A DNA stretch of 64,000 nucleotides from assembly GCA_963796685.1 (NCBI GenBank), contig CAWCMR010000013.1:352001-416000 (forward strand). Reading direction: 5' to 3'. The notes beneath the pieces were generated by a model. That model searched no databases. It saw nothing but the letters and a program-made list of their open reading frames with translations, and had not been told where the DNA came from. Made by a program: the position numbers and the translations under genes. Source of the stretch: an uncultured delta proteobacterium. GTDB lineage: Bacteria > Myxococcota_A > Polyangia > Fen-1088. Below, one piece after another: positions 1 through 64,000 of the stretch; position 1 is the first letter of the stretch, and the number at the start of each line of letters is the position of its first letter.

Positions 1-1331
1 CCACGCGCTCGAGCGGCCTCGTACAAGCCGCGCCGGACGGGCTTTCGGCCGGCCTGCTGCGCGACAGCGGTGCCAGCTTCTGCGACAGTGGTGCTCAACC
101 GGGGGACGTGCTGATGTTTTCCGGATGTACGCAGAACCTGGATTGCCAGCCCGACGACAAATTTACTTGCCAGGTCGCGGTTTCCGGAGCGCGCGGCATG
201 TGCTTGCCCATCGACGCCGCCTCCAGCTCCGATCTCATCACGAAGTGCAGCCGCTTCATGGGCAGCCGCATGCGCTACGAGATCGCGCAATCGACCCAGA
301 CGTCGCTTCGCCTGCAGCTCAAGCTCGACGAGGTGCCCACCACGGTCCTGAACCCGTGTACGAAGGATACCGAGACAACGGTGTGCCAGTTCGATGTGGA
401 CCACGGCAAGCTTGCGAGCACGCCCCCGGACGGCGGCATTATCCATGCCTTCGAGTGCTTGCAGGTTCGTGCTACGGATGCGAGCCCTCGCTGTGTGAAG
501 AGGTGCAGTGACGACATCGACTGCAGGGCGGGCCACGTTTGCGAGACCGTGCCCGGTGCGGATCCTTTGCTGGGCAAGCTGTGCGTGGAAGCGCCGCCCA
601 TCGATCCACAGTGCTTCCCACAGCCGATGACCAGCTACAGCGTCCGCGCTGGCCATAGTTTCATGGTCTACGGCTCGTCCATACCGACCCTGTCGTCGGT
701 TCGCGCCGATGCCGATGGAACCTGCCAACCCCAGGCCCCCTCGGATCCGTCGCTGGTGGCGCGCATTCCGCTGTCGGCGCCCAAGTGTCCGGACAGCTTC
801 CTGGCTCGGGCTACCGGCACCGCCACCGTTCCGCCCGTGTTCGTGCAGAACCTGTCTGCCCAGCCCGGAAGCAATCCATGCCTGTACCAGGGCGCGGCCC
901 CTGACGGAGAGGACTCCGGGGCGACGGCAGCCAGCGCGTCCGTCGACCACGTCCGTGCCTTCTTCCAAAACCCGCAGATTCGCTTCGTGCTCGCCAATCT
1001 CGACCAATACGCGGGCGATCTTCTCGCCATACACTTCGAGCTGCAATACGGGTACATCCCACTGACCGTGCAGATTCCGAGCTACGAGGTGCTCATGACC
1101 ATGGGCACGCGGATCATCACGGGGCCGTTCGAGACGCCGGAAAGCCCGATCTTGCACGACTCGGCTCAACCTTTCAGCTATCCCTATCTGTATGTCGTGG
1201 ACCAAGGCCGAACGGCGCTCACCCCTGGCAGTCGTGGCCAGGTCCTGCGAATCAACCCGCGCGCCGGAAGCAACGAGATCGCATCCTTCGACACCACCTT
1301 GTCGGGCAGCACGCCTTTCCAACTGCAGTGA
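1..1331 (+). CDS. Cys-rich hypothetical surface/secreted protein, C-terminal part (probably begins upstream of the window)
   Basis: ORF 108..1331 with many CxxxxxC motifs typical of myxobacterial extracellular proteins; frame appears open to the window edge. Confidence 0.6.
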   Translation, partial: TRSSGLVQAAPDGLSAGLLRDSGASFCDSGAQPGDVLMFSGCTQNLDCQPDDKFTCQVAVSGARGMCLPIDAASSSDLITKCSRFMGSRMRYEIAQSTQTSLRLQLKLDEVPTTVLNPCTKDTETTVCQFDVDHGKLASTPPDGGIIHAFECLQVRATDASPRCVKRCSDDIDCRAGHVCETVPGADPLLGKLCVEAPPIDPQCFPQPMTSYSVRAGHSFMVYGSSIPTLSSVRADADGTCQPQAPSDPSLVARIPLSAPKCPDSFLARATGTATVPPVFVQNLSAQPGSNPCLYQGAAPDGEDSGATAASASVDHVRAFFQNPQIRFVLANLDQYAGDLLAIHFELQYGYIPLTVQIPSYEVLMTMGTRIITGPFETPESPILHDSAQPFSYPYLYVVDQGRTALTPGSRGQVLRINPRAGSNEIASFDTTLSGSTPFQLQ

Positions 1332-1351
1332 CCCGACTTCGGGCACCGAAG

Positions 1352-1381
1352 TTGACAAGTGGTAGGGTGTTAACCTACATT
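1352..1381 (+). promoter_or_regulatory. sigma70-like promoter of argS
   Basis: TTGACA(1352)-18 nt-TACATT(1376), 8 nt before the argS ATG. Confidence 0.5.
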
Positions 1382-1389
1382 GTAGGCAA

Positions 1390-3177
1390 ATGAGCGATAG
1401 CGTTCGCACCATTGCACGACAGTTGCTTCACCAGGCGGTCAGGGCTGCCCAGGTGGAAGGCCTCCTGGGCGAGGTTCCCGACCAGGTTCCGATCGAACGA
1501 CCCAAGCGTCCGGAACACGGCGACTACGCCACGAACGTGGCTCTGGGTCTCGCCAAGGCCGCTGGCAAACCGCCGCGCGTGCTGGGCGAGGCCATCGCCA
1601 AGCATCTGCGACAGATCGGCGACGTGAATCTGGCGGAGGTCACGGTGGCGGGGCCCGGCTTCGTGAACCTGCGCTTCTCGGACGCGTTCTGGCAAGGGCG
1701 GCTCCTCGACATACGACAAGCTGGACGAAACTGGGGCAGGGGAGAGGCGAAGACCTCGCCCAAGCTTTGCGTCGAATATCTTTCCGCCAATCCCACCGGC
1801 CCACTGCATTTTGCCCACGGTCGGCACGCGGCCGTCGGCGATTCGCTGACCCGGCTTCTGCGTTTCGCCGGCTACGACGTGGTCCGCGAGTTCTACCTCA
1901 ACGATGCCGGCAACCAGGTCGGCATGCTCGCGCTCTCGGTGTGGGCGCGCTACATGGAGGCGGCCCGCGCAGTCGACCCCGCCGTGCCCGAGGTGACTTT
2001 CCCAGAGAACGGCTATCGCGGCGAGTACATCCGTGGCATCGGCCAAAGACTTCGTGACCGCGACGGCAAACGGTGGATCGCCGCCGAGCCACCCGCGGAC
2101 ATCGAGCCGATCCGGCAGTTCGCCATCGACAGCTGCCTGGCGATGATTCGAGCCACGCTGGCGCGATTCGATGTGGATTTCGATGTCTGGCAGAGCGAGC
2201 GGGCTCTGCACGAGGCAGGTGACGTCAAGGCGACGCTCGCACAGCTCGACAAGGCCGGCTTCATCGAACAGCGAGACAACGCGGTTTGGCTGCGCACCAC
2301 GGCCCTGTGGGGCGACGACAAGGATCGCGTGGTGGTCAAGTCCGACGGGCTGCCCACCTACTTGCTGGCGGACATCGCCTATCACAGGAAGAAGCTGGCG
2401 CGCGGATTCGATCAACTGTGCGACATCTGGGGCGCCGACCATCACGGACACATTCCGCGCATGCAAGCGGCGCTCAAGGCGCTGGGCGCCAATCCCGAAC
2501 AGCTTTCGGTCATTCTCATCCAGATGGTCAGCCTCTTGCGCGACGGCAAGCCCGTGGCCATGGGCAAGCGCGAGGGCGAGTTCGTGACCCTGGATGCCGT
2601 GGTCGATGAGGTGGGGCGGGACGCAACCCGCTTTTTCTATCTCATGCGCCGCCACGACACGCCGTTGGAGTTCGATCTGGAGCTCGCCAAGCAGCAGTCG
2701 ATGGACAACCCCGTGTACTACGCGCAGTACGCGCACGCGCGCTGCGCGTCCCTACTGCGGCGCGCGCGGGAGCTCGATGCTCCCACGCACCCGCCAACGC
2801 CCGACTTACTTGCCTCTCTCTCGTTACCCGAGGAGATCGCCGTCTTGCGTCGCCTGTCCGATTTCCCCGATTTCTTGGCCGACGCGGCAGCAGTGCGCGA
2901 ACCCCACCGGCTGGTGCAATACATCCAAGAATTGGCGAGCGAATTCCAGAGCTACTACACCCGTCTACAGAAGGTACATGGGGACAGCATCCTGCCCCAA
3001 AAGCGGCAGCGCGTGGGGGATTGGCGCGCGACCTGGGACTGGCGGCGGACCGCCGCTCGCCTGGCCTGGGTCGAGGCCATTCGCCAGGTGCTGGAAACCG
3101 CGTTGTCGCTGCTGGGCGTTTCCGCCCCGCAGGAGATGAAGCGCGCCGAAATCGCCGAAGAGGCCGAGGAACCGTAA
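1390..3177 (+). CDS. argS: arginine--tRNA ligase
   Basis: HGDYATN, SANPTGPLHFAHGR (HIGH-like), GADHHG, YAQYAHAR motifs. Confidence 0.97.
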   Translation: MSDSVRTIARQLLHQAVRAAQVEGLLGEVPDQVPIERPKRPEHGDYATNVALGLAKAAGKPPRVLGEAIAKHLRQIGDVNLAEVTVAGPGFVNLRFSDAFWQGRLLDIRQAGRNWGRGEAKTSPKLCVEYLSANPTGPLHFAHGRHAAVGDSLTRLLRFAGYDVVREFYLNDAGNQVGMLALSVWARYMEAARAVDPAVPEVTFPENGYRGEYIRGIGQRLRDRDGKRWIAAEPPADIEPIRQFAIDSCLAMIRATLARFDVDFDVWQSERALHEAGDVKATLAQLDKAGFIEQRDNAVWLRTTALWGDDKDRVVVKSDGLPTYLLADIAYHRKKLARGFDQLCDIWGADHHGHIPRMQAALKALGANPEQLSVILIQMVSLLRDGKPVAMGKREGEFVTLDAVVDEVGRDATRFFYLMRRHDTPLEFDLELAKQQSMDNPVYYAQYAHARCASLLRRARELDAPTHPPTPDLLASLSLPEEIAVLRRLSDFPDFLADAAAVREPHRLVQYIQELASEFQSYYTRLQKVHGDSILPQKRQRVGDWRATWDWRRTAARLAWVEAIRQVLETALSLLGVSAPQEMKRAEIAEEAEEP

Positions 3178-3238
3178 GAGGAAACCGTAACAGGGAACCC
3201 CCACTCAACTCATCGCCCGATTCGCCGAGGAGAATGCC

Positions 3239-4078
3239 ATGGGATACACTTCAGGGACTGCGATGGAAGATCGAGGCCTGCGTGACATCGAACGTTGGCG
3301 CGACAAGATCGAGGTGCGCCTCGACAATCGCCAGGTCTTCTTCCTGTTCTTTGGCAGCGCCCTCGTGGCCTGCATGCTCTTCGTGCTGGGTGTCATCGTG
3401 GGCAAGCGGTTGGAATCGCGCGGACGCGCGGTCTCGCCCGTCGTCGAAGATCCTCTAGCCTTGCTGGACAAGGTGGCCACGAGCCCGCGTCCCGTTCAGT
3501 CCGGGGTGACCTTCCCGCAAGCGTTGTTCGGCTCCGCCAACAAGGCTGCGGCCGACAAGCACGCCAGGAAGAACGGCCTTCCCGCGGCCGGCCACGCCGA
3601 AGAAGATTTGGCCGCGCACAAGGCCCTCGCGTTGGCCAAGCCTGGCGAGGGAGCGATGGCCGCGCCTGTCCCGACCAAGGTGGCTGACAAGGTCAAGACC
3701 GCCGCCAAAGCGGAGGACAAGTCTGTCGAAGTGGTCGCGCAGGAGAGGGCCGCCCAGCCTGCGCCGAGCAAGGCCAAGACGGTCGAGACCAAGGAATCCA
3801 AGTCTGCAATCATCCCGACCGTGGCGGCGGCAGGCGACAGCAAGAGCAAGGGCCGCTATGCCTTGCAACTGAGCTCGTTTCAAGACAAGAGCGAGGCCGA
3901 AGCCTTTGCGAAGAAATTCGAGGGCGAGCACCCCTACATGGTGGTGTCGGAGATCCCTGGGAAGGGCACCTGGTACCGGGTGCGCGTGGGTGACTACGCC
4001 ACGGCCAAAGACGCGCTGGTTGCCAAGCAGTCCTTCGAGAAGAAGCACAGCGTGATTGCCTACGTCGCGCAAAAGTAG
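3239..4078 (+). CDS. SPOR-domain bitopic membrane protein (FtsN/DedD-like)
   Basis: N-terminal TM, Ala/Lys-rich linker, C-terminal YALQLSSF...WYRVRVG SPOR domain; argS-SPOR synteny. Confidence 0.85.
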   Translation: MGYTSGTAMEDRGLRDIERWRDKIEVRLDNRQVFFLFFGSALVACMLFVLGVIVGKRLESRGRAVSPVVEDPLALLDKVATSPRPVQSGVTFPQALFGSANKAAADKHARKNGLPAAGHAEEDLAAHKALALAKPGEGAMAAPVPTKVADKVKTAAKAEDKSVEVVAQERAAQPAPSKAKTVETKESKSAIIPTVAAAGDSKSKGRYALQLSSFQDKSEAEAFAKKFEGEHPYMVVSEIPGKGTWYRVRVGDYATAKDALVAKQSFEKKHSVIAYVAQK

Positions 4079-4120
4079 GGCGATTCACGAATTGTCCGGG
4101 CGATTCGCCAATCGCTGCGG

Positions 4121-7100
4121 TCAGAACATCAAACCGACGTTGAAGTGCGTTCTCCAGGTATCGTCGCCAGGGTGGCGGTTGAGCGGGATGGCGAAGGAAA
4201 GACTCAGGTCGCCGACCGGCAACTTGATCACGAGAGGCGAGAAGCCGATGCCGTGGCGGAAGTCGGCGGCGGAAAGGTCGCCGAGCGAGTAGCCGACCAC
4301 GCCGCTGTCCAAGAATACCGCACCATAAAGCGGCGCGGCGATGGGGAATTGCAGATCGATATTCTGGAGGATGCGGAGATTTCCCCCGACGGGGAGGTAC
4401 TGAACATAGTTGAGCCCGCCCACGCCCGGGGCGCTGACGGTCTCGGTGAGCGCGTAGTCGAGCTGGTAGCCGCGAATGCTGGTGTCGCCGCCGGCGAAAA
4501 AACGCTCGACTTTGGGGAGCAGCGCCGCCCCGCCGAGCGGGAGGCCCTGGTCGTAGCGGATGGTGTAGCGCAGGCTGAGCCAGGGCAAGATCGGGACGAC
4601 CGACAGTCCGCGGGCGTAGAGCTTGACGAAGGTGTCCTGTCCGACGCCGAACGACAGGGCGGGGAGGGCGACCTCGACGCCGGCCGCGACCTTGAATCCG
4701 CGCGAGGGAACCAGCAACTGGTCGAGGCGATGCCATTCCACACCCGTGCTCAAGCTGCTGACGAAGGTGCCAATGCGAACCGTGGTCTGATCTTGAAAGG
4801 GGCCGGGCTCGGCGCTGCGCATGAGCAACTCCGTCCGGGAGGTGTTGCGCAAGTTGTAGCGGACGTTGGCGTCGATGCCGGGGTACATCTCGCGCGAAAA
4901 GCCGAAGGAGCCGCTGCCGGAATGAACGTCGCCGAGTCGCAGGGTGGCCTGTCTGAGATAGCCGGCGAGGATCTCCATGCGAAAGAGCGTTCCCAGAAAG
5001 CGTGGATTGAGAAAGTCGGCAGTGGCGCTGGTCATGGACGAACCGTAGGCGGCCTGCGATGTGAGGGTCCAGCCGTGTCCAAAGAGGTTGCGGTGCTCGT
5101 AGCCGAGCGCTCCGTACACGCCGAGGGGGAACGAGGATCCGGGGGTGGCTTGGTCGGTCGAGGCGCCGGCGCCAACCCGGATGATGCCCCAGTGGTCGTG
5201 TCGCTCTTCCACTTCGACCATCATGGGGACGACGGGATCGCTCGTGCTCACGCCGGGGAAGCTCACCGGATTCGGGTTGTTGAAGAGCTGGATGAGGGCC
5301 AAGTTGCGCTGGGCCCGCTCGATGCCGCGTGTGGTGAGGATGTCACCCGTGCGGACTCCGCCCAGGTCAGGATGGTGTCGTCCGTGGTGAGGAAGTTACC
5401 GCGCATGAAGATGGGGCCGACCCGGACCTGGGGCCCCATCTTGATTTGCCACACGACCTGCATCTCATCGCCGTGGCGCTCGCTCTTGGCCTCGACGTGC
5501 GCGTACCGGTATCCGTCATCGCCCAGCGCTCGCTTGATGCGGTTCTCGTCGCGCTTGATGAAGGCCGGCTGGTACGGAGCGCCGACCACGGTGCGCAGCG
5601 AGTCGAGGTAGAAGGCGTCGTCGTGGGGCAACGTCTCGCCAGGGACCAGGCACTTGAAGGCTATGCCCGCCACCCACAGAAGCGGCGCCTCATCGATGAG
5701 AAAGCGAACGTACAGGCTGTCGGCATTGCGCCAGACGGCTTCCTCCGAGTGTTCGATGGTCTTTGGTAGCGGGCGCCACAGCCCAGGTCTCGGCGCAATC
5801 TCCGCGCTCACCTTGGTGTTGGGGTAGCCGACGGCGGCATAGTAATCGGTCAGGCTCTGCACGTCCAGATCGAGTTGGCGCAGGCTTGCAAAGCCGCCCT
5901 CGCCCAGACCCAGGATGCCCAGGAAGGGGTAGACGCGCGTGCGAATGCGGTCGGCCAGGACGTCCGAGCGAACGGCGCGATTGCCCTCGAAGGAGACACC
6001 GCGCACCTTGAGCAGCGGGCCCTCATCGATGACGAAGACGAGGCGGTCGGACTGCTCGGAAATGCGCTCGCGGCGCCAGGTCACCTTGACCAGCATGTGA
6101 CCGCTCTCGTGGTAGGCGTTCTCGATGGCACCGGCGCTGGCCACGGCTTCCACATCGTCGTAGGCGCCATGAGCGGACAGGGTCAGGTAGTCGCGCAAGG
6201 CTCCGGCCGAGCGGGTTCGGTTGCCTTCAAACGCGATCTCGATGTGCTTCCGCTCGCGAATGTCGATGCCAAGCCGCACGTCCTTGGCTTCGTGGTCCAG
6301 GCTGGTGGTCGGGTCGAAATCGTCCCTGACGCGGACGCCGGGGAAACCAATGCGGTGATAGTGGTCGACAAGACTGGCGATGTCCTCGCGCAAAACCGAG
6401 CGCCGGAAGGGCTGAGGCAGTACCCAGGCCGTGTACCATCTCCCGTGGCGAAATCCGTCGGCAATGTCCTCGGTCGGGAGTGCGGTGGCACCCGTCACCG
6501 TGAGAGGGCCAAGCGGATAGGCAGGTCCCAGTTTGACTCGCACGAGCAAGCTGACCTCGGCAGGCAACTTGCCGTCGTCGTAGAGCTCGATGGCCGCCTG
6601 CGCTTCCCAATAGCCTTGCGCGTGCAGAAAGTCGCGCACATGGTCAGATTCCGTGGTGATGAAGGCGTCTCGCTCCGACCCCACGGGCGGAAGTTTCATT
6701 CCAGGGCGGATGCTGAGCTTGCCGATGATGTCTTCCTGGCGCACCCCTCCGAGAATATTCGGCTGGTTCCCCGACACGAAGATCCGGCGGACGCGGTCGA
6801 AGGCGTGCAGCCGAACCCGAAGGCGGATACCGTCGGGCTGTGCCAGTGGGGTGATTTCGGAGGCGTAGCCGATGACCTGCAGGATGTGTCGCAAACGCGG
6901 AATGGTGCCGATGGGCATGCCGATGCGGTCGGCGTCGCCGGATGCGACGAAGGGAGTGCCCACGCCGGCAAAATCCGACAGCAAGGCCTCCACTTCCCCG
7001 GGCGGATCGATGCTGCCCTCGACGATGAAGCCGCGAATGCTGGTTGCGGACGCCGTGTCGCTCGGCGCGACCGGCGCGGTCTCCCCGAACGCGGCGCGCG

Positions 7101-7158
7101 GCGATAACAGGACGATCAGTCCCGCAAGGAGGAGGGCCTGGTGTGAGAACCGAAACAC
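4121..7158 (-). CDS. Omp85-family outer membrane protein (BamA/TamA-like), split by a 1-nt frameshift near 5356
   Basis: ORF 5263..7158 has a signal peptide and POTRA-like repeats; ORF 4121..5302 has the barrel with FFAGGDTSIRGY and a terminal Phe; the frames join at GAG^TC. Confidence 0.85.
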
Positions 7159-7184
7159 GTGGGGAAGCTCAGGGTATCAGTCGG

Positions 7185-10100
7185 TCATGGATTGGGGAAT
7201 CGCACCGGATATTCGAACGTCAGCTCCAACTTGAAGCTGTTGGTCTGGACGGGCAGGCCTTGTTGGAGGGAGTAGGTCAGGCGGTCGCCGATCACCCGCC
7301 CAGTGAGATAGTCGCGGAACCAGGCCACGCCCTGCGCCCGGTACCGCTGTTGACTTTGAAAGCCTCGCAGGTAGGACAATTCCAAATCGAACTCGCGGGT
7401 TCTGTGCGCCTGGAGCTTGAGCTCGGCTCCGTCGGCGCCCACGGTGGGACGCAGGTCCCATTTCCCCCCCGTGAGCATCTGCAAGGTGTCGTCGATATAG
7501 GGTTCGACCAGGTTCGACACGGTGTCGCGCGACACCTGGCCAAGCATGTCCAACCCGCTTTGCTGATTCATCCCGAACACCTGCCCACCGTTGCCGCTGA
7601 GATTGTCCGTGGTTCGGCCGGAGAGCAGAAGCAGCATGGTCTGGTTTCGATCCATGCCATCGGTGGTCGACAGGTCGATGGTGGCCATGTTGACCGGGCC
7701 ATTGATCTTCATGAGCACCACGTGCTCGTTGCCCGATGCGTCGACCACGGTATTCTGCGCCTCCAGGTTGAGCTCGGGCGTGTCGCCGTTCGCGAGCGAC
7801 TTGGTGGGGATGAAGGTCACGTGGTTGACATTGGGGACCAGCTCGAAGTCCCCACGCAAACCGATGATGTGAAACCGGCCGTCGGTGGGGCGGATTTCGC
7901 CCGAGAGGGTGGGCGACGACAGGGTCCCACCGATTCCAAGATCGACGGTGACGAGGATCTCGGGCGCGAGGTTGTTCTGCACCACGAAACCTTCACCGTC
8001 GGTGCGCACGCGCAAGGCGAGCGCCATGTTCTCCAGCAGAGGCTGCCCCTCCCAGAAGGGCTTCGCGTTGGAGGACTCGTTGATGCGCGAGGAGAGCACG
8101 AGATTGCGCACACTGAAGTCCTGCAAGTACCTGCCCGAGATGAGCCGCACGTCGCCCGAAAAGGTCAGACCGTCGGTGGGATTGCCCTTGAGCTCGGTGA
8201 CGAGCGAAAGGTCGTCGATCTCGAGGCCCTGGTCGCGATACCCGAGGCGATTCCCAGCGAGGGGGAAGTCGATGGCGTCCCACTCGAACTTGGGCCACAG
8301 GCTGCGAAAGTGCACGCGGCCCGACCTGACGCCCTTGGCGCCGATGAGCAGCTCGCCTTCATCGTCGATGCGAACTTTCACGTCCGTCAACAGAAGCTCG
8401 TGGCTGGAGAGCTCGACGATGCCGCTTTGGACCGCGATGTGACGGCTGATGCCGCGTAGCCGCATCTGGATTTCCCCCAGATCGATGCGCGCGGAGATTT
8501 GTGGATCGTCGAGCTTGCCCGACACCTTGGCCGAAATCGCCGCCTTGCCCGAGACATCGGAGACGGCGCTTGGCGCGATGGATTCGAGCAAACTGGCGCT
8601 GACTTCTCCCTGCGCGCTGAGGGCCACGGACTCCGGCGTGAAGGCCGGACCGAGGTTCACCTTGCCAGCGAGCTTCATGGTGGCGTCGCCGATGGTGACA
8701 GCCAGGTCGCTCAGCTCGACCGAGGACGAGCTGAGTCGCACCATCCCCGAGGGAATCAAAAGGGATTGCTCGAAGCCGTGCGCCTCGGCCCGAACCGGCC
8801 GCAGGATGGAGATCCTGCCGTTCACATCGGGTTTCTTCACCGAGCCACCCGCATGAATCTCGAGACCAATGCCGCCGCCGAGGGTGGTGAACCTGCTGGC
8901 CAGGAGGGGCTGGAGGAATTCGAGATCGAACTTTCCACCCAGGTCCGCCGTCACGGCTCGGTCCACCAACTCACCCGTTCCGTCCTTGATGGGGGTCACC
9001 TTGGCGGACAGCGTAGCTCTCCGCCCCGAGTGATGAGGCGGGCGGGGTCCACTACCACCTTCTCGGTGTCGGTGACGATGTGCAGATCGTTGGCGTTCTT
9101 GAGCCGGATGGTCTCTTCGCCCGTGCTGCCGTCCTCGCGCTCGATGGCACGCGTAAGCGAGGCCTCGATCTGCGAGAGGCGGACATCGATGCTCGGTAGG
9201 CGGCCCGGCTGCAGCTCGAAGCCGATTTGGCCGGACAAGGCGGTGGTGATGCCTTGCTCTTCGAGCTCGGGCAGCAGTTCCTCGGCGTGCAGGTTGTGGA
9301 ACGAAAGCATGGCCTTGGCACGGGCGCCTTGGGGGCTATAGCCTCCCGTTGCAATCAGGTCCATGCGCTTGAACAGATCTCCGCTCACGGCCAAGCTGCC
9401 ATCCGGGGTGGGCGCCAGCGCCAAGGTCGCGTTGCCCAAATCGAGGTCGTAGGCGCGCACGTTGGCGAGCGTGATGCTGCCCTCGACGGCGGGCTTGTCC
9501 AGGTTGCCTGTCACGTGCAAGTCGATGGACAGCGTTCCCGAGACCGGTGCATCGACCTTCGCGGCGGCCAGGATGGCGGCGATGGGAAGGTCGACGATCT
9601 TGATGGTCCAATCGATGCCAAGTGGCTTGTGGGTCAGGCTGACGTGTCCCTCGATTCGGATGTCGCCACCGGTTTTCGCAGCCACGTGGCACAGCTTCAC
9701 CACCAGCAAGTCCTTGTCGACCTCGATGTCGATGCCTTCGAGTAGCCAGGCCTGGCCGAGAACCTCGATGGTGGTTCCGGCTGGCACCTGGAAATGAACC
9801 TTGGGCTTCTTGGTCGAACCCGAAGCCGTCAGGTCGAACGAGACTTGCCCGGACACGACGCCCGAGACAACCAGCTCTTGCAAGGAGAGCTGCTTGCCGT
9901 CCAGGTGAAAATCCAGAATGGGCGCGGCCAGCATCTTACCCACGCTCTTTTCGAACAGCTTGGCGCTGCCGCCCCCCTCGACGGCGCCGCCCGCAATGCC
10001 CGCGCGCAGGGATTCCACGCGCAGTGTCCCGTCGTGCAGGCTGAAGCCGCTCGTCAGCTCGTCGATGACGGGGATGCCCGTCTTGTCGCCGCCGATGCCC

Positions 10101-11806
10101 TTGACGTCGACCCGGCCACTGGCGTTCGGGCGATCCATGCTGCCGGTCACGTCCACTGCCAGCGTCGCGCTCTTTGCCAAGGGGCCCACCTTCATCGTCG
10201 AAAGCACCTTGGGCAGATCGGAAACGCCGACGCGCAGGCCGATGTCGAGCAGCTTCTTGGCCAGCTCCACCTTGCCGCGGATCTCGGCCGTGGCGCCCGG
10301 GACGGCGATGCGCAGACCGGACGTGCTCGCCGACTCGGACGAGGCCTGGGCTCGTCCGGTGATGCGGACCGAGCTGGGAATCGCCTTCTGTCTGTACGAG
10401 CGGTCGTAGCGCAAGTCGAGGTCGGAAAGCCGCACTGCCTTCTTGTCCCCGATGTTGGCGGCGATGCCGAGGTGCCCCTGCACCTTGCCTGCGGCGAGCT
10501 TCTTGAGCCCTTGGGGAAGGTAAGCGTCGGTGCCGAAGTGGTCGAACGCGAGGCGGGCGGTGATGTCGTCTCCGGCCATGGTCAACTGGGTCGAGAATTT
10601 CCCGCCCGACGGCGATTGCAGCGACAGCTCCTCGACCTTCACGGTCATGGTGGGCGCGGTGGTGGCGAATTCCAGGCCGGCCTCGAGCGAAATTTGTCGT
10701 GCCTCGTAGGTCTGGAAGGCGGCATTCAAACCGCTGATGGCGGCCTTGATCTTCAAGGTGTCGTAGGGATCCCACAGATCGCCGACCACCTTGGCGTCGT
10801 CGCCCGACAGGCGCAAGCCCGCGAGGTTGTGCGGCCTGGCCACGGCGGTCAAGGCGTCGACGGCATGCTCGAACCCGGCGTGGATCTTGATGCCGCCCAC
10901 GGAATTCGCGCCGTAAATGCCGGTGAAAAAGCCCTTGCCGACCAGCTCGCTGCGCCCGGTCTTGGCCAGACGCAGGTCGAGAAAGATGTCATCGGACCAT
11001 TCTCGCGTGGTCGCCACGCGGTCGACGAACACCTGGTCGAAGGGCAGCACCTCGGAAATGACCTTCAAGTAGCCCCCTTCGCGCGCCTCCAGGTTCGTCA
11101 CGTCGAATCCGACGAACCCTTCCCCGTCGACCAGCAGCGAGGCCGGCGCGTGGATATCGCGCAGATCGAGCCCCCACGACCCGGGAAAATCGAAGATCGC
11201 GCGGAAGCCGTCCAGGTTGGCGTTGACGATTTGAAATACGAAGCCCTTTTCCTTCTTGGCGCCGGGCGGGGGTGGGGGAGGAGGCGGCGCCGGGTGCTTG
11301 GGATCGAAGGCGGAAAGAAAGCCGATGCCCGGGAGCTTGGTCATCTTGGAGAAGCGCCACACCGACTTGTTCGGTCCCACGTGCAGGTCGGAGAGGATGA
11401 TGCCGCCGCCGCCGATCAGCGTTCTCAATCGAACGCTCACCTCCAGATGGGGAACATCGAGCACCGTGGTGCCTTCAGGATCCTTGATGACCAGCCTTTC
11501 CACGACCATGGGCGTGGCCCTGTCCGTCACAAGGTCGTAGAGCAGGCGAGGCTTCCAGAAAATGGCCCCGAAGTGCAGCGAGCCCTTCATCTCGGGCAGC
11601 ACGCCGTTCACGATCTTGGCCAGACGTTCCCCCTGGACGAAGAAGATCGCCACGAGCAAAACGACCCCCACGAGGGCGAGCAGGCCGGCCAGGACGTAGG
11701 CCACGGCCTTGGCTATCTTTCGTCGTAACTGCGCGGTCACACCAGTGCCAGAGTACCCCGAGCGCAAGCGCCTCGCCAAGCGCAGTCGGTAGTTGCCCAT
11801 GCGCAA
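7185..11806 (-). CDS. TamB/AsmA-like translocation-assembly protein, split by a 1-nt frameshift near 9011
   Basis: N-terminal TM anchor, long beta-rich repeats, C-terminal DUF490-like region (GTLSSPTLSGEI); adjacent to the Omp85 gene; start codon uncertain. Confidence 0.8.
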
Positions 11807-11835
11807 CTTTTCGCGAGTGCGTCCGACAAGGAAGT

Positions 11836-12532
11836 GTGCTCCTGGACCACCTCCTGTCCATTCTCTGGCCCGCCCGCTGCGCCGGGTGCAACGCCCTTGT
11901 CGTGGAAGGGGCTGGCTTCTGCGACCCTTGCGGAATCACCCTTGTTCCCCTGGGCCCCAGACTGCCCAGGCTGCGCGATGCCCAGCGAGGATGGTTGCCT
12001 TTGCGGCGGCTGCCGTCGAAGGCCCTTTCCCTTTTCGCAGGCCTTCGCGGCGGTTGCCTACGGGGGCGCGCTGACCCAAGCTATCCTGCGTTTCAAACAC
12101 GGCGGCCACCGCCATCTGGCCCGCTCGCTGGCCACCCTCCTGGCGCCGGTGCTGAGGTCGGCAGCGAGGCAAGGACTCGACGTGGTCTTGCCAGTGCCGC
12201 TCCATCCCAGGCGGTTGCGCCAGCGCGGTTACAACCAGGCCCTCGAGCTCGTGCGCGCGGCCAGCGTGGGCGTGCCCCCAGGCGTTCGCGTCCTTTGCGA
12301 CGCGTTGTCGCGAACGCTCGAAACCCCGACGCTGGGACACCAGTCGGCGGCGCTACGCAGACGGATCGTGGCCGATGCCTTTGTTGCGCGTCCGCAGGCG
12401 GTAACTGGCAAGCGTATCCTGGTGGTGGACGACGTCATGACGACAGGCGCGACACTGGCCGAATGTGCCCGCACACTCTTGGCCGCCGGTGCGTCCAAGG
12501 TCATGGTCGCCGCCTTGGCTCGCGCGGTTTGA
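11836..12532 (+). CDS. comF: ComF-family phosphoribosyltransferase-like protein, frameshift near 11961
   Basis: N-terminus LWPARCAGC in frame 11836 joins PVPLH..RGYNQA..VDDVMTTGAT in frame 11834. Confidence 0.85.
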
Positions 12533-12572
12533 GGCGGTCTGCCTTTTGCCCGCGCGATTCGTGATTCCTCCC

Positions 12573-12600
12573 TTGACACACGATTTCGGATCGCTAAGGT
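12573..12600 (+). promoter_or_regulatory. stable-RNA promoter of tRNA-Val
   Basis: TTGACA-16 nt-TAAGGT followed by a GC-rich discriminator. Confidence 0.6.
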
Positions 12601-12626
12601 AGCCGCCCTGGACAAGAACAAGGCAC

Positions 12627-12698
<72 letters not shown>

Positions 12699-12703
12699 CA
12701 AGG

Positions 12704-12729
12704 AAAAGGACCCGCGAAGGGTCCTTTTT
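12704..12729 (+). terminator. intrinsic terminator after tRNA-Val (bidirectional form)
   Basis: AAAAGGACCC-GCGAA-GGGTCCTTTTT. Confidence 0.85.
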
Positions 12730-12950
12730 GACCCCAGCGGATGAGCGTTGTCGGGTAAGAACCGCCCGTGCTCGCGCGATCCGCTATCGACAGGAAAGCG
12801 GGGAAAGCCGAGCAATTCAAAGTGCGGAATGCTATCCTGCGCAGCCATTGCGTCCCCACCATCCAACTGCTGCGACCCTTTTGCGAAACACCGGACCCGT
12901 CGCTTGCGCGAGCGACGATGATGGATATTCGCGTTCGGAGACCATGAACC

Positions 12951-14738
12951 GTGAGTGAGCCTGTTCGCCCCCGTGACAAGGGGGATGTTCCCGATGAGCC
13001 TCTGTCCCGCTTGCGCCACTCGGCGTCACACGTCATGGCCGACGCCGTCCGCCGCCTTCGCCCAGGCGCCAAGGTAACCATCGGTCCCGCCATCGAAAAT
13101 GGCTTCTACTACGATTTCGACACCGAGCCGTTCGCGCCCGAGGACATCGAGCGCATCGAGGCCGAGATGGCCAAGATCGTCGCGCAGGATCTGCCCTTTG
13201 TGCGCAAGGTCATTTCACGCCAAGAGGCCCTGGCGATGTTCGAGAGCAAGGGCGAGACCTACAAGGTCGAGATCATCCGGGGAATCCCGGAGGGCGAGGA
13301 GATTTCTCTTTTCCAGCACGGCGATTTCGTCGACCTGTGCGCCGGGCCGCACGTGCAGCGCACGGGCGAGATCAAGGCCTTCAAGGTGCTTTCGTTTGCC
13401 GGCGCGTACTGGCGCGGCGACGAGCACAACCAGCAGCTTCAACGCGTCTACGGAACGGCCTTCCCTTCCAAGGAAGAGCTGGCCGCGCACCTTGCCCGCC
13501 TGGAAGAGGCCAAGCGTCGCGATCATCGCCTATTGGGCAAGCAGCTCGATCTGTTTTCCTTCGACGAGCTGGTCGGCCCGGGCTTCGTGCTCTGGCATCC
13601 GAGGGGCGCCATCCTGCGCCAGGTGCTCGAGGACATGATTCGCAAAGAGGTCGTCCGGCGCGGCTACCAGGCCGTCTACACCCCCCACGTGGCACGCGAG
13701 CAGCTGCTCGAAAAGTCGGGCCACATGGCGCACTACAAGGACAATCTCTTCGGAGGCATGGAGCTGGAAGGGCAACGCTACCTGGTCAAGCCCATGAACT
13801 GCCCCTTCCATGTGGCTATTTACCGCTCGCAGCTACGCTCCTATCGCGAGTTGCCCATTCGCTACGCCGAGCTTGGCACGGTCTATCGCTACGAGCGCTC
13901 GGGCGTGCTACACGGCCTTCTGCGCGTGCGTGGATTCACCCAGGACGATGCGCACTTGTTCATCACCGAGGATCAGATCGAGGCCGAGCTGGCCGCCTGC
14001 GTCGGTTTCGGCATGGATCTGCTCCATCTCTTCGGTTTCGAGGACGTGAAGTTTTTCATGTCCACGCGCCCCCAAGACTTCATGGGCGAAATCGAGGCGT
14101 GGAACAAGGCCGAGGCCGCGATTCGCCGCGTCCTGGAGGCCAGCGGCCACCCGTTCGAGGTCGACGAGGGCGGCGGCGCTTTCTATGGTCCCAAGATCGA
14201 CCTCAAGATTCGCGATGCTCTCGGCCGCGACTGGCAGTGTACGACCTTCCAGCTCGACTACCAGATGCCCGAGCGCTTCGCTCTGGAGTACGTGGCTTCG
14301 GATGGTTCGCGCAAGCGCCCCATCATGATCCATCGCGCCTTGCTGGGTTCCATCGAACGCTTCATCGCCGTGCTCATCGAACATTTCGCCGGCGCCTTCC
14401 CGATGTGGCTCGCGCCGGTGCAGGCGCGGGTGATCTCGGTCAGCGAGAAGGCAGAGGCCTATGCGCGCGAAGCCGAGGGCGTGTTGCTGGCTGCCGGCTT
14501 GCGCGTGGACGCCGACCTGTCGGCGGACAAGCTCAACGCCAAAATTCGCCGCGCGCAGCTGGAGAAGATTCCGTACATGTTGGTGGTGGGCGAACGCGAC
14601 ATGGCCGCGCGGGTGGTTTCGCCGCGTACGCGCGAAGGCAAGCAGTTGCCCGCGATGCCCCTCGATGACATGGCCAAGACCTTGGTTGCCGAAGCGGCGG
14701 TTCCGTCGCTGGGCAATGCGGGCGCCAAAGTAGCGTAG
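12951..14738 (+). CDS. thrS: threonine--tRNA ligase (lacks the N-terminal TGS domain)
   Basis: RHSASHVMA, DLCAGPH, KPMNCP, YRYERSG, GAFYGPKID motifs. Confidence 0.97.
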   Translation: MSEPVRPRDKGDVPDEPLSRLRHSASHVMADAVRRLRPGAKVTIGPAIENGFYYDFDTEPFAPEDIERIEAEMAKIVAQDLPFVRKVISRQEALAMFESKGETYKVEIIRGIPEGEEISLFQHGDFVDLCAGPHVQRTGEIKAFKVLSFAGAYWRGDEHNQQLQRVYGTAFPSKEELAAHLARLEEAKRRDHRLLGKQLDLFSFDELVGPGFVLWHPRGAILRQVLEDMIRKEVVRRGYQAVYTPHVAREQLLEKSGHMAHYKDNLFGGMELEGQRYLVKPMNCPFHVAIYRSQLRSYRELPIRYAELGTVYRYERSGVLHGLLRVRGFTQDDAHLFITEDQIEAELAACVGFGMDLLHLFGFEDVKFFMSTRPQDFMGEIEAWNKAEAAIRRVLEASGHPFEVDEGGGAFYGPKIDLKIRDALGRDWQCTTFQLDYQMPERFALEYVASDGSRKRPIMIHRALLGSIERFIAVLIEHFAGAFPMWLAPVQARVISVSEKAEAYAREAEGVLLAAGLRVDADLSADKLNAKIRRAQLEKIPYMLVVGERDMAARVVSPRTREGKQLPAMPLDDMAKTLVAEAAVPSLGNAGAKVA

Positions 14739-14762
14739 ACGACAGCAGCAGGAGGAAAGACC

Positions 14763-15440
14763 ATCCCAAGACCAGGTGGATATCAAGGATCGCGCGGCCC
14801 GGCCAGCGCAGCAGACAACTACCGCGTAGGGCGGCGTATTCGCGTGCCTGAGGTGCGTGTCATTGGCAGCGACGGCAGCCAGGTCGGCATTTTGCAAACC
14901 CACGAAGCGTTGAGGATGGCGGAGGAGGCGGGCCTCGATCTCGTCGAGGTCAGTCCTCGCGCCGTGCCGCCGGTATGCCGAATCATGGACTTCGGGCGGT
15001 TCAAGTACCAAGAGTCCAAGAAGGAAAAGGCCTCACGCAAACACCAGTCGACGGTGGTCATCAAGGAAATCAAGTTTCGGCCCAAGACCGACACCCACGA
15101 CCTTGATTTCAAGCTCAAGCACATCCGCCGCTTCCTCGGCGAAGGCAACAAGGTTCGCCTGATGATCGTGTTTCGCGGGCGCGAGATCGTTCACCCGGAA
15201 ACCGGCCACGCCATGCTGGACGTGGTGTCCAAGGAAGTCGCCGAGGTCTCCGTCATCGAGCAAAAGCCGTCGATGGAAGGACGGCGCATGGTCATGGTGC
15301 TCGGGCCGCGCTCCGGCGTCATTCGGCCGGCGGTTGTGCCGCAGGCGATCACCCCCGGCACTCCGGGTTTGCGCTCCGCGCCAGCGGCCGATGAGCCCGT
15401 AGTGTCCAACGCGACGGATGTCGCCGCTCCGAAAGCGTGA
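14763..15440 (+). CDS. infC: translation initiation factor IF-3, non-canonical ATC start
   Basis: GGAGG SD at 14751 then an in-frame ATC at 14763; LDLVEVSP..PPVCRIMDFG..KEIKFRP. Confidence 0.93.
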   Translation: MPRPGGYQGSRGPASAADNYRVGRRIRVPEVRVIGSDGSQVGILQTHEALRMAEEAGLDLVEVSPRAVPPVCRIMDFGRFKYQESKKEKASRKHQSTVVIKEIKFRPKTDTHDLDFKLKHIRRFLGEGNKVRLMIVFRGREIVHPETGHAMLDVVSKEVAEVSVIEQKPSMEGRRMVMVLGPRSGVIRPAVVPQAITPGTPGLRSAPAADEPVVSNATDVAAPKA

Positions 15441-15494
15441 GCTTGCTGTAATTGCTTGCGTGGCCGTTCGCCCTGTATATACTGCGCGCCTCTC

Positions 15495-15701
15495 ATGCCC
15501 AAGCTGAAGATGAAGACGAAGAGCGCGGTCAAGAAGCGCTTCAAGCTGACCGCAAATGGTCGTATAAAGCGTAAGCACGCTTACCAGAGGCACATCCTCA
15601 CCAACAAGAAGCCAGGCAACAAGCGCAAGCTGCGCAAAGGCGCCTACATCGCCAAGAGTCAAGAGCACCAGATCAAGGCGATGATTCCCTACGGACTATA
15701 G
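15495..15701 (+). CDS. rpmI: 50S ribosomal protein L35
   Basis: MPKLKMKTKSAVKKRFKLTANG..HILTNK; position between infC and rplT. Confidence 0.95.
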   Translation: MPKLKMKTKSAVKKRFKLTANGRIKRKHAYQRHILTNKKPGNKRKLRKGAYIAKSQEHQIKAMIPYGL

Positions 15702-15702
15702 A

Positions 15703-15779
15703 GATGGGAACCCTGGGAGGGTTCCCACCCTCCCACGATGGTTTGCCCTCGGTACAGCCGAAGGGTTCCCGACGCGAAA
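15703..15779 (+). repeat. dispersed double-hairpin repeat, copy 1
   Basis: GATGGGAACCCTGGGAGGGTTCCCA..CCCTCCC.CGATGGTT; matches the reverse complement of 20521-20598. Confidence 0.8.
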
Positions 15780-15797
15780 GAAGTTTAGGAGTTACAC

Positions 15798-16148
15798 ATG
15801 CCCCGCGCTAAAGGTGGATACAAGACAAAGCATCGACGCGACCGCATTCGCAAGGCAGCCAAGGGCTTCCGCGGCGGGCGCTCAAAACTCTGGAAGGCGG
15901 CCGTAGAAGCCGTCCACCACGCGTGGCGCTTCTCCTACTTCCACCGCCGCAAGCGGAAGGGCGATTTCCGCGGTCTGTGGATCGTGCGCATCAACGCCGC
16001 CTCCCGCGAGATCGGCGTTTCCTACTCCAAGCTCATCGCCGGCATGGCCAAGGCGAACATCGCCATCGATCGCAAGATCCTGGCCGATCTGGCCATCAGC
16101 GATCCGAACGCCTTCAAGAAGATCGTCGAAGCCGCGCAGGCGGCCTAA
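15798..16148 (+). CDS. rplT: 50S ribosomal protein L20
   Basis: MPRAKGG..AKGFRGGRSK..FRGLWIVRINAA. Confidence 0.97.
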   Translation: MPRAKGGYKTKHRRDRIRKAAKGFRGGRSKLWKAAVEAVHHAWRFSYFHRRKRKGDFRGLWIVRINAASREIGVSYSKLIAGMAKANIAIDRKILADLAISDPNAFKKIVEAAQAA

Positions 16149-16166
16149 CCTCTCGCCTGAGCCGCG

Positions 16167-17237
16167 ATGGCCAGCGAAGGAGCAGGAACGGGCCAGGATC
16201 TCGTCCGTTCGTTCGAGAGCCTGAGCGCCGAGCTCGCCGCCGAGATAGCGGCCGTTGCCACCGAGCCGGAGATTCGCCTGGCGCAGGCGCGCTACCTCGG
16301 CAAGAAGGGCAGGGCAACCGAGCTCATGAAGTTGCTCGGCCGCATTCCGCCCGCGGATCGCCCGATGGTGGGCGCGGCAGCCAATCGCGCGCGCGAGGCT
16401 ATCGAGAAGCTGGTGGATGCCAGGCTTGCGAGCTTGGCCGAGGCGTCGCTGGCGTCCGAGCTGTCGCGCAGTGTGGACGTGACCTTGCCCGGTCGCGGCC
16501 ATCGCGCGGGGACCCTGCACCCGCTCACCCGCGTGCGCATGGAGATCGAGCACATCTTCCATGGCATGGGATTCGAGGTGCGCACGGGACCGCTCATCGA
16601 AACCGAGTGGAACAACTTCGACGCGCTGAACACCCCGACCGATCACCCCGCGCGCGATATGCAGGACACCTTCTTCGTCGAGGACGGTCGCATCCTGCGC
16701 TCGCACACCTCTCCGGTGCAGGTGCGGACCATGCTGGCGGGCCCGCCACCCGTGAAAATCATCGCGCCCGGCAACGTCTTTCGTCGCGACGACGATGCCA
16801 CCCACACCCCCATGTTTCCCCAGTGCGAGGGCCTGCACGTCGACACGGACGTCAGCTTCGAGGATCTGAAGGCCACGCTCATCGTGTTCGTGCAGCGCTT
16901 CTTCGGGCCCGAGACCGACATTCGCCTACGCCCCAGCTTCTTCCCCTTCACTGAACCGTCGGCCGAGGTCGATGCCTCATGCTTCTTGTGCCAGGGCAGG
17001 GCGCCGGCGCGTTCGACTTGCCGCCTGTGCAAGGGAACCGGATGGCTCGAAATCGGAGGCTCGGGCATGGTTCACCCCAACGTCTTTCGGGCCGTGGGCT
17101 ACGACAAGTACGACGTGACGGGATTCGCCTTTGGCATGGGCCTGTCGCGGATGGCGATGCTCAAATACGGGGTCACGGATCTGCGCCTATTCTATGAGAA
17201 TGATCTTCGTTTTCTTCAGCAATTTCCAGCAGGATAG
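16167..17237 (+). CDS. pheS: phenylalanine--tRNA ligase alpha subunit
   Basis: HPARDMQDTF, LRSHTSPVQ, FPFTEPSAE, GFAFGMG. Confidence 0.97.
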   Translation: MASEGAGTGQDLVRSFESLSAELAAEIAAVATEPEIRLAQARYLGKKGRATELMKLLGRIPPADRPMVGAAANRAREAIEKLVDARLASLAEASLASELSRSVDVTLPGRGHRAGTLHPLTRVRMEIEHIFHGMGFEVRTGPLIETEWNNFDALNTPTDHPARDMQDTFFVEDGRILRSHTSPVQVRTMLAGPPPVKIIAPGNVFRRDDDATHTPMFPQCEGLHVDTDVSFEDLKATLIVFVQRFFGPETDIRLRPSFFPFTEPSAEVDASCFLCQGRAPARSTCRLCKGTGWLEIGGSGMVHPNVFRAVGYDKYDVTGFAFGMGLSRMAMLKYGVTDLRLFYENDLRFLQQFPAG

Positions 17238-17246
17238 GCACAGCTC

Positions 17247-19652
17247 ATGAAGATCTCCTTGAACTGGCTGCGAGAGCTCGTCGAGCTTCCCCCCGGCGTC
17301 GACGCCGAGCGGGTCGCCGACGCGCTGACCGGCCAAGGGCTGGAGGTGGAAGGCATCGAGCCCAAGGGCCGCGAGCTGTCGGGCGTGCTGGTGGCCGAGG
17401 TGCTGGACCTTCGCCCCCACCCCAAGGCCGACAAGCTGCGCATCGTCCGCGTGCGCGCGGGAGGCCGAGAGGAAGACATCGTCTGTGGCGCCCCCAACGT
17501 GCCGCCCCCCGGGAATCGGGTGTGCTGGGCGACGTCCGGCGCGCGCCTGCCCGGAGGAAAGACGCTGGAGGCGCGCGAGGTGCGCGGGGTGATGTCGCCG
17601 GGCATGCTGTGCAGCGAGCCCGAGATGGGCCTCGGCGAGCAAGGTGACGGAATCTTGATTCTGTCACCTTCGGCCAGACCGGGCGACGACCTGGCCACTT
17701 CCATCGGTGCCGTCGACGACATCCTGGAAGTGAACGTCACACCGAATCGCGGCGATGCGCTTTCGCACCTGGGCGTTGCGCGCGAGTTGGCCGCCCACTT
17801 CGGCACGCACGTTCGCCTGCCCGAGATCGGCCAGGTTCCGGAATCGGAGAGCGGCCCAACCATGGCTGTCGAGATCGCGGATGCCCAAGGTTGCCCACGG
17901 TACATGGCGCGATTCCTCGCCGGTCTGACCGTGGCGCCGAGCACTATCCCGGTGCGCCTGCGCCTCGCCTACTGCGGGATGCGGCCGATCTCGAACCTGG
18001 TCGATGTGACGAACTACGTGCTGCTGGAAACCGGACACCCCTTACACGCCTTCGATTTCGACAAGCTGCAAGGCCCCATCGTCGTGCGCCGCGCGGGCCA
18101 GGGCGAGGGCATGGAGACGCTCGACGGACAAAAGCGCGACCTCTTGACCGAAGATCTGTTGATCACCGACGCGCGTGGACCGGTGGCCATCGCGGGTGTC
18201 ATGGGGGGCGCGATCAGCGAGGTCTCTCCCTCCACATGCCGGGTCCTGCTCGAGGCCGCCATCTTCGATCCGCGCAGCATTCGCCGCACGGCCAAGCGCC
18301 TGGGCATCCCTTCGGAAGCTTCGTACCGCTTCGAACGCGGAGTGGACGCGAACGGCATCCCCTTCGCTTCGCTGCGGGCAGTCGCGCTGATGGCCAAGCT
18401 CGGCGGCGGCAGCGTGGTGCGCGCGATGGTCGACCAGTTTTCCCGGCCACCGGCTATCAAGAAGGTCGTGCTGCCCCTGGCGCGGCTCCGGCGCGTGAGC
18501 GGAAACGACTACCCCATCGCCTTCGCGGCCGAGCAGCTTACTCGCCTGGGCATGGTCTGCGAGACGTCGGCGGACAGGGTTTCGGTGACCGTGCCGTCCT
18601 ACCGACCCGACCTCGCCATCGCCGAGGATTTGATCGAGGAAATCCTGCGCATGGGCGAGCTCGGCAAGCCCGCGCACAAGGAGCGCGTGGCCACGAACGC
18701 CACCGAGCTGGCGAATCCGGAAGGTCCGGCCGATCGCGCTCGCCTGCTTCTGGCCGGGGCTGGGTTGTCGGAGATCGTCACCTGGGCCTTCGTGCCCAAG
18801 GCCGCGATCGCCGCCATCTCCGGCGACGGCAAGGATGCACAGCTCGGACACGGCATCGTCCTGCGCAACCCGATCTCGGCCGATTACGAGGTCATGCGCA
18901 CGTCGCTGCTTCCGGGCTTGGCCGATGCGCTCAAACGCAACCTTTCCCGTGGCCTCGCGGGGGCGTGGCTTTACGAAGTCGGTTCCATCGTGCGGCGGAC
19001 CTCCGACGACGATGCCACGCCGGTGGAAACCACGCACGCCGCCGGGCTCGTCGCGGGAAACCGGCCGGGGTGGCTCAAACCGGGCGAGCCGCTCGACTTC
19101 TACGATCTCAAGCACGTGGTCGAGAGGCTCCTGCGCGGCTTCGGTCTGCTCGAGGTCGATTTCGAGCCGCCGGCGCCGTTGCCGTTCGTTCATCCGGGCG
19201 TCTCGGCCCGGATTCGCACCCGGGAAGGCGCGCACCTTGGTGCCCTGGGCGAGCTGCATCCGGCGGTGGCGCGCAAGCTCGGCATCGAGGCCTCGGCTTT
19301 CTACTTCGAGATCGAGGTGGCGGCGCTCGCCTCCGCATCGCGTCCGCTGCGCACCTCGGCCCCGCCGCGCTTCCCGGCGGTCTCGCGTGACGTGTCGTTT
19401 TGGATCGATCTGGCGACGCCCGCGGCGGCTCTCCGCGCGGCCTTCCTGTCGGCGAAGGAGCCGCTGCTTTGCGATCTCGCCGTGCTCGAGGACTTCCGCG
19501 ATCCCAGGTACGCCCCGCCGGGCAAGAAGGGCGTGCTGTGGTCCATGACCTACCGGGCCGCCGACCGAACCTTGACCGATGCCGAGGCCGACGAAGCGCA
19601 CCAGCGGGTTGTCAAGACCCTTGCGTCGGCCTTCGCCATTCAGATCCGGTAG
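17247..19652 (+). CDS. pheT: phenylalanine--tRNA ligase beta subunit
   Basis: MKISLNWL, IVCGAPN, TPNRGDALS, HPLHAFD, RFERGVD, C-terminal anticodon-binding domain. Confidence 0.96.
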   Translation: MKISLNWLRELVELPPGVDAERVADALTGQGLEVEGIEPKGRELSGVLVAEVLDLRPHPKADKLRIVRVRAGGREEDIVCGAPNVPPPGNRVCWATSGARLPGGKTLEAREVRGVMSPGMLCSEPEMGLGEQGDGILILSPSARPGDDLATSIGAVDDILEVNVTPNRGDALSHLGVARELAAHFGTHVRLPEIGQVPESESGPTMAVEIADAQGCPRYMARFLAGLTVAPSTIPVRLRLAYCGMRPISNLVDVTNYVLLETGHPLHAFDFDKLQGPIVVRRAGQGEGMETLDGQKRDLLTEDLLITDARGPVAIAGVMGGAISEVSPSTCRVLLEAAIFDPRSIRRTAKRLGIPSEASYRFERGVDANGIPFASLRAVALMAKLGGGSVVRAMVDQFSRPPAIKKVVLPLARLRRVSGNDYPIAFAAEQLTRLGMVCETSADRVSVTVPSYRPDLAIAEDLIEEILRMGELGKPAHKERVATNATELANPEGPADRARLLLAGAGLSEIVTWAFVPKAAIAAISGDGKDAQLGHGIVLRNPISADYEVMRTSLLPGLADALKRNLSRGLAGAWLYEVGSIVRRTSDDDATPVETTHAAGLVAGNRPGWLKPGEPLDFYDLKHVVERLLRGFGLLEVDFEPPAPLPFVHPGVSARIRTREGAHLGALGELHPAVARKLGIEASAFYFEIEVAALASASRPLRTSAPPRFPAVSRDVSFWIDLATPAAALRAAFLSAKEPLLCDLAVLEDFRDPRYAPPGKKGVLWSMTYRAADRTLTDAEADEAHQRVVKTLASAFAIQIR

Positions 19653-19700
19653 CACCGTTCAAGCCTTTGACAAGACTCGTGTTTGTGGGAACATAGCGCC

Positions 19701-19988
19701 ATGACCAAGGCCGACATCGTCGAGACTGTCTACGAGAAGGTGGGTGGTTTTTCCAAGAAAGAGGCGGCCGAGATCGTCGAGACTGTCTTCGACACGATAA
19801 AGCTCACCCTCGAACGCGGTGAGAAGATCAAGATTTCCGGTTTCGGCAACTTCGTAGTGCGGGACAAGAATTCTCGCACCGGGCGCAATCCGCAGACGGG
19901 CCAGGAAATCACCATCACGGCACGCCGAGTGCTGACCTTCAAGCCCAGCCAGGTCTTGAAGAACTCTCTCAACGGCGAAGCCGTCTAG
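19701..19988 (+). CDS. ihfA: integration host factor alpha subunit
   Basis: [23 protein letters not shown]; pheT-ihfA synteny. Confidence 0.93.
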
Positions 19989-20021
19989 CCGCGGCCCCCC
20001 CGAGCGAACGCGAGGACGCTG

Positions 20022-20405
20022 TTGCCCAGACGCAAGGTCGCGCCAGTCGATCCGAACGTGATACCGGACAAGCCCTTCTTCAAGATCGGCGAGGCAGCGC
20101 GGCTGTGTGCGCTCAAGCCCTATGTCTTGCGCTACTGGGAGACCGAGTTTCATTCCATCAAGCCGCAGAAGACCCGTTCCGGTCAGCGGCTTTACCGCCG
20201 GCAGGACGTGGAGTTGCTCCTGCGCATCCGCAACCTACTCTACGACCAGCGCTTCACTATCGAAGGCGCAAGGACCCGGCTGCGCGAGCTCGGCCATGAG
20301 GAGCCCGCGCCGCCTACGCTGCCGCCCCCGGATGTGGACGTCGAAACCATGCGCAAGATCAAGCTGGCGGTCGTCGAGCTAATTGGGCTTGTGGAAGAGC
20401 CCTAG
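20022..20405 (+). CDS. MerR-family transcriptional regulator
   Basis: [25 protein letters not shown]; conserved ihfA-merR-tRNA-Pro arrangement. Confidence 0.9.
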
Positions 20406-20439
20406 GTCCACTACATTTCGCATCCTCTTTCAAACATAG

Positions 20440-20516
<77 letters not shown>

Positions 20517-20520
20517 AATG

Positions 20521-20598
20521 TTTTGCGTGGGGAGCGCCGAGCTAAGCTCGGCGCGAACCATCGCGGGAGGGTATGGGAACCCTCCCAGGGTTCCCATC
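20521..20598 (-). repeat. dispersed double-hairpin repeat, copy 2 (inverted)
   Basis: reverse complement reads GATGGGAACCCTGGGAGGGTTCCCATACCCTCCCGCGATGGTT.., matching 15703-15779. Confidence 0.8.
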
Positions 20599-20611
20599 GC
20601 AATTGACCTTG

Positions 20612-21382
20612 GTGAAGCCGCTCATTCTTCTCAGCAACGACGACGGCGTCCGCGCGCCTGGCATCCAGGCGCTGGCGGGCGCGCTGGCGGACGTCGGCGA
20701 GGTCATCCTGGCGGCCCCGGACCGCGAGCGCAGCGCCGCCGCGCATTCCATCAGCCTCGATCACCCGCTGCGCGTCGAGCGCGTGGAGCCGAACGTCTAC
20801 GCCATCGATGGGACGCCGGTGGACTGTGTATACCTGGCGCTTCATCATTTGGTTCCGCGCAAACCGGATCTCTGCCTGTCCGGCATCAACAACGGCTTCA
20901 ACCTCGGCTCGGACGTTTTCTACTCCGGCACGGTTGGCGCCGCGCTGGAAGGCGCCCTACGTGGCGTGCCGGCCATCGCGCTTTCCTTGCAGCGTCAGAA
21001 ACCGCAGGACTTCACCCATGCCGCCGCGTTCTCGCGTGACCTGGTCCGCGACATCCTCGCACGCGGCCCGGTCGCCATCGAGCCCGGAACCCTGCTCAAC
21101 GTGAACCTGCCTTCGGGGCCCGTGCGTGGGCTGCGGCCGACCAGCCTTGGCCGCCGCATTTATCGCGACCAGGTTTCGGTTCGCCTGGATCTGCGCGGGC
21201 GAAACTACTACTGGATCGGCGGACCCGAGGAAGAGGGCGAGGACGTCCCCGGCTCGGACTGCACCGCGGTCCGTGAAGGCCTGGTTTCGGTGACCGCCAT
21301 AGGGCTCGACCTCACGCATAAGACCATGCTCGACCGGCTGACCTCCTGGTGGCCTGGCGAGCGCTTGGGCAACAGCCAGTAG
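20612..21382 (+). CDS. surE: 5'/3'-nucleotidase SurE
   Basis: ILLSNDDG, GTPVDCV, SGINNGFNLG..YSGTVGAA. Confidence 0.95.
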   Translation: MKPLILLSNDDGVRAPGIQALAGALADVGEVILAAPDRERSAAAHSISLDHPLRVERVEPNVYAIDGTPVDCVYLALHHLVPRKPDLCLSGINNGFNLGSDVFYSGTVGAALEGALRGVPAIALSLQRQKPQDFTHAAAFSRDLVRDILARGPVAIEPGTLLNVNLPSGPVRGLRPTSLGRRIYRDQVSVRLDLRGRNYYWIGGPEEEGEDVPGSDCTAVREGLVSVTAIGLDLTHKTMLDRLTSWWPGERLGNSQ

Positions 21383-21418
21383 ACTGTCGCTCCAGGAGGT
21401 TGTAGGGGTTAGGGAGGC

Positions 21419-22150
21419 ATGGTCTCCGGGCAAAAGCGTGTCTGCCACTCGTCCTGCTTTCTGGCGTATGTCCTGGCTGCGTTTGGCTGTGCTGCCACCG
21501 GTGGGGCCGGGCGCCCCATGCACCCGGACCATGTGCCGGGCACGTGGCACGTGGTGGCACCGGGAGAAACCGCGTGGTCGATCGCGCATCAAGCTGGGAT
21601 TCCGCTCGAGGATCTGTTGGAGATCAACGGGCTCAAAAGGAGCGAGACGCTGGAGCCGGGGCGGACGCTGTTCATCCTGGGCAAGCCCGAGGCGCCAGCC
21701 AGCGCCTCCGCGGCGGCCTCGGCACCGGCCGTGTCCGCCGCCCCGCCGCCGGCTGCCGGCAAGTCGAACGCCCCCCTGCGCTGGCCGGTGAAGGCGCCCC
21801 GCCTGACCTCGCCTTTCGGCACGCGCTGGGGCAGAAACCATGAAGGCATCGACATGGCCGCGCCCATCGGCACGCCGGTGTACGCTGCTGCGGCTGGAGA
21901 CGTGATCTACGCCGGGGATCAGGTGCGCGGCTATGGCAACATGGTGGTGGTCAAGCACGATGGCGACTTGGTGACCGTGTATGCGCACAACTCGCTCTTG
22001 CTGGTGCACACCGGGGATCGCGTGACGGTCGGACAGGAGATCGCTCGGGTAGGGGACACGGGCCGGGCCACCGCGCCGCACCTGCACTTCGAGGTCCGCC
22101 GCGGCGAGGTTCCGCAAGACCCCATGCCGTTTTTGCCTCCTTTGAAGTAG
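21419..22150 (+). CDS. LysM + M23 peptidase lipoprotein (NlpD-like)
   Basis: LysM (HVVAPGETAWSIA), HEGID, YAHN, PHLHFE; surE-nlpD synteny. Confidence 0.9.
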   Translation: MVSGQKRVCHSSCFLAYVLAAFGCAATGGAGRPMHPDHVPGTWHVVAPGETAWSIAHQAGIPLEDLLEINGLKRSETLEPGRTLFILGKPEAPASASAAASAPAVSAAPPPAAGKSNAPLRWPVKAPRLTSPFGTRWGRNHEGIDMAAPIGTPVYAAAAGDVIYAGDQVRGYGNMVVVKHDGDLVTVYAHNSLLLVHTGDRVTVGQEIARVGDTGRATAPHLHFEVRRGEVPQDPMPFLPPLK

Positions 22151-22159
22151 AACCCGGAC

Positions 22160-22699
22160 ATGTTTGCAAGCGATGTCTCCAAGGTCGATATTCGTTCCCT
22201 GATTCGCGACATTCCCGACTTTCCCAAGCCGGGCATCCTGTTTCGCGACGTGACTCCTCTACTCGGCAACGGGCCGGCCTTTCGTGCCTGCATCACGCAG
22301 CTGTGCGAGCGCCTGGCGCCGTACAAACCGCAGTCCATCGCGGGAATCGAGTCGCGCGGGTTCATCTTCGGCGCCAGCACGGCGGCGGAGCTGGGCATCG
22401 GTTTCGTGCCCATTCGCAAGCCGGGCAAGCTGCCGTGGAAGACGCGCAAGGAGCAGTACGCTCTCGAATACGGAACCGATGCCATCGAGGTGCACGAGGA
22501 CGCGGTGGCGCCCGGCACGCGCGTAGCCCTGCTCGACGATCTCTTGGCCACCGGGGGCACCGCGGGGGCCGCCATCAAGCTGCTGCAAGGACTTGGCGGA
22601 AAGGTGGTCGTCGCCGAGTTCGTCATCGAGCTGGCGTTTCTCAAGGGACGGGCAGGGCTGGGCGGCGTGCCAGCCGAGGTGCTGATCACGTACGCGTAG
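22160..22699 (+). CDS. apt: adenine phosphoribosyltransferase
   Basis: PDFPKPGILFRD, ESRGF, RKPGKLP, LEYG, DDLLATGGT. Confidence 0.96.
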   Translation: MFASDVSKVDIRSLIRDIPDFPKPGILFRDVTPLLGNGPAFRACITQLCERLAPYKPQSIAGIESRGFIFGASTAAELGIGFVPIRKPGKLPWKTRKEQYALEYGTDAIEVHEDAVAPGTRVALLDDLLATGGTAGAAIKLLQGLGGKVVVAEFVIELAFLKGRAGLGGVPAEVLITYA

Positions 22700-22702
22700 G
22701 AC

Positions 22703-23550
22703 TTGAGCAAAGAAGTCAGCAAGGTCGAAGGGCGAAGGCCTTTGCGTTGATACCTTATCGCGCGCGCCGTCCAGACGGGCGAGAGGTCGGGATGGGCTCG
22801 GCGAGTCTGGTCTGAGAGCGTGATTTCCACGAGGTCGTCGTGACGCCCCGGCCGGCGCAGGACGCGCAACTTGGTAGTCGATTTTGCGCGGGTGAGCCAA
22901 TGTCGGTGGCGTCCGCTGCGTTCGAGCCGGGTCAGAGCGTAAGGTCGTCCCGTCGATACCGTGTAGGGACAGGCCACGCCAGGCATGACGGTCGGCACTC
23001 TCTGTGGCCCAACGATCGGCCGTCACGGCGAACAGGTAGGCCAAAGGGTCCTTGCCCAGCCGGGTCCTAGCCTGAGCAAGACTGCTCTTGGCGATGGGCT
23101 GACCGTCGGAAGATGGCAGAGCCAGGTCCAACATCTTGGCGACCCGATCGATGGACTCACGTCGCAGAAGCGCCATGCCCAAGGCCAGCCAAATCGCCTG
23201 CTCTGCGGGTAGCCTGCGACGGCGCAGGCATGCGACCTCCCGCGTCCATGCTCAGCCCACCCGTGGCTTTGGCAATTTTCTGCTTCTCCGCCCTCGCCGT
23301 CTCCCTACTGTGCCCCGATGCCCAGCTGGCGCAGGCGTGGCGGGTGGCTGCGAGGGAGGGGACCCGTCGTGCGCGGAGGTCGCGTGCCGCCTGTGCTGCA
23401 GGCGCACTCCGGAATCGTCGCTTTGTGCAATTTGCGAATTGAATCGACCGCAGCACACGACAGGGAGCAAACCCGAGCTGACAGGACCCGCCACGCCGAA
23501 GCCGGCGGGTCGCCTAATTGCACTTTCCTAGGCTTATCCGAACGGCATTG
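22703..23550 (-). mobile_element. IS4-family insertion sequence relic (internally deleted transposase, one terminal IR)
   Basis: fragments RRRRLPAEQAIWLALGMAL..QARTRLG..GIDGTTLR and RHWLTRAK..RAIRYQRKG..LLTSLL; IS4-type end CAATGCCGTTCGGATAAG at 23550-23533. Confidence 0.8.
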
Positions 23551-23621
23551 CGGCTAAGCGTTGGTAATGCGCGAGAGTGTCGCTATAGTGCGGCGCGAAT
23601 CCAGCTCCGAGCGAGGCCAAC

Positions 23622-24347
23622 GTGCAAATCCAACCCGACCAAGCCAACCCAAGCCCGAACAGAATCACCACCCGTCACAGCCGTCGAAAGGGACCCTTGC
23701 TGGCCCTGCACATCCTGCTGACCACGGCGATTGCGGCACAGACGCTCGGGCCGGCGAACCAGGCACAGGCGGCTGGCAAGAAGCGAGTGGACAAGCGCGA
23801 GGTCGAGGCGCGACAGGCCTTCGCGGCCGGGCAGTATCAGCAGGCGCTCGACCTCTATGCGCAGCTCTACGCGGACAAGGTTCACCCGACGTATTTGCGC
23901 AACATCGGACGGTGCTATCAGAACCTGCAAGAGCCCGACAAGGCCATCAACGCCTTTCGCGACTACCTTCGGCAGGCCAAGGATCTGTCGTCCGCTGAAA
24001 AGAGCGAGATCGATGGCTACATGGTCGAGATGGAAACCTTGAAGAAGCAGCAGGAGGAGGTCGCACAGGCCAGCGCTGCCAAGGCCGCCGCTGCGCAACA
24101 GCCGACTCCGCTTCCGGTCAACCCGACGGTCGCTCCGATCGCTTCCAACCCGTCGACGACGAGCCCGTTGCAGCTAACCAACCCTGCGCCTGAGCCCCTG
24201 GCGCAACCGACGCCCTTTTACAAGAAGGGATGGTTCTGGGGCGTGGTGGGGGTCGCCGTCGTGGGCGGCGTCGTGGGGGGCCTGTACGCGGCCGGTACCT
24301 TCTCCAAGTCCTCCATCGGCTGCTCGGCCCCGGCCGGCTGCTATTGA
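23622..24347 (+). CDS. TPR protein with C-terminal TM helix
   Basis: signal-like N-terminus, TPR (YLRNIGRCYQNL..AINAFRDYL), PFYKKGWFWG TM. Confidence 0.8.
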   Translation: MQIQPDQANPSPNRITTRHSRRKGPLLALHILLTTAIAAQTLGPANQAQAAGKKRVDKREVEARQAFAAGQYQQALDLYAQLYADKVHPTYLRNIGRCYQNLQEPDKAINAFRDYLRQAKDLSSAEKSEIDGYMVEMETLKKQQEEVAQASAAKAAAAQQPTPLPVNPTVAPIASNPSTTSPLQLTNPAPEPLAQPTPFYKKGWFWGVVGVAVVGGVVGGLYAAGTFSKSSIGCSAPAGCY

Positions 24348-24370
24348 CCCGAAAGGACAGGTCCTTCGCC

Positions 24371-26319
24371 ATGCAACACTTCAGCTTCGCAAAGAGCGCG
24401 CTTCTTCTGGGAATCCTCGCGGCCGCCTGCTCCTCGAAGGATGAGCGCGCGCTGGTCGTGGTCGACGTGCAGGCTGGCCGCTGGCGTGACCGCTCCCGAC
24501 TCGGTCCACCTGAGCGCAACGAGCGGAGGCGCCGAGGTCAAGGCCGCCGACGTGCCCTGGAGCAAGGCCACCAACGGCGTGCTGGAGGTCGGACTGTTCA
24601 TCCCCAGCGGGGTGGCGGGACCGGTAACTATCACGGCGAAGGGGATGGTCGGCGGTGTGGCGGTGCTCGATGGATTGCTCCCTCAGCCGGTTTCGCTGTC
24701 AGCGGGCGGGAGCGTTGGTCCCTTCTCGCTCGTGCTCAACGCGATTGCCGTGCTGCCAGCGGGCATCGATGGCGGCATCGATGGTGGCGCTTCCGACAGT
24801 ACCCCGGATACCGGCACTCTCGATGCCGTGGCGCCGGATGCAGGTCGCGAGATCGGTCCCGATGCGTCGATTTCGGAAACAGGTTCGGCGGATCTCGGCA
24901 TTCCGCCGGATCAGACGGATGCGGGAAGCCCCGATGTGCCGCCGGCACTGGACCTAATGAATGATGCGCCTCCTATCCTGCCCGACGGTCCCCAAATCCT
25001 GACCGACGGTGGGGATGCTGACGACGCTGGCCACGTTCCCGGGTGGGAGCCCGCGCAGAACATCGAAAGCGACATCATCCATGCCTCGTACTATCCCTCC
25101 GTGGCCGTGGATCCCGTGAACGAGCACGTCTACGTGGCCTGGGAGGAGAGCACGGCCATCAAGGTCAGGCGTTGGAACAGGGGCACTGGCGCATGGGAGA
25201 AGACCATCGTGGTCGAAAGTCGCGGCGGTCCGCAGAGCCCGACCCTTGGCGCAGATGCCAAGGGAAATGTTCTGTTGTTGTGGGGCCAAAGCTCCAGCAG
25301 CGATGCGACCCTGGTAGGGCTTTGGGCATCCCGGACCACGGACGGGCTTGCCTGGAGCTCGCCGGTTCGCATCACCACCGACTACACCTGGAACATCCAG
25401 ACTGGCGGTGGCTCGGAACGGAACAGCCCGCGCGGCCTATTCGAAACAACCTGCCGATGGCACGTGGCCGCTCTATTCGGCGTATTACGACGGAACGTCC
25501 TGGACGGAAAACCCCACCATGGTGGCCTCGAATACCAACTACATGGAACAGGAGCCACGCCTCGTCGTCGATGCCTCGGGCAACGGCATCCTGGTCTTCT
25601 ACAAGGGCGACGACAACGGATACACAGGCGTCGCCGCAACCGTCCTCACCGGCCAAACCTTCACCACGCCCACCATCATGGACCCCAACTACGTGTCCGC
25701 CCAACCCGACAGTCGGGCCATCGCGATGAACCGAAAAGGCGAGGGCGTGCTCGTGTGGTCCGAGGCCAGCGGCTCTACCGTCGGCCTGTCCGCCAGGACC
25801 TACAGCCCGACCGTGGGTTGGAGTGCCGTCGCGCCTCCGATCCTGTCCTCCGACACCATCGGCGCGCTGGCCGTGGCCATGGACGAGCAAGACAATGTCA
25901 CGATCCTCTTGCAGCAGCAGATTGCTTCCGGCGGCATGAACGTCATGGGAATTCACGGCACGGTGACGGGGACATGGAGCGACGTCACGCTGCTCGAAAC
26001 GGACAACGTTGCGGGCTATCTGATCGACGAATACGCCATGCCGCAGCTGGCGATCGATGGGAGCGGAAATGTCCTCGCGGTCTGGCGCAAGGATCTGAGC
26101 ACCTCGACCACGACGACCTACGGTGCCTACGCCAGTCGCTTTGCCGGTGGAAGCTGGCTGCCCCAGTTCCAACTGGGACAGAAGACGGGTCTCGATGTCC
26201 CGCTCGTGGGCTTGTCGGTCGCGGACTCAGGCTTTGGCGCCGCCACTTTCTACTTCCGCTCGGACAACACGACCACGGATCCGGACGCCTACAACACGAT
26301 GGTGGCGTTCTACCGCTAG
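24371..26319 (+). CDS. large lipoprotein with acidic Pro/Asp linker and beta-propeller-like repeats; two frameshifts (~24472, ~25401)
   Basis: SD plus MQHFSFAKSALLLGILAAAC lipobox; continues in frame 24441 and then frame 25348. Confidence 0.7.
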
Positions 26320-28512
26320 CTCGCCCAGGCAAGTTCCTGCAGATACGACCGTCCCTGGTTCGGCCGAGGCGGTCCAATGGTAGTCGGTCTCGAAAGACGG
26401 GCCATCGAGAAGGAACCCCCTCAAGATCCACGCAAGGAGCGCGCCGGCAAGGACAGTCCCCACGGCGACGGGCAGAAGGCGGCGGCGCAGCACCCACAGC
26501 ACCCAGCCCGCCACGGTCATGAAGGCAAGAGCAACACCGACGACGAAGGCCCATGAAAGGAAGGTGAAGTCGATCTGGTGCGTGCCGTGGGAGACGAAGA
26601 TGGCTGGAAAGAGGGCGTTGGCTTTGACCACGGGGACCCTGGTGCCGTCGACCTTGCAGGTGAATCCGGGCAGCCAGGGCAAACCAAGGACGAAGTATCC
26701 GTCCGCATCGCTGGCCACGCGAAAGACGAAACGGTTCGAGGTGTTGTAGACGAGATCGACCCGGTCATGATTCGCGGCGATGTCCCGGACGAACGGCTCG
26801 ACCGGGCGGTCGATGAACAGCGGGAGGTCGGCTCCGCGCTCGTGCAATCGGCGAAGCACCTCGGCTTCGGACTGCCCGCGCTCGACACGGTGGCGAATCA
26901 CGCCGAGCGCTTGACGCGGCTTGAGCCCGCGACGGAGGTACGCCGTGATGGATCCCATTTCCATGCCGGAGCCAGGGTCGGCCTGGGTGGCGACCGACGT
27001 CTTGTGGGCCGCCGCGATGTGCGCGAACGACGGGGTTGGGTGCTTGGGCTCGATCCAGGTTCCAAAACGCAGGCAAAGCCATGTGGTTGCCAGCATGGTC
27101 GTCGCCGAGAGCGCAAGGAGTGTGCGAAAGAGTCGCCGATGCACGGCCGCCCAGCCAAGAAGGATGGCAGTGGTCGCCAAGAGAATGAGCACGAGCAGGT
27201 CGAGAAAGGAGGGCAGGCCGTGCGCAGCAATGTTGTGCGGGGAGTACATCTCTTGCGCGGGTAGCCAGTCCTTCATCCAAAGTCCGTTGGACGTGCACAG
27301 GAGGACGCCCACAGCACAGGTGGCAGACAAAGCGGCGCGATTGGATTCGCGCAACAGCCAGGCCCAGATCGGAAAAGAGAACAACGGAATCCACAGCGTG
27401 AGACGTCCGGGAACTCGAAAGGCGCCGAAGAAGGGCAGTGCTCTCACGAGCAAGGGGTGAATCCACACGCTCTCTCCCACTGCGAAAAGGAAGGCCAGCA
27501 ATCCTATGCCGTACGCGATCCACAGAGCTTTCGGAGGTCGCCTCACCAGGGCAGCCAGCGGAAAGAGTGCCGCCAAGGCGAAGAGCACGCATCCCCCGAA
27601 TGCACCGTGCACGTCCGCGTGAAAGGGCAGCAGGAAGTTGCTCAGCTCGCCGAGGAGCGAGTCGGCATTTTGCAGTGTCCAGGTGTAGTGGTTCGCGAGG
27701 CGGCTTTGGTTGGTCTTGAAGTACTCGACATAGAACGTGAGAAGGTAGGGCGAGGCTACCAGCAGGCCGGTGGCGAATCCGAGGGTCAACCTCTGTGCGT
27801 AGTGGACAAGCAACACGCGCGAGGGCGCTGCGATGTCCGAATCCAAGGCCCGCGCGAGCCAGGGAAAGAGCAGCGCGAAGAGCCCGACGCCGAGCAGTCC
27901 GAAGAACGACCACTGCGGGTGACCGCTCACGGCGAGCAGGTACGTGCAAGCGCCGAGCAGGACGACGGGGCGTTTGCAATCGCGATCGAGAAACACGAAT
28001 CCCGCGGCCGAGGCAGTCAGAACCATGCCCACGTAGGCATCCACGGATGCCCCGTAGCGGAAGCTGTCCAGCATGCGGAGGTTGTAGACCACCGGAAATG
28101 TCGGCAGAAACGACGACAGCGGCGGGATACGCAGGCGACGACAAAGTCTGTAGAGCACGCCATGGGCAAGCCCCAGCGAGAGCAGGCGAAAGAAGGTGTT
28201 CCATTCCAGAGCCAGTCCGTCCCCGTATCGCGGCATGAGGCTCGAAATCCACGATAGTGGATGGTAAAGCTGCCCCAGCGTCATGGCTGCGGTCGAGTGG
28301 CCCCCGGCGAAGCCGGGCATGTAGAGCGGAAAGGTCCCTCTCCACACCGCCCACATGAGCTCGACCTGCTGGCCAGGACCGAAGATGGAATAGTCGTTCC
28401 CGAGCGTGACGTCGGCGACGAAGGGCAGCAGCCAGGCGAACATAACGAACGGGACGGCCAGAAACAGAAGCCAGATTGACCGGCCGATTATCCGCGAGTC
28501 CCGATGGTCCAC
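26227..28512 (-). CDS. YfhO-like polytopic membrane protein (GT-C glycosyltransferase-like)
   Basis: PLYMPGFAGG..GQLYHP, SGHPQ, many TMs, C-terminal PGFTCKVDG..KANALFPAIFVSHGTHQI; start and stop uncertain. Confidence 0.7.
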   Translation of the reverse strand: MDHRDSRIIGRSIWLLFLAVPFVMFAWLLPFVADVTLGNDYSIFGPGQQVELMWAVWRGTFPLYMPGFAGGHSTAAMTLGQLYHPLSWISSLMPRYGDGLALEWNTFFRLLSLGLAHGVLYRLCRRLRIPPLSSFLPTFPVVYNLRMLDSFRYGASVDAYVGMVLTASAAGFVFLDRDCKRPVVLLGACTYLLAVSGHPQWSFFGLLGVGLFALLFPWLARALDSDIAAPSRVLLVHYAQRLTLGFATGLLVASPYLLTFYVEYFKTNQSRLANHYTWTLQNADSLLGELSNFLLPFHADVHGAFGGCVLFALAALFPLAALVRRPPKALWIAYGIGLLAFLFAVGESVWIHPLLVRALPFFGAFRVPGRLTLWIPLFSFPIWAWLLRESNRAALSATCAVGVLLCTSNGLWMKDWLPAQEMYSPHNIAAHGLPSFLDLLVLILLATTAILLGWAAVHRRLFRTLLALSATTMLATTWLCLRFGTWIEPKHPTPSFAHIAAAHKTSVATQADPGSGMEMGSITAYLRRGLKPRQALGVIRHRVERGQSEAEVLRRLHERGADLPLFIDRPVEPFVRDIAANHDRVDLVYNTSNRFVFRVASDADGYFVLGLPWLPGFTCKVDGTRVPVVKANALFPAIFVSHGTHQIDFTFLSWAFVVGVALAFMTVAGWVLWVLRRRLLPVAVGTVLAGALLAWILRGFLLDGPSFETDYHWTASAEPGTVVSAGTCLGELAVERHHRVVGVRIRGRVVRAEVESGGAKA

Positions 28513-28678
28513 CGATTCACTTCGCCCCCGATGCCTGGGGAGCGACGGGATTGTAGGGGGCGCCCGGCATGGGAAGCCAGCGAATTCACCCAGGGCCGAG
28601 CAACGGCGAAATGGGGCGGACGACCGGTCTTCTCCATGGCATGAATCGGGCACCCATCCCGGAGCAAGGAGCAACCTC

Positions 28679-29671
28679 ATGACCCATCCTCGCAAGACGA
28701 CCAAACTGGGACAGACCGGACCGGAGACTTTTCCCCTGGGCCTCGGGTGCATGGGCATGTCGGGCGTGTACGGCCCCGTGGATGAGGCAGAATCCATCGC
28801 CACCATCCGGGCCGCGGTGGACGCTGGCATCACCTTGATCGACACGGGCGACTTCTATGGCATGGGCCACAACGAAATGTTGGTCGGCCGAGCCATCGCC
28901 GGGCAGCGCGACCGCGTTCTGCTGTCGGTCAAGTTCGGCGCGCTGCGCGGTCCGGACGGCGCCTGGCTGGGCATCGACACCCGGCCGGTCGCCGTGAAGA
29001 CCTTCGTTGCTTACAGCTTGAAACGCCTTGGCGTCGAGGTCATCGACATCTACCGCCCCTCGCGCCTGGATCCGACTGTGCCCATCGAGGACACCGTCGG
29101 CGCCGTGGCGGATCTGGTGAAGGCGGGCTACGTGCGGCACATAGGGCTCTCCGAAGTGGGGGCCGAGATCGTAGCGCGCGCCCAGCGTGTGCACCCCATC
29201 GTGGATCTGCAGATCGAATACTCCCTGGCCAGCCGTGGCCCCGAGCGGAGCATCTTCCCCGCCCTTGCGCGACTTGGCATCGGCGCCACGCTCTACGGGA
29301 TCTTCTCGCGTGGTCTTCTCACCGGCAGCAAACCCAAGGGCAAGGGAGACTTTCGCGCCTACTTGCCACGCTTCGCCGCCGGCACCAGCGGGCAGAACGA
29401 CGCCGTGGTCGCGTCCTTGCAGCGCTTTGCCGCCGACCGGGACATGAGCCCTGGGCAGCTCGCCATCGCCTGGGCGCTCGCGCGCCAGCCGGGATTCGTG
29501 CCGATTGTCGGCGTCAAGACACGCACCCAGCTCGCCGACGCCCTCGGCGCCTTGGACAAGTCCCTGTCGGCAGAGGACATCGCGACGCTGGAAGCCCTGG
29601 CTCCCGAAAGTGCCATCGCCGGAACCCGCTATGGCGCCGAGCAGATGGCGCATTTGGATAGTGAAAAGTAG
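28679..29671 (+). CDS. aldo/keto reductase
   Basis: LGLGCMGMS, DTGDFYG, SLKRLG, IGLSE, QIEYSL; AAGGAG SD. Confidence 0.92.
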   Translation: MTHPRKTTKLGQTGPETFPLGLGCMGMSGVYGPVDEAESIATIRAAVDAGITLIDTGDFYGMGHNEMLVGRAIAGQRDRVLLSVKFGALRGPDGAWLGIDTRPVAVKTFVAYSLKRLGVEVIDIYRPSRLDPTVPIEDTVGAVADLVKAGYVRHIGLSEVGAEIVARAQRVHPIVDLQIEYSLASRGPERSIFPALARLGIGATLYGIFSRGLLTGSKPKGKGDFRAYLPRFAAGTSGQNDAVVASLQRFAADRDMSPGQLAIAWALARQPGFVPIVGVKTRTQLADALGALDKSLSAEDIATLEALAPESAIAGTRYGAEQMAHLDSEK

Positions 29672-29684
29672 ATCGAGCGCCGAG

Positions 29685-30671
29685 CTATCCGACTTTCACC
29701 ACCGCGGCCCCCTGCAGCGAGCCTGCACGCAGATCCCGGAGAGCGTCGTTGGTACGTTCGAGAGCGTAAACCGTGGTTTGCGCGCGAATGGAGATGCCGC
29801 GGGCCATGCCCAAGAATTCCTCGCCATCCTTGCGCGTGAGATTGGCGACCGAGCGCAGGACCCGCTCGCCCCAGAGAAGCACGTAGGGAAAGCTCGGGAT
29901 GTCGCTCATATGGATGCCGGCGCAGACTACGGTTCCGCCTTTGCGGACGGCTGCGAGCGCGCGTGGCACCAGTTCCCCGACCGGCGCGAAGATGAGGGCA
30001 GCGTCGAGCGCGACGGGAGGCAAGTCTTCGGCCCCGCCGGTCCAGGTGGCTCCGAGTTGGCGAGCGAAATCCTGACTGGCCTGATCGCCCGCGCGCGTGA
30101 AGGCGTACACTTCGCGCCCCTGCTGGCGCACGATCTGAGTCAGCAGGTGGGCCGCGGCCCCGAATCCGTAGAATCCCAGTCGCCGGGCTTTGCCGGTCAT
30201 GCGTAGGGCGCGGTATCCGATGAGTCCGGCGCACAGCCACGGTGCCACCGCGGTCGCCTCCTCGTTCTCGGGGATGAGCAGGCAAAATCGCGCATCGGCC
30301 ACGCAGTGCTCGGCGAAGCCTCCGTCGAGCTGGTAGCCGGTGTAGAGCGCCCGATCGCAGAGATTTTCCTGCTCGCTCCGGCAGAATTCACATTCGCCGC
30401 AGGCGCCGCCCAGCCAGGGGACGCCCAGCCGCTGTCCGAGTCGGAGCCCTTCGACGTTCGTGCCCAGGCCATCGACCACTCCGACGATCTGATGTCCGGG
30501 CACGAGCGGCAGCTTCGGGCTTTTCAAATCGCCATCCACCACGTGCAGGTCCGTCCGGCAAAGCCCACATGCCTCCACGCGCAATCGCACCTGCATAGGC
30601 CCGGGATGCGGGGCTGGGATCTCCACCAGCTCGAGCGGCTGTCCCTGCTTCTCGAGAATCATGGCGCGCAT
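29685..30671 (-). CDS. zinc-dependent alcohol dehydrogenase family protein
   Basis: CGLCRTDLH, PGHQIVG, CGECEFC..NLC, YGFGAAA. Confidence 0.92.
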   Translation of the reverse strand: MRAMILEKQGQPLELVEIPAPHPGPMQVRLRVEACGLCRTDLHVVDGDLKSPKLPLVPGHQIVGVVDGLGTNVEGLRLGQRLGVPWLGGACGECEFCRSEQENLCDRALYTGYQLDGGFAEHCVADARFCLLIPENEEATAVAPWLCAGLIGYRALRMTGKARRLGFYGFGAAAHLLTQIVRQQGREVYAFTRAGDQASQDFARQLGATWTGGAEDLPPVALDAALIFAPVGELVPRALAAVRKGGTVVCAGIHMSDIPSFPYVLLWGERVLRSVANLTRKDGEEFLGMARGISIRAQTTVYALERTNDALRDLRAGSLQGAAVVKVG

Positions 30672-30706
30672 GACCCCATCAGCCTACCGCGGACCCTGAC
30701 CAACGA

Positions 30707-31177
30707 CTACTCTTTGGCCTCCACCCCTGCCAGCGCCCCGCCGCGGGCTTGCAGGATGAACGTCACCGGACCGTCGTTGACCAACTCGACCTTCATGTCG
30801 GCAGCAAAACGCCCGGTGGCGATATCAACGCCCTCGGCCAGAATGCGCTCGGCCATGCGCAGGTAGAGCTTCTGGGCCAAAGCCGGGTTTTCCGCATGGT
30901 CGAAGCTCGGCCGGTTCCCCTTGCGGGTCGAGCCGGCAAGGGTGAATTGGCTGACGATCAAGCACGCGCCATGAACGTCCTTGATGGACAGATCCATAGG
31001 GGTGCGACCAGGAAAGATGCGCAGGGCGCACAGCTTACGCGAAAGCACGTCCACGTCCGCTTCGCGGTCGCCGCGCTCGACACCCACCAGAACCGTCAGG
31101 CCGATGCCGATCTTGCCCACGACCTCGCTCTCGACGCGAACCTCGGCGCGCGACACGCGCTGAACCACGACGATCAT
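30707..31177 (-). CDS. dtd: D-aminoacyl-tRNA deacylase
   Basis: VVQRVS, VSQFTL, KGNRPSF, NDGPVT. Confidence 0.95.
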
Positions 31178-31207
31178 CGGTCGAGCCCCGACCTGGCACT
31201 CATCTCG

Positions 31208-31281
31208 TGACCCCGGCCTGATTCGAACAGGCGACCTACGGTTTAGGAAACCGTCGCTCTATCCACCTGAGCTACGGGGCC
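31208..31281 (-). tRNA. tRNA-Arg(CCT)
   Basis: minus strand GGCCCCGTAGCTCAGGTGGATAGAGCGACGGT-TTCCTAA-ACCGTAGGTCGCCTGTTCGAATCAGGCCGGGGTCA. Confidence 0.95.
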
Positions 31282-31284
31282 AAA
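31243..31284. repeat. att site, left copy (5' half of the intact tRNA-Arg)
   Basis: TTAGGAAACCGTCGCTCTATCCACCTGAGCTACGGGGCCAAA. Confidence 0.92.
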
Positions 31285-31295
31285 TGGTTTGGGTT

Positions 31296-32534
31296 CTAAC
31301 TACTTAGGGCTACTTTTTCTTCTGCGTTATCTTGCTGCGTGGTGGCCATAGTGTGCCCATTTGGGCCGGCAACGTCGCGAAGAGATACCACGTTCCCCTT
31401 GGGAGTGGAAAGGTCCGCTGGCATGACTTCGTAGTCGGTTTGCCGGAAGAGATCCGCCCGAAGGTGGCTGTATCGCTCGGTGGTGGTGATGCTGGCGTGG
31501 CCCATGATCTTGGATAGCTTCTCAACGCTGCCACCGCCAAGAACAAACTGCGACGCGAACGTGTGTCGGGTGCATTGATACCAGGTCATGGGAGACAGCC
31601 CGCACTTCTTCAGGGCCGCGCGTAGGTGCTTGGCCAGGGTCTGGGGCCTGGTGTACTCCGCGGGCGTCTCTGGCGTGCCACCACGTAGGGGATGGACGGG
31701 CGGAAAGAGTAGGCCCGTGCCGCCCGTGGCGAGCTTCCATTGTGTCAGGACGGGCACCAGGGGGGTCAGCATGGGAACCGCGCGGGAATCGGTATCCTTC
31801 AGCGGCCCGATCCTGCCTCGGTTGACCTGTTGCCGGATGTGAAGGCGCCGGTTCTCGATGTCGCAGTCTCGCCAGTTCAACCCCAGCACCTCGCCCGTGC
31901 GAAGTCCCGCGAACGCGCCGACGGCGAAGGCTACGTTGACAGGCGAGGGCAGCAGCCGGAAGACGCGCTCGATGTCGCTCATCTTCTCGATGAACGCCGT
32001 TGTCCGTGAATCGTGGCCTGGACGGTAGAGGCGCCGAGTAGAACGGGGCAGGGCGCTTACCGGGTTCGCGGGGGCGTGCCCCTGTTCGATGATGTCGGCG
32101 AAGAAGGTCGACATCTGGCGGATCAGATTCCCGACTGTGTTCGCGGCCAAGCCCTTGGCGAGCTTGTCTTCGATGAATCTGCGAAGCTGGGCGGCGTCGA
32201 TCTCGTGCGCCTTCATCTTGCCGAAGGCGGGGCCAAGGTGGGTATTCCACCGGGAACGGTCATCCCGGCATGACCTGTGCGTGGCCTTGCGCCGTTCGAG
32301 CCAAGCCTTTGCCAGCGTTTCGAGGTTCGGGGACTCGTCGTAGTCGCGGGGCAAACCAGCGTCACCGGCGGCGACGTCCCTCGTGATCTTGGCAAGAACT
32401 TGCTCAGCGAGATCCTTCGAGGCGAACGATTTGCAGCACCGCCGGCCATGCTCGCGCCAGCGAATCCACCACCGGCCGCTGCGCTCGAATAGCGAGCCAG
32501 TGCCCCACGTTCGGCGTCGAGGCTTACGAGGCAT
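31296..32534 (-). CDS. tyrosine recombinase (phage-type integrase)
   Basis: arm-binding N-terminus [16 protein letters not shown]; catalytic [29 protein letters not shown]. Confidence 0.95.
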
Positions 32535-32883
32535 AGGCCACCTCGCGGTTGCCGTTGGCCGTCGCGACGAGCGCCCGCACGTGAAATGCCGCACGAATGG
32601 GCAGCGACTGCCGTAGGCGCGCGGCCAGACTCTCGCGGATCTCTTTGCATAGTCCACACTCGAAGTTCGTATCTGTGCGGGTGTTCTCGTTCACGTACAA
32701 CGTGAGCGAGCCACAGACGCAACAGGGCCGCCAGGCCGCGAACCTGACGAGCACGGCGCACAGGTTGCCTTCGATGGGTGCTGGTGTTGGTGGCTTCATC
32801 CTGGCGGCCAGGCATCGCCGCCTGTCCTCTTCCAATTCCGCCGGGGTTGCGGTTCGTTCTCGAACGCGTGCTATCTTGGCCAT
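32524..32883 (-). CDS. hypothetical Zn-finger protein overlapping the integrase start
   Basis: AAGGAG SD; CCVCG...CGLC. Confidence 0.6.
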   Translation of the reverse strand: MAKIARVRERTATPAELEEDRRRCLAARMKPPTPAPIEGNLCAVLVRFAAWRPCCVCGSLTLYVNENTRTDTNFECGLCKEIRESLAARLRQSLPIRAAFHVRALVATANGNREVAYAS

Positions 32884-32994
32884 GTCGGATCTCCTTTCAC
32901 GGGGCGTGAAGACCACGGGGCAGGCTGTTACAGCAGCGCTGCCCCATTTTTGTTGGCGGGGTACTCGTGGCGCGGAGTTAGGGCGCGCGGGCAG

Positions 32995-33249
32995 CTACTG
33001 GCGCGGCTTCGAGTGCTCGGCGATCCAGCTATTCAGGATGATCTTGATAGCTTCGCTTCGGCTGACTCGGGCGCTTCCAGCGGGCTTTTCGTTGGACATG
33101 CGTGCGGCTTCCACGTCCAAGGCTTTGATAAGCGCGGCCGACGCCTTGAAACTCAAGGTCGTGTCCTCATCTGCCGGGCGAATCTTGGGCCGTCCCACGT
33201 CGAGGATTCTCGCTCTTTCCTGCCTGGTAGTCGATTTTTCTGCGTGCAT
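32995..33249 (-). CDS. ribbon-helix-helix (CopG-like) regulator
   Basis: GRPK..TTLSFKAS..LIKALD..VSRSEAIKIIL; TTGACT-17-AAAGAT directly upstream. Confidence 0.7.
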   Translation of the reverse strand: MHAEKSTTRQERARILDVGRPKIRPADEDTTLSFKASAALIKALDVEAARMSNEKPAGSARVSRSEAIKIILNSWIAEHSKPRQ

Positions 33250-33313
33250 GGTTACTATCTTTGCCTGTGGTAGTTATTTAGTCAATAAAGAAACGACACA
33301 GGTGTAGGCTCGC

Positions 33314-33715
33314 CTATTTTTCCGCCCCATTGGGCGCACTTTGGCCACGAAGCACTGCGCCTTTTCGTGCAATTCTCGCCGGTGAATGCGCTGGTAGAGC
33401 ATCGGTTCGCGCATCCGAGGCGCGCCCTTTCGTGGCCAGATCGCCAGCGCACCACGGCTCACCAATGGCTTTGAGCAAGCTCGCCGGGAACCATTCTGGC
33501 ACATGGCCGCCCTGCTCAAGGTATAGGGCAAGCTGGCTGCGCAGCTTCACGAGCGCTCGACCGATTCCCGGATCGTCGGGCCGCCCGGCGCAAAGCCAGC
33601 GGTCCACAGTGCCGTCCAGCAGCGAGGTTGCCCCGCCGTGAAACGCCGCCCAAGTCAGAAGCGCCATGATCGCCAAGGCGACTTCGCCGCGCAGATCGGA
33701 CTCGGTCGCGGTCAT
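33314..33715 (-). CDS. hypothetical protein
   Basis: ATGA-coupled to the DUF5681 gene. Confidence 0.55.
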   Translation of the reverse strand: MTATESDLRGEVALAIMALLTWAAFHGGATSLLDGTVDRWLCAGRPDDPGIGRALVKLRSQLALYLEQGGHVPEWFPASLLKAIGEPWCAGDLATKGRASDARTDALPAHSPARIARKGAVLRGQSAPNGAEK

Positions 33716-34392
33716 GGCTCGTCCCTGGCCTTGGGCGGTTCGTTTCCTCGCAAGGTCCCAGCCGCTGGCTGTGTCTGGTCCGCAGATTCCTGCGCCGCCG
33801 CCGGGCCAGCCGTAATCGCTCGCGCTGGCGTCTCGCCGTCCAGCATCGCCTGTATCTCCTCGGGCGACTTGTTGGCCACGTTCTTGCCGAGGAGCTTGAG
33901 CACGAGAGCCACCTTCGCCTGGTCGATCGACAGCAACAGGCGCACCATCTCGCCGAATTCTGACTCGCGCATATCGCCGCTGACCAGTCGATGCCGATAC
34001 ACGTCGACCGTGATGTCAAGCAAGCTGCGCGTGGTGTCGATGCCCTCGGGAATGTTGACGGGCCGTTCTGCCTTGGCGGGAAGGCCGGCGTAGTATTCGA
34101 GCAGCGTGCGGATGGTCTGGTCGCTGCCCCTGTCCCCGCCGATGGCACGGTCGAATGCGGCTTCCATGATCCTGCGAAAACGCGTTTTGTCTCCGTCGAA
34201 TGGTTCGTCGAGAAACCGGGCCACCTCGGTGGCCTTGTCCCTGCCGTTGATGCCGCGGGGGTTCCCTGTCTCACCCTTGCGGAAAGGCGGCCGGAGATTG
34301 GCGAGTCTCCGCGCCCTGGCGGTTGCCTTGGCGTCCATTTCCGCTTCGGTTCCTTGGCCGGTGGTAGGTAGCGAATCGTCCAAGGTGTTCAT
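33712..34392 (-). CDS. DUF5681-motif protein (small terminase-like)
   Basis: NLRPPFRKGETGNPRG signature followed by a helical domain. Confidence 0.7.
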   Translation of the reverse strand: MNTLDDSLPTTGQGTEAEMDAKATARARRLANLRPPFRKGETGNPRGINGRDKATEVARFLDEPFDGDKTRFRRIMEAAFDRAIGGDRGSDQTIRTLLEYYAGLPAKAERPVNIPEGIDTTRSLLDITVDVYRHRLVSGDMRESEFGEMVRLLLSIDQAKVALVLKLLGKNVANKSPEEIQAMLDGETPARAITAGPAAAQESADQTQPAAGTLRGNEPPKARDEP

Positions 34393-34640
34393 GGCTGGCC
34401 CCCTAATGCTTCACCGTTGCCGGGAATCGCGGCGTCTTGCCACCGTTCGCGCCGCGTTGGCGCTTCCCTGGTATCTCGCCGCCTTGGCACGGGCCTAAGC
34501 TCGAAAAGGGGGCAGGACGGCGTCGTGCAGGCTTCGACCTGTTGGCGCCAGGTCCCGCCACCTACAGGATCGAAGATGCAGCCCTTGCACGCGGCGTTGA
34601 TTGCCCGGCGCATACTCGGCCGTGTGGATGCGGGCTTCAT
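34389..34640 (-). CDS. small Cys-rich phage/satellite-type protein
   Basis: RRAINAACKGC..QVEAC..CPLFELRP; ATGA overlaps on both sides. Confidence 0.65.
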   Translation of the reverse strand: MKPASTRPSMRRAINAACKGCIFDPVGGGTWRQQVEACTTPSCPLFELRPVPRRRDTREAPTRRERWQDAAIPGNGEALGGQP

Positions 34641-34837
34641 CGGTACAGCCCTTCGTGTTGCGCCGTCTTGCCAAGGCAAGGCCCTTGCTGCCTCGGTGGG
34701 CTCTTGCGCTTGTGGCGCTCAATCTCGCGCCAGCACCCGAGGCAGACGATTGCACCGGCGGTGAAGTGAGCTTCTCGCCACTCGCTCGCTCCGCAGACGC
34801 GGCATGCCTCGCGCTGCCCAAAGCTTCGTTCACTCAT
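34637..34837 (-). CDS. small Zn-ribbon protein
   Basis: AAGGAG SD; CRVCG..CLGC. Confidence 0.55.
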   Translation of the reverse strand: MSERSFGQREACRVCGASEWREAHFTAGAIVCLGCWREIERHKRKSPPRQQGPCLGKTAQHEGLYR

Positions 34838-35075
34838 GAGCGCTCCTTTCTCTCGCCAGACGTTTCGTCGAATTCGTGCCGCCTAACGTGGTGCCATGAA
34901 CGCCCAACGCGTGCGGGCGCGCGCTGAGCGTGAGGTAGGTTTTCGCCAACTGTGGCGATACCTCATCGCGCGCGTGCGCGCGTGAGGGTTCAACGTGCGT
35001 GTGCGCGCGCGTGAGCTTGAAGGCAGGCGACGATGCGTGCGCGTGAGCCTTCCCTGTTCGTTTCGCCGCGGTCAT
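34830..35075 (-). CDS. hypothetical protein overlapping GCGCGTGAG repeats
   Basis: ATGA-coupled to the primase stop; low-complexity AH repeats. Confidence 0.4.
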   Translation of the reverse strand: MTAAKRTGKAHAHASSPAFKLTRAHTHVEPSRAHARDEVSPQLAKTYLTLSARPHALGVHGTTLGGTNSTKRLARERSAHE

Positions 35076-37624
35076 TGCAATCCCTGCGGCTTGGGCTCCC
35101 TGGCCAAGAACTCACCCACGGTCGGCGCGGGCGCAGACCGCCAGTAGGACCACAAGCGTTGGCCGGCCGCCTCTGCCGTGCCATTCAGCCCCCGGAAGTG
35201 CTCGGCTAGGGCGTCGCGGTCGCCATCGCTGGCCATGGTGCCGGGCTTGGCCCGGAGGCAGTGGGCAAGCTGGGCCAGCGGATCAGGCGCGTCCGCAGCG
35301 GTGGTCAGGTGGTCAGGTGGTGGGCAGCATTTCCCCCCTTCCTTCGTAGAACTATCTTCTCGCGGGAGGGATAGGGGGTTTTGCTGACCACTCCTGACCA
35401 CCTGACCACCGTCCGTCAAGAGTCCGAGCCCATGCCAGCCCCGGACAGATTCCCCGGATACCTTCATTTTCGCGTCGACGATGCCGCGCCGCTTGAGGTG
35501 GTCGCCAAACTCGCGGGCGTGCATCGGGTGCTCGCCCTCGCGGGCGCACCATGCCTCGTAGCTGGTGCGGAGCGCAGAGCGCGACACGCGCGCGTCCGGT
35601 GCCAGTAGGCAGCACTCGCCGAGGTACGGGGCCAGCCGGTCGGACTCCTCGCGATACTCGGCCGTGGCCGCGACGATGGAAGCGCACGCCGATTCGAGGC
35701 ACCGAGGATCGCGCTGCCAGGCCGCGCACCCTACAAGCGCCCAATTCAGGATGCCGGGTAGCTCCGCCCGGAGCTTCGCCGGCAAATCCAGATCCCGACG
35801 CTCTGGCGGAACCACACGATCAAACGGAATGAGCTTGAGACGTCGCCAGATGCCTTCGTCTTGCCCGCGCACGATCGGCTTGTGGTTGCCGGTGAGCACC
35901 ACCTTGTGGGTCGGCTTCCAGGTGACTGGCCCCTCGAACAGGTTTCGGGCCGTCATGGTGTCTGCGCTCGCGAACGCCTTCACTCGTGGTTCGTCGAATT
36001 TGCCGGCGGGCAGCTCCGGAAACAGTGCCCAGCGTGCTCCGCGCAACGGCATGATCTCGCACGCATGCCCCTGGTACTCTTTGGCCATGAGCACCGAGGC
36101 GGGCAGCACGGTCGCGTAGTCACCCAGCAACGCCCCCACCGTTTCGCAGAGCACTGACTTGCCGTTGGCCCCCAGACCGTACAGGAACACCACGACATGA
36201 TTTTTCGTCGAGGCAGTGAGGCAGAATCCGATGAATCGCTGGAGGAATGCGATTGTCTCGCTGTCGGGCAACACCTCGTCGAGAAACTGCGTCCACCTCG
36301 GACACGTGGCCGCCGCGTCGAATGCGACGGGCGCGAGCTTGGTAATTCTGTCCGCCGGGCTGTGCGGGCGCAGTGACCCGGTTTGCAGGTCGATTGCGCC
36401 ATTCGCACAGTTGAGCAACGATGGGTCCGCATCGAATTGCCCGGCCATGGTGGTCAGTCCGAGGTTCGCGGCGGTGGCTCCCTCAATCAGCTTTCGCCGA
36501 CCTGCAACGGTGTTGTAGCGTTTGGCGATCGCCAGACGGGCCTTGTATTGCTGGCCCAGCGGATCGTTGAGGGCATCGCGCAGATACGCCTTTGCAACTT
36601 CGATTGCCTCGCCAAGTAACCAGCACTCGCCCGAATCGCGCACCCACCGCGCGCCGTCGTATCGATACCAGGCGAGCGCATCTGTCGCATACAGGGCGCG
36701 ACCACGAATCAAATCGGCAAACCGCTGCGTCGCCAGCGCGTCCTCAAGCACACCGTCGTAGGACCGGCCGACGCCGTCGGTTGCAATTGATGGATCGTCG
36801 GCCGTCACCGCCGGTTGCGACGCGGGCCGCGGTGCCGGCGTCCATTCTGGCGCCGCTGCAACCAGAGCGCGCAACTCCTCGACGGTGTGCCCGGCGGCCA
36901 ACCAATCGCACACGTCACCTTTTGCAGGCAGGGCGGGCAGTTCGATCACCTTGAGCGAGGCAGCCACGCTGCGCAGCGATTGGGCCACGTGCGCGGCGTG
37001 CTTGGCTCCGGGCGGGTCGTTGTCGGGCAGGATGACAACGTGCCGGCCGGTGAAGGGTTCGCGGAAGCGCTTCGTGTCCCAGAGCTTGGTGCTGCCGGTG
37101 CCGCCGGGGTTCGTGGTCGCAACCAGGCCCAGTGCGGCCAGCGCATCGCAATCCTTCTCTCCTTCGCAGCCGAACACCGGAGCGTCCGCCGGGGCTGCCA
37201 GTAGCGCCGGCAGGCGGTAAGGGATTCGCTCGATGTCTTTCAGGTTCCAGATCCACCGATCGTCCGGTCCGCGCCTCCGCGGTCGAAAGTCTTTGGGGTT
37301 GAATCTGCAAATCTCGAAGCGAACCGCGCCGGCCGTCTCCTCGTAGGGATAGACGGCGACGATTCGTGGCTTGATCGCCGGGGTCTCTGCCCGTGGTGGA
37401 AGGACGTCAGGCCAGGTCAACCCCAGCGCCCTGAGAATCGCATCGCCTGAACCTTCGCCGTGCCCTTGATCGTAGAGTAAGACGATGTCGCCCTGGAATT
37501 CCAGGGATCCAGACGCGTTCTTCTCTTCACGCAGCGGCGATAAGAACTTCCACTTGTTGGCACCTGTTGACCGCAGCTTGTACGGCTGTAGCCTCTGAAG
37601 CAGGAGTGTTTGGCCAGTAGTCAT
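35072..37624 (-). CDS. P4-family primase-helicase (TOPRIM + D5_N + SF3 helicase)
   Basis: CEGEKD..LPDNDPPG..KGDVCDW (TOPRIM); LLNCANGAIDL; GLGANGKS Walker A; GNHKP..IWRRLKLIPF. Confidence 0.93.
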   Translation of the reverse strand: MTTGQTLLLQRLQPYKLRSTGANKWKFLSPLREEKNASGSLEFQGDIVLLYDQGHGEGSGDAILRALGLTWPDVLPPRAETPAIKPRIVAVYPYEETAGAVRFEICRFNPKDFRPRRRGPDDRWIWNLKDIERIPYRLPALLAAPADAPVFGCEGEKDCDALAALGLVATTNPGGTGSTKLWDTKRFREPFTGRHVVILPDNDPPGAKHAAHVAQSLRSVAASLKVIELPALPAKGDVCDWLAAGHTVEELRALVAAAPEWTPAPRPASQPAVTADDPSIATDGVGRSYDGVLEDALATQRFADLIRGRALYATDALAWYRYDGARWVRDSGECWLLGEAIEVAKAYLRDALNDPLGQQYKARLAIAKRYNTVAGRRKLIEGATAANLGLTTMAGQFDADPSLLNCANGAIDLQTGSLRPHSPADRITKLAPVAFDAAATCPRWTQFLDEVLPDSETIAFLQRFIGFCLTASTKNHVVVFLYGLGANGKSVLCETVGALLGDYATVLPASVLMAKEYQGHACEIMPLRGARWALFPELPAGKFDEPRVKAFASADTMTARNLFEGPVTWKPTHKVVLTGNHKPIVRGQDEGIWRRLKLIPFDRVVPPERRDLDLPAKLRAELPGILNWALVGCAAWQRDPRCLESACASIVAATAEYREESDRLAPYLGECCLLAPDARVSRSALRTSYEAWCAREGEHPMHAREFGDHLKRRGIVDAKMKVSGESVRGWHGLGLLTDGGQVVRSGQQNPLSLPREDSSTKEGGKCCPPPDHLTTAADAPDPLAQLAHCLRAKPGTMASDGDRDALAEHFRGLNGTAEAAGQRLWSYWRSAPAPTVGEFLAREPKPQGLQ
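35300..35410. other. putative replication origin: inverted iteron arrays inside the primase 3' end
   Basis: GGTGGTCA x2 + GGTGGGCA (35300-35326) facing TGACCACT + TGACCACC x2 (35385-35410). Confidence 0.65.
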
Positions 37625-37920
37625 CGCCGCGCCTCCGCGGCCAGCGCCGCCACCGTGGCCCGGTCAATGGGCCGGAGGCTGGCCAGGTCCACGCGGATAG
37701 AGCGCCCATGTCGGACACACGGGTAGGTGCCATCCGCAATTCTACGTCTCACCGTTGCGGGCGAGCCGTACCCTAGTCGCACGAGTTCGGCCACGGTCAC
37801 GAGTCGGCTTGGGCTGGCCGCGCGGAGTGCATCCACTGTCGCGCGCAGCTCACGAATTTCGCCAACAAGAGGCGCGACGGCTGCGCCCACGACGTCGGCC
37901 AGGGCGGTGTCGAGGCTCAT
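37621..37920 (-). CDS. excisionase-like HTH DNA-binding protein
   Basis: LVTVAEL..SPATVRRRIADG..RHGRSIRV. Confidence 0.8.
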   Translation of the reverse strand: MSLDTALADVVGAAVAPLVGEIRELRATVDALRAASPSRLVTVAELVRLGYGSPATVRRRIADGTYPCVRHGRSIRVDLASLRPIDRATVAALAAEARR

Positions 37921-38135
37921 GGCCGCACCGTGGGGGTGATGGGCGCCAGCGCCTCGCGCACTATGAGGAACGTGCCGCGATGGATGGGCAGGGCGCCCCG
38001 GATGCGGTCGACCGTGTTCCGGGATATTCCGAGTAGCTTGCAGGTCCTCGCCAACCCTTCGCGGGCAAGCAGATGGCGAACCGCGGCGACTACCGCCGGG
38101 GGCGGTGTAACCAGGCCGAGTTGATTCTGAGGCAT
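37917..38135 (-). CDS. small HTH protein (Cro-like)
   Basis: LARTCKLLGISRNTVDRI; ATGA-coupled to the excisionase. Confidence 0.6.
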   Translation of the reverse strand: MPQNQLGLVTPPPAVVAAVRHLLAREGLARTCKLLGISRNTVDRIRGALPIHRGTFLIVREALAPITPTVRP

Positions 38136-38198
38136 GCCATAATTAGGGCCACGCCCGCGGACCTAGAGACAGGGATACAAAATCCCAGCCGACCAACT

Positions 38199-39494
38199 CT
38201 ATTTTGTATCTGGGATTGATCGTTTGAGTCGATTGCGGACAGCTTTTCGGAGGTTCTGCGGTGTGTGGGGGTCCGGGTCAAGACGCAGGTTCTTTCGGTC
38301 GAGGATCGTCGCCACTGCCCTCCAATCTTTCAAGCCACGGGCATTCAACGCAACAGCAGCGTCCACGGCTGGCTTTGGAGGCCTCTTCCTCGGCCGCCCG
38401 AGACTCTGGCACATGGCCCGCGCCTCGTTGGCCACCGCAGCGAGATCGCGCGCCGTGAGTGCGACTTCGTCGGCAGTACAGGGCTCACCCCTGGCGATGC
38501 AGTCCACAAGCCACGCCGCACGAGGGACGCCGTCAGCAGCCAATCGCGCACCCTCCAGAATGCGAAGGAGAGGCAGCAACACTTCATCTCTCACGGTCGC
38601 AGCGTTACCTGGCGTAACGAGAAGCGGGGGCAGGTCCTGGGCCGCCCGGTCAGCTAGATGCGCGATCTTGGGTGCCAGCATTCTCAATTCTTCGTTGCGC
38701 TCTTGAGTCTTGGCTGCAGCCTCAGCCGGCGCAACGGCATCGCAAGCCGCCGCCCACTTGCCTTGTCGGCGATACTCAGCCAAGGAGGCTTCGGCAGCTT
38801 CGACTGCCTTGGGAGTGTCGCCGTACTCCGAGATCGCATCCTGTAGGAGTTCCTTCCGCATCATGTCTTCGTCGCTGGGCCTTGGCTCCGCCGCAATCTC
38901 CCGCGCTTTGTCCTCCGGCAAGAAGGTGCGGAGGATGGCGACGGTTTGCTCTTCTGCCCACCTGGGATCAACCACTGGAGGGGGCGTAGGCAGGCGGTCC
39001 TGGAACGATTGCCCGTCCTCATAGATCTCGTGCATGAGCTTGGCCGCTGGACCGAACACACTGCCCAACGCGTTAAATATCTCGAAGAATTGGTCCTGCT
39101 CCACCTTCGGCAGATTCGCCCACCACTTCCGAATTGCTTGCTCGTCAGCGTCGGATAGTTCGGAGAGAAAGCTCGAAAGTTCTTCCTCAGGTTGCCCTTT
39201 TGGTTCTCGCGTCTTCTTGTAGGCGTCGGCGAGCTGGCTGAATTTCTCGACCGGATCAACTTCGCACTTGCGGTTGCCTTCACTCTTTCCCGTGGACGGC
39301 CTCGGGGCTCGCTTCTGGCGGGCCTTCACCGCTTCCCCGGCATCTTGCCCAACCTCGACCGTGCTCGTCGCACTAGTGCTCGCTGACTTCGCCTGGCACG
39401 GATTCTTGGGGGGGGTCGACACGGTTGCATTCCCTGCATTCCGTTTCGAGGAAGGAAGCCGGGCAGGGCCGTGCGGGAATGCGCGCCGGCCCAC
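38199..39494 (-). CDS. hypothetical protein with basic C-terminal HTH-like region (start uncertain)
   Basis: 431-aa ORF; C-terminus GRPRKR..WRAVATIL..LRKAVRNRLKR. Confidence 0.55.
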   Translation of the reverse strand: MGRRAFPHGPARLPSSKRNAGNATVSTPPKNPCQAKSASTSATSTVEVGQDAGEAVKARQKRAPRPSTGKSEGNRKCEVDPVEKFSQLADAYKKTREPKGQPEEELSSFLSELSDADEQAIRKWWANLPKVEQDQFFEIFNALGSVFGPAAKLMHEIYEDGQSFQDRLPTPPPVVDPRWAEEQTVAILRTFLPEDKAREIAAEPRPSDEDMMRKELLQDAISEYGDTPKAVEAAEASLAEYRRQGKWAAACDAVAPAEAAAKTQERNEELRMLAPKIAHLADRAAQDLPPLLVTPGNAATVRDEVLLPLLRILEGARLAADGVPRAAWLVDCIARGEPCTADEVALTARDLAAVANEARAMCQSLGRPRKRPPKPAVDAAVALNARGLKDWRAVATILDRKNLRLDPDPHTPQNLRKAVRNRLKRSIPDTK

Positions 39495-39718
39495 GGTTCG
39501 GGGATCAGTCCGATCCGCTGCCCGGATCTAGAGTAGCAGCTTAATGCAGAAATCGACGTTGCAGCTCTGGGATCGCCTACCGTGCCCATGGGCGGAACCA
39601 TGCCTTCCGTATCGCGCCTGCCGGTGGTCAGACCGCGCGGGCGCTTCTGTTTCAAGCTGCCAAGGACGGCGGCGGATGACTAGACGGCCTAGGCCGGCAA
39701 GCGTGCCGGAGCAAGGCG

Positions 39719-40015
39719 CTACCCGCCCGTGACCCTGCGCCTCGGCTTGATCGGCCGGCCGACCGGCCGTCGGATTGGGGGCTCGGCAGACCGACGGAAT
39801 AGGCGCGCCAGGGGTACACCAAAGGCCTCCGCCGCTGCCACAACGGTTCTGAGTGTAGGATTCAAGGCCCCATATTCGAGTTTTTGCAGGTGCTTGAGAT
39901 CGATCCCCATGGCGTCGGCCGCCTGCTGCTGCGACCATCGACGGGCAGCACGTAGGTGCGCCAGATTCGCGGAAAGATTCCGCTTGGCGCTCTCGAAGGA
40001 CGGCTGTGAGACCAT
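39719..40015 (-). CDS. XRE-family HTH regulator
   Basis: NLAHLRAARRWSQQQAADAMGID..LEYG..NPTLRTV..AEAFGV. Confidence 0.85.
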   Translation of the reverse strand: MVSQPSFESAKRNLSANLAHLRAARRWSQQQAADAMGIDLKHLQKLEYGALNPTLRTVVAAAEAFGVPLARLFRRSAEPPIRRPVGRPIKPRRRVTGG

Positions 40016-40153
40016 GTCCCACCCGTAGCGGCAAACGGCTCCACCAAAAACCTCACCAATGGGGTAATATGTGCATTCTGGTGCCGACAGACCTTTCCAC
40101 CCGGACCATGGAGAAGGCACCGAAACTAGGTTTTCTTCAAATGGAGGGATGAC

Positions 40154-40609
40154 ATGAAGTGGACGCTTGTGGTTCTCCTGGCAGCCGTGGCCGCGTCTGG
40201 CTGTGGAAGCGGGTCAAGCGACCCACTACAAGGAACTTGGGTCGACAACCCCGGCACGGCGGCGGCGGTCCAGGCGATCTTCAAGGGCGACGCATGGGAG
40301 ATCGATACGATCAGCGTGCTGACAACTGGCTCGACCGGGTTGGAGTCAGATTCAGGCACGTACGTTCTTTCAGGCAGCACGATCATGTTTACGACGACAA
40401 AGTCGAGCTGCGAGGGCGTGGACACTGTTGCCAAAACGTTCACGGCGACATTCAGCACCCAAGGGCAAAGCCTGACCATGAACCTTGGAACGACTGTCCT
40501 CCTATTTCAAAAAGCGACTGCACCACCTCAAGGAATGGGAGGCGCGAGCGTGGGCTGCTTCGACTCCCAGGGCAACTTCACGGTCAACCCGATCAAGACC
40601 GTTCCCTAG
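40154..40609 (+). CDS. lipoprotein (lipocalin-like beta barrel)
   Basis: GGAGG SD; lipobox AASGC; LQGTW motif. Confidence 0.7.
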   Translation: MKWTLVVLLAAVAASGCGSGSSDPLQGTWVDNPGTAAAVQAIFKGDAWEIDTISVLTTGSTGLESDSGTYVLSGSTIMFTTTKSSCEGVDTVAKTFTATFSTQGQSLTMNLGTTVLLFQKATAPPQGMGGASVGCFDSQGNFTVNPIKTVP

Positions 40610-40671
40610 TGCGCCGGGTTCGTTTCGACCGCCTTTTGGCCAAAAGGGCGAGACGGCGTGATAATAGCACC

Positions 40672-41472
40672 ATGAAGAGGCTCGCCTTAGGAGGGATGGC
40701 TGCCCTGACAGCCCTGCTTTCGCATTGGGGGTGCGCGACTCTCACTCCAGAGCAAGCTGCCGAACGAAGGCGGGAGAGGGATGAGGAAAACCAGCGAAGG
40801 GTGATGCAGCGGGAACTCGCGACGTCACCGCCGCCAGTCGCCCCCTACACCGCCCGCCCACCGCTCTGCAACGAGACAAGATCGCCCGGCGTCATCAAAG
40901 TTACCTGCCGGGCCTACGACAATGTGCCATGGTACACAGGGGCAATTTTCGACCAAGTCCATCGGATGGCCGCCGAGTCCACGCTCGCCGCCGGCAAGTC
41001 CTACTTTCAAAGCCTAGGAATAGTGATTCTGGGTGTTCAGACTACCCAACCAATCTGCCGCGAAGAGGTTGATCGGACGTCCGCAGTGCTTGTTGGGATA
41101 GGCAATGCGCTAAGTGGGGCGGGCGAAACTAAGACCAGGTGCTCCACCACTGTGGGCAATGACGTTGAGTGCACCACAACGCCTGCCCCCCCGCCTGCAC
41201 GGCCCAAGTCCAGGACTGTCTGCGAAGGTGGTGGGGAACTTCAATGGATCGACTCGGTGGAGTCCTTTGAGATGCTAGATGCGGATCAGGCTGCCGCTCG
41301 TAGTGATCCCTTGATTCCCTCTGCGAAGCGGCCTATCGAAGCACGCGCGGTTCTCGCGCCAAGAACCGCAATTCAGCCGGTTCCCGCCAGTCGGGTGGCG
41401 CCCATCAGCCAGCCGTCGCGGTCCCGTCAGAACGCGGAAACTGACCGAAAGTCCGACCCCTTCGAGAAATAG
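40672..41472 (+). CDS. hypothetical lipoprotein
   Basis: MKRLALGG..HWGC lipobox-like signal. Confidence 0.6.
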   Translation: MKRLALGGMAALTALLSHWGCATLTPEQAAERRRERDEENQRRVMQRELATSPPPVAPYTARPPLCNETRSPGVIKVTCRAYDNVPWYTGAIFDQVHRMAAESTLAAGKSYFQSLGIVILGVQTTQPICREEVDRTSAVLVGIGNALSGAGETKTRCSTTVGNDVECTTTPAPPPARPKSRTVCEGGGELQWIDSVESFEMLDADQAAARSDPLIPSAKRPIEARAVLAPRTAIQPVPASRVAPISQPSRSRQNAETDRKSDPFEK

Positions 41473-41747
41473 TGCCCAGTCCCGTGTGCGGCGCCTTCCG
41501 GCGATCTTGCACCAGCTAGAGAAGGTCATGAGTTTGGGCACCTCGCAGGCCAAGCTCCCCGGCGGCCCATCGGTTTGGTCTGTCAGGTGCGTCGGATGTT
41601 GTCCTGGCGCATGGTGGCCATAGTGTGCCCAATCGCCCCTAAGAGGTGCCCATTTCTGGCGGTCATACCTTTGCCACAACCGAGAGAAAACCACGCCGTG
41701 ATTGGGGTGACGGTGCCCCTTGTTCACGGGCCGTAAAAACCAAGCTC

Positions 41748-41789
41748 TTAGGAAACCGCCGCTCTATCCACCTGAGCTACGGGGCCAAA
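41748..41789. repeat. att site, right copy (displaced 5' half of tRNA-Arg)
   Basis: TTAGGAAACCGCCGCTCTATCCACCTGAGCTACGGGGCCAAA. Confidence 0.92.
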
Positions 41790-41855
41790 CGGTTGAACCA
41801 TTAGATAGTCTGTTTCGCGGCGGAGATCCATCCTCGGATGCGGCGTTGTTCTCGC

Positions 41856-44852
41856 TCAGCCCTTGGGCTTGGCCGGGGATGGCGACGGGACGGGGCGCGC
41901 GAGGCCGGGGGCGGTTGGGGCATTGCCTTCCGGTGCGAGCGGGGTTCCGAGATCCACGGGGGGCTCGTCACCGATGGTCATGGGAAGGTCCAAGACACCC
42001 TCGCCCTGTGGGGTGGGGGGCACCGAGGCACCGCCTTGTTGTGGAGGCGGGGAGGGGGGCGCCAGGGAGGCGGGAAGGACGGTCTCGGAAAGCTCCGGCG
42101 ATAGTGGCCTGAGGCTCATCGTCAGCCTGCCGGCCCGCGCGGATCCCGTCGTGGGGGCCACGGTTTGCGCGACGGCCGGGGAAGTCGGGGAAATCAGGTC
42201 CACGATGGGCGTGTCCTCGAGTGAGATCTCGATTCCAGCCGGTCCCTTGGGCTCGACGGGGGTCGCGGTTGCTGGACCACCGCCCGCGGCAGCGGGGGAC
42301 TGGAAGACCGTGGCGGACGTCGCAAGCGCATGGGCGAGCGTTCCCGATGCGTCCGGGGCCTTGGTCATGTAAGAGGCGGCGTCGTCGACCTGCCGTTCGA
42401 GAGCGCGCGACACGAACTCCTGCCGCCGCTCCCACACCAGGTTGATGGTCATGTCGTGGACCTTCGCCTTCACCACGTGGTAGGGCCGATCGACGGTCAT
42501 TTCACGCGCGCTCACGCGGATGACATGAAATCCCTTCTGCATCTTCAACGCGACCCTGCCGTCCTTGCCCGTGGCCACGGCCTTGGCGCGCTCGTCGTCG
42601 AGCCACACCCGCGCACCTTCGACCGGGCCGCGATCGTCGACGACGAGGATCTTGAACTCGGCTTCGGCGGCCTCAAGGACATGGGCGACGAAGGATGTCT
42701 TGCGCGCCTGCACTGCCACTTCCTGGGGCGGCTCTCGCAGCAGCATGGTTTGGCGGCCTCGGGTGTAGATGCCGTAAAGGTGAACGTACCACTTGCCGCG
42801 CGGGATCCCGCGGAAGGTCGTGTTCTGGTCGATGTTCCAGGCTTCGAAGCGCCGCTTGCGCTTCCCCAGCCACTCCAGCTTCTTGCGATAGGCGGTCAGG
42901 TTGGTGATGGACGGCGTGTGCGGCGAGCGGGAGATGAGAATCGAGAACAGCTCGTCCTTGGCATCCGAGTCCCACTGCACCCTGACCACGATGGTGCCCC
43001 GCAGCGAAAGCGCGATGGCCCAGGCGAGCGTGGCCAGGAAGGCCAGCGCGATGAGCCCGATGAGAAGCGGGTTCAGCACCATCAGACCGGTCGAGCGTCC
43101 CACGAGCGAGGTCTCGATGCGGTCGGCCCGCTGGTGTGCGACGTCGTACAGGACTAGCTCGAGCGTCACCCACGGCGCCAAACTGGCGGGCCGAATGCGA
43201 TAGAGCAGGAGCGCACCGCAGCCCAGATCGTGGGCCATGGTGGCGATGCCCTCGTCGGTCAGACGCGCGGGCGGCAGGATCTCGGTTTCAATCTTGGCCC
43301 GGGTCGCTTGCAGCTCCCACGGCGCGCGTCGCAAGGCTTCCAGCAGGCCTTCGCTCATGTGCTCCTTGCGCACGAGAAAGGGCCAGTAGAAGGGCTGGCC
43401 GCTACCCGGCAGGGCAGCGATCTGGATGGTCGAGAGGGCGGGGTCGTAGAGGTTGTCGAAGCCTTGGAGGATCTGGCGCAGGTTGCTTGCGAGCGGGCTA
43501 GGGGGCCCGCTTGGCTTTTCTGGTCCAATGTCCGCCGCGATCGCCTTGGCCTCTTCCTGGCGCTTGACGAGCTTCTGCGACAGACCGGCCGAGGCCCTGT
43601 CCGCTTCCGCGCCGAGGCGCGCGCTGATGGCCTTGACTTGATCGGCGTTGAGCTCCTGGACCTGAACCAGCGAGGCCGCTTGCCCTGCCTGTTCGCCGGA
43701 CGCGAGCGCTCTGGCGGCCAGGGTCGAGGCCAGTCCAGGTTCTTGGAACGCGAGCTTCTCGGCCGCCGCCAGCGCCGCAGCTTCCGTCTTGGGACCGAAC
43801 GTGCCAGGGGCCGTGGCGGCGATGATGGGCAGAAGGGGGCGCCATTCCGATGCTGGTCTTCCCACCAGCGGCGCAAGGGCGGCGTCCCGATTGTCGATGG
43901 GGTCGCCGCGCGCGATGGCCAGGGACACCGCCCCCAGCGCGGTGGCCGACAAATTGTGCGACCCGCGCAGCAAGGTCAGCTCGGCTTCCGCCGCGGGGAA
44001 GCTCTTGAGGGCAGCCAGAGCGCGCACTTTGGTCGCGCGCAAGGCGGCGTTTTGGGGGTTCGTGGACAACCCGTCATCGGCCAGTTGGACGGCGACGGCC
44101 CAATCGCCAAGCAACAACCTTGCCTGGGCACGGGGGAGGGCAGGCAGGGCAGGATCCTCGGCCAGAGTGAGCAGGATGTTCCTGGCGCCCGCCAAACGGG
44201 ACACGACTGCGGGCAGCGCGAGATCGACGGCACGCGACGCCGCCGCCGGATCGCTCGACACCATGGCCGACTCGGCCGCGAGGAAGGGGCGCACGTCGGC
44301 GAGTCCGGCCTCGGCCATGTCGCCCAGCGTGACACCGATGGCCGGAGCGATTCGCCTGGCCAGCCTTCGGGCGAGCTCGGCCACGTCGCCAGTCGCTGCC
44401 GAGGCGGAAATGCGCAGGAGTCGCCTGCCGCTCGGTCCGATCATGGTGCCGGCCACGGTCGTGCCCTTCTGACCTACCTGCAGCTCCCACAGAATCAAGG
44501 CATCGGCCGCCATGCGCTCGATGAGCCTGGTCCCGATGTCGCTGGACACGGTCAAGTCCTTTCCGGGAGCTTTCCCCGTCAGCGCCTCGATGGCCAAGGC
44601 CAATTCACGCCTGGGCGCGATGACGCGCTGGCCAGGCTGTCCGGTCGATAGGTAGGATCGCACGAGCAGTGAAACGGCTCCGGCCAATTCGGCCTGGTCG
44701 GGCACGGCCATGGGATCGGGAACGACGACCACCTCGGCGGATGCCTTTCCGGACAGGCCGAGCGCCCATGCGCAGGCCAGGCCCGCAGCCAGAAATCTTC
44801 CCCTGGCCGCACCAAACGGCGACGGAGGCGACAGGGACGGGCACGGACGCAT
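41856..44852 (-). CDS. large membrane-anchored hypothetical protein (TPR-like periplasmic part, TM, cytoplasmic beta domains, Pro-rich tail)
   Basis: 998-aa ORF with signal peptide and one internal TM. Confidence 0.7.
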   Translation of the reverse strand: MRPCPSLSPPSPFGAARGRFLAAGLACAWALGLSGKASAEVVVVPDPMAVPDQAELAGAVSLLVRSYLSTGQPGQRVIAPRRELALAIEALTGKAPGKDLTVSSDIGTRLIERMAADALILWELQVGQKGTTVAGTMIGPSGRRLLRISASAATGDVAELARRLARRIAPAIGVTLGDMAEAGLADVRPFLAAESAMVSSDPAAASRAVDLALPAVVSRLAGARNILLTLAEDPALPALPRAQARLLLGDWAVAVQLADDGLSTNPQNAALRATKVRALAALKSFPAAEAELTLLRGSHNLSATALGAVSLAIARGDPIDNRDAALAPLVGRPASEWRPLLPIIAATAPGTFGPKTEAAALAAAEKLAFQEPGLASTLAARALASGEQAGQAASLVQVQELNADQVKAISARLGAEADRASAGLSQKLVKRQEEAKAIAADIGPEKPSGPPSPLASNLRQILQGFDNLYDPALSTIQIAALPGSGQPFYWPFLVRKEHMSEGLLEALRRAPWELQATRAKIETEILPPARLTDEGIATMAHDLGCGALLLYRIRPASLAPWVTLELVLYDVAHQRADRIETSLVGRSTGLMVLNPLLIGLIALAFLATLAWAIALSLRGTIVVRVQWDSDAKDELFSILISRSPHTPSITNLTAYRKKLEWLGKRKRRFEAWNIDQNTTFRGIPRGKWYVHLYGIYTRGRQTMLLREPPQEVAVQARKTSFVAHVLEAAEAEFKILVVDDRGPVEGARVWLDDERAKAVATGKDGRVALKMQKGFHVIRVSAREMTVDRPYHVVKAKVHDMTINLVWERRQEFVSRALERQVDDAASYMTKAPDASGTLAHALATSATVFQSPAAAGGGPATATPVEPKGPAGIEISLEDTPIVDLISPTSPAVAQTVAPTTGSARAGRLTMSLRPLSPELSETVLPASLAPPSPPPQQGGASVPPTPQGEGVLDLPMTIGDEPPVDLGTPLAPEGNAPTAPGLARPVPSPSPAKPKG

Positions 44853-44962
44853 CGTGGTATTCTCGCAGGATTCGGGTAACGCGGTCGTAACAGTTCAGGC
44901 TATCCCGCGCGACCTTAGAGCCCCTCTGAAGTCCGGGTGCAGCGATGGTAGAGTGCCCGGCC

Positions 44963-46174
44963 ATGCGAGATGTCCCAGTGTTCTACATTTCACTGTTCGC
45001 GATTTCCACTGCGCTGTTTGCAGCCGGCTGCCATTCCGACCGGAATGGCGCGATCGCGCCGCCCGACTCCTACGTGCTCTTCGTTCCAAGCACACCAGTT
45101 TTGCCCGGCAGCCCCGTGACTGGGCCCCTGCGCGTGGAAAGGGCGGACCTCAAGACGCCCGCGGTACAGCCAATTCCCAGGCTGTTCGAGGATGGTTTTG
45201 CCTCGGAGATGTTGCGAACGGTCTATCTGGCGGGACAGTACCTGCGCGATGCCGTGGTGGACGGTCGACGTTTTTCGGACCTTGCACGGGCCAATGGCAG
45301 CTTGCCGGTTTGTCTCGTGGTCGGCGCGGATCGCCCGACCTATGCGCGTGGCTTGTCCATCGCAGGCGGCTTCTTCGGCGGTTCCGTGAATAGACCCGAC
45401 TTGCCTTGGATTGGCGTTGCCGCCGATCCGGCCGGCGACAAAGCGCTGGTCCAGACCCTGACCGCGCGCCTGGCAGACTACGCGGCCCGGCTGGTCGCCA
45501 CTGGCGGCCTGCTCGACGCCGCGCCCGCGCCACCCAAGGCACTCGTCGACGGCTACCGCATGGCCATGGAAGTGGTCGCCCGTGAATGGCGCTACACCCC
45601 TGGGCCGGCGGGCGTGATCCAGACCAGTGAAGGAACCCCGGAGCAACGCGCGCTGTTCGGCAACATTCGGGAGAACCGCTACATCCTCGCCGAGGGGAGC
45701 GCTGACCTTCGACCGGCGCGCCAGCTTCTCGATTCGCCTGGAGTGGCCGCGACCATTCTCTACCGGATGGCCCAGGATCGGGCGGTCGGGCCGCGGGTCG
45801 CGCCCGAGGCCTTTTACGCCCCTTACGCCGCCAACCGCATGCCCAAAGGCGTGAGCCCGGCGGCGATTCTCGGCACCTTCAGGAACTTCCAAGCCAAGCT
45901 GCTGGGAGTCTGGGCGGGCGCGGTGCTGCGCGGAAAAGCGCCCACGGATATCGCCGATCTGGTCGACCTATACGGTGCTCAATTTCCCGCCGAGCGTGCG
46001 GAGGTTATCCGCATCTTCGTGGTGACCACCTACGGCGGCACCATCAAGCCCGGCGGATGCTCCATGAAGCCACAAGACGCACGCCAAACGCTGGCCGAGC
46101 TGACCACCCTGGCGGCCGAGGTCGGCGCCGGTCGCAAGACCCTGCGCGACGCGCTCGGGGCCGGTGAGAAGTAA
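44963..46174 (+). CDS. hypothetical lipoprotein
   Basis: FAAGC lipobox; GC3-biased ORF. Confidence 0.7.
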   Translation: MRDVPVFYISLFAISTALFAAGCHSDRNGAIAPPDSYVLFVPSTPVLPGSPVTGPLRVERADLKTPAVQPIPRLFEDGFASEMLRTVYLAGQYLRDAVVDGRRFSDLARANGSLPVCLVVGADRPTYARGLSIAGGFFGGSVNRPDLPWIGVAADPAGDKALVQTLTARLADYAARLVATGGLLDAAPAPPKALVDGYRMAMEVVAREWRYTPGPAGVIQTSEGTPEQRALFGNIRENRYILAEGSADLRPARQLLDSPGVAATILYRMAQDRAVGPRVAPEAFYAPYAANRMPKGVSPAAILGTFRNFQAKLLGVWAGAVLRGKAPTDIADLVDLYGAQFPAERAEVIRIFVVTTYGGTIKPGGCSMKPQDARQTLAELTTLAAEVGAGRKTLRDALGAGEK

Positions 46175-46218
46175 ATGCAATCTAGCCGCCCCGACGCCTT
46201 CCGGGTTATGTAAGCCAG

Positions 46219-47175
46219 GTGAGCACGATCGATTTCTCCAAAAGCCGAATCCTGGTTACCGGCGGGGCCGGCTTTCTGGGCAGCTTTCTGGTCGAGGCGC
46301 TGCGGGTCCGCGGGGCGGCGGACATCGTCGTGCCGCGCAGCCGCGACTGGGATCTGGTCGACCGGCAGGCGTGCCGACGTCTGATCGCGGAGGCCCGGCC
46401 GGATTTGGTGTTCCATCTGGCGGCCCGCGTGGGTGGCATCGGCGCCAACCGCGACAACCCTGGCCGCTTCATGTTCGAGAACGCCATGATGGGCCTGCAC
46501 GTGTTCGAAGAGTGCCGCCTGGCCGGGGTGAAGAAGCTGGTAGCCACCGGCACCATCTGCGCGTACCCCAAGTTTGCGCCTTTGCCGTTCCGCGAGGAAG
46601 ATCTGTGGAACGGCTACCCCGAGGAAACCAACGCTCCGTATGGCATCGCGAAGAAGATGATGTTGGTGCTGTCACAGGGCTACCGCGAGCAGTACGGCAT
46701 GAACAGCGTCGTCCTGTTCCCGGTCAACCTCTACGGGCCGCGCGACAACTTCGATCCGCGCTCGTCGCACGTCATTCCGGCGCTGGTGCGCAAGTGTGTC
46801 GAGGCGCGGGAAGTGGGCAGGGACGAGATCGTGCTGTGGGGTGACGGTTCGCCCACGCGCGAGTTCCTCTATGCCGGCGACGCCGCTTTGGGCCTGGTCA
46901 TGGCGGCCGCCAGCTACGATTCCAGCGAGCCGGTGAACCTGGGTACCGGGCAGGAGATTTCGATCCTCGACCTGGCCACGCTCATCGCCGAGAAGACCGG
47001 ATTCCGCGGGCGCCTGCGCTGGGACAAAAGCCAGCCCAACGGGCAGCCGCGCCGCCGCCTGGATGTCTCGCGGGCGCGCGAGCGCTTCGGCTTCGAGGCC
47101 AAGACTTCGTTCGCCGATGGCTTGCGCGCAACCATCGACTACTTCGAGGAAAACTACAAAAAGGGAGCTCTATGA
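46219..47175 (+). CDS. fcl: GDP-L-fucose synthase
   Basis: [43 protein letters not shown]. Confidence 0.94.
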
Positions 47176-48176
47176 AACGTGCGCTGATTACCGGGGTAAC
47201 CGGCCAAGACGGATCGTATCTGGCCGAGTTGCTCCTCGAGAAGGGCTACGAGGTCATCGGCATGGTACGCCGGTCCAGCTCTTTCAACACCGATCGTATC
47301 GAGGGCATCTACCAGGATCCGCACAGCAGCGACTATCGCTTTCGCTTGGTTTACGGCGACCTCGACGACGCCAGCTCGCTCAACCACATCATCCGCACCA
47401 ACGCGCCCGACGAGATCTACAACCTGGGCGCGCAAAGCCACGTGCGGGTCAGCTTCGACGTCCCCGAGTACACCGCGGACACGGTCGCACTTGGCACCTT
47501 GCGCTTGCTGGAAACCCTTCGCGAAACCGGCCACAAGTGCAAGCTGTACCAGGCGTCGTCGAGCGAGATGTTCGGCGGCTCGCCGCCGCCGCAGAGTGAA
47601 AGCACGCCGCTACGACCGCGCAGCCCCTATGCCTGCGCCAAGGTCTTCGCGCACCACCTGTGCGAGAACTACCGCGAGGCCTACGGCATGTTCATCTGCA
47701 GCGGGATCCTTTTCAACCATGAGTCGCCCAGGCGCGGCATTCCGTTCGTGACCCGCAAGATCACGCGGGCCGCGGCCCGCATCAGCCACGGCCTCGACAA
47801 GAAACTGTACATGGGGAACCTGGATGCCAAGCGCGATTGGGGCTTCGCTGGCGACTACGTGGAAGCCATGTGGCTGATGCTTCAGCAGGAGAAGCCCGAC
47901 GACTACGTCATCGCGACCGGCGAGGCGCATTCCGTGCGCGACGCGCTGGAGGTGGCATTCGGTACCCTGGGCCTCGACTACCAGAAGTACGTCGAGATCG
48001 ATCCGCGCTACTACCGGCCGACCGAGGTCGACCACCTGTGCGGCGATGCCAGCAAGGCGAAAGCCAAGCTCGGCTGGGCGCCGCGGGTGCGCTTCAAGGA
48101 GCTCATCGAGATGATGGTGAAGTCCGACGAAGCCGACGTACGCGCGACTCTGCAGGGCAGGGCACCGACAGTGTAG
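47172..48176 (+). CDS. gmd: GDP-mannose 4,6-dehydratase
   Basis: [39 protein letters not shown]. Confidence 0.96.
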
Positions 48177-48229
48177 GCATTGCTGCTGACGCCGGTTGGC
48201 TGTTCGTAGTCTCGTCGCCGCGCGCCACC

Positions 48230-49132
48230 CTAGAAATCGTCGATAGGGTGCGGCGTACAGGCGCCGGGAGCAAACCGGCGATCGGGATGGCGGGCTCTGA
48301 GAGCGTTCAGCTCGGCGCGCGTGTAACCGTCAGGGGCCCCGCAGGGAAGACGGCGCTTGATGAACAAATCAATCATTTCGGCGGCACGCTGGCCTTCTGG
48401 CGTGCTGTCGGCCTGGGACCAAAGCTGGTAGATGATGTGGCGGCGCTCGCGCGGACTGTAGCGGGTGTCGGCCCAGAGCGCTTCCAGGCGCTGCGGGAAG
48501 AAGTCGAGCGTGTCCTTCATCGACTGCTTGCTTGCGTCGAGGGCGAGCTTCATGCGGAACTCGAAGGTCGCGGACAGGAAACGGGCTTTCTCGCGGGCGT
48601 AGGGGTCTTGGCCGAGACCGCGCATGAACTCATCCGTGAGATCGAAGCTTTCGGTCACGGCGATCAAGCTCCCGTTCATCGGAATCGGCGTTCCACAAGA
48701 AGAGCCGGGTGGGCAAAGATCGCCATGCTCCGGCGTACGCCGCGGGGGATGCGCCCGCTCGAAGGGCGGGATCCAGGGCGACTGCTGAACCGACGCCTCG
48801 CCAGCGCTTCGTTCGAGCAACTCCGGTTTACGCTGGACCCGAGGGATGACGATCCAGGCGAAGGGAACGAAGCTCGTCGAGACCTGCTTGTCCTTGAAGC
48901 TTACCGCTCCGTCGGGCGCTATTCGCGCATCGAATCGCGGACCTTGGTAGAGATAGCCTTGACCCCGGATACGCAAGCCGTACCCGCCTATGACGTTGGG
49001 GCTATAGGCGTTTTCGACCGCTCCAACCGGTTGAGGAGGAGGCGTGGCCAAGAGTGGAACCCCTGCGTCGGGCTTGGCGCCCGCGTCGTGCGACAATGCA
49101 GCCAGCATAGCCAGTCCAAGGGAAATGCTCAT
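48230..49132 (-). CDS. secreted hypothetical protein
   Basis: signal-like N-terminus, GGAGG SD, 300-aa ORF. Confidence 0.65.
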   Translation of the reverse strand: MSISLGLAMLAALSHDAGAKPDAGVPLLATPPPQPVGAVENAYSPNVIGGYGLRIRGQGYLYQGPRFDARIAPDGAVSFKDKQVSTSFVPFAWIVIPRVQRKPELLERSAGEASVQQSPWIPPFERAHPPRRTPEHGDLCPPGSSCGTPIPMNGSLIAVTESFDLTDEFMRGLGQDPYAREKARFLSATFEFRMKLALDASKQSMKDTLDFFPQRLEALWADTRYSPRERRHIIYQLWSQADSTPEGQRAAEMIDLFIKRRLPCGAPDGYTRAELNALRARHPDRRFAPGACTPHPIDDF

Positions 49133-49312
49133 GCGGAACCTCCTGGCGCACCGCCAACCGAGAAGTCAGCGGCGGGCATCGCGAACCGACTGAATTTCGT
49201 GCATCGCCGGTGCCAGCTCGAAGGCAAGAAGCGGCAACAAGGAAGCTGCGAGTCGGGGCAAAGATCGTGGCATCTTGCCGCGTGTGGCAAGTTGTCACGT
49301 GGTTTCTTCGAG

Positions 49313-49368
49313 TCCAAAGGGGACATTTCTACTTGGGCCGAAGGGGACATTTGGACTTGGGCGCTACA
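49313..49368. mobile_element. orphan terminal inverted repeat of an IS1202 (ISNCY)-type element
   Basis: reverse complement TGTAGCGCCCAAGTCCAAATGTCCCCTTCGGCCCAAGTAGAAATGTCCCCTT: TGT end plus two tandem subterminal boxes. Confidence 0.7.
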
Positions 49369-49373
49369 CACGA

Positions 49374-49401
49374 ATGTCCGATAACAGATATTATGTCAAC
49401 T
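49374..49401 (+). other. XerC/XerD dif-type recombination site
   Basis: ATGTCCGATAA-CAGATA-TTATGTCAACT (11-6-11). Confidence 0.85.
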
Positions 49402-49457
49402 TGACGCCAAGCCAGCGATTGGGACACCGCGCCCTCTCGTTCCCATCTTCCACCCGC

Positions 49458-50075
49458 TTAGCGGGCCTGGGCCTTCAGACTCTCTGACTTTTCGGCCAGC
49501 AACGACTTCAGGTCTTCGAGGGCGCTGTCCATGTCGCTCGATCGGCCGTTTTGGCTCTCGATGGCCGCGATGGCCTTTTCGAGTGTATCGGCGTCCTTGA
49601 CGACGCGGCCGCGAATGGCGTCGTACATCTCGCGGAAGCCGGCATGGAAGGCCTGCAGCTCGTCGCCCTTGCGCAGATTGCCCATGTCCGAGGGCAGCTT
49701 GTTGTCGCGAACCCTGCCAAAGGCGGACCCGATGTTGTGCAGCGGTCCCGCGATTTTGTGGGTCATCCAAATACCGGCGGCAGTCACGGTGACCACCAAG
49801 AGCACGCCGAAGCAGATGATTCCCCATACGACCACCCGGTCGTTGGCTTCGAACTGCGCTCGCAGCTCTCGCTCGACGCTGGGCTCGACGGCCGCGGTCA
49901 TGGTCACGATGCGGGTGGTCTCCCGGGTGGCCACATAGATGCGGTAGCCGAGGAAGGCCGTCAGGAAGACCGCCACGGCGATGATGAACACCGTGTAGCG
50001 GAGCTGCAACCCGACATCGAGAAGATAGTTGCGTAGCTTGCGCTTGTGCTGCGGTACGCGCTCTGATTTCGTCAT
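49458..50075 (-). CDS. two-TM membrane protein with HAMP-like region
   Basis: RKLRNYLLD..LQLRYT, 2 TMs, THKIAGPL..LRKGDEL. Confidence 0.75.
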   Translation of the reverse strand: MTKSERVPQHKRKLRNYLLDVGLQLRYTVFIIAVAVFLTAFLGYRIYVATRETTRIVTMTAAVEPSVERELRAQFEANDRVVVWGIICFGVLLVVTVTAAGIWMTHKIAGPLHNIGSAFGRVRDNKLPSDMGNLRKGDELQAFHAGFREMYDAIRGRVVKDADTLEKAIAAIESQNGRSSDMDSALEDLKSLLAEKSESLKAQAR

Positions 50076-50107
50076 GGATATGCTCCTATGCCTCGTGCCA
50101 TCCGTGC

Positions 50108-50932
50108 CTACCCCCCCTGCGACCTGAAATACCCCACCAGGCTGTCGCCCAACTGACCCGCGGAAGCCTCGATGCAGTCCCGCCGGGCATTCTGTTTGTC
50201 CCTATCCCGTTTGCCTCCTTGAACTGCGGCGCCCGCGCTGGTCCAAAGAATCACGCTTCTGGACGGCCAGCGGGCTACCATCAGCTTGACCTCGCAGCTC
50301 GTCTCGAGCGACGACCCTGCATCGGTGTCCTGCAGCTTGAGCACGTTGCCATCCACGACGAACGCCGGTCTGCCACCCTTGCCCAGGTTCCTTTCCTCCG
50401 CACCCTCGACCACGACGACGTGCGGAAGCTTCTCGAGCGATTGCCGGAGCCCGCTTCGTAGCAGCCCAAGAAGGTTCGCATCTGCGGCTTTGCTTCCCCC
50501 GGTAAACGGACCAAACTTCAAGTAAACCTTTCGATCTCGGTTGTCCGTTTCGGCGGGCTTGGCCGACGCCCCGATGGTGGCCGCGGCCTTTTCGGCTTGG
50601 CTGCGCACGAAGGCATCCGATTCGCGCTGGAGCAACTTTTTGAGCGCGACCAAAGCGGTCTCGCCTCCCAGCTTGCCCAGCGATTGGGCGGCCATGGCGC
50701 GAACCGTCTTGCTTTCGTCCGATAAGGCCTTCACGAGCGGCTCGACACCGGTCTTGTCACCGAGCTTGCCAAGCAACAAAGCCGCTTGTGTTCGCACCTT
50801 GAAGCTGGAGTCGTTTTGCAGCGCACTCGCCAGGTCATCGACCTTGCTGCCCGCTTTTCCTGGGCTTGCGAGTAGGAAGGATACCGCCGCCAAGCCCACG
50901 GCCAGCGCGGGCGCAACCCGGCGAAACCTCAT
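50108..50932 (-). CDS. secreted HEAT-repeat protein
   Basis: KVRTQAALLLGKLG..VRAMAAQSLGKLG; ATGA-coupled to the kinase gene. Confidence 0.8.
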   Translation of the reverse strand: MRFRRVAPALAVGLAAVSFLLASPGKAGSKVDDLASALQNDSSFKVRTQAALLLGKLGDKTGVEPLVKALSDESKTVRAMAAQSLGKLGGETALVALKKLLQRESDAFVRSQAEKAAATIGASAKPAETDNRDRKVYLKFGPFTGGSKAADANLLGLLRSGLRQSLEKLPHVVVVEGAEERNLGKGGRPAFVVDGNVLKLQDTDAGSSLETSCEVKLMVARWPSRSVILWTSAGAAVQGGKRDRDKQNARRDCIEASAGQLGDSLVGYFRSQGG

Positions 50933-52116
50933 TCGGACGAGCGCTGCCCCCTGGACGACCAGTGCGATGGAAACTCGATCACGAAAGCGCTGCCTGTCGA
51001 CGGCGTGTCCTCCACCCAGATGGTGCCATGGTGAACCTCGACGATGACCTTGGCAAGCGCAAGCCCCACCCGGTGCGCGGCTCGTGCGGGCTTGTCCTTG
51101 AGATGGCCCTCGTACGGATCGAAGATGCTGTCCCTGGCCGCGGCTGGAATCAGGTGTTTGTCGCCGAGAACGTGCAGCCGCCCTATCCCTCCCTCGGAGG
51201 TGGCACGCAGGATACACTTGTGGTTCTCCGCCTGGCGCAGGACGAAGGTGGCGAGGTTGGTGACCGCCTCCCTGAGGTAGTTCGCGTCGCCATGGACGGG
51301 CAACGAATAGGATGCGTTCTCGACCACGATCTCTTTGCTCGAGGCCGACGCCATCGGTTCCAGATTCGAGGCCACCGAATGGCAAACGTCGGAAAGCAGA
51401 ACCTTTCCCTCCTTCAGCGCGACATCGCCAGCCTCGAAGCGCTCGAATTCGAGCACCGTGCGCAGGTTGCGAACCATCTCGCGGAAGGTGGCACGCGTGT
51501 CCCGCACGCACTCTTCGAGCTCTTCACGCGACTTCTTGTCGCGCGTGTCCGGTAGCTGCGCGATGTATTCGAAATTGGCCTGGATGGCGCCAAGGGAATT
51601 CTGGATGTCGTGAACCAGTCCGCGAACCCAGCGGCGCTTGTTGCAAATCGCGTTGCCCTGGGCTTCGCGCTTGCCGTCGAGCTTGCGGAAGATGGCTTGG
51701 GAACGAAGCAGCGCCCAGAGTCGCGCGCGACGCTCTTCCTTGCTCGTGGAGTGTGCAAACATGGCGTCCGCGCCAGCGGCCAGCGCATCCAATCTCAGGA
51801 GGTCGCTCTGCTTGCCGTGGGCACAAATGATCACGGGCAGAAAGTGCGTGCGGGTGTTGGCCTTGAGCCTCTCGCACAGATCCACCCCCCCGGCCTTGCT
51901 GATGCGCTCATCGATGAGGACGACATTGGGTCGGTGAAGCAACGCTTCTTCGAAGCCCAGATCGACAGCGTTGACCACTTGAACGTTGACACCTTCGGCG
52001 CGGAGAAAATCCACCAAAGGCCGCGCGCACTCTCGATCCGGTGCGACGATCAGGCCCTCGACAACTCCAGGTGCCGCAGCGACCACATCTCGGGTCGTCC
52101 GTTCATTGGGAAGCAT
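50929..52116 (-). CDS. hybrid receiver-histidine kinase (degenerate ATPase domain)
   Basis: receiver (VVLID, GGVDLC, AGADA), H-box VHDIQNSL, GLALAKVIVEVHHGTIWV. Confidence 0.85.
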   Translation of the reverse strand: MLPNERTTRDVVAAAPGVVEGLIVAPDRECARPLVDFLRAEGVNVQVVNAVDLGFEEALLHRPNVVLIDERISKAGGVDLCERLKANTRTHFLPVIICAHGKQSDLLRLDALAAGADAMFAHSTSKEERRARLWALLRSQAIFRKLDGKREAQGNAICNKRRWVRGLVHDIQNSLGAIQANFEYIAQLPDTRDKKSREELEECVRDTRATFREMVRNLRTVLEFERFEAGDVALKEGKVLLSDVCHSVASNLEPMASASSKEIVVENASYSLPVHGDANYLREAVTNLATFVLRQAENHKCILRATSEGGIGRLHVLGDKHLIPAAARDSIFDPYEGHLKDKPARAAHRVGLALAKVIVEVHHGTIWVEDTPSTGSAFVIEFPSHWSSRGQRSSE

Positions 52117-52287
52117 TCGCCGCGCAAGTCCTCGCAAAGTCACCGTAACAGAGCTGCGGGAAGGATTCAATCGGGTTCGACTGCAAGCGCCACGACAATC
52201 GACGCGGCCGGATCGTCTGGCAAGCAACAGATGGAGGTAAATGTAGGTAATTTGACCTCATTGATTCACATGTATTACTTTGTAGGC

Positions 52288-52680
52288 ATGTCAAAAAGCC
52301 TCTCGCAAGCCAGCGCGGTGATGTCCAGTCCCGAAAAACGCCAGCACCTCCGCTTTGACAAGGTCTTTCCCGTTCGAGTGGAATCGGTCCTGTTCGGCGA
52401 GCTACCAGGCGTGGCCAGAAACGTCTCGGCCGGTGGGATCTTCATCGAGATGCGCGATCCCCTGCCCTTGGGCGCGCGCGTTCGCATTTCCTTCCTCAAT
52501 CCCGAAGAGACCGCCGAGATCGTGGCGCTCGGCGAGGTCAAGAACCACTACTTCGTGAACTACGTTCAAAGCGGCGCCACCCGGTCGATCTCGGGGATGG
52601 CCGTCCGGTTCGAAGGCTTCGAAAACGAAAGCCAGCAGATCTTGAGCGACTGCCTGAATCGCTTTCGCGTTCTCAACTGA
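52288..52680 (+). CDS. PilZ-domain protein
   Basis: RQHLR (RxxxR) and NVSAGG c-di-GMP motifs. Confidence 0.88.
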   Translation: MSKSLSQASAVMSSPEKRQHLRFDKVFPVRVESVLFGELPGVARNVSAGGIFIEMRDPLPLGARVRISFLNPEETAEIVALGEVKNHYFVNYVQSGATRSISGMAVRFEGFENESQQILSDCLNRFRVLN

Positions 52681-52691
52681 TCGCCCGGTCC

Positions 52692-54191
52692 TCATTCGAG
52701 AACGCGCGGACGAACCGTGATCGACTCCTTGAGCGGCACGGTGACATCGGCGTCGATGGGGATTTCAACCTCGCTCGGTCCCTTGACGATAGCCAGCGTT
52801 CTGGCTCCGTCGCGAATGCTGATTTCGTAGCGCCCGGGCAGAATCCCGGCAAGCGCGAACTTGCCATCCTTTTCGTCCAGAGCCGCCACCGCAGGCCTGG
52901 GAAAAGCCAAAGGCGAAGAACGGCTGATGAGCAGCACCCTGGCATCGGAAGAAATGTGAAAACCCGCCTCCGGCAAGACATTGCCCGTGACCCGCGATCC
53001 CTTCTTCTTCAGCGAAAGCTCGACCTCCACCTCTCCGCCTTCGCTGAGCTCGATCTTCTCCGGCGGATAGGCCAGCATGTCGCCCTTGCGCGCCCACAGG
53101 TAGTAGGTGCCTGGCACGAATCGGTCTTGCGCAAATGTCCCCGCGCTGTCGCTGGTCCAGAAGATGGGGGTCGTCGGCATGCCGGGAACGTCCGAGAGCA
53201 AGGCCGCCACGGTGGCATTGGCTTCCGGGTCTCCACTCTTGTCGCGCACGACCCCGCGAATGACCGTCGCGCGGTCCAGCTTGATGGAGGTGCGCGCGCC
53301 GGAGCCGGCCTGGACTGCCTTCATCACGATGGGGCGCCAGCCGAACTTGGTGACGCGCAGAAAATACCGACGCGCCTCCAGCCCTCCCAGGATGAAGGTG
53401 CCGTCCTCACCACTTCGGGCGCTGCTGCTCGCGATGCCGTCTTCCGCGGTGCGCAGCGCCGACACTTCGGCGCCGGCCACTGGCGTAGGCGTGGGCGAAT
53501 TGGCGAGGATGCGGCCCTTGATGACCGACTCTGGCCCCAGCCGGAAAACCTTCGGTTGGCCGCCCGCCATGGGAGCCAGCTTCTCCGCAGGGAAGCGCTC
53601 GACGATCTCGCTGGCCAGGCCGGGACGGCTGAACCGCAGCGAATAGCTCCAGGGCCCGGGCCGTAGACGGACACGAAAGGTCCCATCCTTGGACGAAACT
53701 TCTTGATCGAGTGCGGTGAGCTGGGTGCCACGCGAAACCCACACGTCGATGTGGGCGCCCTCGATGCGGCGCCCGCTATCGTCGATCAGCCGGCCCGTCA
53801 CGGGGATCTCCGGTCGATCAGCAGTGTCACGGTTGAATGCCGCGCGCTGGAATTCCAGCTCGGAACCGAACAGACAGCGAGGCTTGGACGACCAGGGCAG
53901 TGCGCATTCCGGCGCGAGCGTCGTGCAGAATTCGACGCAGTTGTCCTCGTTCTTGGGGTCGCAGATGATGGGGCGCGACTGGTCGGCATCGAGGAACGGC
54001 GCTGCCGAAACGTCCCTGCCCGTGCAGTAGACGCACCCCTCCTGCTGCTCGATGCAGAGCGCCTCGCGCAGCACGGGCGCGGCGTTGTTCGAAGGTTGGT
54101 TGCTCTTGGCTCCGGCGGAACGCTTGCAGGCTCCAGCCGCGACGAGGGGCAGGAGCGCAACAGCGAACCGAATGGCCAAGGATCGGAGCAA
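52692..54191 (-). CDS. lipoprotein with carboxypeptidase-regulatory-like (Ig-fold) repeats
   Basis: AAGAC lipobox, Cys cluster, repeated GRxxDxxGxxIxGA..DGxF units; start uncertain. Confidence 0.75.
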   Translation of the reverse strand: MLRSLAIRFAVALLPLVAAGACKRSAGAKSNQPSNNAAPVLREALCIEQQEGCVYCTGRDVSAAPFLDADQSRPIICDPKNEDNCVEFCTTLAPECALPWSSKPRCLFGSELEFQRAAFNRDTADRPEIPVTGRLIDDSGRRIEGAHIDVWVSRGTQLTALDQEVSSKDGTFRVRLRPGPWSYSLRFSRPGLASEIVERFPAEKLAPMAGGQPKVFRLGPESVIKGRILANSPTPTPVAGAEVSALRTAEDGIASSSARSGEDGTFILGGLEARRYFLRVTKFGWRPIVMKAVQAGSGARTSIKLDRATVIRGVVRDKSGDPEANATVAALLSDVPGMPTTPIFWTSDSAGTFAQDRFVPGTYYLWARKGDMLAYPPEKIELSEGGEVEVELSLKKKGSRVTGNVLPEAGFHISSDARVLLISRSSPLAFPRPAVAALDEKDGKFALAGILPGRYEISIRDGARTLAIVKGPSEVEIPIDADVTVPLKESITVRPRVLE

Positions 54192-54311
54192 GTGGTTACC
54201 TCGGGGAGGAGTATAGGACAGGCATCGTGTGGCATGGGCCAAGATTGCGGCTGCCTTTGCGCTGAAAAGATCGGTTGCAAGCGCCATCCCCGACAAGCCA
54301 TCCTGACCTGC

Positions 54312-54926
54312 GTGCGGGGAAAATTTCTGGTGCTCGAAGGTATCGACGGATCTGGGACCACCACCCAGCTGGACAGGGCGGTCGCCCACATCGTCAGCTT
54401 GGGCCATCCGGCCGTGGCTACGCGCGAGCCGAGCTCCGGCCCCGTCGGCCGGCTCTTGCGTGAAGCCCTACTCGGACAGCACCGGATGGCGGATGGCTCG
54501 GCGATGGATGGCCGAAGCATGGCCTTGCTCTTTGCGGCAGACCGAATCGACCATTTGAAACGCGAGATCGAACCCCACCTGGCCTCGGGCACAACGGTGA
54601 TCTCGGATCGCTACCTGCTCTCTTCGCTGGCCTACCAGGCCGAAGAGGCCGACCGCGACTGGGTGATGCGTTTGGCCCGTGGAATCCTGCGCCCGGATTT
54701 GACCATCTTGCTCGACCTGCCTATCGAAGTCGCGGCCCGGCGGCGCGAGGCTGCCGGCCGACCGATCGAGCGCTACGACGCCGACTCCTACCTGGCCAGG
54801 GTCGCGGCCAACTATCGTGATCTCGCCCGTCAGGATCCCGCGGTCGTGACGCTTGACGCCACGGCAAGCAAGGACGATGTCACCGCGGCGCTGTGCAGGG
54901 CCATTGCGCCGCTTTTCGCGCCGTAG
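54312..54926 (+). CDS. tmk: thymidylate kinase
   Basis: FLVLEGIDGSGTTTQ, TREP, LFAADR, SDRYLLSSLAYQ. Confidence 0.93.
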   Translation: MRGKFLVLEGIDGSGTTTQLDRAVAHIVSLGHPAVATREPSSGPVGRLLREALLGQHRMADGSAMDGRSMALLFAADRIDHLKREIEPHLASGTTVISDRYLLSSLAYQAEEADRDWVMRLARGILRPDLTILLDLPIEVAARRREAAGRPIERYDADSYLARVAANYRDLARQDPAVVTLDATASKDDVTAALCRAIAPLFAP

Positions 54927-54972
54927 CTCGCCCTTGTTCGCGCCCACCCGCCGGGCATGAGACAATCCGTCC

Positions 54973-55524
54973 ATGGAGCGTATTAGGCAGCGTCCCTGGA
55001 CCACCCTTGCGGCAGCGAACCTTTCCCTGGTCTTTTGTGCTTGCGCCACCGGCGTGGCGCAAGCACCTGGCCTCGAGCCGGCGGCTCTCCCTGACGTGCC
55101 CGCAGCGCCGTCGGATTCTCCGCCTCCGCCGGCACCACCGCTAACGTCGCCCAAGGTCGACGCAGCACCGTCCCGGCCGTGTACCATGTTCGCAAAGCCC
55201 GGTGTGTTGCGGCGGGCGGCCCTGATCCATCTGGTCGACGCTGGCCTGCCTCGCTGGATGCAAGGGGTCGAGGGCGACCGCATGCTTGCCAACCATCGTT
55301 TCCAAGGTTGGCTCATCAAGAGCCTCTATCCCGGCGACCGCTGTTACCGGGAAATCGACCTGCACAGCGGCGATATCGTGCAAAAGGTGAACGGAAAATC
55401 CATCGAGAAGCCCGAGCAGGCCTTCGACGTTGCCGAATCCCTCCGCACTGCGCCGGCCATTGTGGTGGACTTCTTGCGGGCGGGGAAAGCCCAACGTATC
55501 ACGCTCGCCATCAGCGACGAGTAG
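54973..55524 (+). CDS. lipoprotein with PDZ/GspC-like C-terminal domain
   Basis: LHSGDIVQKVNGKSIEKP..VDFLRAG. Confidence 0.65.
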   Translation: MERIRQRPWTTLAAANLSLVFCACATGVAQAPGLEPAALPDVPAAPSDSPPPPAPPLTSPKVDAAPSRPCTMFAKPGVLRRAALIHLVDAGLPRWMQGVEGDRMLANHRFQGWLIKSLYPGDRCYREIDLHSGDIVQKVNGKSIEKPEQAFDVAESLRTAPAIVVDFLRAGKAQRITLAISDE

Positions 55525-55538
55525 GGTTCCTAGTCTAG

Positions 55539-57671
55539 CTAGCGCTTGTGCTTGGCCGCCGGGTGTCTGACGGGCCCCTTCCTTTTCGCGACCACTCTCT
55601 TTGCCTGAGCGGGGGTGGGCTTGGTTTCGCCGGTCGCACCACCAAGTCCGGCTTTGGTGGCGCCGCCGGCAGTACCAAGCCCGGGAGCGGCCGTCTTTCC
55701 CGACGGCGGGGAAGTGGGAAGGACGGCTGGGCCGGGTGCGACGCTTGAATCGGGGGAACCCTGCCCCAACCCGCCCGCCAAGGGCTCGCGTGTTGGCGGG
55801 GGCTTTGTCGCCGCCATCTGACTGGTAGACGTCGAGGTGGGGCTGAACGACGTGTTCTTGCCCTTCCCCTTCACCATCATGACGATGACCACAACCAAAG
55901 CCAGGACCACAACCGCGGCGATGATCAGGATAAGCGTGCGCCGACCGCCGCTGATCTCCCCGACCATTTCACGCTCGTTGATCTTCTCGCCTGGAACCTC
56001 GGGACCCATTGCCGGGACCGAGGTGGACGTACCCCCCGTGCGCAAGGAGAACTTCTTGCGATCCTCGACGGTCACCGAGCCATCGTCGACGTACCGGTCT
56101 TCGAGCGGCCTTGCGTCCTCGGCCGCGATGGGGCCTTCCGCGACAGGTTTGCCGGTAGACTGCATCTTGGCCTTGGCCTCGGCCACCATCTGCTCGACAT
56201 CGCCCTGTTTGAACCACAGGGTTTCACGGAAGGCCGCACCACTCTTGGGGGGTGCGCCTTTTCCTGCTTCGCCAGGTACGACGCCGACCGGCTGGGCTGG
56301 CGCCGGCTGGGCGGATCTGGCAAACGCCGGCTGGACAGGCGCCGGTGTGGCCGCGGGGACCATCGTTGCCTGCGCCGGGAGGTGTGCGCGCGGAAGCGGG
56401 GCCGGGGTGGGCGCATACGGCGCCGGGGTCGGAGCGGATGCCTTCCCGAATGTCTGCGCCTGGGGTCCCGGCATGGCGGCCTGGGCAGCGACGGTGGGCG
56501 CGACATGAGGCGCCGGGCGCGTGGCCAAGGGCTGCGCGTAGGGTGTCGCCTGAGGAGCCACGGCTCCGACGGTGATCGTCTGCCCAATTTCCATCGGCCG
56601 GGGCTGTGGGGCGCCGGGCGCGGTCGGCGCCGATGAGGGCATGGGCTCGCCGGCCAAGGCCTTGGCCGCTCTGGCTTCGGCCACCATCCTGGCGATGTCG
56701 GCCTGGTTTCCGCCGAACATCATGGTCTTGGCAAGACCGACTTCCCCGGCGGGCTTGGCCGCGCCCACAGCTTGCGCCTTGAGCGCTTCGAGCTCGTTCA
56801 GGAAAAGACGCAAGGTGAGGTGGCGCCGGCTGGAGCTCTTGTCGAGCGCTTTGAGCACGAGCTTGTCGGCGTCGGGTGGCAAGTTTGCGCCAGGCCGCCG
56901 CTGCGTGGGCGGCAAGACCGGCGTGGACACCTGCATATCGAGCACCGCCTGCACGCTGGCCCCCTGGAAGGGCGGCTCACCGGTAAGCAGGTGGTAGAAA
57001 ATGGCAGCCAGGCTGTAGGTGTTCGAACGCTGATCGACCGGCTTGCCTTGCACCTGCTCGGGCGAGAGGTAGGCAGCGACGCCTGAAACCTTCTCGTTGA
57101 TGGGTACGGCGAGGGGAAAGTTGATGACCTTCACCTCTCCCGACGCGGACACCAGAATGTTCTTCGGGGCCACATCGCGGTGGACCAAGCCCACTTTCTG
57201 GGCCTCCAGCAAGGCCTGTCCGACCTGCGCCACGATGGATTTCGCTTGCTGGAAGTCCACCGGCCCGGCCGCGAGGATGCGTTCGAGCGAATCGCCCTGG
57301 CAAAGCTCCGTCGCAATGGCGAGACCGCCGATGGGCGTCTTCTCGCAGTCGAGGACGGTGGCGACCTTGGGGCTGCTCACCCGCATGAGCTGTCTGAATT
57401 CTCGCTCCATCCTCGCCAGCGTGGCAGGCGTGGAAACGACCCCAGGCAGGACGCTTTTGTACGCAACTTCTTGGCCGGTCTGGCTGTCGAGCGCGCGCCA
57501 CACCTCGCCTGTCCTTCCGCCACCGATCTTCTCGATGGGCTGGAAACGGCCCGCCGCGTGGGTGGCCATCGGTTGGAGACGTTGTGGTCCCTCGGCAGTC
57601 GCACAGGTCTCCTGCGGGCAGAAGTTTGCGTCCTCGGGGTACTGCGTTTTACAAATTGGGCAGAATTTCAT
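55539..57671 (-). CDS. Ser/Thr protein kinase-like membrane protein (probable pseudokinase)
   Basis: Zn-ribbon N-terminus, IGGGRTGEVW, HRDVAPKN, YLSPEQ; NFP in place of DFG; TM near the C-terminus. Confidence 0.85.
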   Translation of the reverse strand: MKFCPICKTQYPEDANFCPQETCATAEGPQRLQPMATHAAGRFQPIEKIGGGRTGEVWRALDSQTGQEVAYKSVLPGVVSTPATLARMEREFRQLMRVSSPKVATVLDCEKTPIGGLAIATELCQGDSLERILAAGPVDFQQAKSIVAQVGQALLEAQKVGLVHRDVAPKNILVSASGEVKVINFPLAVPINEKVSGVAAYLSPEQVQGKPVDQRSNTYSLAAIFYHLLTGEPPFQGASVQAVLDMQVSTPVLPPTQRRPGANLPPDADKLVLKALDKSSSRRHLTLRLFLNELEALKAQAVGAAKPAGEVGLAKTMMFGGNQADIARMVAEARAAKALAGEPMPSSAPTAPGAPQPRPMEIGQTITVGAVAPQATPYAQPLATRPAPHVAPTVAAQAAMPGPQAQTFGKASAPTPAPYAPTPAPLPRAHLPAQATMVPAATPAPVQPAFARSAQPAPAQPVGVVPGEAGKGAPPKSGAAFRETLWFKQGDVEQMVAEAKAKMQSTGKPVAEGPIAAEDARPLEDRYVDDGSVTVEDRKKFSLRTGGTSTSVPAMGPEVPGEKINEREMVGEISGGRRTLILIIAAVVVLALVVVIVMMVKGKGKNTSFSPTSTSTSQMAATKPPPTREPLAGGLGQGSPDSSVAPGPAVLPTSPPSGKTAAPGLGTAGGATKAGLGGATGETKPTPAQAKRVVAKRKGPVRHPAAKHKR

Positions 57672-57828
57672 CCGGTACCTGGAGGTGGTGTCACTCCGAC
57701 CGCGCGGAATACCCGTTGCGGGAGCGAAGTCCGGCGATCTTAGGGCAGAGCCCCTCCCAAGATCAACATTCGTGCCGCCGAGAGGTGAGAAACATCTCAG
57801 TCAGAGCCGCAACGCGGCAGTGCCAGGG

Positions 57829-57996
57829 CTACTTGGTTGCGCTCTTGGGCGCCGCTTTTCCAGGTTCGCCAAGCCCGGCGAAGAGCTCCGTCTCGGACAA
57901 CGTCGAGTGGCGGCTTTCCTTGCTCTTGCGCTTATGCCCGGCATTGCCGTGCCGGCGCGTACGCTTCTTCCAGGTCTGGCGAGAATTCGATGCCAT
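57829..57996 (-). CDS. small basic protein (55 aa, not in the ORF track)
   Basis: MASNSRQTWKKRTRRHGNAGHKRKSKESRHSTLSETELFAGLGEPGKAAPKSATK*. Confidence 0.6.
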   Translation of the reverse strand: MASNSRQTWKKRTRRHGNAGHKRKSKESRHSTLSETELFAGLGEPGKAAPKSATK

Positions 57997-58038
57997 GGTC
58001 GGGTTCAACTAGCAGAGGTGGGGGGCCAGGTCAAACCC

Positions 58039-58242
58039 TAATCCCGCGATAGCCGCCGAAGGTCGTGGTCGTGGCCGTGGTCGTGGCCGGTTGTAATTGC
58101 CGTCTCGGCCACGGCCACGGCCACGGTAAGCCGTCTACATCCACGACCGACCGTCATCGCTCCGATTGGGTGCGCGGATCCGTCGTGGAAAGGCGTCTCT
58201 TTCTGGCCCTTCCGCGCTGCCGCTCTTCTTGTCGCGGGATTA
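58039..58242. mobile_element. MITE-like repeat, copy 1
   Basis: 11-bp terminal IRs TAATCCCGCGA/TCGCGGGATTA; internal GTGGCC/GGCCAC hexamer hairpin; homologous to 63262-63445. Confidence 0.75.
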
Positions 58243-58379
58243 CGGTCAAATGAGAACGCCGGCCTGGGTACGTTCTCGCTGATCTGGAAGCATCGCGAGA
58301 CGCTCCGTCGATGAGCCAGAGGGATCTGGCGGCCAACGACATTTCCACCTCACAAGAGTGTATGCAAGAATAGGGCAAC

Positions 58380-59528
58380 ATGCTCCAACACCTGAAGATC
58401 GAGGGCTACAAATCGGTGGCCAGCCTGGATTTGGATCTCGGCCCCCTGAACGTGCTCGTCGGCGCGAACGGCACGGGGAAGTCCAATATCCTGTCAGTTT
58501 TCGGGCTGCTGAATCACCTCGAGGATGAGGAAGGGCTTGCCAACTACGTCCAAGTCCAAGGCGGCGCCAGCTCGCTCCTCCACCTCGGCCCCAAGAAGAC
58601 GGTCCGAATGTCGTTCGAGATCATCTTCGAGACAGAAGACGAGTCCTCCGTCGAGGCGAAGCAAGGACGGAATTTTTACCATGCGGCCTTCACGTACGGT
58701 GCGCGGGATTTCTTGGTCTTTGGCGAGGAGAAGGTTGGGTACGAGCCCGCGGATCGGTCTCTCCCAGCCGAGTGGTTTCTTACCTCTGCCCGGAACAGGT
58801 CGCGGCTGGCTGACGTGGTTGCTCACGTCGGGCCAGGGGGACCGATCGAAGAATTCATCAAAGGCCATCTCCGCCGCTGCCGTCTCTACCATTTCCATGA
58901 CACATCTCGCGAGGCAGCAGTCCGGCGACTCGCGGATCTACACGCCGAGCGCGACCTCGACGAGGATGCAGGCAACCTCGCTCCCTTCCTGCTCATGCTG
59001 CGCCAGAGTCATCCGCGGCGTTTTCAAGAGATCGTCGAAATCGTTCGCCTCGCGTTCCCGCCTTTCAGGGATCTCGTTCTCGATCCGTCCCGGTCGGATC
59101 CAGGAAAGATCATGCTGCGATGGCGCGAGCGGGCCAGCGACTACGAGTTCGGCCCCCATCAAATGTCGGACGGAACCCTACGCTTCCTGTGCCTGGCTAC
59201 GCTGCTACTCCAGCCCTTCGAAGATGTCAACGCACCCAAGCTTGTCGCTTTGGATGAACCCGAGCTGGGTCTGCACCCCCATGCGATTCAGTTGCTTGCC
59301 TCGATGTTGGCACGAGCCGCGCGAACCGTTCAAATCATCGTTTCGACCCAGGCGGCTTCCCTGGTGTCGGCGCTGGCGGATCCGGCCGCCATCGTCGTGG
59401 TCGAGCGCGAAGATGCCGGCACCACGGCACGCCGGCTGACAGCCGAAGAGGTCGACCCCTGGCTCGACGAGTATTCCCTCGGCGACATCTGGGAGAAGGG
59501 TGTGTTTGGAGGAAGGCCGAGGCCGTGA
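58380..59528 (+). CDS. AAA_21-type (ABC/SMC-like) ATPase
   Basis: IEGYKS, GANGTGKS, MSDGTLR, LDEPELGLHP, VSTQ. Confidence 0.92.
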   Translation: MLQHLKIEGYKSVASLDLDLGPLNVLVGANGTGKSNILSVFGLLNHLEDEEGLANYVQVQGGASSLLHLGPKKTVRMSFEIIFETEDESSVEAKQGRNFYHAAFTYGARDFLVFGEEKVGYEPADRSLPAEWFLTSARNRSRLADVVAHVGPGGPIEEFIKGHLRRCRLYHFHDTSREAAVRRLADLHAERDLDEDAGNLAPFLLMLRQSHPRRFQEIVEIVRLAFPPFRDLVLDPSRSDPGKIMLRWRERASDYEFGPHQMSDGTLRFLCLATLLLQPFEDVNAPKLVALDEPELGLHPHAIQLLASMLARAARTVQIIVSTQAASLVSALADPAAIVVVEREDAGTTARRLTAEEVDPWLDEYSLGDIWEKGVFGGRPRP

Positions 59529-60211
59529 GGCGCGTTCTGGTTCTGGTCGAAGGACAGACCGAAGAGACCTTCTTCAATGGCGTGATTCGCCCACACCTGA
59601 CTGCTCTCGGGATCGACGCGAACTGCACCCGCATATGCACCCAGCGCGAGCAAGGCCGGCGCACGTTCCGTGGCGGCCACGGTCACAAGTGGGGTCACAT
59701 CGAACGCGATATCCGGCTGCTGCTTGGTAGCAAGCCCGATCGTGTCAGCACCTTGATCGACCTTTACGCCTTTCCGCGCGACATGCCGGGCTTTCCCAGC
59801 CCGTGGCCCAACACAACCCAAGACCGGGTGGCCGTGCTTAGCGCGGCGTTCGCGGCGGCCATAGACGACGTGCGCTTCCTTCCCGGCCTGCTGGTACACG
59901 AATTCGAAGGTTTGCTCTTCTCCGATGTCGACAAGCTCGTCGACGTAGTCAGCCTGGTCGCGGGGGAAGCCGCCCAGGCGAAGCCCGCGCTGCAGGCCGT
60001 GCGCGATCGGTTCGGCACACCCGAGGACATCGATGATGGGGTCGACACCGCTCCTTCGAAAAGAATCCTGGAGATCGTCGGGACCTACGCCAAGGTCAGC
60101 CACGGGCCGAGGATCGCCCAGGCCATCGGCCTTCCGAGCCTGCGCCAAGCTTGCCCCCATTTTGACGGCTGGCTCCAGCGGCTGGAGAAGATCGGAACGT
60201 CGGAAGACTAG
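59525..60211 (+). CDS. DUF4276-family (TOPRIM/RloB-like) protein
   Basis: LVEGQTEETF, DLY, HEFEGLLFSD, PEDIDD..TAPSKRI, YAKVSHG, CPHFDGW. Confidence 0.85.
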   Translation: MRRVLVLVEGQTEETFFNGVIRPHLTALGIDANCTRICTQREQGRRTFRGGHGHKWGHIERDIRLLLGSKPDRVSTLIDLYAFPRDMPGFPSPWPNTTQDRVAVLSAAFAAAIDDVRFLPGLLVHEFEGLLFSDVDKLVDVVSLVAGEAAQAKPALQAVRDRFGTPEDIDDGVDTAPSKRILEIVGTYAKVSHGPRIAQAIGLPSLRQACPHFDGWLQRLEKIGTSED

Positions 60212-60322
60212 TCGGCTGGGCGAGCGTGGAGTTCGCGCGGGCAGCGGTCGAAAAGTGTGGGACGGCACGCATTCGATCCGCGATGTCACGACGAGACCTC
60301 GCAGATTCGAGTCCTGAAGGAC

Positions 60323-60784
60323 CTATCGCTCTCCAGCCAGCGGGGATGTCTCAACGTGTTCTGGTTGTGCCTTGCGCCTTCCCGCCCAAAACATGGCCCA
60401 TCCATCGGCTACAAAAAGCGCGGCCACGAGCATGGGCCCCATCTGGGACCACTCGATATTGAGTCCATGAGAAGTCGGCACAGAGTGAAAATGCGCGACC
60501 GCATCCCATGTCTGGCCAAGCCCGAAGAACATGGCGACGCCACCGTAGAATCGCTTCTCCGTCCTTCTCAGTCGCCCGACGAGGAGAGCCGCGCCGACCA
60601 CGAGGAAAAACAGAGCGAACCTTCCACCGCCTACTTGGCCAAGTGTGTCTTTGATACTCCGGAGGATGTAGAACGCAAACAGACTGCCAATCACAACAAC
60701 GATCAGGATCGTCGCGATTCGGTCACATTTCGACTTCGAAGACCAACCATTCGATTTCCCCATGTCATCACCTCTGTTGATCAT
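60323..60784 (-). CDS. small multi-pass membrane protein
   Basis: 3-4 hydrophobic segments. Confidence 0.5.
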   Translation of the reverse strand: MINRGDDMGKSNGWSSKSKCDRIATILIVVVIGSLFAFYILRSIKDTLGQVGGGRFALFFLVVGAALLVGRLRRTEKRFYGGVAMFFGLGQTWDAVAHFHSVPTSHGLNIEWSQMGPMLVAALFVADGWAMFWAGRRKAQPEHVETSPLAGER

Positions 60785-60799
60785 ATCATCCCCCCATGC

Positions 60800-62491
60800 C
60801 TACTTTGGCGTCAGCTTCATGACCGTACCATCTCCGTAATTCGTCCAGTAGACACTTGTCGCATCAGCGGCAATGTCGTGGGGCTGGTTCTGACCGGATG
60901 CAAGAGTTGTCGGAGTGCCACCATCGATGGAAACCTTCATCACCGTGCCGCTGGACGTGTAGATCGTCCAGTAGACACTGCTGGGGTCCAAGGCGATGCC
61001 CTGGACGCCGGATTGCCCCGTCGCGAGTGTAGTAGGAGTACCTCCGCTGGTCGCCACCTTCATCACCGTGCCGTCGCCGTTTATCCAGTAGACGCTGGTA
61101 CTGTCTACGGCTAGCGCGACTGGCGTGTTCTGGCCCGATGCAAGAGTTGTCGGGGTGCCGCCGCCAATCGGCACCTTCATCACGGTGCCCGCTGAACCGG
61201 AGCTCGTGTTGTTCGCCCAATACACGTTCGCAGCATCAACGGCTACGCCCTGGGGGGCGGTTTGGCCCGAAGCGAGGGTAGTGGCTGTGCCACCGCCAAT
61301 GGGCACTTTCATCACCGTGCCTTGCGATGGGACGCCTGTTTGAAAACCAGTCCAGTAGACGCTCTTTGCGTCAACGACAATGTAGTTGGGGGAGTACGAG
61401 GAAGCTATCTGCGTCGCGGATCCGCCGCCAACTGGCACCATTTGCACCTGACCAGATTCATACATCGTAAAGTAAACGTTTGAGGCATAAACGGCGATTC
61501 GATAGGGGGGGAAGCTCTGTCCACCTTTGAAGGATGTCCCCGTGAGGGCCGTCGAAGCGCCGCCAGCGATTGGCACCTCCATTACTGTGTCATTAGTGCA
61601 AGTCGTAGAAAGGTCCGCGTTCTTGGTACACGTCCCCTCGGTAGTCCAGTAGACATTCGCGCTGTCAACGGCAATGCCAAAGGGGCCGACTTGGCCTGAA
61701 GCCAGGGTCGTAAGGGTGCGCCCACCGCCAGTACCCGTCGCGCCACCCGACCCCACCATCCCGCCAGTGCTTGTGGTTCCGCCCATACCCACCACTGTTC
61801 CACCGGTGCCCGAGGCCCCACCCGTGCCCGGTGGACCATCTGGAACAACATCGGCGACGTAGAGTGCATCGGGTGTTGCCATATCCACTGCTGACTCAAC
61901 CTGGGAGTCGGTGTCCCTGCCAGCTTCGAAGGCGGCCCTATCGATGAATGAATCGACAACATCAATAGCATCCACCCCCCTAAGGTCCGCCATCGTAGCG
62001 TCCGGAGCGCCCGCATCGACCTGTGGACCCTCAGCCTGGCAGAGGAAGTCGCAGCCATCGAAGGAGAACTCGTTGCCATCGTCGCAGCTCTCGCCTGGAT
62101 CTATGCCGCCGTTCCCGCACACGGATGCCCCGGCAACCAGGCTGACCGAGGCGGTCGCGGTGCCTCCAACCACGATGACGGCCCGGGCGGTGCCATGTGA
62201 CACGCTGGTTCCGGTGTAGTCGAGACCATCGAACGCCAAGTCGAGTCTTCCCGTGCGAGATCGCGGCACGACGATCACCAGGGACGAGGAGGCAGGAATC
62301 GGGCTCGATGAAGGCGTGGCTGAATAGGTCTTGGTGTCCTGCGCCTGCGCGGTGGACATGGCAACGCGGAGTGAATAGACCGATTGCACGTTCGAGTCGA
62401 TGGATACGTTCACCAGCACCACCGAATCCGACTGTTTGCACGCGGAAAGACCCACCAGAAAAGCGGTGACGAGAAGCAGCCGCGTCTTCAT
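60800..62491 (-). CDS. lipoprotein with myxobacterial Cys-rich repeat, Gly/Thr linker and VYWT beta-propeller repeats
   Basis: GLSAC lipobox; CGNGGIDPGESCDDGN..DGCDFLC; repeats IAVDxxxVYWT..GTVMKVxxxGGTPTTLASGQ. Confidence 0.82.
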   Translation of the reverse strand: MKTRLLLVTAFLVGLSACKQSDSVVLVNVSIDSNVQSVYSLRVAMSTAQAQDTKTYSATPSSSPIPASSSLVIVVPRSRTGRLDLAFDGLDYTGTSVSHGTARAVIVVGGTATASVSLVAGASVCGNGGIDPGESCDDGNEFSFDGCDFLCQAEGPQVDAGAPDATMADLRGVDAIDVVDSFIDRAAFEAGRDTDSQVESAVDMATPDALYVADVVPDGPPGTGGASGTGGTVVGMGGTTSTGGMVGSGGATGTGGGRTLTTLASGQVGPFGIAVDSANVYWTTEGTCTKNADLSTTCTNDTVMEVPIAGGASTALTGTSFKGGQSFPPYRIAVYASNVYFTMYESGQVQMVPVGGGSATQIASSYSPNYIVVDAKSVYWTGFQTGVPSQGTVMKVPIGGGTATTLASGQTAPQGVAVDAANVYWANNTSSGSAGTVMKVPIGGGTPTTLASGQNTPVALAVDSTSVYWINGDGTVMKVATSGGTPTTLATGQSGVQGIALDPSSVYWTIYTSSGTVMKVSIDGGTPTTLASGQNQPHDIAADATSVYWTNYGDGTVMKLTPK

Positions 62492-63189
62492 GGTAAGGCC
62501 CTCTGCGAACCCAAGGTGGAGCCTGGGATCTTCGTGGGATCGCGCTCGGCCATGATGATGACCACCGTGGCGGTGCCCGCGGCCACAGCCCCCACGGCGG
62601 TCCAGAACCACCACCGCCTGTAGATGGGGCCGCTGGTCTCGGGTGCCGTTTCATCCTGCGCGCTGACATCGACGCCCGCCGCCGAAACAGAGGTCGCCGC
62701 AGTCTGAGCCGCCACCTTCTGCTGCGCCTCGGGCGAGACGGGTGATGGCTGAAGCTTGGTGGCGCTCGAGCTCGCGATGGATGCGCTCTCGGCGTCGCGG
62801 ATGGCTTCGAGCTCCGAGATCCGCTTCTCGACTTCCTCACGGTTCTTGGCGTCGGGGGCGCGGCGCAGATAGGATTGATAGAAGGTGATGGCCTCATCAG
62901 CGTGCCCGAGCTTCCGATGGCACTGGGCGATGTTGTAGAGGAAGACCGGGTCGGGCTTGTTGCGGTAGGCTTCCTTGAACTCGGTTAGCGCGGGCTCGTA
63001 CTCGGACAGGTCGAAGTGGCGAACTCCGGCCTCGTAGTGCATTTTTGCGGCTGGCGCGTCGTCCTCGGCGAAAGCCGTCGCGGGGAACGATGCGACCGAC
63101 AGCGCAAGCGCCACGACAGCCGCCATGTGACTGTGCCACCAATGCCCATTCGACGTTTCCATTTGCCTCCAGGGATGGGGCAGCACCAT
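62488..63189 (-). CDS. TPR protein with C-terminal TM helix
   Basis: ALTEFKEAY..LYNIAQCHRKLG..YQSYLR; PIYRRWWFW TM; ATGA-coupled to the lipoprotein. Confidence 0.82.
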   Translation of the reverse strand: MVLPHPWRQMETSNGHWWHSHMAAVVALALSVASFPATAFAEDDAPAAKMHYEAGVRHFDLSEYEPALTEFKEAYRNKPDPVFLYNIAQCHRKLGHADEAITFYQSYLRRAPDAKNREEVEKRISELEAIRDAESASIASSSATKLQPSPVSPEAQQKVAAQTAATSVSAAGVDVSAQDETAPETSGPIYRRWWFWTAVGAVAAGTATVVIIMAERDPTKIPGSTLGSQRALP

Positions 63190-63261
63190 CGACCGATGCG
63201 CCCGATCACGTCATGATTACAAGCCCATCTCTACCGAGCGTCAAGGCCTCCGTTGCCACCA

Positions 63262-63445
63262 TGATCCGTGATAGCCGCAGAAGGTCGTGGTCGGTTGTAA
63301 TTGCTGTCGGCCACGGCCACGGCCACGGTAAGCCGTCTACGTCTACGACCACCCGTCATCGCTCCGATTAGGTGCGTGCATCTGTTGTGGAAAGGTGTCT
63401 TCTTCTGGTACCTTCCCCGCTGTCACTCTTCTTGTCGCGGGATTG
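63262..63445. mobile_element. MITE-like repeat, copy 2 (degenerate ends)
   Basis: direct-orientation homologue of 58039-58242. Confidence 0.72.
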
Positions 63446-63472
63446 CGTTACCACCCCGACTTGATCACGTTC

Positions 63473-64000
63473 TCATAATCTCACCGCCGAGATGACGCCG
63501 TCGATGCCCTGGATGGCGCGCAGGACCTTCAGCAGCTGGTCGACGTGGCTGACCGTGACCTGGAAGGTGTTGAGACCACGATTGTCCTCGGTGGCGCGGC
63601 ACTTGGCCTGCGCGATGTTCACCCCGTGCTCCATGAAGCACTTGGAAAGTGCCGCCAGGATGCCGGGTTTGTCCTCGGAGATGACCTCCACGGCAACGGG
63701 TCGTAGCAAGCGGGTCTCCTCGTCCCAGCTGACGTCGACGCTGCGAGCCGGGTCCAAGTTGAAGGCCTTCGGGCACTGACGGGTATGAACGATTACCCCT
63801 CTCCCCCGGCTGATGAAGGCCACGATGGCGTCGCCGGGAACCGGGCTGCAGCACTTGGCAAAGCGAACCACGATGTCGGCTTCGCCCTGTACACGCACGC
63901 CTCCGACGGATTGCTTGGGCTCGCGTCTCGGCTGCGCACGTGCTTCCTCTTCGATGAGGGGAAGGTTGTCCGAGGTTGCGTCGGGCGTCTGCAACTGGGG
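63473..64000 (-). CDS. RelA/SpoT (p)ppGpp synthetase/hydrolase, C-terminal part
   Basis: AKCCSPVPGDAIVAFISRGRGVIVHTRQC plus ACT domain (DKPGILA). Confidence 0.92.
   Translation of the reverse strand, partial: PQLQTPDATSDNLPLIEEEARAQPRREPKQSVGGVRVQGEADIVVRFAKCCSPVPGDAIVAFISRGRGVIVHTRQCPKAFNLDPARSVDVSWDEETRLLRPVAVEVISEDKPGILAALSKCFMEHGVNIAQAKCRATEDNRGLNTFQVTVSHVDQLLKVLRAIQGIDGVISAVRL

Follow-up and report, generated by a model that had tools for sequence, protein, structure and literature searches.

A 10.5-kb integrative element at the 5′ half of a myxobacterial tRNA-Arg gene, with gene content like that of phage satellites

What kind of mobile element lies between two direct repeats in the window, the 64,000-nt stretch of Myxococcota DNA analysed here, and how might it be transmitted? 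The initial annotation had placed a complete satellite-like element of ~10.5 kb between att repeats of 42 bp, and these boundaries are borne out. By repeat search the att core is a 47-nt direct repeat (31243-31289 and 41748-41794) with 45 of 47 positions identical (96%, i.e. two mismatches). No longer repeat pair occurs within 29000-44000, and the DNA inserted between the copies is 10.5 kb in length. The 42-bp stretch (31243-31284 and 41748-41789) lies inside this repeat, with one mismatch. At the empty site, which was found in two congeners (G002:C14 and G001:C4), the left flank and the tRNA are continuous with the right flank (alignment A1), and the flanks overlap by 41 nt, corresponding to the att core. 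Because the site is empty in these two genomes, sequence comparison indicates a discrete, integrative element that has been mobile recently.

The att core corresponds to the 5′ half of a tRNA, a feature that had been overlooked. The tRNA-Arg(CCT) gene (31207..31281, minus strand; ARAGORN, and Rfam with 64.8 bits) is the single copy among the 50 tRNAs of the assembly. The repeat begins 8 nt before the tRNA 5′ end and runs through the anticodon loop to its 3′ side, so that the attL core (31243..31289) comprises these 8 nt and the 5′ 39 nt of the tRNA, and the DNA upstream of the tRNA is now element-derived. The attR core (41748..41794) holds the displaced original tRNA 5′ half with the native upstream DNA. 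The island is therefore placed upstream of its tRNA, which is a rare arrangement. Recombination by the integrase evidently takes place at the tRNA-Arg(CCT) anticodon loop, and the element brings a tRNA 5′ half with it. A further repeat of 34 nt is found at 31326..31359, within the 3′ end of the integrase gene, and at 41598..41631, 117 nt inside attR; the copies are 85% identical. In the excised circle they would lie on either side of the attP core, and they may serve as arm-type sites. The same type of layout is present in a relative (L016).

The gene next to attL (31296..32534, minus strand) encodes a tyrosine integrase of 412 amino acids from an MPRKP start, as had been annotated (PF00589, E 8e-17; phrog_1, E 2e-51). 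Its stop codon precedes the tRNA 5′ end by 15 nt, on the same strand as the rebuilt tRNA. Transcription of the tRNA would depend on element DNA, through read-through of the integrase gene or a promoter in the 3′ end of that gene. Related integrases were found only in Myxococcota metagenome-assembled genomes, labelled as from soil, fen and groundwater, where they belong to islands of 6.5-12.3 kb, often with defence systems, that occupy the 5′ halves of ten or more tRNA species. The integrase gene is immediately upstream of a co-oriented tRNA in 16 of 47 loci, representing ten anticodons. No myxobacterial satellites were found in the literature searched, and since the relatives form a family restricted to Myxococcota the earlier suggestion of an undescribed family is plausible.

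All the open reading frames of the element are intact. A single overlapping operon runs in the order XRE regulator, 431-aa protein, HTH protein, excisionase-like protein, primase-helicase, small zinc-ribbon proteins, DUF5681 protein, 133-aa protein, RHH-like protein, zinc-finger protein and integrase. Nearest the integrase, a 130-aa CxxC...CxxC protein (32524..32916, minus strand) overlaps the integrase start, and is retained beside the integrase in three relatives (L013, L014, L017). The adjacent 84-aa protein (32995..33249, minus strand) had been called an RHH regulator. The likeness is weaker than that implied (E 0.008, below the cut-off); the protein is conserved in L013, L014, L015 and L017. 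The 133-aa protein (33314..33715, minus strand) is specific to the family, none of its 52 homologues having a name or a Pfam match. A small protein with four cysteines (34389..34679, minus strand) has a counterpart in L014. The 66-aa zinc-ribbon protein (CxxC...CxxC; 34637..34837, minus strand) has tblastn relatives in ten loci, i.e. nine distinct places since L010 and L013 overlap, and where matches were compared with a primase call they are located immediately 3′ of the primase gene.

Could this be what remains of a full prophage after deletion? The primase-helicase, excisionase-like, XRE and DUF5681 proteins all have phage homologues, and congeners contain methylase and DUF5681 remnants without a large terminase (TerL; L129 and L130). 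Yet the att copies are near-identical around a site that is empty in two congeners, and the genes are all intact and overlapping. Moreover, at least six more elements of defined extent and with this integrase type are likewise small (6.5, 6.9, 7.5, 9.5, 10.0 and 12.3 kb), and no capsid, portal, tail or TerL gene was found in those six, nor in six further integrase loci examined to 7-10 kb. Replication modules have been exchanged among members (D5-type for DnaB-type) with the compact layout retained. A prophage remnant is thus very unlikely.

The replication module is centred on an 850-aa TOPRIM / D5_N / SF3 primase-helicase of the P4 family (35072..37624, minus strand). The assignment made earlier is secure (D5_N, E 2e-27; TIGR01613, E 1e-73; phrog_6088, E 1e-130), and DUF5906 is also matched. 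Inside the 3′ end of the gene there is a candidate replication origin (35299..35411) formed from octamer iterons. The sequence GGTGGTCA is repeated two to three times, followed by a 75-nt spacer and the same octamers inverted, giving 19-nt arms that are 100% complementary. There are 13 matches to GGTGGTCA in the window compared to 1.77 expected; four of the 13 are at the candidate origin, as exact copies within 111 nt. Inverted octamers of other sequences occur at the 3′ end of the primase gene in L015, L019 and L028, i.e. three of the four relatives examined that have a D5-type primase-helicase, and not in L013 or L054. Just downstream of the primase gene are three GC-rich direct repeats of 15-19 nt, ~30 nt apart (34968..35048), overlapped by an 81-aa reading frame that is not conserved. 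These repeats could be an operator, a pac site or an accessory to the origin.

Upstream in the operon, the stop codon of a 99-aa protein (37621..37920, minus strand) overlaps the primase start. It had been annotated as an excisionase; its match to HTH_17 (E 0.002) is below the cut-off, whereas its counterpart in L017 passes, as do HTH_17 proteins adjoining the integrase in L037 and L038, so we term it excisionase-like. It is preceded by a 72-aa HTH protein (37917..38135, minus strand) with a weak HTH_23 match. The XRE-family regulator (39719..40120, minus strand) is as originally described (HTH_3, E 1e-10).

The gene that bears most closely on transmission encodes a 226-aa protein (33712..34392, minus strand) with a DUF5681 domain at residues ~32-107; its C-terminal half has no match. 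The initial call of DUF5681 does not reach significance in a direct Pfam scan (PF18932, E 0.075, 14.1 bits compared to a gathering cut-off of 27.5), but it is supported by comparison of the family profile with phage DUF5681 proteins (hhalign 98.8%, E 9e-17). Homologues P0004-P0008 carry PF18932, as does the protein of L016 with which they are aligned (alignment A2; 33.3 bits), and an HMM built from phage copies alone matches the 226-aa protein with E 1.5e-7. The protein had no PHROG match and no tblastn match in 50,697 phage records, and its AF2 model is poor (pLDDT 52).

Twelve IMG/VR viral loci were found, of which one near-duplicate was left out. In all of the 11 checked, the DUF5681 match is directly upstream of TerL, often with a portal gene next; this is the position of a small terminase. 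In a congener (G006:C4) a 140-aa relative (37% identity over 93 aa) lies one reading frame upstream of two TerL genes. Compared with the PDB, the phage DUF5681 profile has its best match, a weak one (E 0.04), in the small terminase 7joq, and one of eight phage copies matched phrog_2538 (terminase small subunit). The long form of the gene is present in seven distinct small TerL-less elements of the genus, whose integrases and replication genes differ. The sole literature mention that we found, in the accessible part of one paper (PMC8954984), merely records detection of a DUF5681 protein in a virion proteome. By gene position only, we infer that the protein may act as a small terminase.

Profiling of the 15-17 reading frames of the element against Pfam, PHROGs and NCBIfam revealed no capsid, portal, connector, TerL, tail, holin or other lysis gene, and no relaxase, coupling protein or type IV secretion gene, in agreement with the initial annotation. 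Nor was a capsid-morphogenesis or interference gene recognized, there being no head or packaging family in Pfam and PHROGs. The integrase, excisionase-like protein, primase-helicase, candidate origin and lone DUF5681 gene, together with this lack of virion and conjugation genes, appear to constitute the functional content of a PICI or VEIME. A lone packaging-type gene without genes for a virus shell suggests that the element is most likely carried in particles made by a different phage. With modest confidence, we regard it as an intact 10.5-kb integrative element of a Myxococcota-specific family that is most likely a phage satellite of the PICI/VEIME type. Upon infection by a helper phage or its induction, the excisionase-like protein and integrase would excise the circle, and the P4-type primase-helicase would fire the iteron origin embedded in the 3′ end of its own gene. 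The DUF5681 protein, as small terminase, would then recruit the large terminase of the helper to element DNA, and this DNA would enter the capsids of the helper; as no capsid-resizing gene was seen, it may be packaged as concatemers.

The earlier satellite reading thus stands as regards mobility and gene content, but its helper was not found. In the assembly itself, which is 88.6% complete, searches for the HK97 capsid, the portal and three TerL families (PF05065, PF04860, PF03354, PF03237 and PF04466) gave no match, and a Terminase_3 gene is present in only one of 13 genomes of the genus. This would also be expected of an island that integrates and replicates itself without being packaged by phage, either IME-like and mobilizable or a 'hitcher', in which the DUF5681 protein is a DNA-binding regulator or partition factor. 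Among 16 metagenome DUF5681 loci with at least 1.2 kb downstream, TerL was detected in six by tblastn, a search of low sensitivity on unselected contigs. Nine of the ten others were rescanned with Pfam, where no TerL family was found and eight of the nine had a DUF5681 reading frame of 151-222 aa. Several of these have ordinary chromosomal neighbours, so the domain may have another DNA-binding role. Integrase relatives include plain defence islands with QatABCD, AbiJ, type I R-M, DRT UG39 or a ThsA-like SIR2; in L033 and L035, whose integrases are close relatives, the 10 kb beside the integrase gene hold defence cargo alone, without replication or DUF5681 genes. This integrase family is not in itself specific to satellites. 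Four open reading frames (encoding 431, 133, 130 and 96 aa) also have no assigned function.

Against a non-packaged island, clear DUF5681 homologues that have a recognizable functional neighbour are all upstream of TerL. The whole assembly, like the element, lacks relaxase, coupling-protein and type IV secretion families (i.e. VirB4, a VirD4-type coupling protein and a PF03432 relaxase; PF03135, PF03432 and PF02534 were searched). The 431-aa protein (38199..39494, minus strand; 407 aa from the likely start) is lineage-restricted, and its predicted structure (pLDDT 79) is all-alpha and matched only generic helical bundles. HK97 capsid, HUH relaxase and FtsK-type proteins are expected to have mixed alpha/beta folds, which the model of this protein would not provide. 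We consider such an island possible but rather unlikely.

The distal end contains two genes on the strand opposite to the operon. One encodes a 151-aa lipoprotein (40154..40609, plus strand) with a signal peptide ending ASGC and homologues in L016 and L024; the other a protein of ~266 aa (40672..41472, plus strand) that is secreted or probably a lipoprotein. The element might be chiefly a cargo island, where the integrase and replication genes serve maintenance and the 431-aa, XRE and lipoprotein genes are an unrecognized module for defence or surface modification. In relatives, known defence systems occupy the position between the excisionase/replication genes and the distal att, and the XRE-lipoprotein module recurs in another element of this genome (G000:C9; 87% nucleotide identity). 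However, the one PADLOC match among 13 reading frames of the window was that of the XRE protein to a generic HTH model, and the proposal leaves the origin, primase-helicase and DUF5681 gene unexplained. As the main nature of the element it is quite unlikely, though compatible with a satellite, since satellites are described as encoding defence systems in the available text of PMC10085698.

Returning to the satellite reading, the size and gene content match published descriptions, as given in the accessible portions of PMC10085698 and PMC9618062. The first lists five PICI core components: integrase, alpA/merR/stl regulation, primase-replicase, capsid morphogenesis and small terminase. Like a PICI, the element is of ~10 kb with accessory genes at its ends, has an integrase, regulators and a primase-replicase with a candidate origin adjacent, and has a candidate small-terminase gene without large terminase, tail, holin or portal. 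For regulation it has the XRE protein (HTH_3, E 1e-10) and the HTH_17 protein (E 0.002, below the cut-off). It differs in that no capsid-morphogenesis gene was recognized among its reading frames, four of which have no assigned function (SaPI-type PICIs likewise lack this gene according to the same text), and in that its candidate small terminase is DUF5681; the likeness is one of gene content rather than of PICI core profiles. Its integrase gene stands at the end of one operon whose genes all point the same way, next to the tRNA; the element is inserted at a tRNA 5′ half, and the host phylum is Myxococcota, whereas >99.9% of the PICIs surveyed there are in Proteobacteria or Firmicutes. The cfPICIs were rejected because their own capsid, portal, protease, connectors and TerL are missing from the element (Pfam, PHROGs, NCBIfam).

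VEIMEs, as described in the available part of PMC9618062, are also small (<5 to 16.8 kb) with a tyrosine integrase, primase/helicase, AlpA/excisionase-type HTH protein and terminase-small-subunit homologues, and have no major capsid gene; packaging as concatemers in full-size helper capsids is proposed. VEIMEs are however defined by their recovery as concatemers from virus particles, while the present element is known from its genes. Marine VEIMEs differ in habitat and host phylum, and the likeness is in types of gene.

Two other classes were also considered. The integrase is a tyrosine recombinase rather than the serine recombinase of reference PLEs, and no PLE-type families (RepA, NixI, CapR and others) were found. 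Of the genes typical of IMEs, ICEs and AICEs, no relaxase, coupling protein or FtsK-like translocase was found in the element (Pfam, PHROGs, NCBIfam), though a novel relaxase is conceivable. Satellite P4 shares the P4-family primase-helicase (TIGR01613), a size of ~10 kb and tRNA integration. The repeated octamers of the candidate origin, presumably bound by this primase-helicase, also have a parallel in P4. P4 relies on cos sites and is not known to carry a terminase gene. Psu, Delta, Sid and Ash/epsilon were not detected in the element (Pfam, PHROGs), only the alpha-type primase being in common, and 93% of P4-like elements are in Enterobacteriaceae in the accessible text of PMC10085698. Lastly, Islander islands include tyrosine-integrase islands located between a tRNA gene and its displaced 5′ fragment, a configuration found in 159 of 3919 (PMC4383910). 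Here the 5′ configuration is a property of a whole clade of integrases.

The element is bounded by a single 47 nt direct repeat, found on searching 29000-44000, with copies at 31243-31289 and 41748-41794 that are identical at 45 of 47 positions. A tRNA-Arg(CCT) gene is identified by both ARAGORN and Rfam on the minus strand at 31207-31281. In the sequence, the repeat starts 8 nt upstream of the tRNA 5′ end and extends as far as the 3′ edge of the anticodon loop; it therefore corresponds to the 5′ half of the gene, and the element is inserted upstream of the tRNA. When 31 related genomes were searched with a 17 kb query the empty site was found in two congeners (G002:C14 and G001:C4), where the left flank with the tRNA is contiguous with the right flank and the two overlap by a 41 nt core. 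The boundaries are thus real and the insertion recent, confirming the att-bounded insert of the initial annotation. A second direct repeat of 34 nt (85% identical) has its copies at 37 and 117 nt inward from the respective ends of the element; in the excised circle these would flank the core in the manner of arm-type sites. The related locus L016 has a repeat arrangement of this type that is identical in layout.

In the corresponding tRNA-Arg(CCT) locus of a congener (L021; G010:C14:652000-665000) three additional copies of the 43 nt 3′ half of the tRNA come after the gene, spaced by 126-148 nt (10237-10732 of the locus). On the 5′ side of this tRNA there are about 8 kb of unrelated DNA, with no match there to the proteins of the window element. 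Both halves of tRNA-Arg(CCT) apparently serve as integration sites.

Scanning the ORFs of the element with Pfam, PHROGs and NCBIfam identifies a tyrosine integrase, an 850 aa TOPRIM/D5_N/SF3 primase-helicase of the P4 family and an XRE regulator, with weak matches to HTH_17 (excisionase-like), HTH_23 and RHH. The 431, 226, 133, 130 and 96 aa ORFs have no match in these scans. No capsid, portal, terminase, tail, lysis, relaxase or T4SS family was found in them, bearing out the earlier observation that virion and transfer genes are lacking, and PADLOC finds no defence family in the element. Overlapping start and stop codons link the genes from the 72 aa HTH gene as far as the 133 aa gene, indicating a single operon. 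The integrase gene is the last, with its stop codon 15 nt from the tRNA. A scan for promoters and terminators gave results no better than chance. With tblastn, relatives of the 66 aa zinc-ribbon ORF (34637-34837) are found in ten loci, corresponding to nine distinct places.

Some ORFs are probably not genes. The 81 aa ORF that follows the primase (34830-35075) is not conserved and overlies repeats, 40126-40479 is an antisense shadow of a lipoprotein gene, and 32597-33307 and 41275-41727 have no matches and are not conserved. We note that the segment with the XRE gene and the beginning of the divergent lipoprotein gene (39729-40200) is 87% identical in nucleotide sequence to L024 (G000:C9:127416-127873); the latter module belongs to a different small element in this genome, one that also has a DUF5681-like gene. 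This common module suggests either module exchange or a shared repressor specificity.

The 226 aa protein (33712-34392) has only seven relatives besides itself in 5.8 billion clusters, five of which carry DUF5681 (PF18932). A search of IMG/VR with the alignment of this family found 12 loci; in all 11 that were scanned with Pfam, a large terminase gene comes immediately after the DUF5681 match, and is itself followed by a portal gene in five. Comparison of the family with the phage proteins using hhalign gave a probability of 98.8% (E = 9e-17, residues 32-107), and an HMM made solely from the phage proteins matches the 226 aa protein with E = 1.5e-7. The best PDB match of the phage profile is weak (E = 0.04), and is to a small terminase (7joq); one of eight phage copies matches phrog_2538 (terminase small subunit). 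The congener G006 encodes a 140 aa relative with 37% identity over 93 aa, and one ORF separates its gene from two Terminase_3 genes downstream. Taken together, the gene positions, the profile matches and the G006 locus place the DUF5681 domain in a family that fills the small-terminase slot of phages. The window element pairs its DUF5681 gene with no large terminase, and the long form of the gene is present in seven distinct small elements of the genus with differing integrases and replication genes. The 226 aa protein is thus a candidate small terminase from the position of its family.

The G006 locus (L131; G006:C4:22000-41000) has the order Prim-Pol/DUF3987, DNA methylase, 140 aa DUF5681-like protein, 119 aa ORF and two tandem Terminase_3 genes (3045-10481), with no portal or capsid gene after the Terminase_3 pair. 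This is a degraded prophage or else a hitcher element of a different kind.

Other searches with the 226 aa protein added little. Its AF2 model (pLDDT 52) is too poor for a fold search, an HMM search of the PDB found nothing, and tblastn found no match in phage records; the relative in L016 has two weak matches, to hypothetical proteins. A DUF5681 search of metagenome contigs brought up distant relatives only, and none of these contigs has terminal overlaps hinting at a circle. Counting against a small-terminase role, TerL was seen in only six of 16 unselected metagenome loci with room downstream, using tblastn, which has low sensitivity here. Pfam finds a TerL family in none of nine TerL-less loci, eight of which have DUF5681 ORFs of 151-222 aa, several with ordinary chromosomal neighbours. 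Such loci may mark where other small elements end, or DUF5681 may have a different role.

The window has 13 occurrences of the octamer GGTGGTCA, compared with 1.77 expected. Four exact copies lie in 35300-35410, as two inverted 19 nt arms around a 75 nt spacer, and this array falls within the 3′-terminal part of the primase gene. Three related loci with D5-type primases (L015, L019 and L028) have the same architecture in the same position with other octamer sequences; in L013 and L054 it is not clearly present. Iterons that change with the replicase are the expected appearance of an origin bound by that protein, and we infer that the array is a candidate origin. Of 31 IMG/VR loci matched by the primase, 29 share the N-terminal TOPRIM region only, and two are weak full-length matches. 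Between the primase and zinc-ribbon genes there are three GC-rich repeats about 30 nt apart (34968-35048), which may be an operator, a pac site or an accessory to the origin.

The 431 aa protein (38199-39494) has nine homologues, all unnamed, and gave no usable lead in the ESM Atlas. For its AF2 model (pLDDT 79) Foldseek found nothing at E ≤ 0.001 in either PDB or BFVD; a wide VIA search returned only generic four-helix bundles with Z ≤ 11.3, below the level that the tool regards as meaningful for helical bundles. The 133 aa protein (33314-33715) has 52 homologues, all unnamed, and no Atlas match.

A search of genome contigs with the single integrase sequence found nothing, and a search with the integrase alignment found 80 loci. 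Nearly all belong to MAGs labelled Myxococcales, Anaeromyxobacter, Labilithrix, Polyangia or Deltaproteobacteria; Bdellovibrio-like MAGs and one Acidobacteria MAG account for the weakest matches. Among the 47 near-full-length loci a tRNA lies directly downstream on the same strand in 16 and on the opposite strand in four, and the remaining 27 have none within the DNA examined. Ten anticodons are used. A displaced tRNA 5′ half is found in five of the 16 same-strand loci and in L013, L014 and L016, bounding other elements of 6.5, 6.9, 7.5, 9.5, 10.0 and 12.3 kb. In the Islander collection (PMC4383910, Table 1) 159 of 3919 islands have a 5′ tDNA fragment, so that this configuration is rare but known; a term search of PMC9897764 found no mention of tRNA ends, fragments or promoters. 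L030 and L049 have integrases of the same clade (46-50% identity) that abut an opposite-strand tRNA, the classical 3′-side arrangement, suggesting that both orientations of the symmetric anticodon-loop site are open to the clade.

The genome that contains the window element has another member of the family, the 12.3 kb element (L013; G000:C15:412000-430000, 1062-13424), which lies at the 5′ half of tRNA-Gly(CCC). The primases of the two elements are ~40-43% identical and the integrases 57%; L013 also encodes an MqsA-like XRE protein and several ORFs of no named function. The gene content of the family is modular, a TOPRIM-DnaB protein replacing the D5-type primase in L014 and L031. Cargo in the relatives includes type I R-M, QatABCD, AbiJ, DRT UG39, ThsA-like SIR2, PD-T4-6 and Ppl. 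Defence genes adjoin a clade integrase in L033 (QatABCD, AbiJ and type I R-M), L035 (PD-T4-6 kinase, Ppl, PD-T7-4 and AbiJ), L037 (ThsA-like SIR2) and L020 (DRT UG39). Virion genes are absent from every member examined. Sel1-repeat proteins of 470-690 aa, encoded by DNA repeats with a 108 nt period (L014 2816-3960; L132/L133), are recurrent cargo in several small elements of the genus.

A phage satellite, as proposed in the initial annotation, is the best-supported reading of the window element, and one that we favour by a little over even odds. The functional content fits, but no helper is seen in the source assembly; this is 88.6% complete and contains no HK97 capsid, portal or any of three TerL families, so that any helper is not resident. 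No VirB4, coupling protein or PF03432 relaxase is found there either. More tentatively, and with the balance somewhat against it, the loci could together represent an undescribed satellite family found across the Myxococcota. Its integrases would recombine at the anticodon loop yet carry the tRNA 5′ half, each element thereby replacing the promoter of a host tRNA, with at least ten tRNA species used. Helper phages would be hijacked through the long-form DUF5681 small terminase, replication would begin within the primase-helicase gene, at octamer origins specific to each element, and the elements would double as carriers of defence systems.

If true, this would provide the first function for DUF5681, one open to test. 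Such a family would bring social, predatory soil bacteria within helper-satellite biology and point to unseen helper phages. The consistent use of tRNA 5′ halves raises the question of how the rebuilt tRNA is expressed from element DNA. A modular family, with swapped replication genes and QatABCD, AbiJ, DRT and ThsA-like SIR2, also offers integration and replication parts for myxobacterial genetics.

Our literature search found no phage satellites described for Myxococcota, and the main text of PMC10085698 makes no mention of the phylum. As PICIs are set out there, they comprise integrase, regulator, primase-replicase, capsid morphogenesis and small terminase, with tail, holin and portal forbidden. 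Judged by gene function rather than profile membership, the window element would have four of the five components, like 'Type B', with its regulator and DUF5681 gene as candidates for two of them. Markers of P4-like elements, cfPICIs and PLEs are absent from it. The closest functional picture is provided by the marine VEIMEs, described in PMC9618062 as small elements with integrase, primase/helicase, AlpA/excisionase and TerS homologues, without capsid genes and packaged as concatemers, although VEIMEs are defined by recovery from virions. It differs from the described satellites in host phylum, integrase clade, integration at a tRNA 5′ half, the type of TerS candidate and gene order, the last of these in keeping with the unfamiliar layout noted initially.

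Follow-up and report, generated by a model that had tools for sequence, protein, structure and literature searches.

Reversed-orientation integration of a mobile element into a myxococcotal tRNA-Arg(CCT) gene and the likely exchange of the tRNA promoter

The tRNA-Arg(CCT) locus and the integrated element

The window (the whole 64,000-nt stretch of DNA that was analysed) is from a MAG that is 88.6% complete. It contains an intact gene for tRNA-Arg(CCT) (31207-31281), which is the sole Arg-CCT gene among the 50 tRNAs called in this genome. All named genes, repeats and motifs for which coordinates are given here are on the minus strand. Directly behind the tRNA, and co-oriented with it, are the host genes for dtd (30707-31177; PF02580, E 6.1e-50) and for a zinc alcohol dehydrogenase (29685-30671; PF08240, E 6.7e-28). 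The linkage between the tRNA and dtd, with a gap of only ~30 nt, is retained in relatives, which makes co-transcription of dtd with the tRNA a reasonable assumption. On the upstream side of the tRNA is an integrated element of ~10.5 kb (31290-41747), followed by the gene for a host TPR-like protein of 998 aa (41856-44852).

The element is bounded by a direct repeat of 47 nt (31243-31289 and 41748-41794) which has 96% identity, with two mismatches. For this pair, blastn-short within 15 kb gives E = 6.5e-18. The integrase-proximal att copy (31243-31289) extends from the anticodon loop to tRNA base 1 and includes another 8 nt upstream. Read on its own strand, the 7-nt anticodon loop is TTCCTAA. 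Its final base is position 31243, where the repeat ends, the following bases being t at 31242 and c at 41747. Beyond the 5' end of the tRNA (31281), there are three matching nucleotides, a mismatch at 31285, and four further matches. The other mismatch (t at 31254, c at 41759) results in an A27-U43 pair in the intact gene, A27 being contributed by the element, and in a G27.U43 pair in the distal copy. The latter (41748-41794) is the displaced host 5' half of tRNA-Arg(CCT), with bases 1-39 at 41786-41748, plus 8 nt of native upstream sequence. G27 is also found in the native tRNA gene of a relative (G002). The displaced fragment is thus the 5' part of the gene (tRNA positions -7 to 39), and it lies upstream of the intact tRNA, in the same orientation, at a distance of 10.5 kb. 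Judging from the ARAGORN call, the repeat and the comparison with an empty site (L002), the intact gene is host-derived in its 3' part (31207-31242) and element-derived in its 5' part, up to the anticodon loop (31243-31281).

Three relatives (G002, G001 and G011) have an empty site, where the TPR gene, the native upstream region, the tRNA and dtd follow each other in a row. The sequence upstream of the intact tRNA in these genomes matches the window from 41795 onward. Given these empty sites, the host 5' half and the DNA upstream of it were truly displaced by the element (31290-41747). In the window, 69 nt separate the end of the TPR gene from the start of the displaced tRNA half. A candidate native promoter (41802-41830; TGGATC at 41830-41825, N17, TATCTA at 41807-41802) forms a block that is conserved before the native tRNA in the three relatives. 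It is now stranded and points into the element.

Several claims of the earlier note can be assessed at this point. It had described a duplicated segment from 3 nt upstream of the tRNA to the end of the anticodon loop, which is borne out by the repeat; with the mismatch at 31285 included, this reaches 8 nt upstream. The A-U pair (intact copy) and the G-U pair (displaced copy) at the top of the anticodon stem were read correctly, and so was the first base of the tRNA, ~14 nt past the integrase stop on the same strand (TAG at 31298-31296). The empty sites uphold the claim that the element lies upstream of the intact tRNA and supplies its 5' half, while the host 5' half and its upstream region are stranded at 41748 and beyond. 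As a refuting result, the note had named an empty site with an upstream region that matches 31285 onward. The region from G002 matches 41795 onward instead, with dtd directly after the tRNA.

Most of the element genes are on the minus strand and thus directed at the tRNA. Next to the tRNA is a gene for a tyrosine integrase of 412 aa (31296-32534, with an ATG at 32534; the longest ORF extends to 32657). The integrase matches PF00589 (E 7.9e-17; 62 bits vs a cut-off of 27.1) and phrog_1 (E 2.1e-51). Its residues R212, K246, R323-H324, H346 and Y355 are invariant in an alignment of 20 sequences of relatives, and the ORF as well as both att copies are intact. A primase-helicase (35072-37624) has a D5_N domain and a P4-family primase C-terminal domain (PF08706, E 2.2e-27; phrog_6088, E 1.1e-130; TIGR01613, 247.5 bits vs a cut-off of 108.7). 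Two small HTH proteins are encoded at 37621-38135, one of 99 aa with a weak match to HTH_17 and one of 72 aa with a match to HTH_23, both below the Pfam cut-offs. The 99-aa protein is common to eight of 20 related elements and is possibly an excisionase. For 14 of the 16 element ORFs, there is no PHROG match. GC3 does not discriminate among the overlapping ORFs at 40126-41727.

Short putative arm-type repeats occur at both ends of the element. Two of them (P arm; 31342-31359; TGGGCAC and TGGCCAC with 11-nt spacing) are inside the integrase tail, and three copies of TGGSCAC (P' arm; 41614-41652) are found at the opposite end, 100-150 nt inward from the boundary. The minus strand has nine copies of TGGSCAC in the region 31200-41900, five of which are within ~150 nt of the two element ends. 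Relatives have paired repeats at the equivalent place, the sequence of which differs between elements; in free attP forms, these are found on both sides of the core.

The integrase clade and its target sites

A set of 44 distinct homologues of the integrase from the same bacterial family was compared. In 29 cases, a co-oriented tRNA is found at most 40 nt past the stop codon. The remainder consists of two co-oriented cases at ~800 nt, two convergent and four divergent ones, and seven that were undetermined or at contig ends. A search of genome contigs with the integrase alignment as query resulted in 80 loci from named Myxococcota MAGs. These comprise 40 with a co-oriented tRNA within 150 nt, three convergent cases, 24 without a tRNA, and 13 that belong to other classes. 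With a single integrase as query of the genome contigs, 73 pattern matches were obtained, none of which was confirmed.

In a tree with 66 rows, a clade of 56 rows (SH-aLRT 96) is made up of 40 co-oriented, 15 undetermined and one convergent case. A distal repeat of the tRNA 5' half was found at 14 integrase-bearing loci (11 of 21 loci, plus L070, L072 and L076 among 13 further loci). The repeats cover tRNA positions from about 1 to 36-42 and are 5-17 kb away. The earlier note had suggested an integrase phylogeny as a check for consistent duplication of tRNA 5' halves, and by the co-oriented rows and the distal repeats the habit is indeed clade-wide. The clade uses the reversed geometry at tRNAs of about a dozen amino-acid identities, and the targets among relatives include Arg-ACG, Arg-TCG, Val-TAC, Phe-GAA and Met-CAT. 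Gene content across the elements of the clade is mosaic. A divergent group at tRNA-Leu(CAA) consists of L060-L062 and L039, with ~40% identity; a search for att repeats within 17 kb yielded none for this group.

The same integrase clade is also represented on viral contigs of 38-54 kb. None of 17 loci on viral contigs has a complete tRNA. Three of these contigs (L198, L208 and L209) have only a tRNA 5' half of 41-42 nt, located 7-18 nt past the integrase stop. The halves belong to Gly-CCC, Arg-CCT and Phe-GAA. Paired repeats are found before the core in all three contigs, and in L208 and L209 also after it. For these relatives, the contig sequences indicate that the mobile form carries the tRNA 5' half only, as its attP. 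A tblastn search against a phage collection resulted in 247 records, all with less than 60% identity; among the 15 matches listed, identity is at most 28% and there is no myxophage. In phages Mx8 and Mx9, attP is reported to be located in or near the integrase gene.

What is new here, as judged from the loci compared, is that the 5'-half habit is clade-wide in Myxococcota. Word searches of open-access full texts found no paper on a myxococcotal clade of 5'-half integrases.

Candidate promoters and transcription of the rebuilt tRNA

Two promoter-like motifs precede the intact tRNA. P1 (31382-31411) consists of TTTCCA (31411-31406), N18 and TGG TATCTC (31390-31382), thus TTTCCA-N18-TGGTATCTC. 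It is within the C-terminal coding tail of the integrase, and its distance from the tRNA is ~100 nt. Its -10 element lacks the final T, and the putative arm sites are located between P1 and the tRNA. P2 is a -10-like TAAGTA (31301-31306), 19 nt before the tRNA, which overlaps the last integrase codons. A good -35 element for P2 is absent from the element in the window. Four relatives (L057, L059, L130 and L140) have -35 hexamers of the TTGAC or TTGAT type 17-18 nt upstream of the P2 position, and in several relatives a clean TTGACG-N18-TAAGTA is found directly before the tRNA. Integrase tail, arm sites, promoter-like motifs and the tRNA 5' half are all within ~170 nt.

The -35 element of P1 and TGnTA, at fixed spacing over a variable spacer, were found at 10 of 48 distinct junctions, with 0.0014 expected per 170 nt, but this conservation is not independent evidence, because the sequences are homologous. 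By regex, P1 is confined to the subclade of the window (these 10 of 48 junctions). TGnTATC persists even with a change from VVS to VLS in the protein, and rare codons (GTA and CTA) are used in it. A matching motif, TTCCCC-N17-TGnTATCAC, is the only conserved block before the native tRNA-Arg(TCG) in eight genomes of the genus, the intergenic DNA being otherwise divergent. Decayed copies that retain the integrase tail beside a tRNA were found in the same genome (C15), in C22 and C25, and at the Arg-CCT site of G004, G005 and G012. The C15 fossil begins ~10 nt before the -35 element of P1. The G004 fossil encodes VVS without having TGGTAT, and part of the tail conservation is therefore at the protein level.

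Promoter predictions were also made for both sides of the element. A strict sigma-70 scan found no promoter-like site in 30600-33400 (element side) or in 41200-42200 (native side). A PWM trained on 16 host tRNA promoters scores P1 at 7.5, P2 at 6.5 and the native side at 2.9. These scores are not significant, the best score on the element side (9.0) being attained by 6% of random 170-nt genome windows. With a value as low as 2.9 for the native side, the power of the PWM is small.

Sequence comparison establishes the geometry and the empty site, as well as the habit of the whole clade and the existence of free attP forms with only the 5' half. We consider it probable that the locus as a whole is explained by reversed-orientation integration in the anticodon loop of the tRNA, with the tRNA being transcribed from element DNA. 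On this reading, the 10.5-kb element was inserted in reversed orientation by site-specific recombination, the target being the anticodon loop of tRNA-Arg(CCT). Its attP would consist of the tRNA 5' half (base 1 through the anticodon loop) and of its own upstream DNA, and would be located just past the integrase stop, between putative arm-type sites. Because attP carries the 5' half, integration would rebuild the gene from the element 5' half and the host 3' half. The host 5' half and the native upstream region have been moved 10.5 kb away, and the stranded candidate host promoter is directed into the far end of the element. Transcription of the rebuilt tRNA, probably together with dtd and the alcohol dehydrogenase gene behind it, would start in element DNA. 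As its source, P1 is the most likely, as a predicted extended -10-type promoter in the integrase tail. P2 and integrase read-through may contribute, and the leader would be trimmed by RNase P. The tRNA is likely to depend now on element sequence for its transcription, which amounts to a promoter exchange.

The same geometry could be present without any dedicated tRNA promoter. The tRNA would then be transcribed only by read-through from the integrase or the element operon, which has been proposed for the archaeal pTN3-like elements, and P1 and P2 would reflect conservation of the protein-coding sequence or of the recombination site. This would fit the short gap of 14 nt from the integrase stop to the tRNA, in which no terminator-like site was found, nearly all element genes facing the tRNA, the PWM scores that are not significant, and the G004 fossil with VVS but without TGGTAT. 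We nevertheless regard it as unlikely. The integration sites of relatives include probably essential tRNAs, such as Arg-ACG, Arg-TCG, Val-TAC, Phe-GAA and Met-CAT, which is difficult to square with reliance on an integrase gene that is normally repressed, and fossils without an integrase promoter still retain the tail beside working-looking tRNAs. In addition, the P1 motif stands out as a phylogenetic footprint before a native tRNA, and several relatives have the clean TTGACG-N18-TAAGTA directly before the tRNA. An assembly artefact, with the element misjoined via the 47-nt repeat in a chimeric MAG contig, would fit the 6.5% contamination of the MAG; its probability is close to nil. Both junctions are structured exactly as at 13 other integrase-bearing loci in other genomes, the flanks are syntenic with relatives, the repeat copies differ at two bases, as expected for an element and a host copy, and the contig has a length of 700 kb.

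The earlier note had gone further, with integration and excision acting as a promoter switch. This would tune the tRNA for the rare codon AGG (plus dtd and the alcohol dehydrogenase) for the benefit of the element or the host. The promoter regions are truly exchanged, and integrase bound at the putative arm sites, which lie between P1 and the tRNA, might conceivably modulate P1. The proposal is, however, not supported, and we regard it as very improbable. The same architecture occurs at tRNAs of about a dozen amino-acid identities in relatives. AGG enrichment of the element genes as a motive for tRNA control was considered and rejected, AGG use being 12.6 per 1000 codons in the element and thus close to the 8.9 in the host flanks. 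A tRNA-Arg(TCT), which could read AGG by wobble, is also present in the genome. Since the same geometry is found at so many tRNA identities, the promoter exchange looks like a structural by-product of this integrase clade, generic to integration and not a device aimed at the AGG tRNA.

A broader scenario is offered tentatively, as plausible but short of probable. Myxococcota may hold a large radiation of reverse-orientation integrases, on phage-sized genomes as well as on small primase elements, with a host-type tRNA promoter in the integrase tail. Each integration would overwrite a tRNA 5' half and its promoter, and decay would leave the tail as a permanent tRNA promoter. If so, the promoters of tRNAs have been rewritten time and again by the traffic of mobile elements. 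In this genus, tRNA-Arg(TCG) and tRNA-Arg(TCT) would then owe their native-looking promoters (TTCCCC-N17-TGnTATCAC) to relics of integrase tails. The converse is also possible, the integrase tail being a captured tRNA-Arg promoter. A clade that overwrites the 5' halves of tRNAs of about a dozen amino-acid identities would illustrate how the cost of this can be paid, the element bringing its own predicted promoter. With its ~170 nt and with integrated as well as free forms, this is a compact natural system for how attP changes target and orientation, and it also bears on the lasting marks that mobile elements leave on core-gene expression signals. In genome annotation, such islands will be overlooked by tools that search only for 3' fragments.

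Comparison with known systems

With an integrase, a P4-family primase-helicase and a length of ~10 kb, the element resembles P4-like satellites and other small primase-integrase elements. P4 uses the 3' end of a tRNA-Leu gene. Here, in contrast, it is the 5' half of tRNA-Arg(CCT) that is used, and no further P4 genes (capsid-size, transactivation) were recognised in the element in Pfam, PHROGs or NCBIfam. In its sequence pattern, the predicted attP is similar to that of heterobivalent integrases of the lambda type, as each arm has two or three short, element-specific repeats at 60-150 nt from the core. It differs in that the candidate P-arm sites are within the coding tail of the integrase.

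In the usual anticodon-loop class, as reportedly described by Williams in 2002, the 7-nt loop is the overlap region, the symmetric stem provides the core sites, and the 3' end of the integrase gene adjoins attP. All of this applies here, except that the tRNA is flipped relative to the integrase. Therefore, it is the 5' half that is duplicated, instead of the 3' half, and the promoter is not spared. The usual mode does occur in the same protein family, in L058 and L063 (3' part from position 29/32) and in L196 (3' end from the T-loop).

The pTN3-like integrases of Thermococcales (archaea) have a tRNA 5' half as attB, and expression of the rebuilt tRNA is ascribed to the integrase promoter (PMC8371274). 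Their attP is inside the integrase gene, which is split upon integration ("suicidal"). The likeness to our element, which also uses the tRNA 5' half, is one of geometry. In our case, the host is bacterial, integration leaves the integrase ORF complete, and the repeat with the core follows its stop codon.

Reversed-orientation tDNA islands are said to have been reported by Zhao and Williams in 2002. Like these (the "5' tDNA fragment" class in Islander, as far as that source describes it), our element has the displaced 5' part upstream, provides the 5' part of the tRNA together with upstream DNA, and has a crossover centred on the anticodon loop. By the counts in the Islander paper, 159 of 3919 islands have a 5' tDNA fragment and 3760 have a 3' fragment. 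Recombination of the 5'-distal type is called "considerably less frequent" in Krupovic et al. (2019). The reversed, 5'-half type of integration is thus rare but was described previously and is not a new kind. The arrangement is less unheard-of than the earlier note had implied, as 5'-fragment islands and tRNAs expressed from element promoters are already in print. Compared with the known reversed-orientation islands, a whole integrase clade is documented here for Myxococcota, with a candidate promoter in the integrase tail.

Structure of the insertion at tRNA-Arg(CCT)

ARAGORN calls three tRNA genes in the window. One of them, tRNA-Arg(CCT) (31207-31281, minus strand), is the single copy with this anticodon among the 50 tRNAs called across the 7.3-Mb genome. 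A repeat search of the window revealed a two-copy direct repeat of 47 nt with 2 mismatches (31243-31289 and 41748-41794; E = 6.5e-18 for the pair in blastn-short within 15 kb). On the tRNA strand, the repeat begins 8 nt before tRNA base 1, with perfect identity setting in 3 nt upstream, and stops exactly where the 7-nt anticodon loop (TTCCTAA) ends, after which the copies differ. Owing to the one mismatch within the tRNA (31254 versus 41759), the pair is A27-U43 in the intact tRNA but G27.U43 in the displaced copy. The tyrosine integrase (412 aa; longest ORF 31296-32657, likely start 32534) is encoded on the same strand as the tRNA, which begins 14 nt after the stop codon (TAG, 31298-31296). 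The earlier note had described this duplication from 3 nt upstream of the tRNA to the end of the anticodon loop, the intact tRNA about 14 nt behind the integrase on the same strand, and the one-base difference (A-U versus G-U); every element of that description is correct.

To find the empty site, the right flank served as query against 41 genomes (the window's own and 40 relatives), and the loci retrieved were then compared with both flanks by BLAST. The two flanks lie side by side in three relatives (G002, G001 and G011), where the TPR-like gene is followed after about 65 nt by the intact tRNA-Arg(CCT) and then, about 30-50 nt further on, by dtd. Upstream of the tRNA, all three correspond to the window from 41795 onward, and not to 31285 onward, which the earlier note had named as the finding that would speak against its reading. 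They share a conserved block in this native upstream region (GGATGGATCTCC...GAAAC.G.CTATCTAA). The element therefore spans 31290-41747, being bounded by the direct repeat and absent at the empty sites, and the intact tRNA is a hybrid of an element 5' half and a host 3' half. These alignments show that the insertion is real and that the native 5' half and upstream region have been displaced, in agreement with the earlier placement of both at 41748 onward. Position 27 is naturally variable, since it is G in native G002 (as in the displaced copy), A in G001 and part of a C-G pair in G011.

Most element genes are oriented towards the tRNA. Searches of Pfam, PHROGs and NCBIfam identified a primase-helicase (850 aa; D5_N; P4-family primase C-terminal domain with 247.5 bits versus a cut-off of 108.7) and, with weak matches, two small HTH proteins; the ORFs remaining besides these and the integrase matched no family in the three collections. 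The motif TGGSCAC has two copies in the integrase tail (31342-31359, 11-nt spacing) and another three close to the opposite end of the element (41614-41652). These are five of the nine minus-strand copies in 31200-41900, all at most about 150 nt from the ends, which is the layout of putative arm-type integrase sites. At the corresponding position, relatives carry pairs of repeats of their own, e.g. TGGTTAC, GTGGCAACC and ATTAGATAC.

The 3' part of the primase-helicase gene contains a perfect 19-nt inverted repeat (35299-35317 and 35393-35411, 75 nt between the arms), which is built of a tandem GGTGGTCAG unit. Gene calls are ambiguous in 40126-41727. Two ORFs on the minus strand (117 and 150 aa) overlap there with one of 437 aa on the plus strand (40159-41472); no family was matched by any of the three, and GC3 does not decide which are real.

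Orientation and targets of the integrase clade

Of 89 genomes from this bacterial family, 53 contain integrase homologues (E at or below 1e-20). For 44 distinct homologues that could be placed, the arrangement was tabulated: 29 have a co-oriented tRNA 40 nt or less after the integrase stop, 2 have one about 800 nt away, 2 have a convergent tRNA and 4 have a divergent tRNA-Leu(CAA) upstream; in 7 cases, the arrangement is not assignable or the contig ends. Targets include tRNAs for Arg (CCT, CCG, TCG, ACG), Thr (CGT), Val (TAC, CAC), Gly (CCC), Lys (CTT), Ser (TGA, CGA), Leu (TAG, TAA) and Asn (GTT). Among 21 loci with longer stretches, 8 have no distal repeat within reach, and 2 (L058, and L063 from the window's own genome) show the usual repeat of the 3' part. 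Outside this set, L196 has a 3' T-loop repeat in the usual orientation. A species-wide scan with a 20-integrase alignment returned 80 loci, overlapping the earlier set, all from MAGs titled as myxobacterial groups or as "delta" or unclassified proteobacteria (Polyangia, Labilithrix, Anaeromyxobacteraceae, Myxococcaceae and others). A co-oriented tRNA lies within 150 nt in 40 of these, while 3 are convergent, 24 lack a tRNA and 13 fall into other classes.

The integrase phylogeny suggested in the earlier note bears out the reversed orientation, in which the 5' half is duplicated and the element adjoins the tRNA upstream. In a quick IQ-TREE of 66 rows (LG+G4), a 56-row clade (SH-aLRT 96) comprises 40 co-oriented, 15 not assignable and 1 convergent case, and its sister trio 2 convergent and 1 co-oriented; an earlier 44-row tree agrees. 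A distal repeat of tRNA positions ~1 to 37-42 is present at 11 of the 21 loci, and a 5'-half repeat at 3 of 13 further ones (L070, L072 and L076), many of the others stopping at contig edges. The orientations across the tree thus indicate that the reversed orientation is the rule in the 56-row clade, with at least two changes of state.

Several loci deserve separate mention. In the window's own genome, a sister integrase (L063, C6:51087-52420; 45.5% identical) lies convergent to tRNA-Leu(CAA), and the duplicated segment is the 3' part of this tRNA, from position 29 through its end and 12 nt beyond, so that both orientations coexist in one genome and one protein family. In a separate clade (L060-L062, L039; about 40% identical), integrase and tRNA-Leu(CAA) are divergent, with about 100 nt between the integrase and the 5' end of the tRNA; no att repeat was detected within 17 kb. 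In L163, from a named MAG, the tRNA that ARAGORN places 7 nt after a clade integrase has a four-base anticodon (tttt) and no assigned identity; it may be an erroneous call or an unusual tRNA.

None of 17 loci on IMG/VR viral contigs (integrases 33-54% identical), compared with a library of 221 tRNAs, contains a complete tRNA. Three (L198, L208 and L209, on contigs of 38-54 kb) match positions 1-41/42 of tRNA-Gly(CCC), tRNA-Arg(CCT) or tRNA-Phe(GAA) over 41-42 nt, with 98% or full identity. Each of these halves starts 7-18 nt behind the stop codon of the integrase, and the DNA beyond it is unrelated. Repeats in pairs precede the core in all three and recur beyond it in L208 and L209. A 22-nt tRNA match is present at a fourth locus, and the other 13 have no match in the library. 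Mobile genomes of this integrase group thus carry tRNA 5' halves, and the group serves phage-sized genomes and 10-kb elements alike. The three loci are unintegrated attP forms.

Candidate promoters and integrase-tail relics

A strict sigma-70 scan found no promoter-like site on the element side or the native side. A PWM trained on 16 host tRNA promoters (TTGnnn-N16-18-TAnnnn) scored 9.0, 7.5 (P1) and 6.5 (P2) on the element side, where 9.0 is reached by 6% of random windows, and 2.9 on the native side. These scores are unremarkable and prove nothing about a promoter; comparative evidence points to two candidates.

P1 lies within the coding tail of the integrase, after the catalytic Tyr (TTTCCA, 31411-31406; N18; TGG TATCTC, 31390-31382). 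The window's subclade has TT[GT]CC[CA] and TG[GC]TA at fixed spacing, while the 15 nt in between vary. The pattern occurs in 10 of 48 distinct junctions versus 0.0014 expected per 170 nt, a conservation drawn from homologous sequences and hence not independent evidence. TGnTATC is retained despite a peptide change from VVS to VLS (codons GTA and CTA), GTA making up 4-8% of Val codons here. In eight genomes of the genus, this motif (TTCCCC-N17-TGnTATCAC) is the sole conserved block on the tRNA-Arg side of the otherwise unalignable tRNA-Phe/tRNA-Arg(TCG) intergenic region; such a block is a classic promoter footprint. Ahead of tRNA-Arg(TCT) on contig C22 of the window's own genome, and ahead of a tRNA-Gly half displaced in a relative (G009), a P1-type motif is likewise present at a distance of 13-22 nt; the C22 sequence shares about 55 near-identical nt with the tail of the integrase from another element (L026). 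Viral locus L198 has a P1-type motif as well (TTTCCC-N18-TGGTATCCA). Against P1 stand the lack of a T at its final -10 position and a relic in G004 that codes for VVS without TGGTAT. P2 is a -10-like TAAnnn (TAAGTA, 31306-31301) about 19-20 nt before the tRNA, found at this position in most junctions regardless of reading frame; the three viral loci have a TAAG-type, -10-like hexamer ahead of the tRNA half. A good -35 hexamer (TTGAC-type; TTGATC in L130) lies 17-18 nt upstream of P2 in L057, L059, L130 and L140, but not in the window.

A function of the tail is supported because decayed copies retain it beside the tRNA. At the tRNA-Arg(CCT) site of G004, G005 and G012, only C-terminal integrase fragments adjoin the tRNA (about 99, 32 and 115 residues in tblastn alignments). 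On contig C15 of the window's own genome, a relic of an integrase tail makes up the sequence ahead of the displaced half of a tRNA-Gly gene; it begins about 10 nt before the P1 -35, immediately after a host gene.

This contig carries a second reversed element at tRNA-Gly(CCC) (L048, C15:424146-425457; integrase 57% identical). The relic before its displaced 5' half (L197, C15:412900-413104) contains P1, degenerate arm repeats and TAGCCTAA, which suggests repeated overwriting of the region upstream of this tRNA. Upstream of tRNA-Arg(TCT) and tRNA-Arg(TCG), two regions of the same genome (L087, C22:174758-174864; L086, C25:1655695-1655760) read as integrase-tail-like peptides (…DLxxPxGxVVSL…) with a P1-type motif 13-22 nt before the tRNA; they may be relics of elements, or else the integrase tail may have been captured from them. 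In a further relative (L079, G010:C14:651539-664500), the tRNA-Arg(CCT) site has about 8 kb without a detectable integrase between TPR gene and tRNA, and three nested 3'-part repeats (positions 26-95, 49-95 and 49-77) after the tRNA; therefore, this site is also used in the usual orientation.

Probable expression of the rebuilt tRNA and comparison with known systems

The rebuilt tRNA probably owes its transcription to P1, to P2 or to both, or else to read-through of the integrase gene, and would then be trimmed by RNase P. dtd begins 30 nt after the tRNA with no terminator-like site in between and is probably on the same transcript, as at the empty site. The stranded host block TGGATC-N17-TATCTA (41830-41802) would now face the far arm of the element. 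The earlier note had inferred that integration and excision would act as a promoter switch. There is no sign that the exchange serves to regulate the AGG tRNA in particular, the architecture being generic across targets and AGG use alike in element and flanks. Its observation is confirmed, and its interpretation is supported in part: displacement of the 5' half and upstream region stands, whereas regulation aimed at the AGG tRNA is not supported.

Word searches of the open-access literature found no description of a myxobacterial clade of 5'-half integrases. Three features seem to be undescribed, namely the clade-wide extent in Myxococcota, the promoter-like motif that the integrase tail contains, and the relics of such tails at host tRNAs. 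Krupovic et al. (2019) rate 5'-distal recombination as considerably less frequent. The Islander paper counts 3760 islands with a 3' tDNA fragment versus 159 with a 5' fragment. A review on archaeal tyrosine recombinases (PMC8371274) states that a bacterial tRNA keeps its original promoter, with very few exceptions, and that the use of the 5' half by pTN3-like integrases puts tRNA expression under the integrase promoter, an arrangement rarely encountered in bacteria. Integration into the 5' half is already known, and the element in the window belongs to that known kind.
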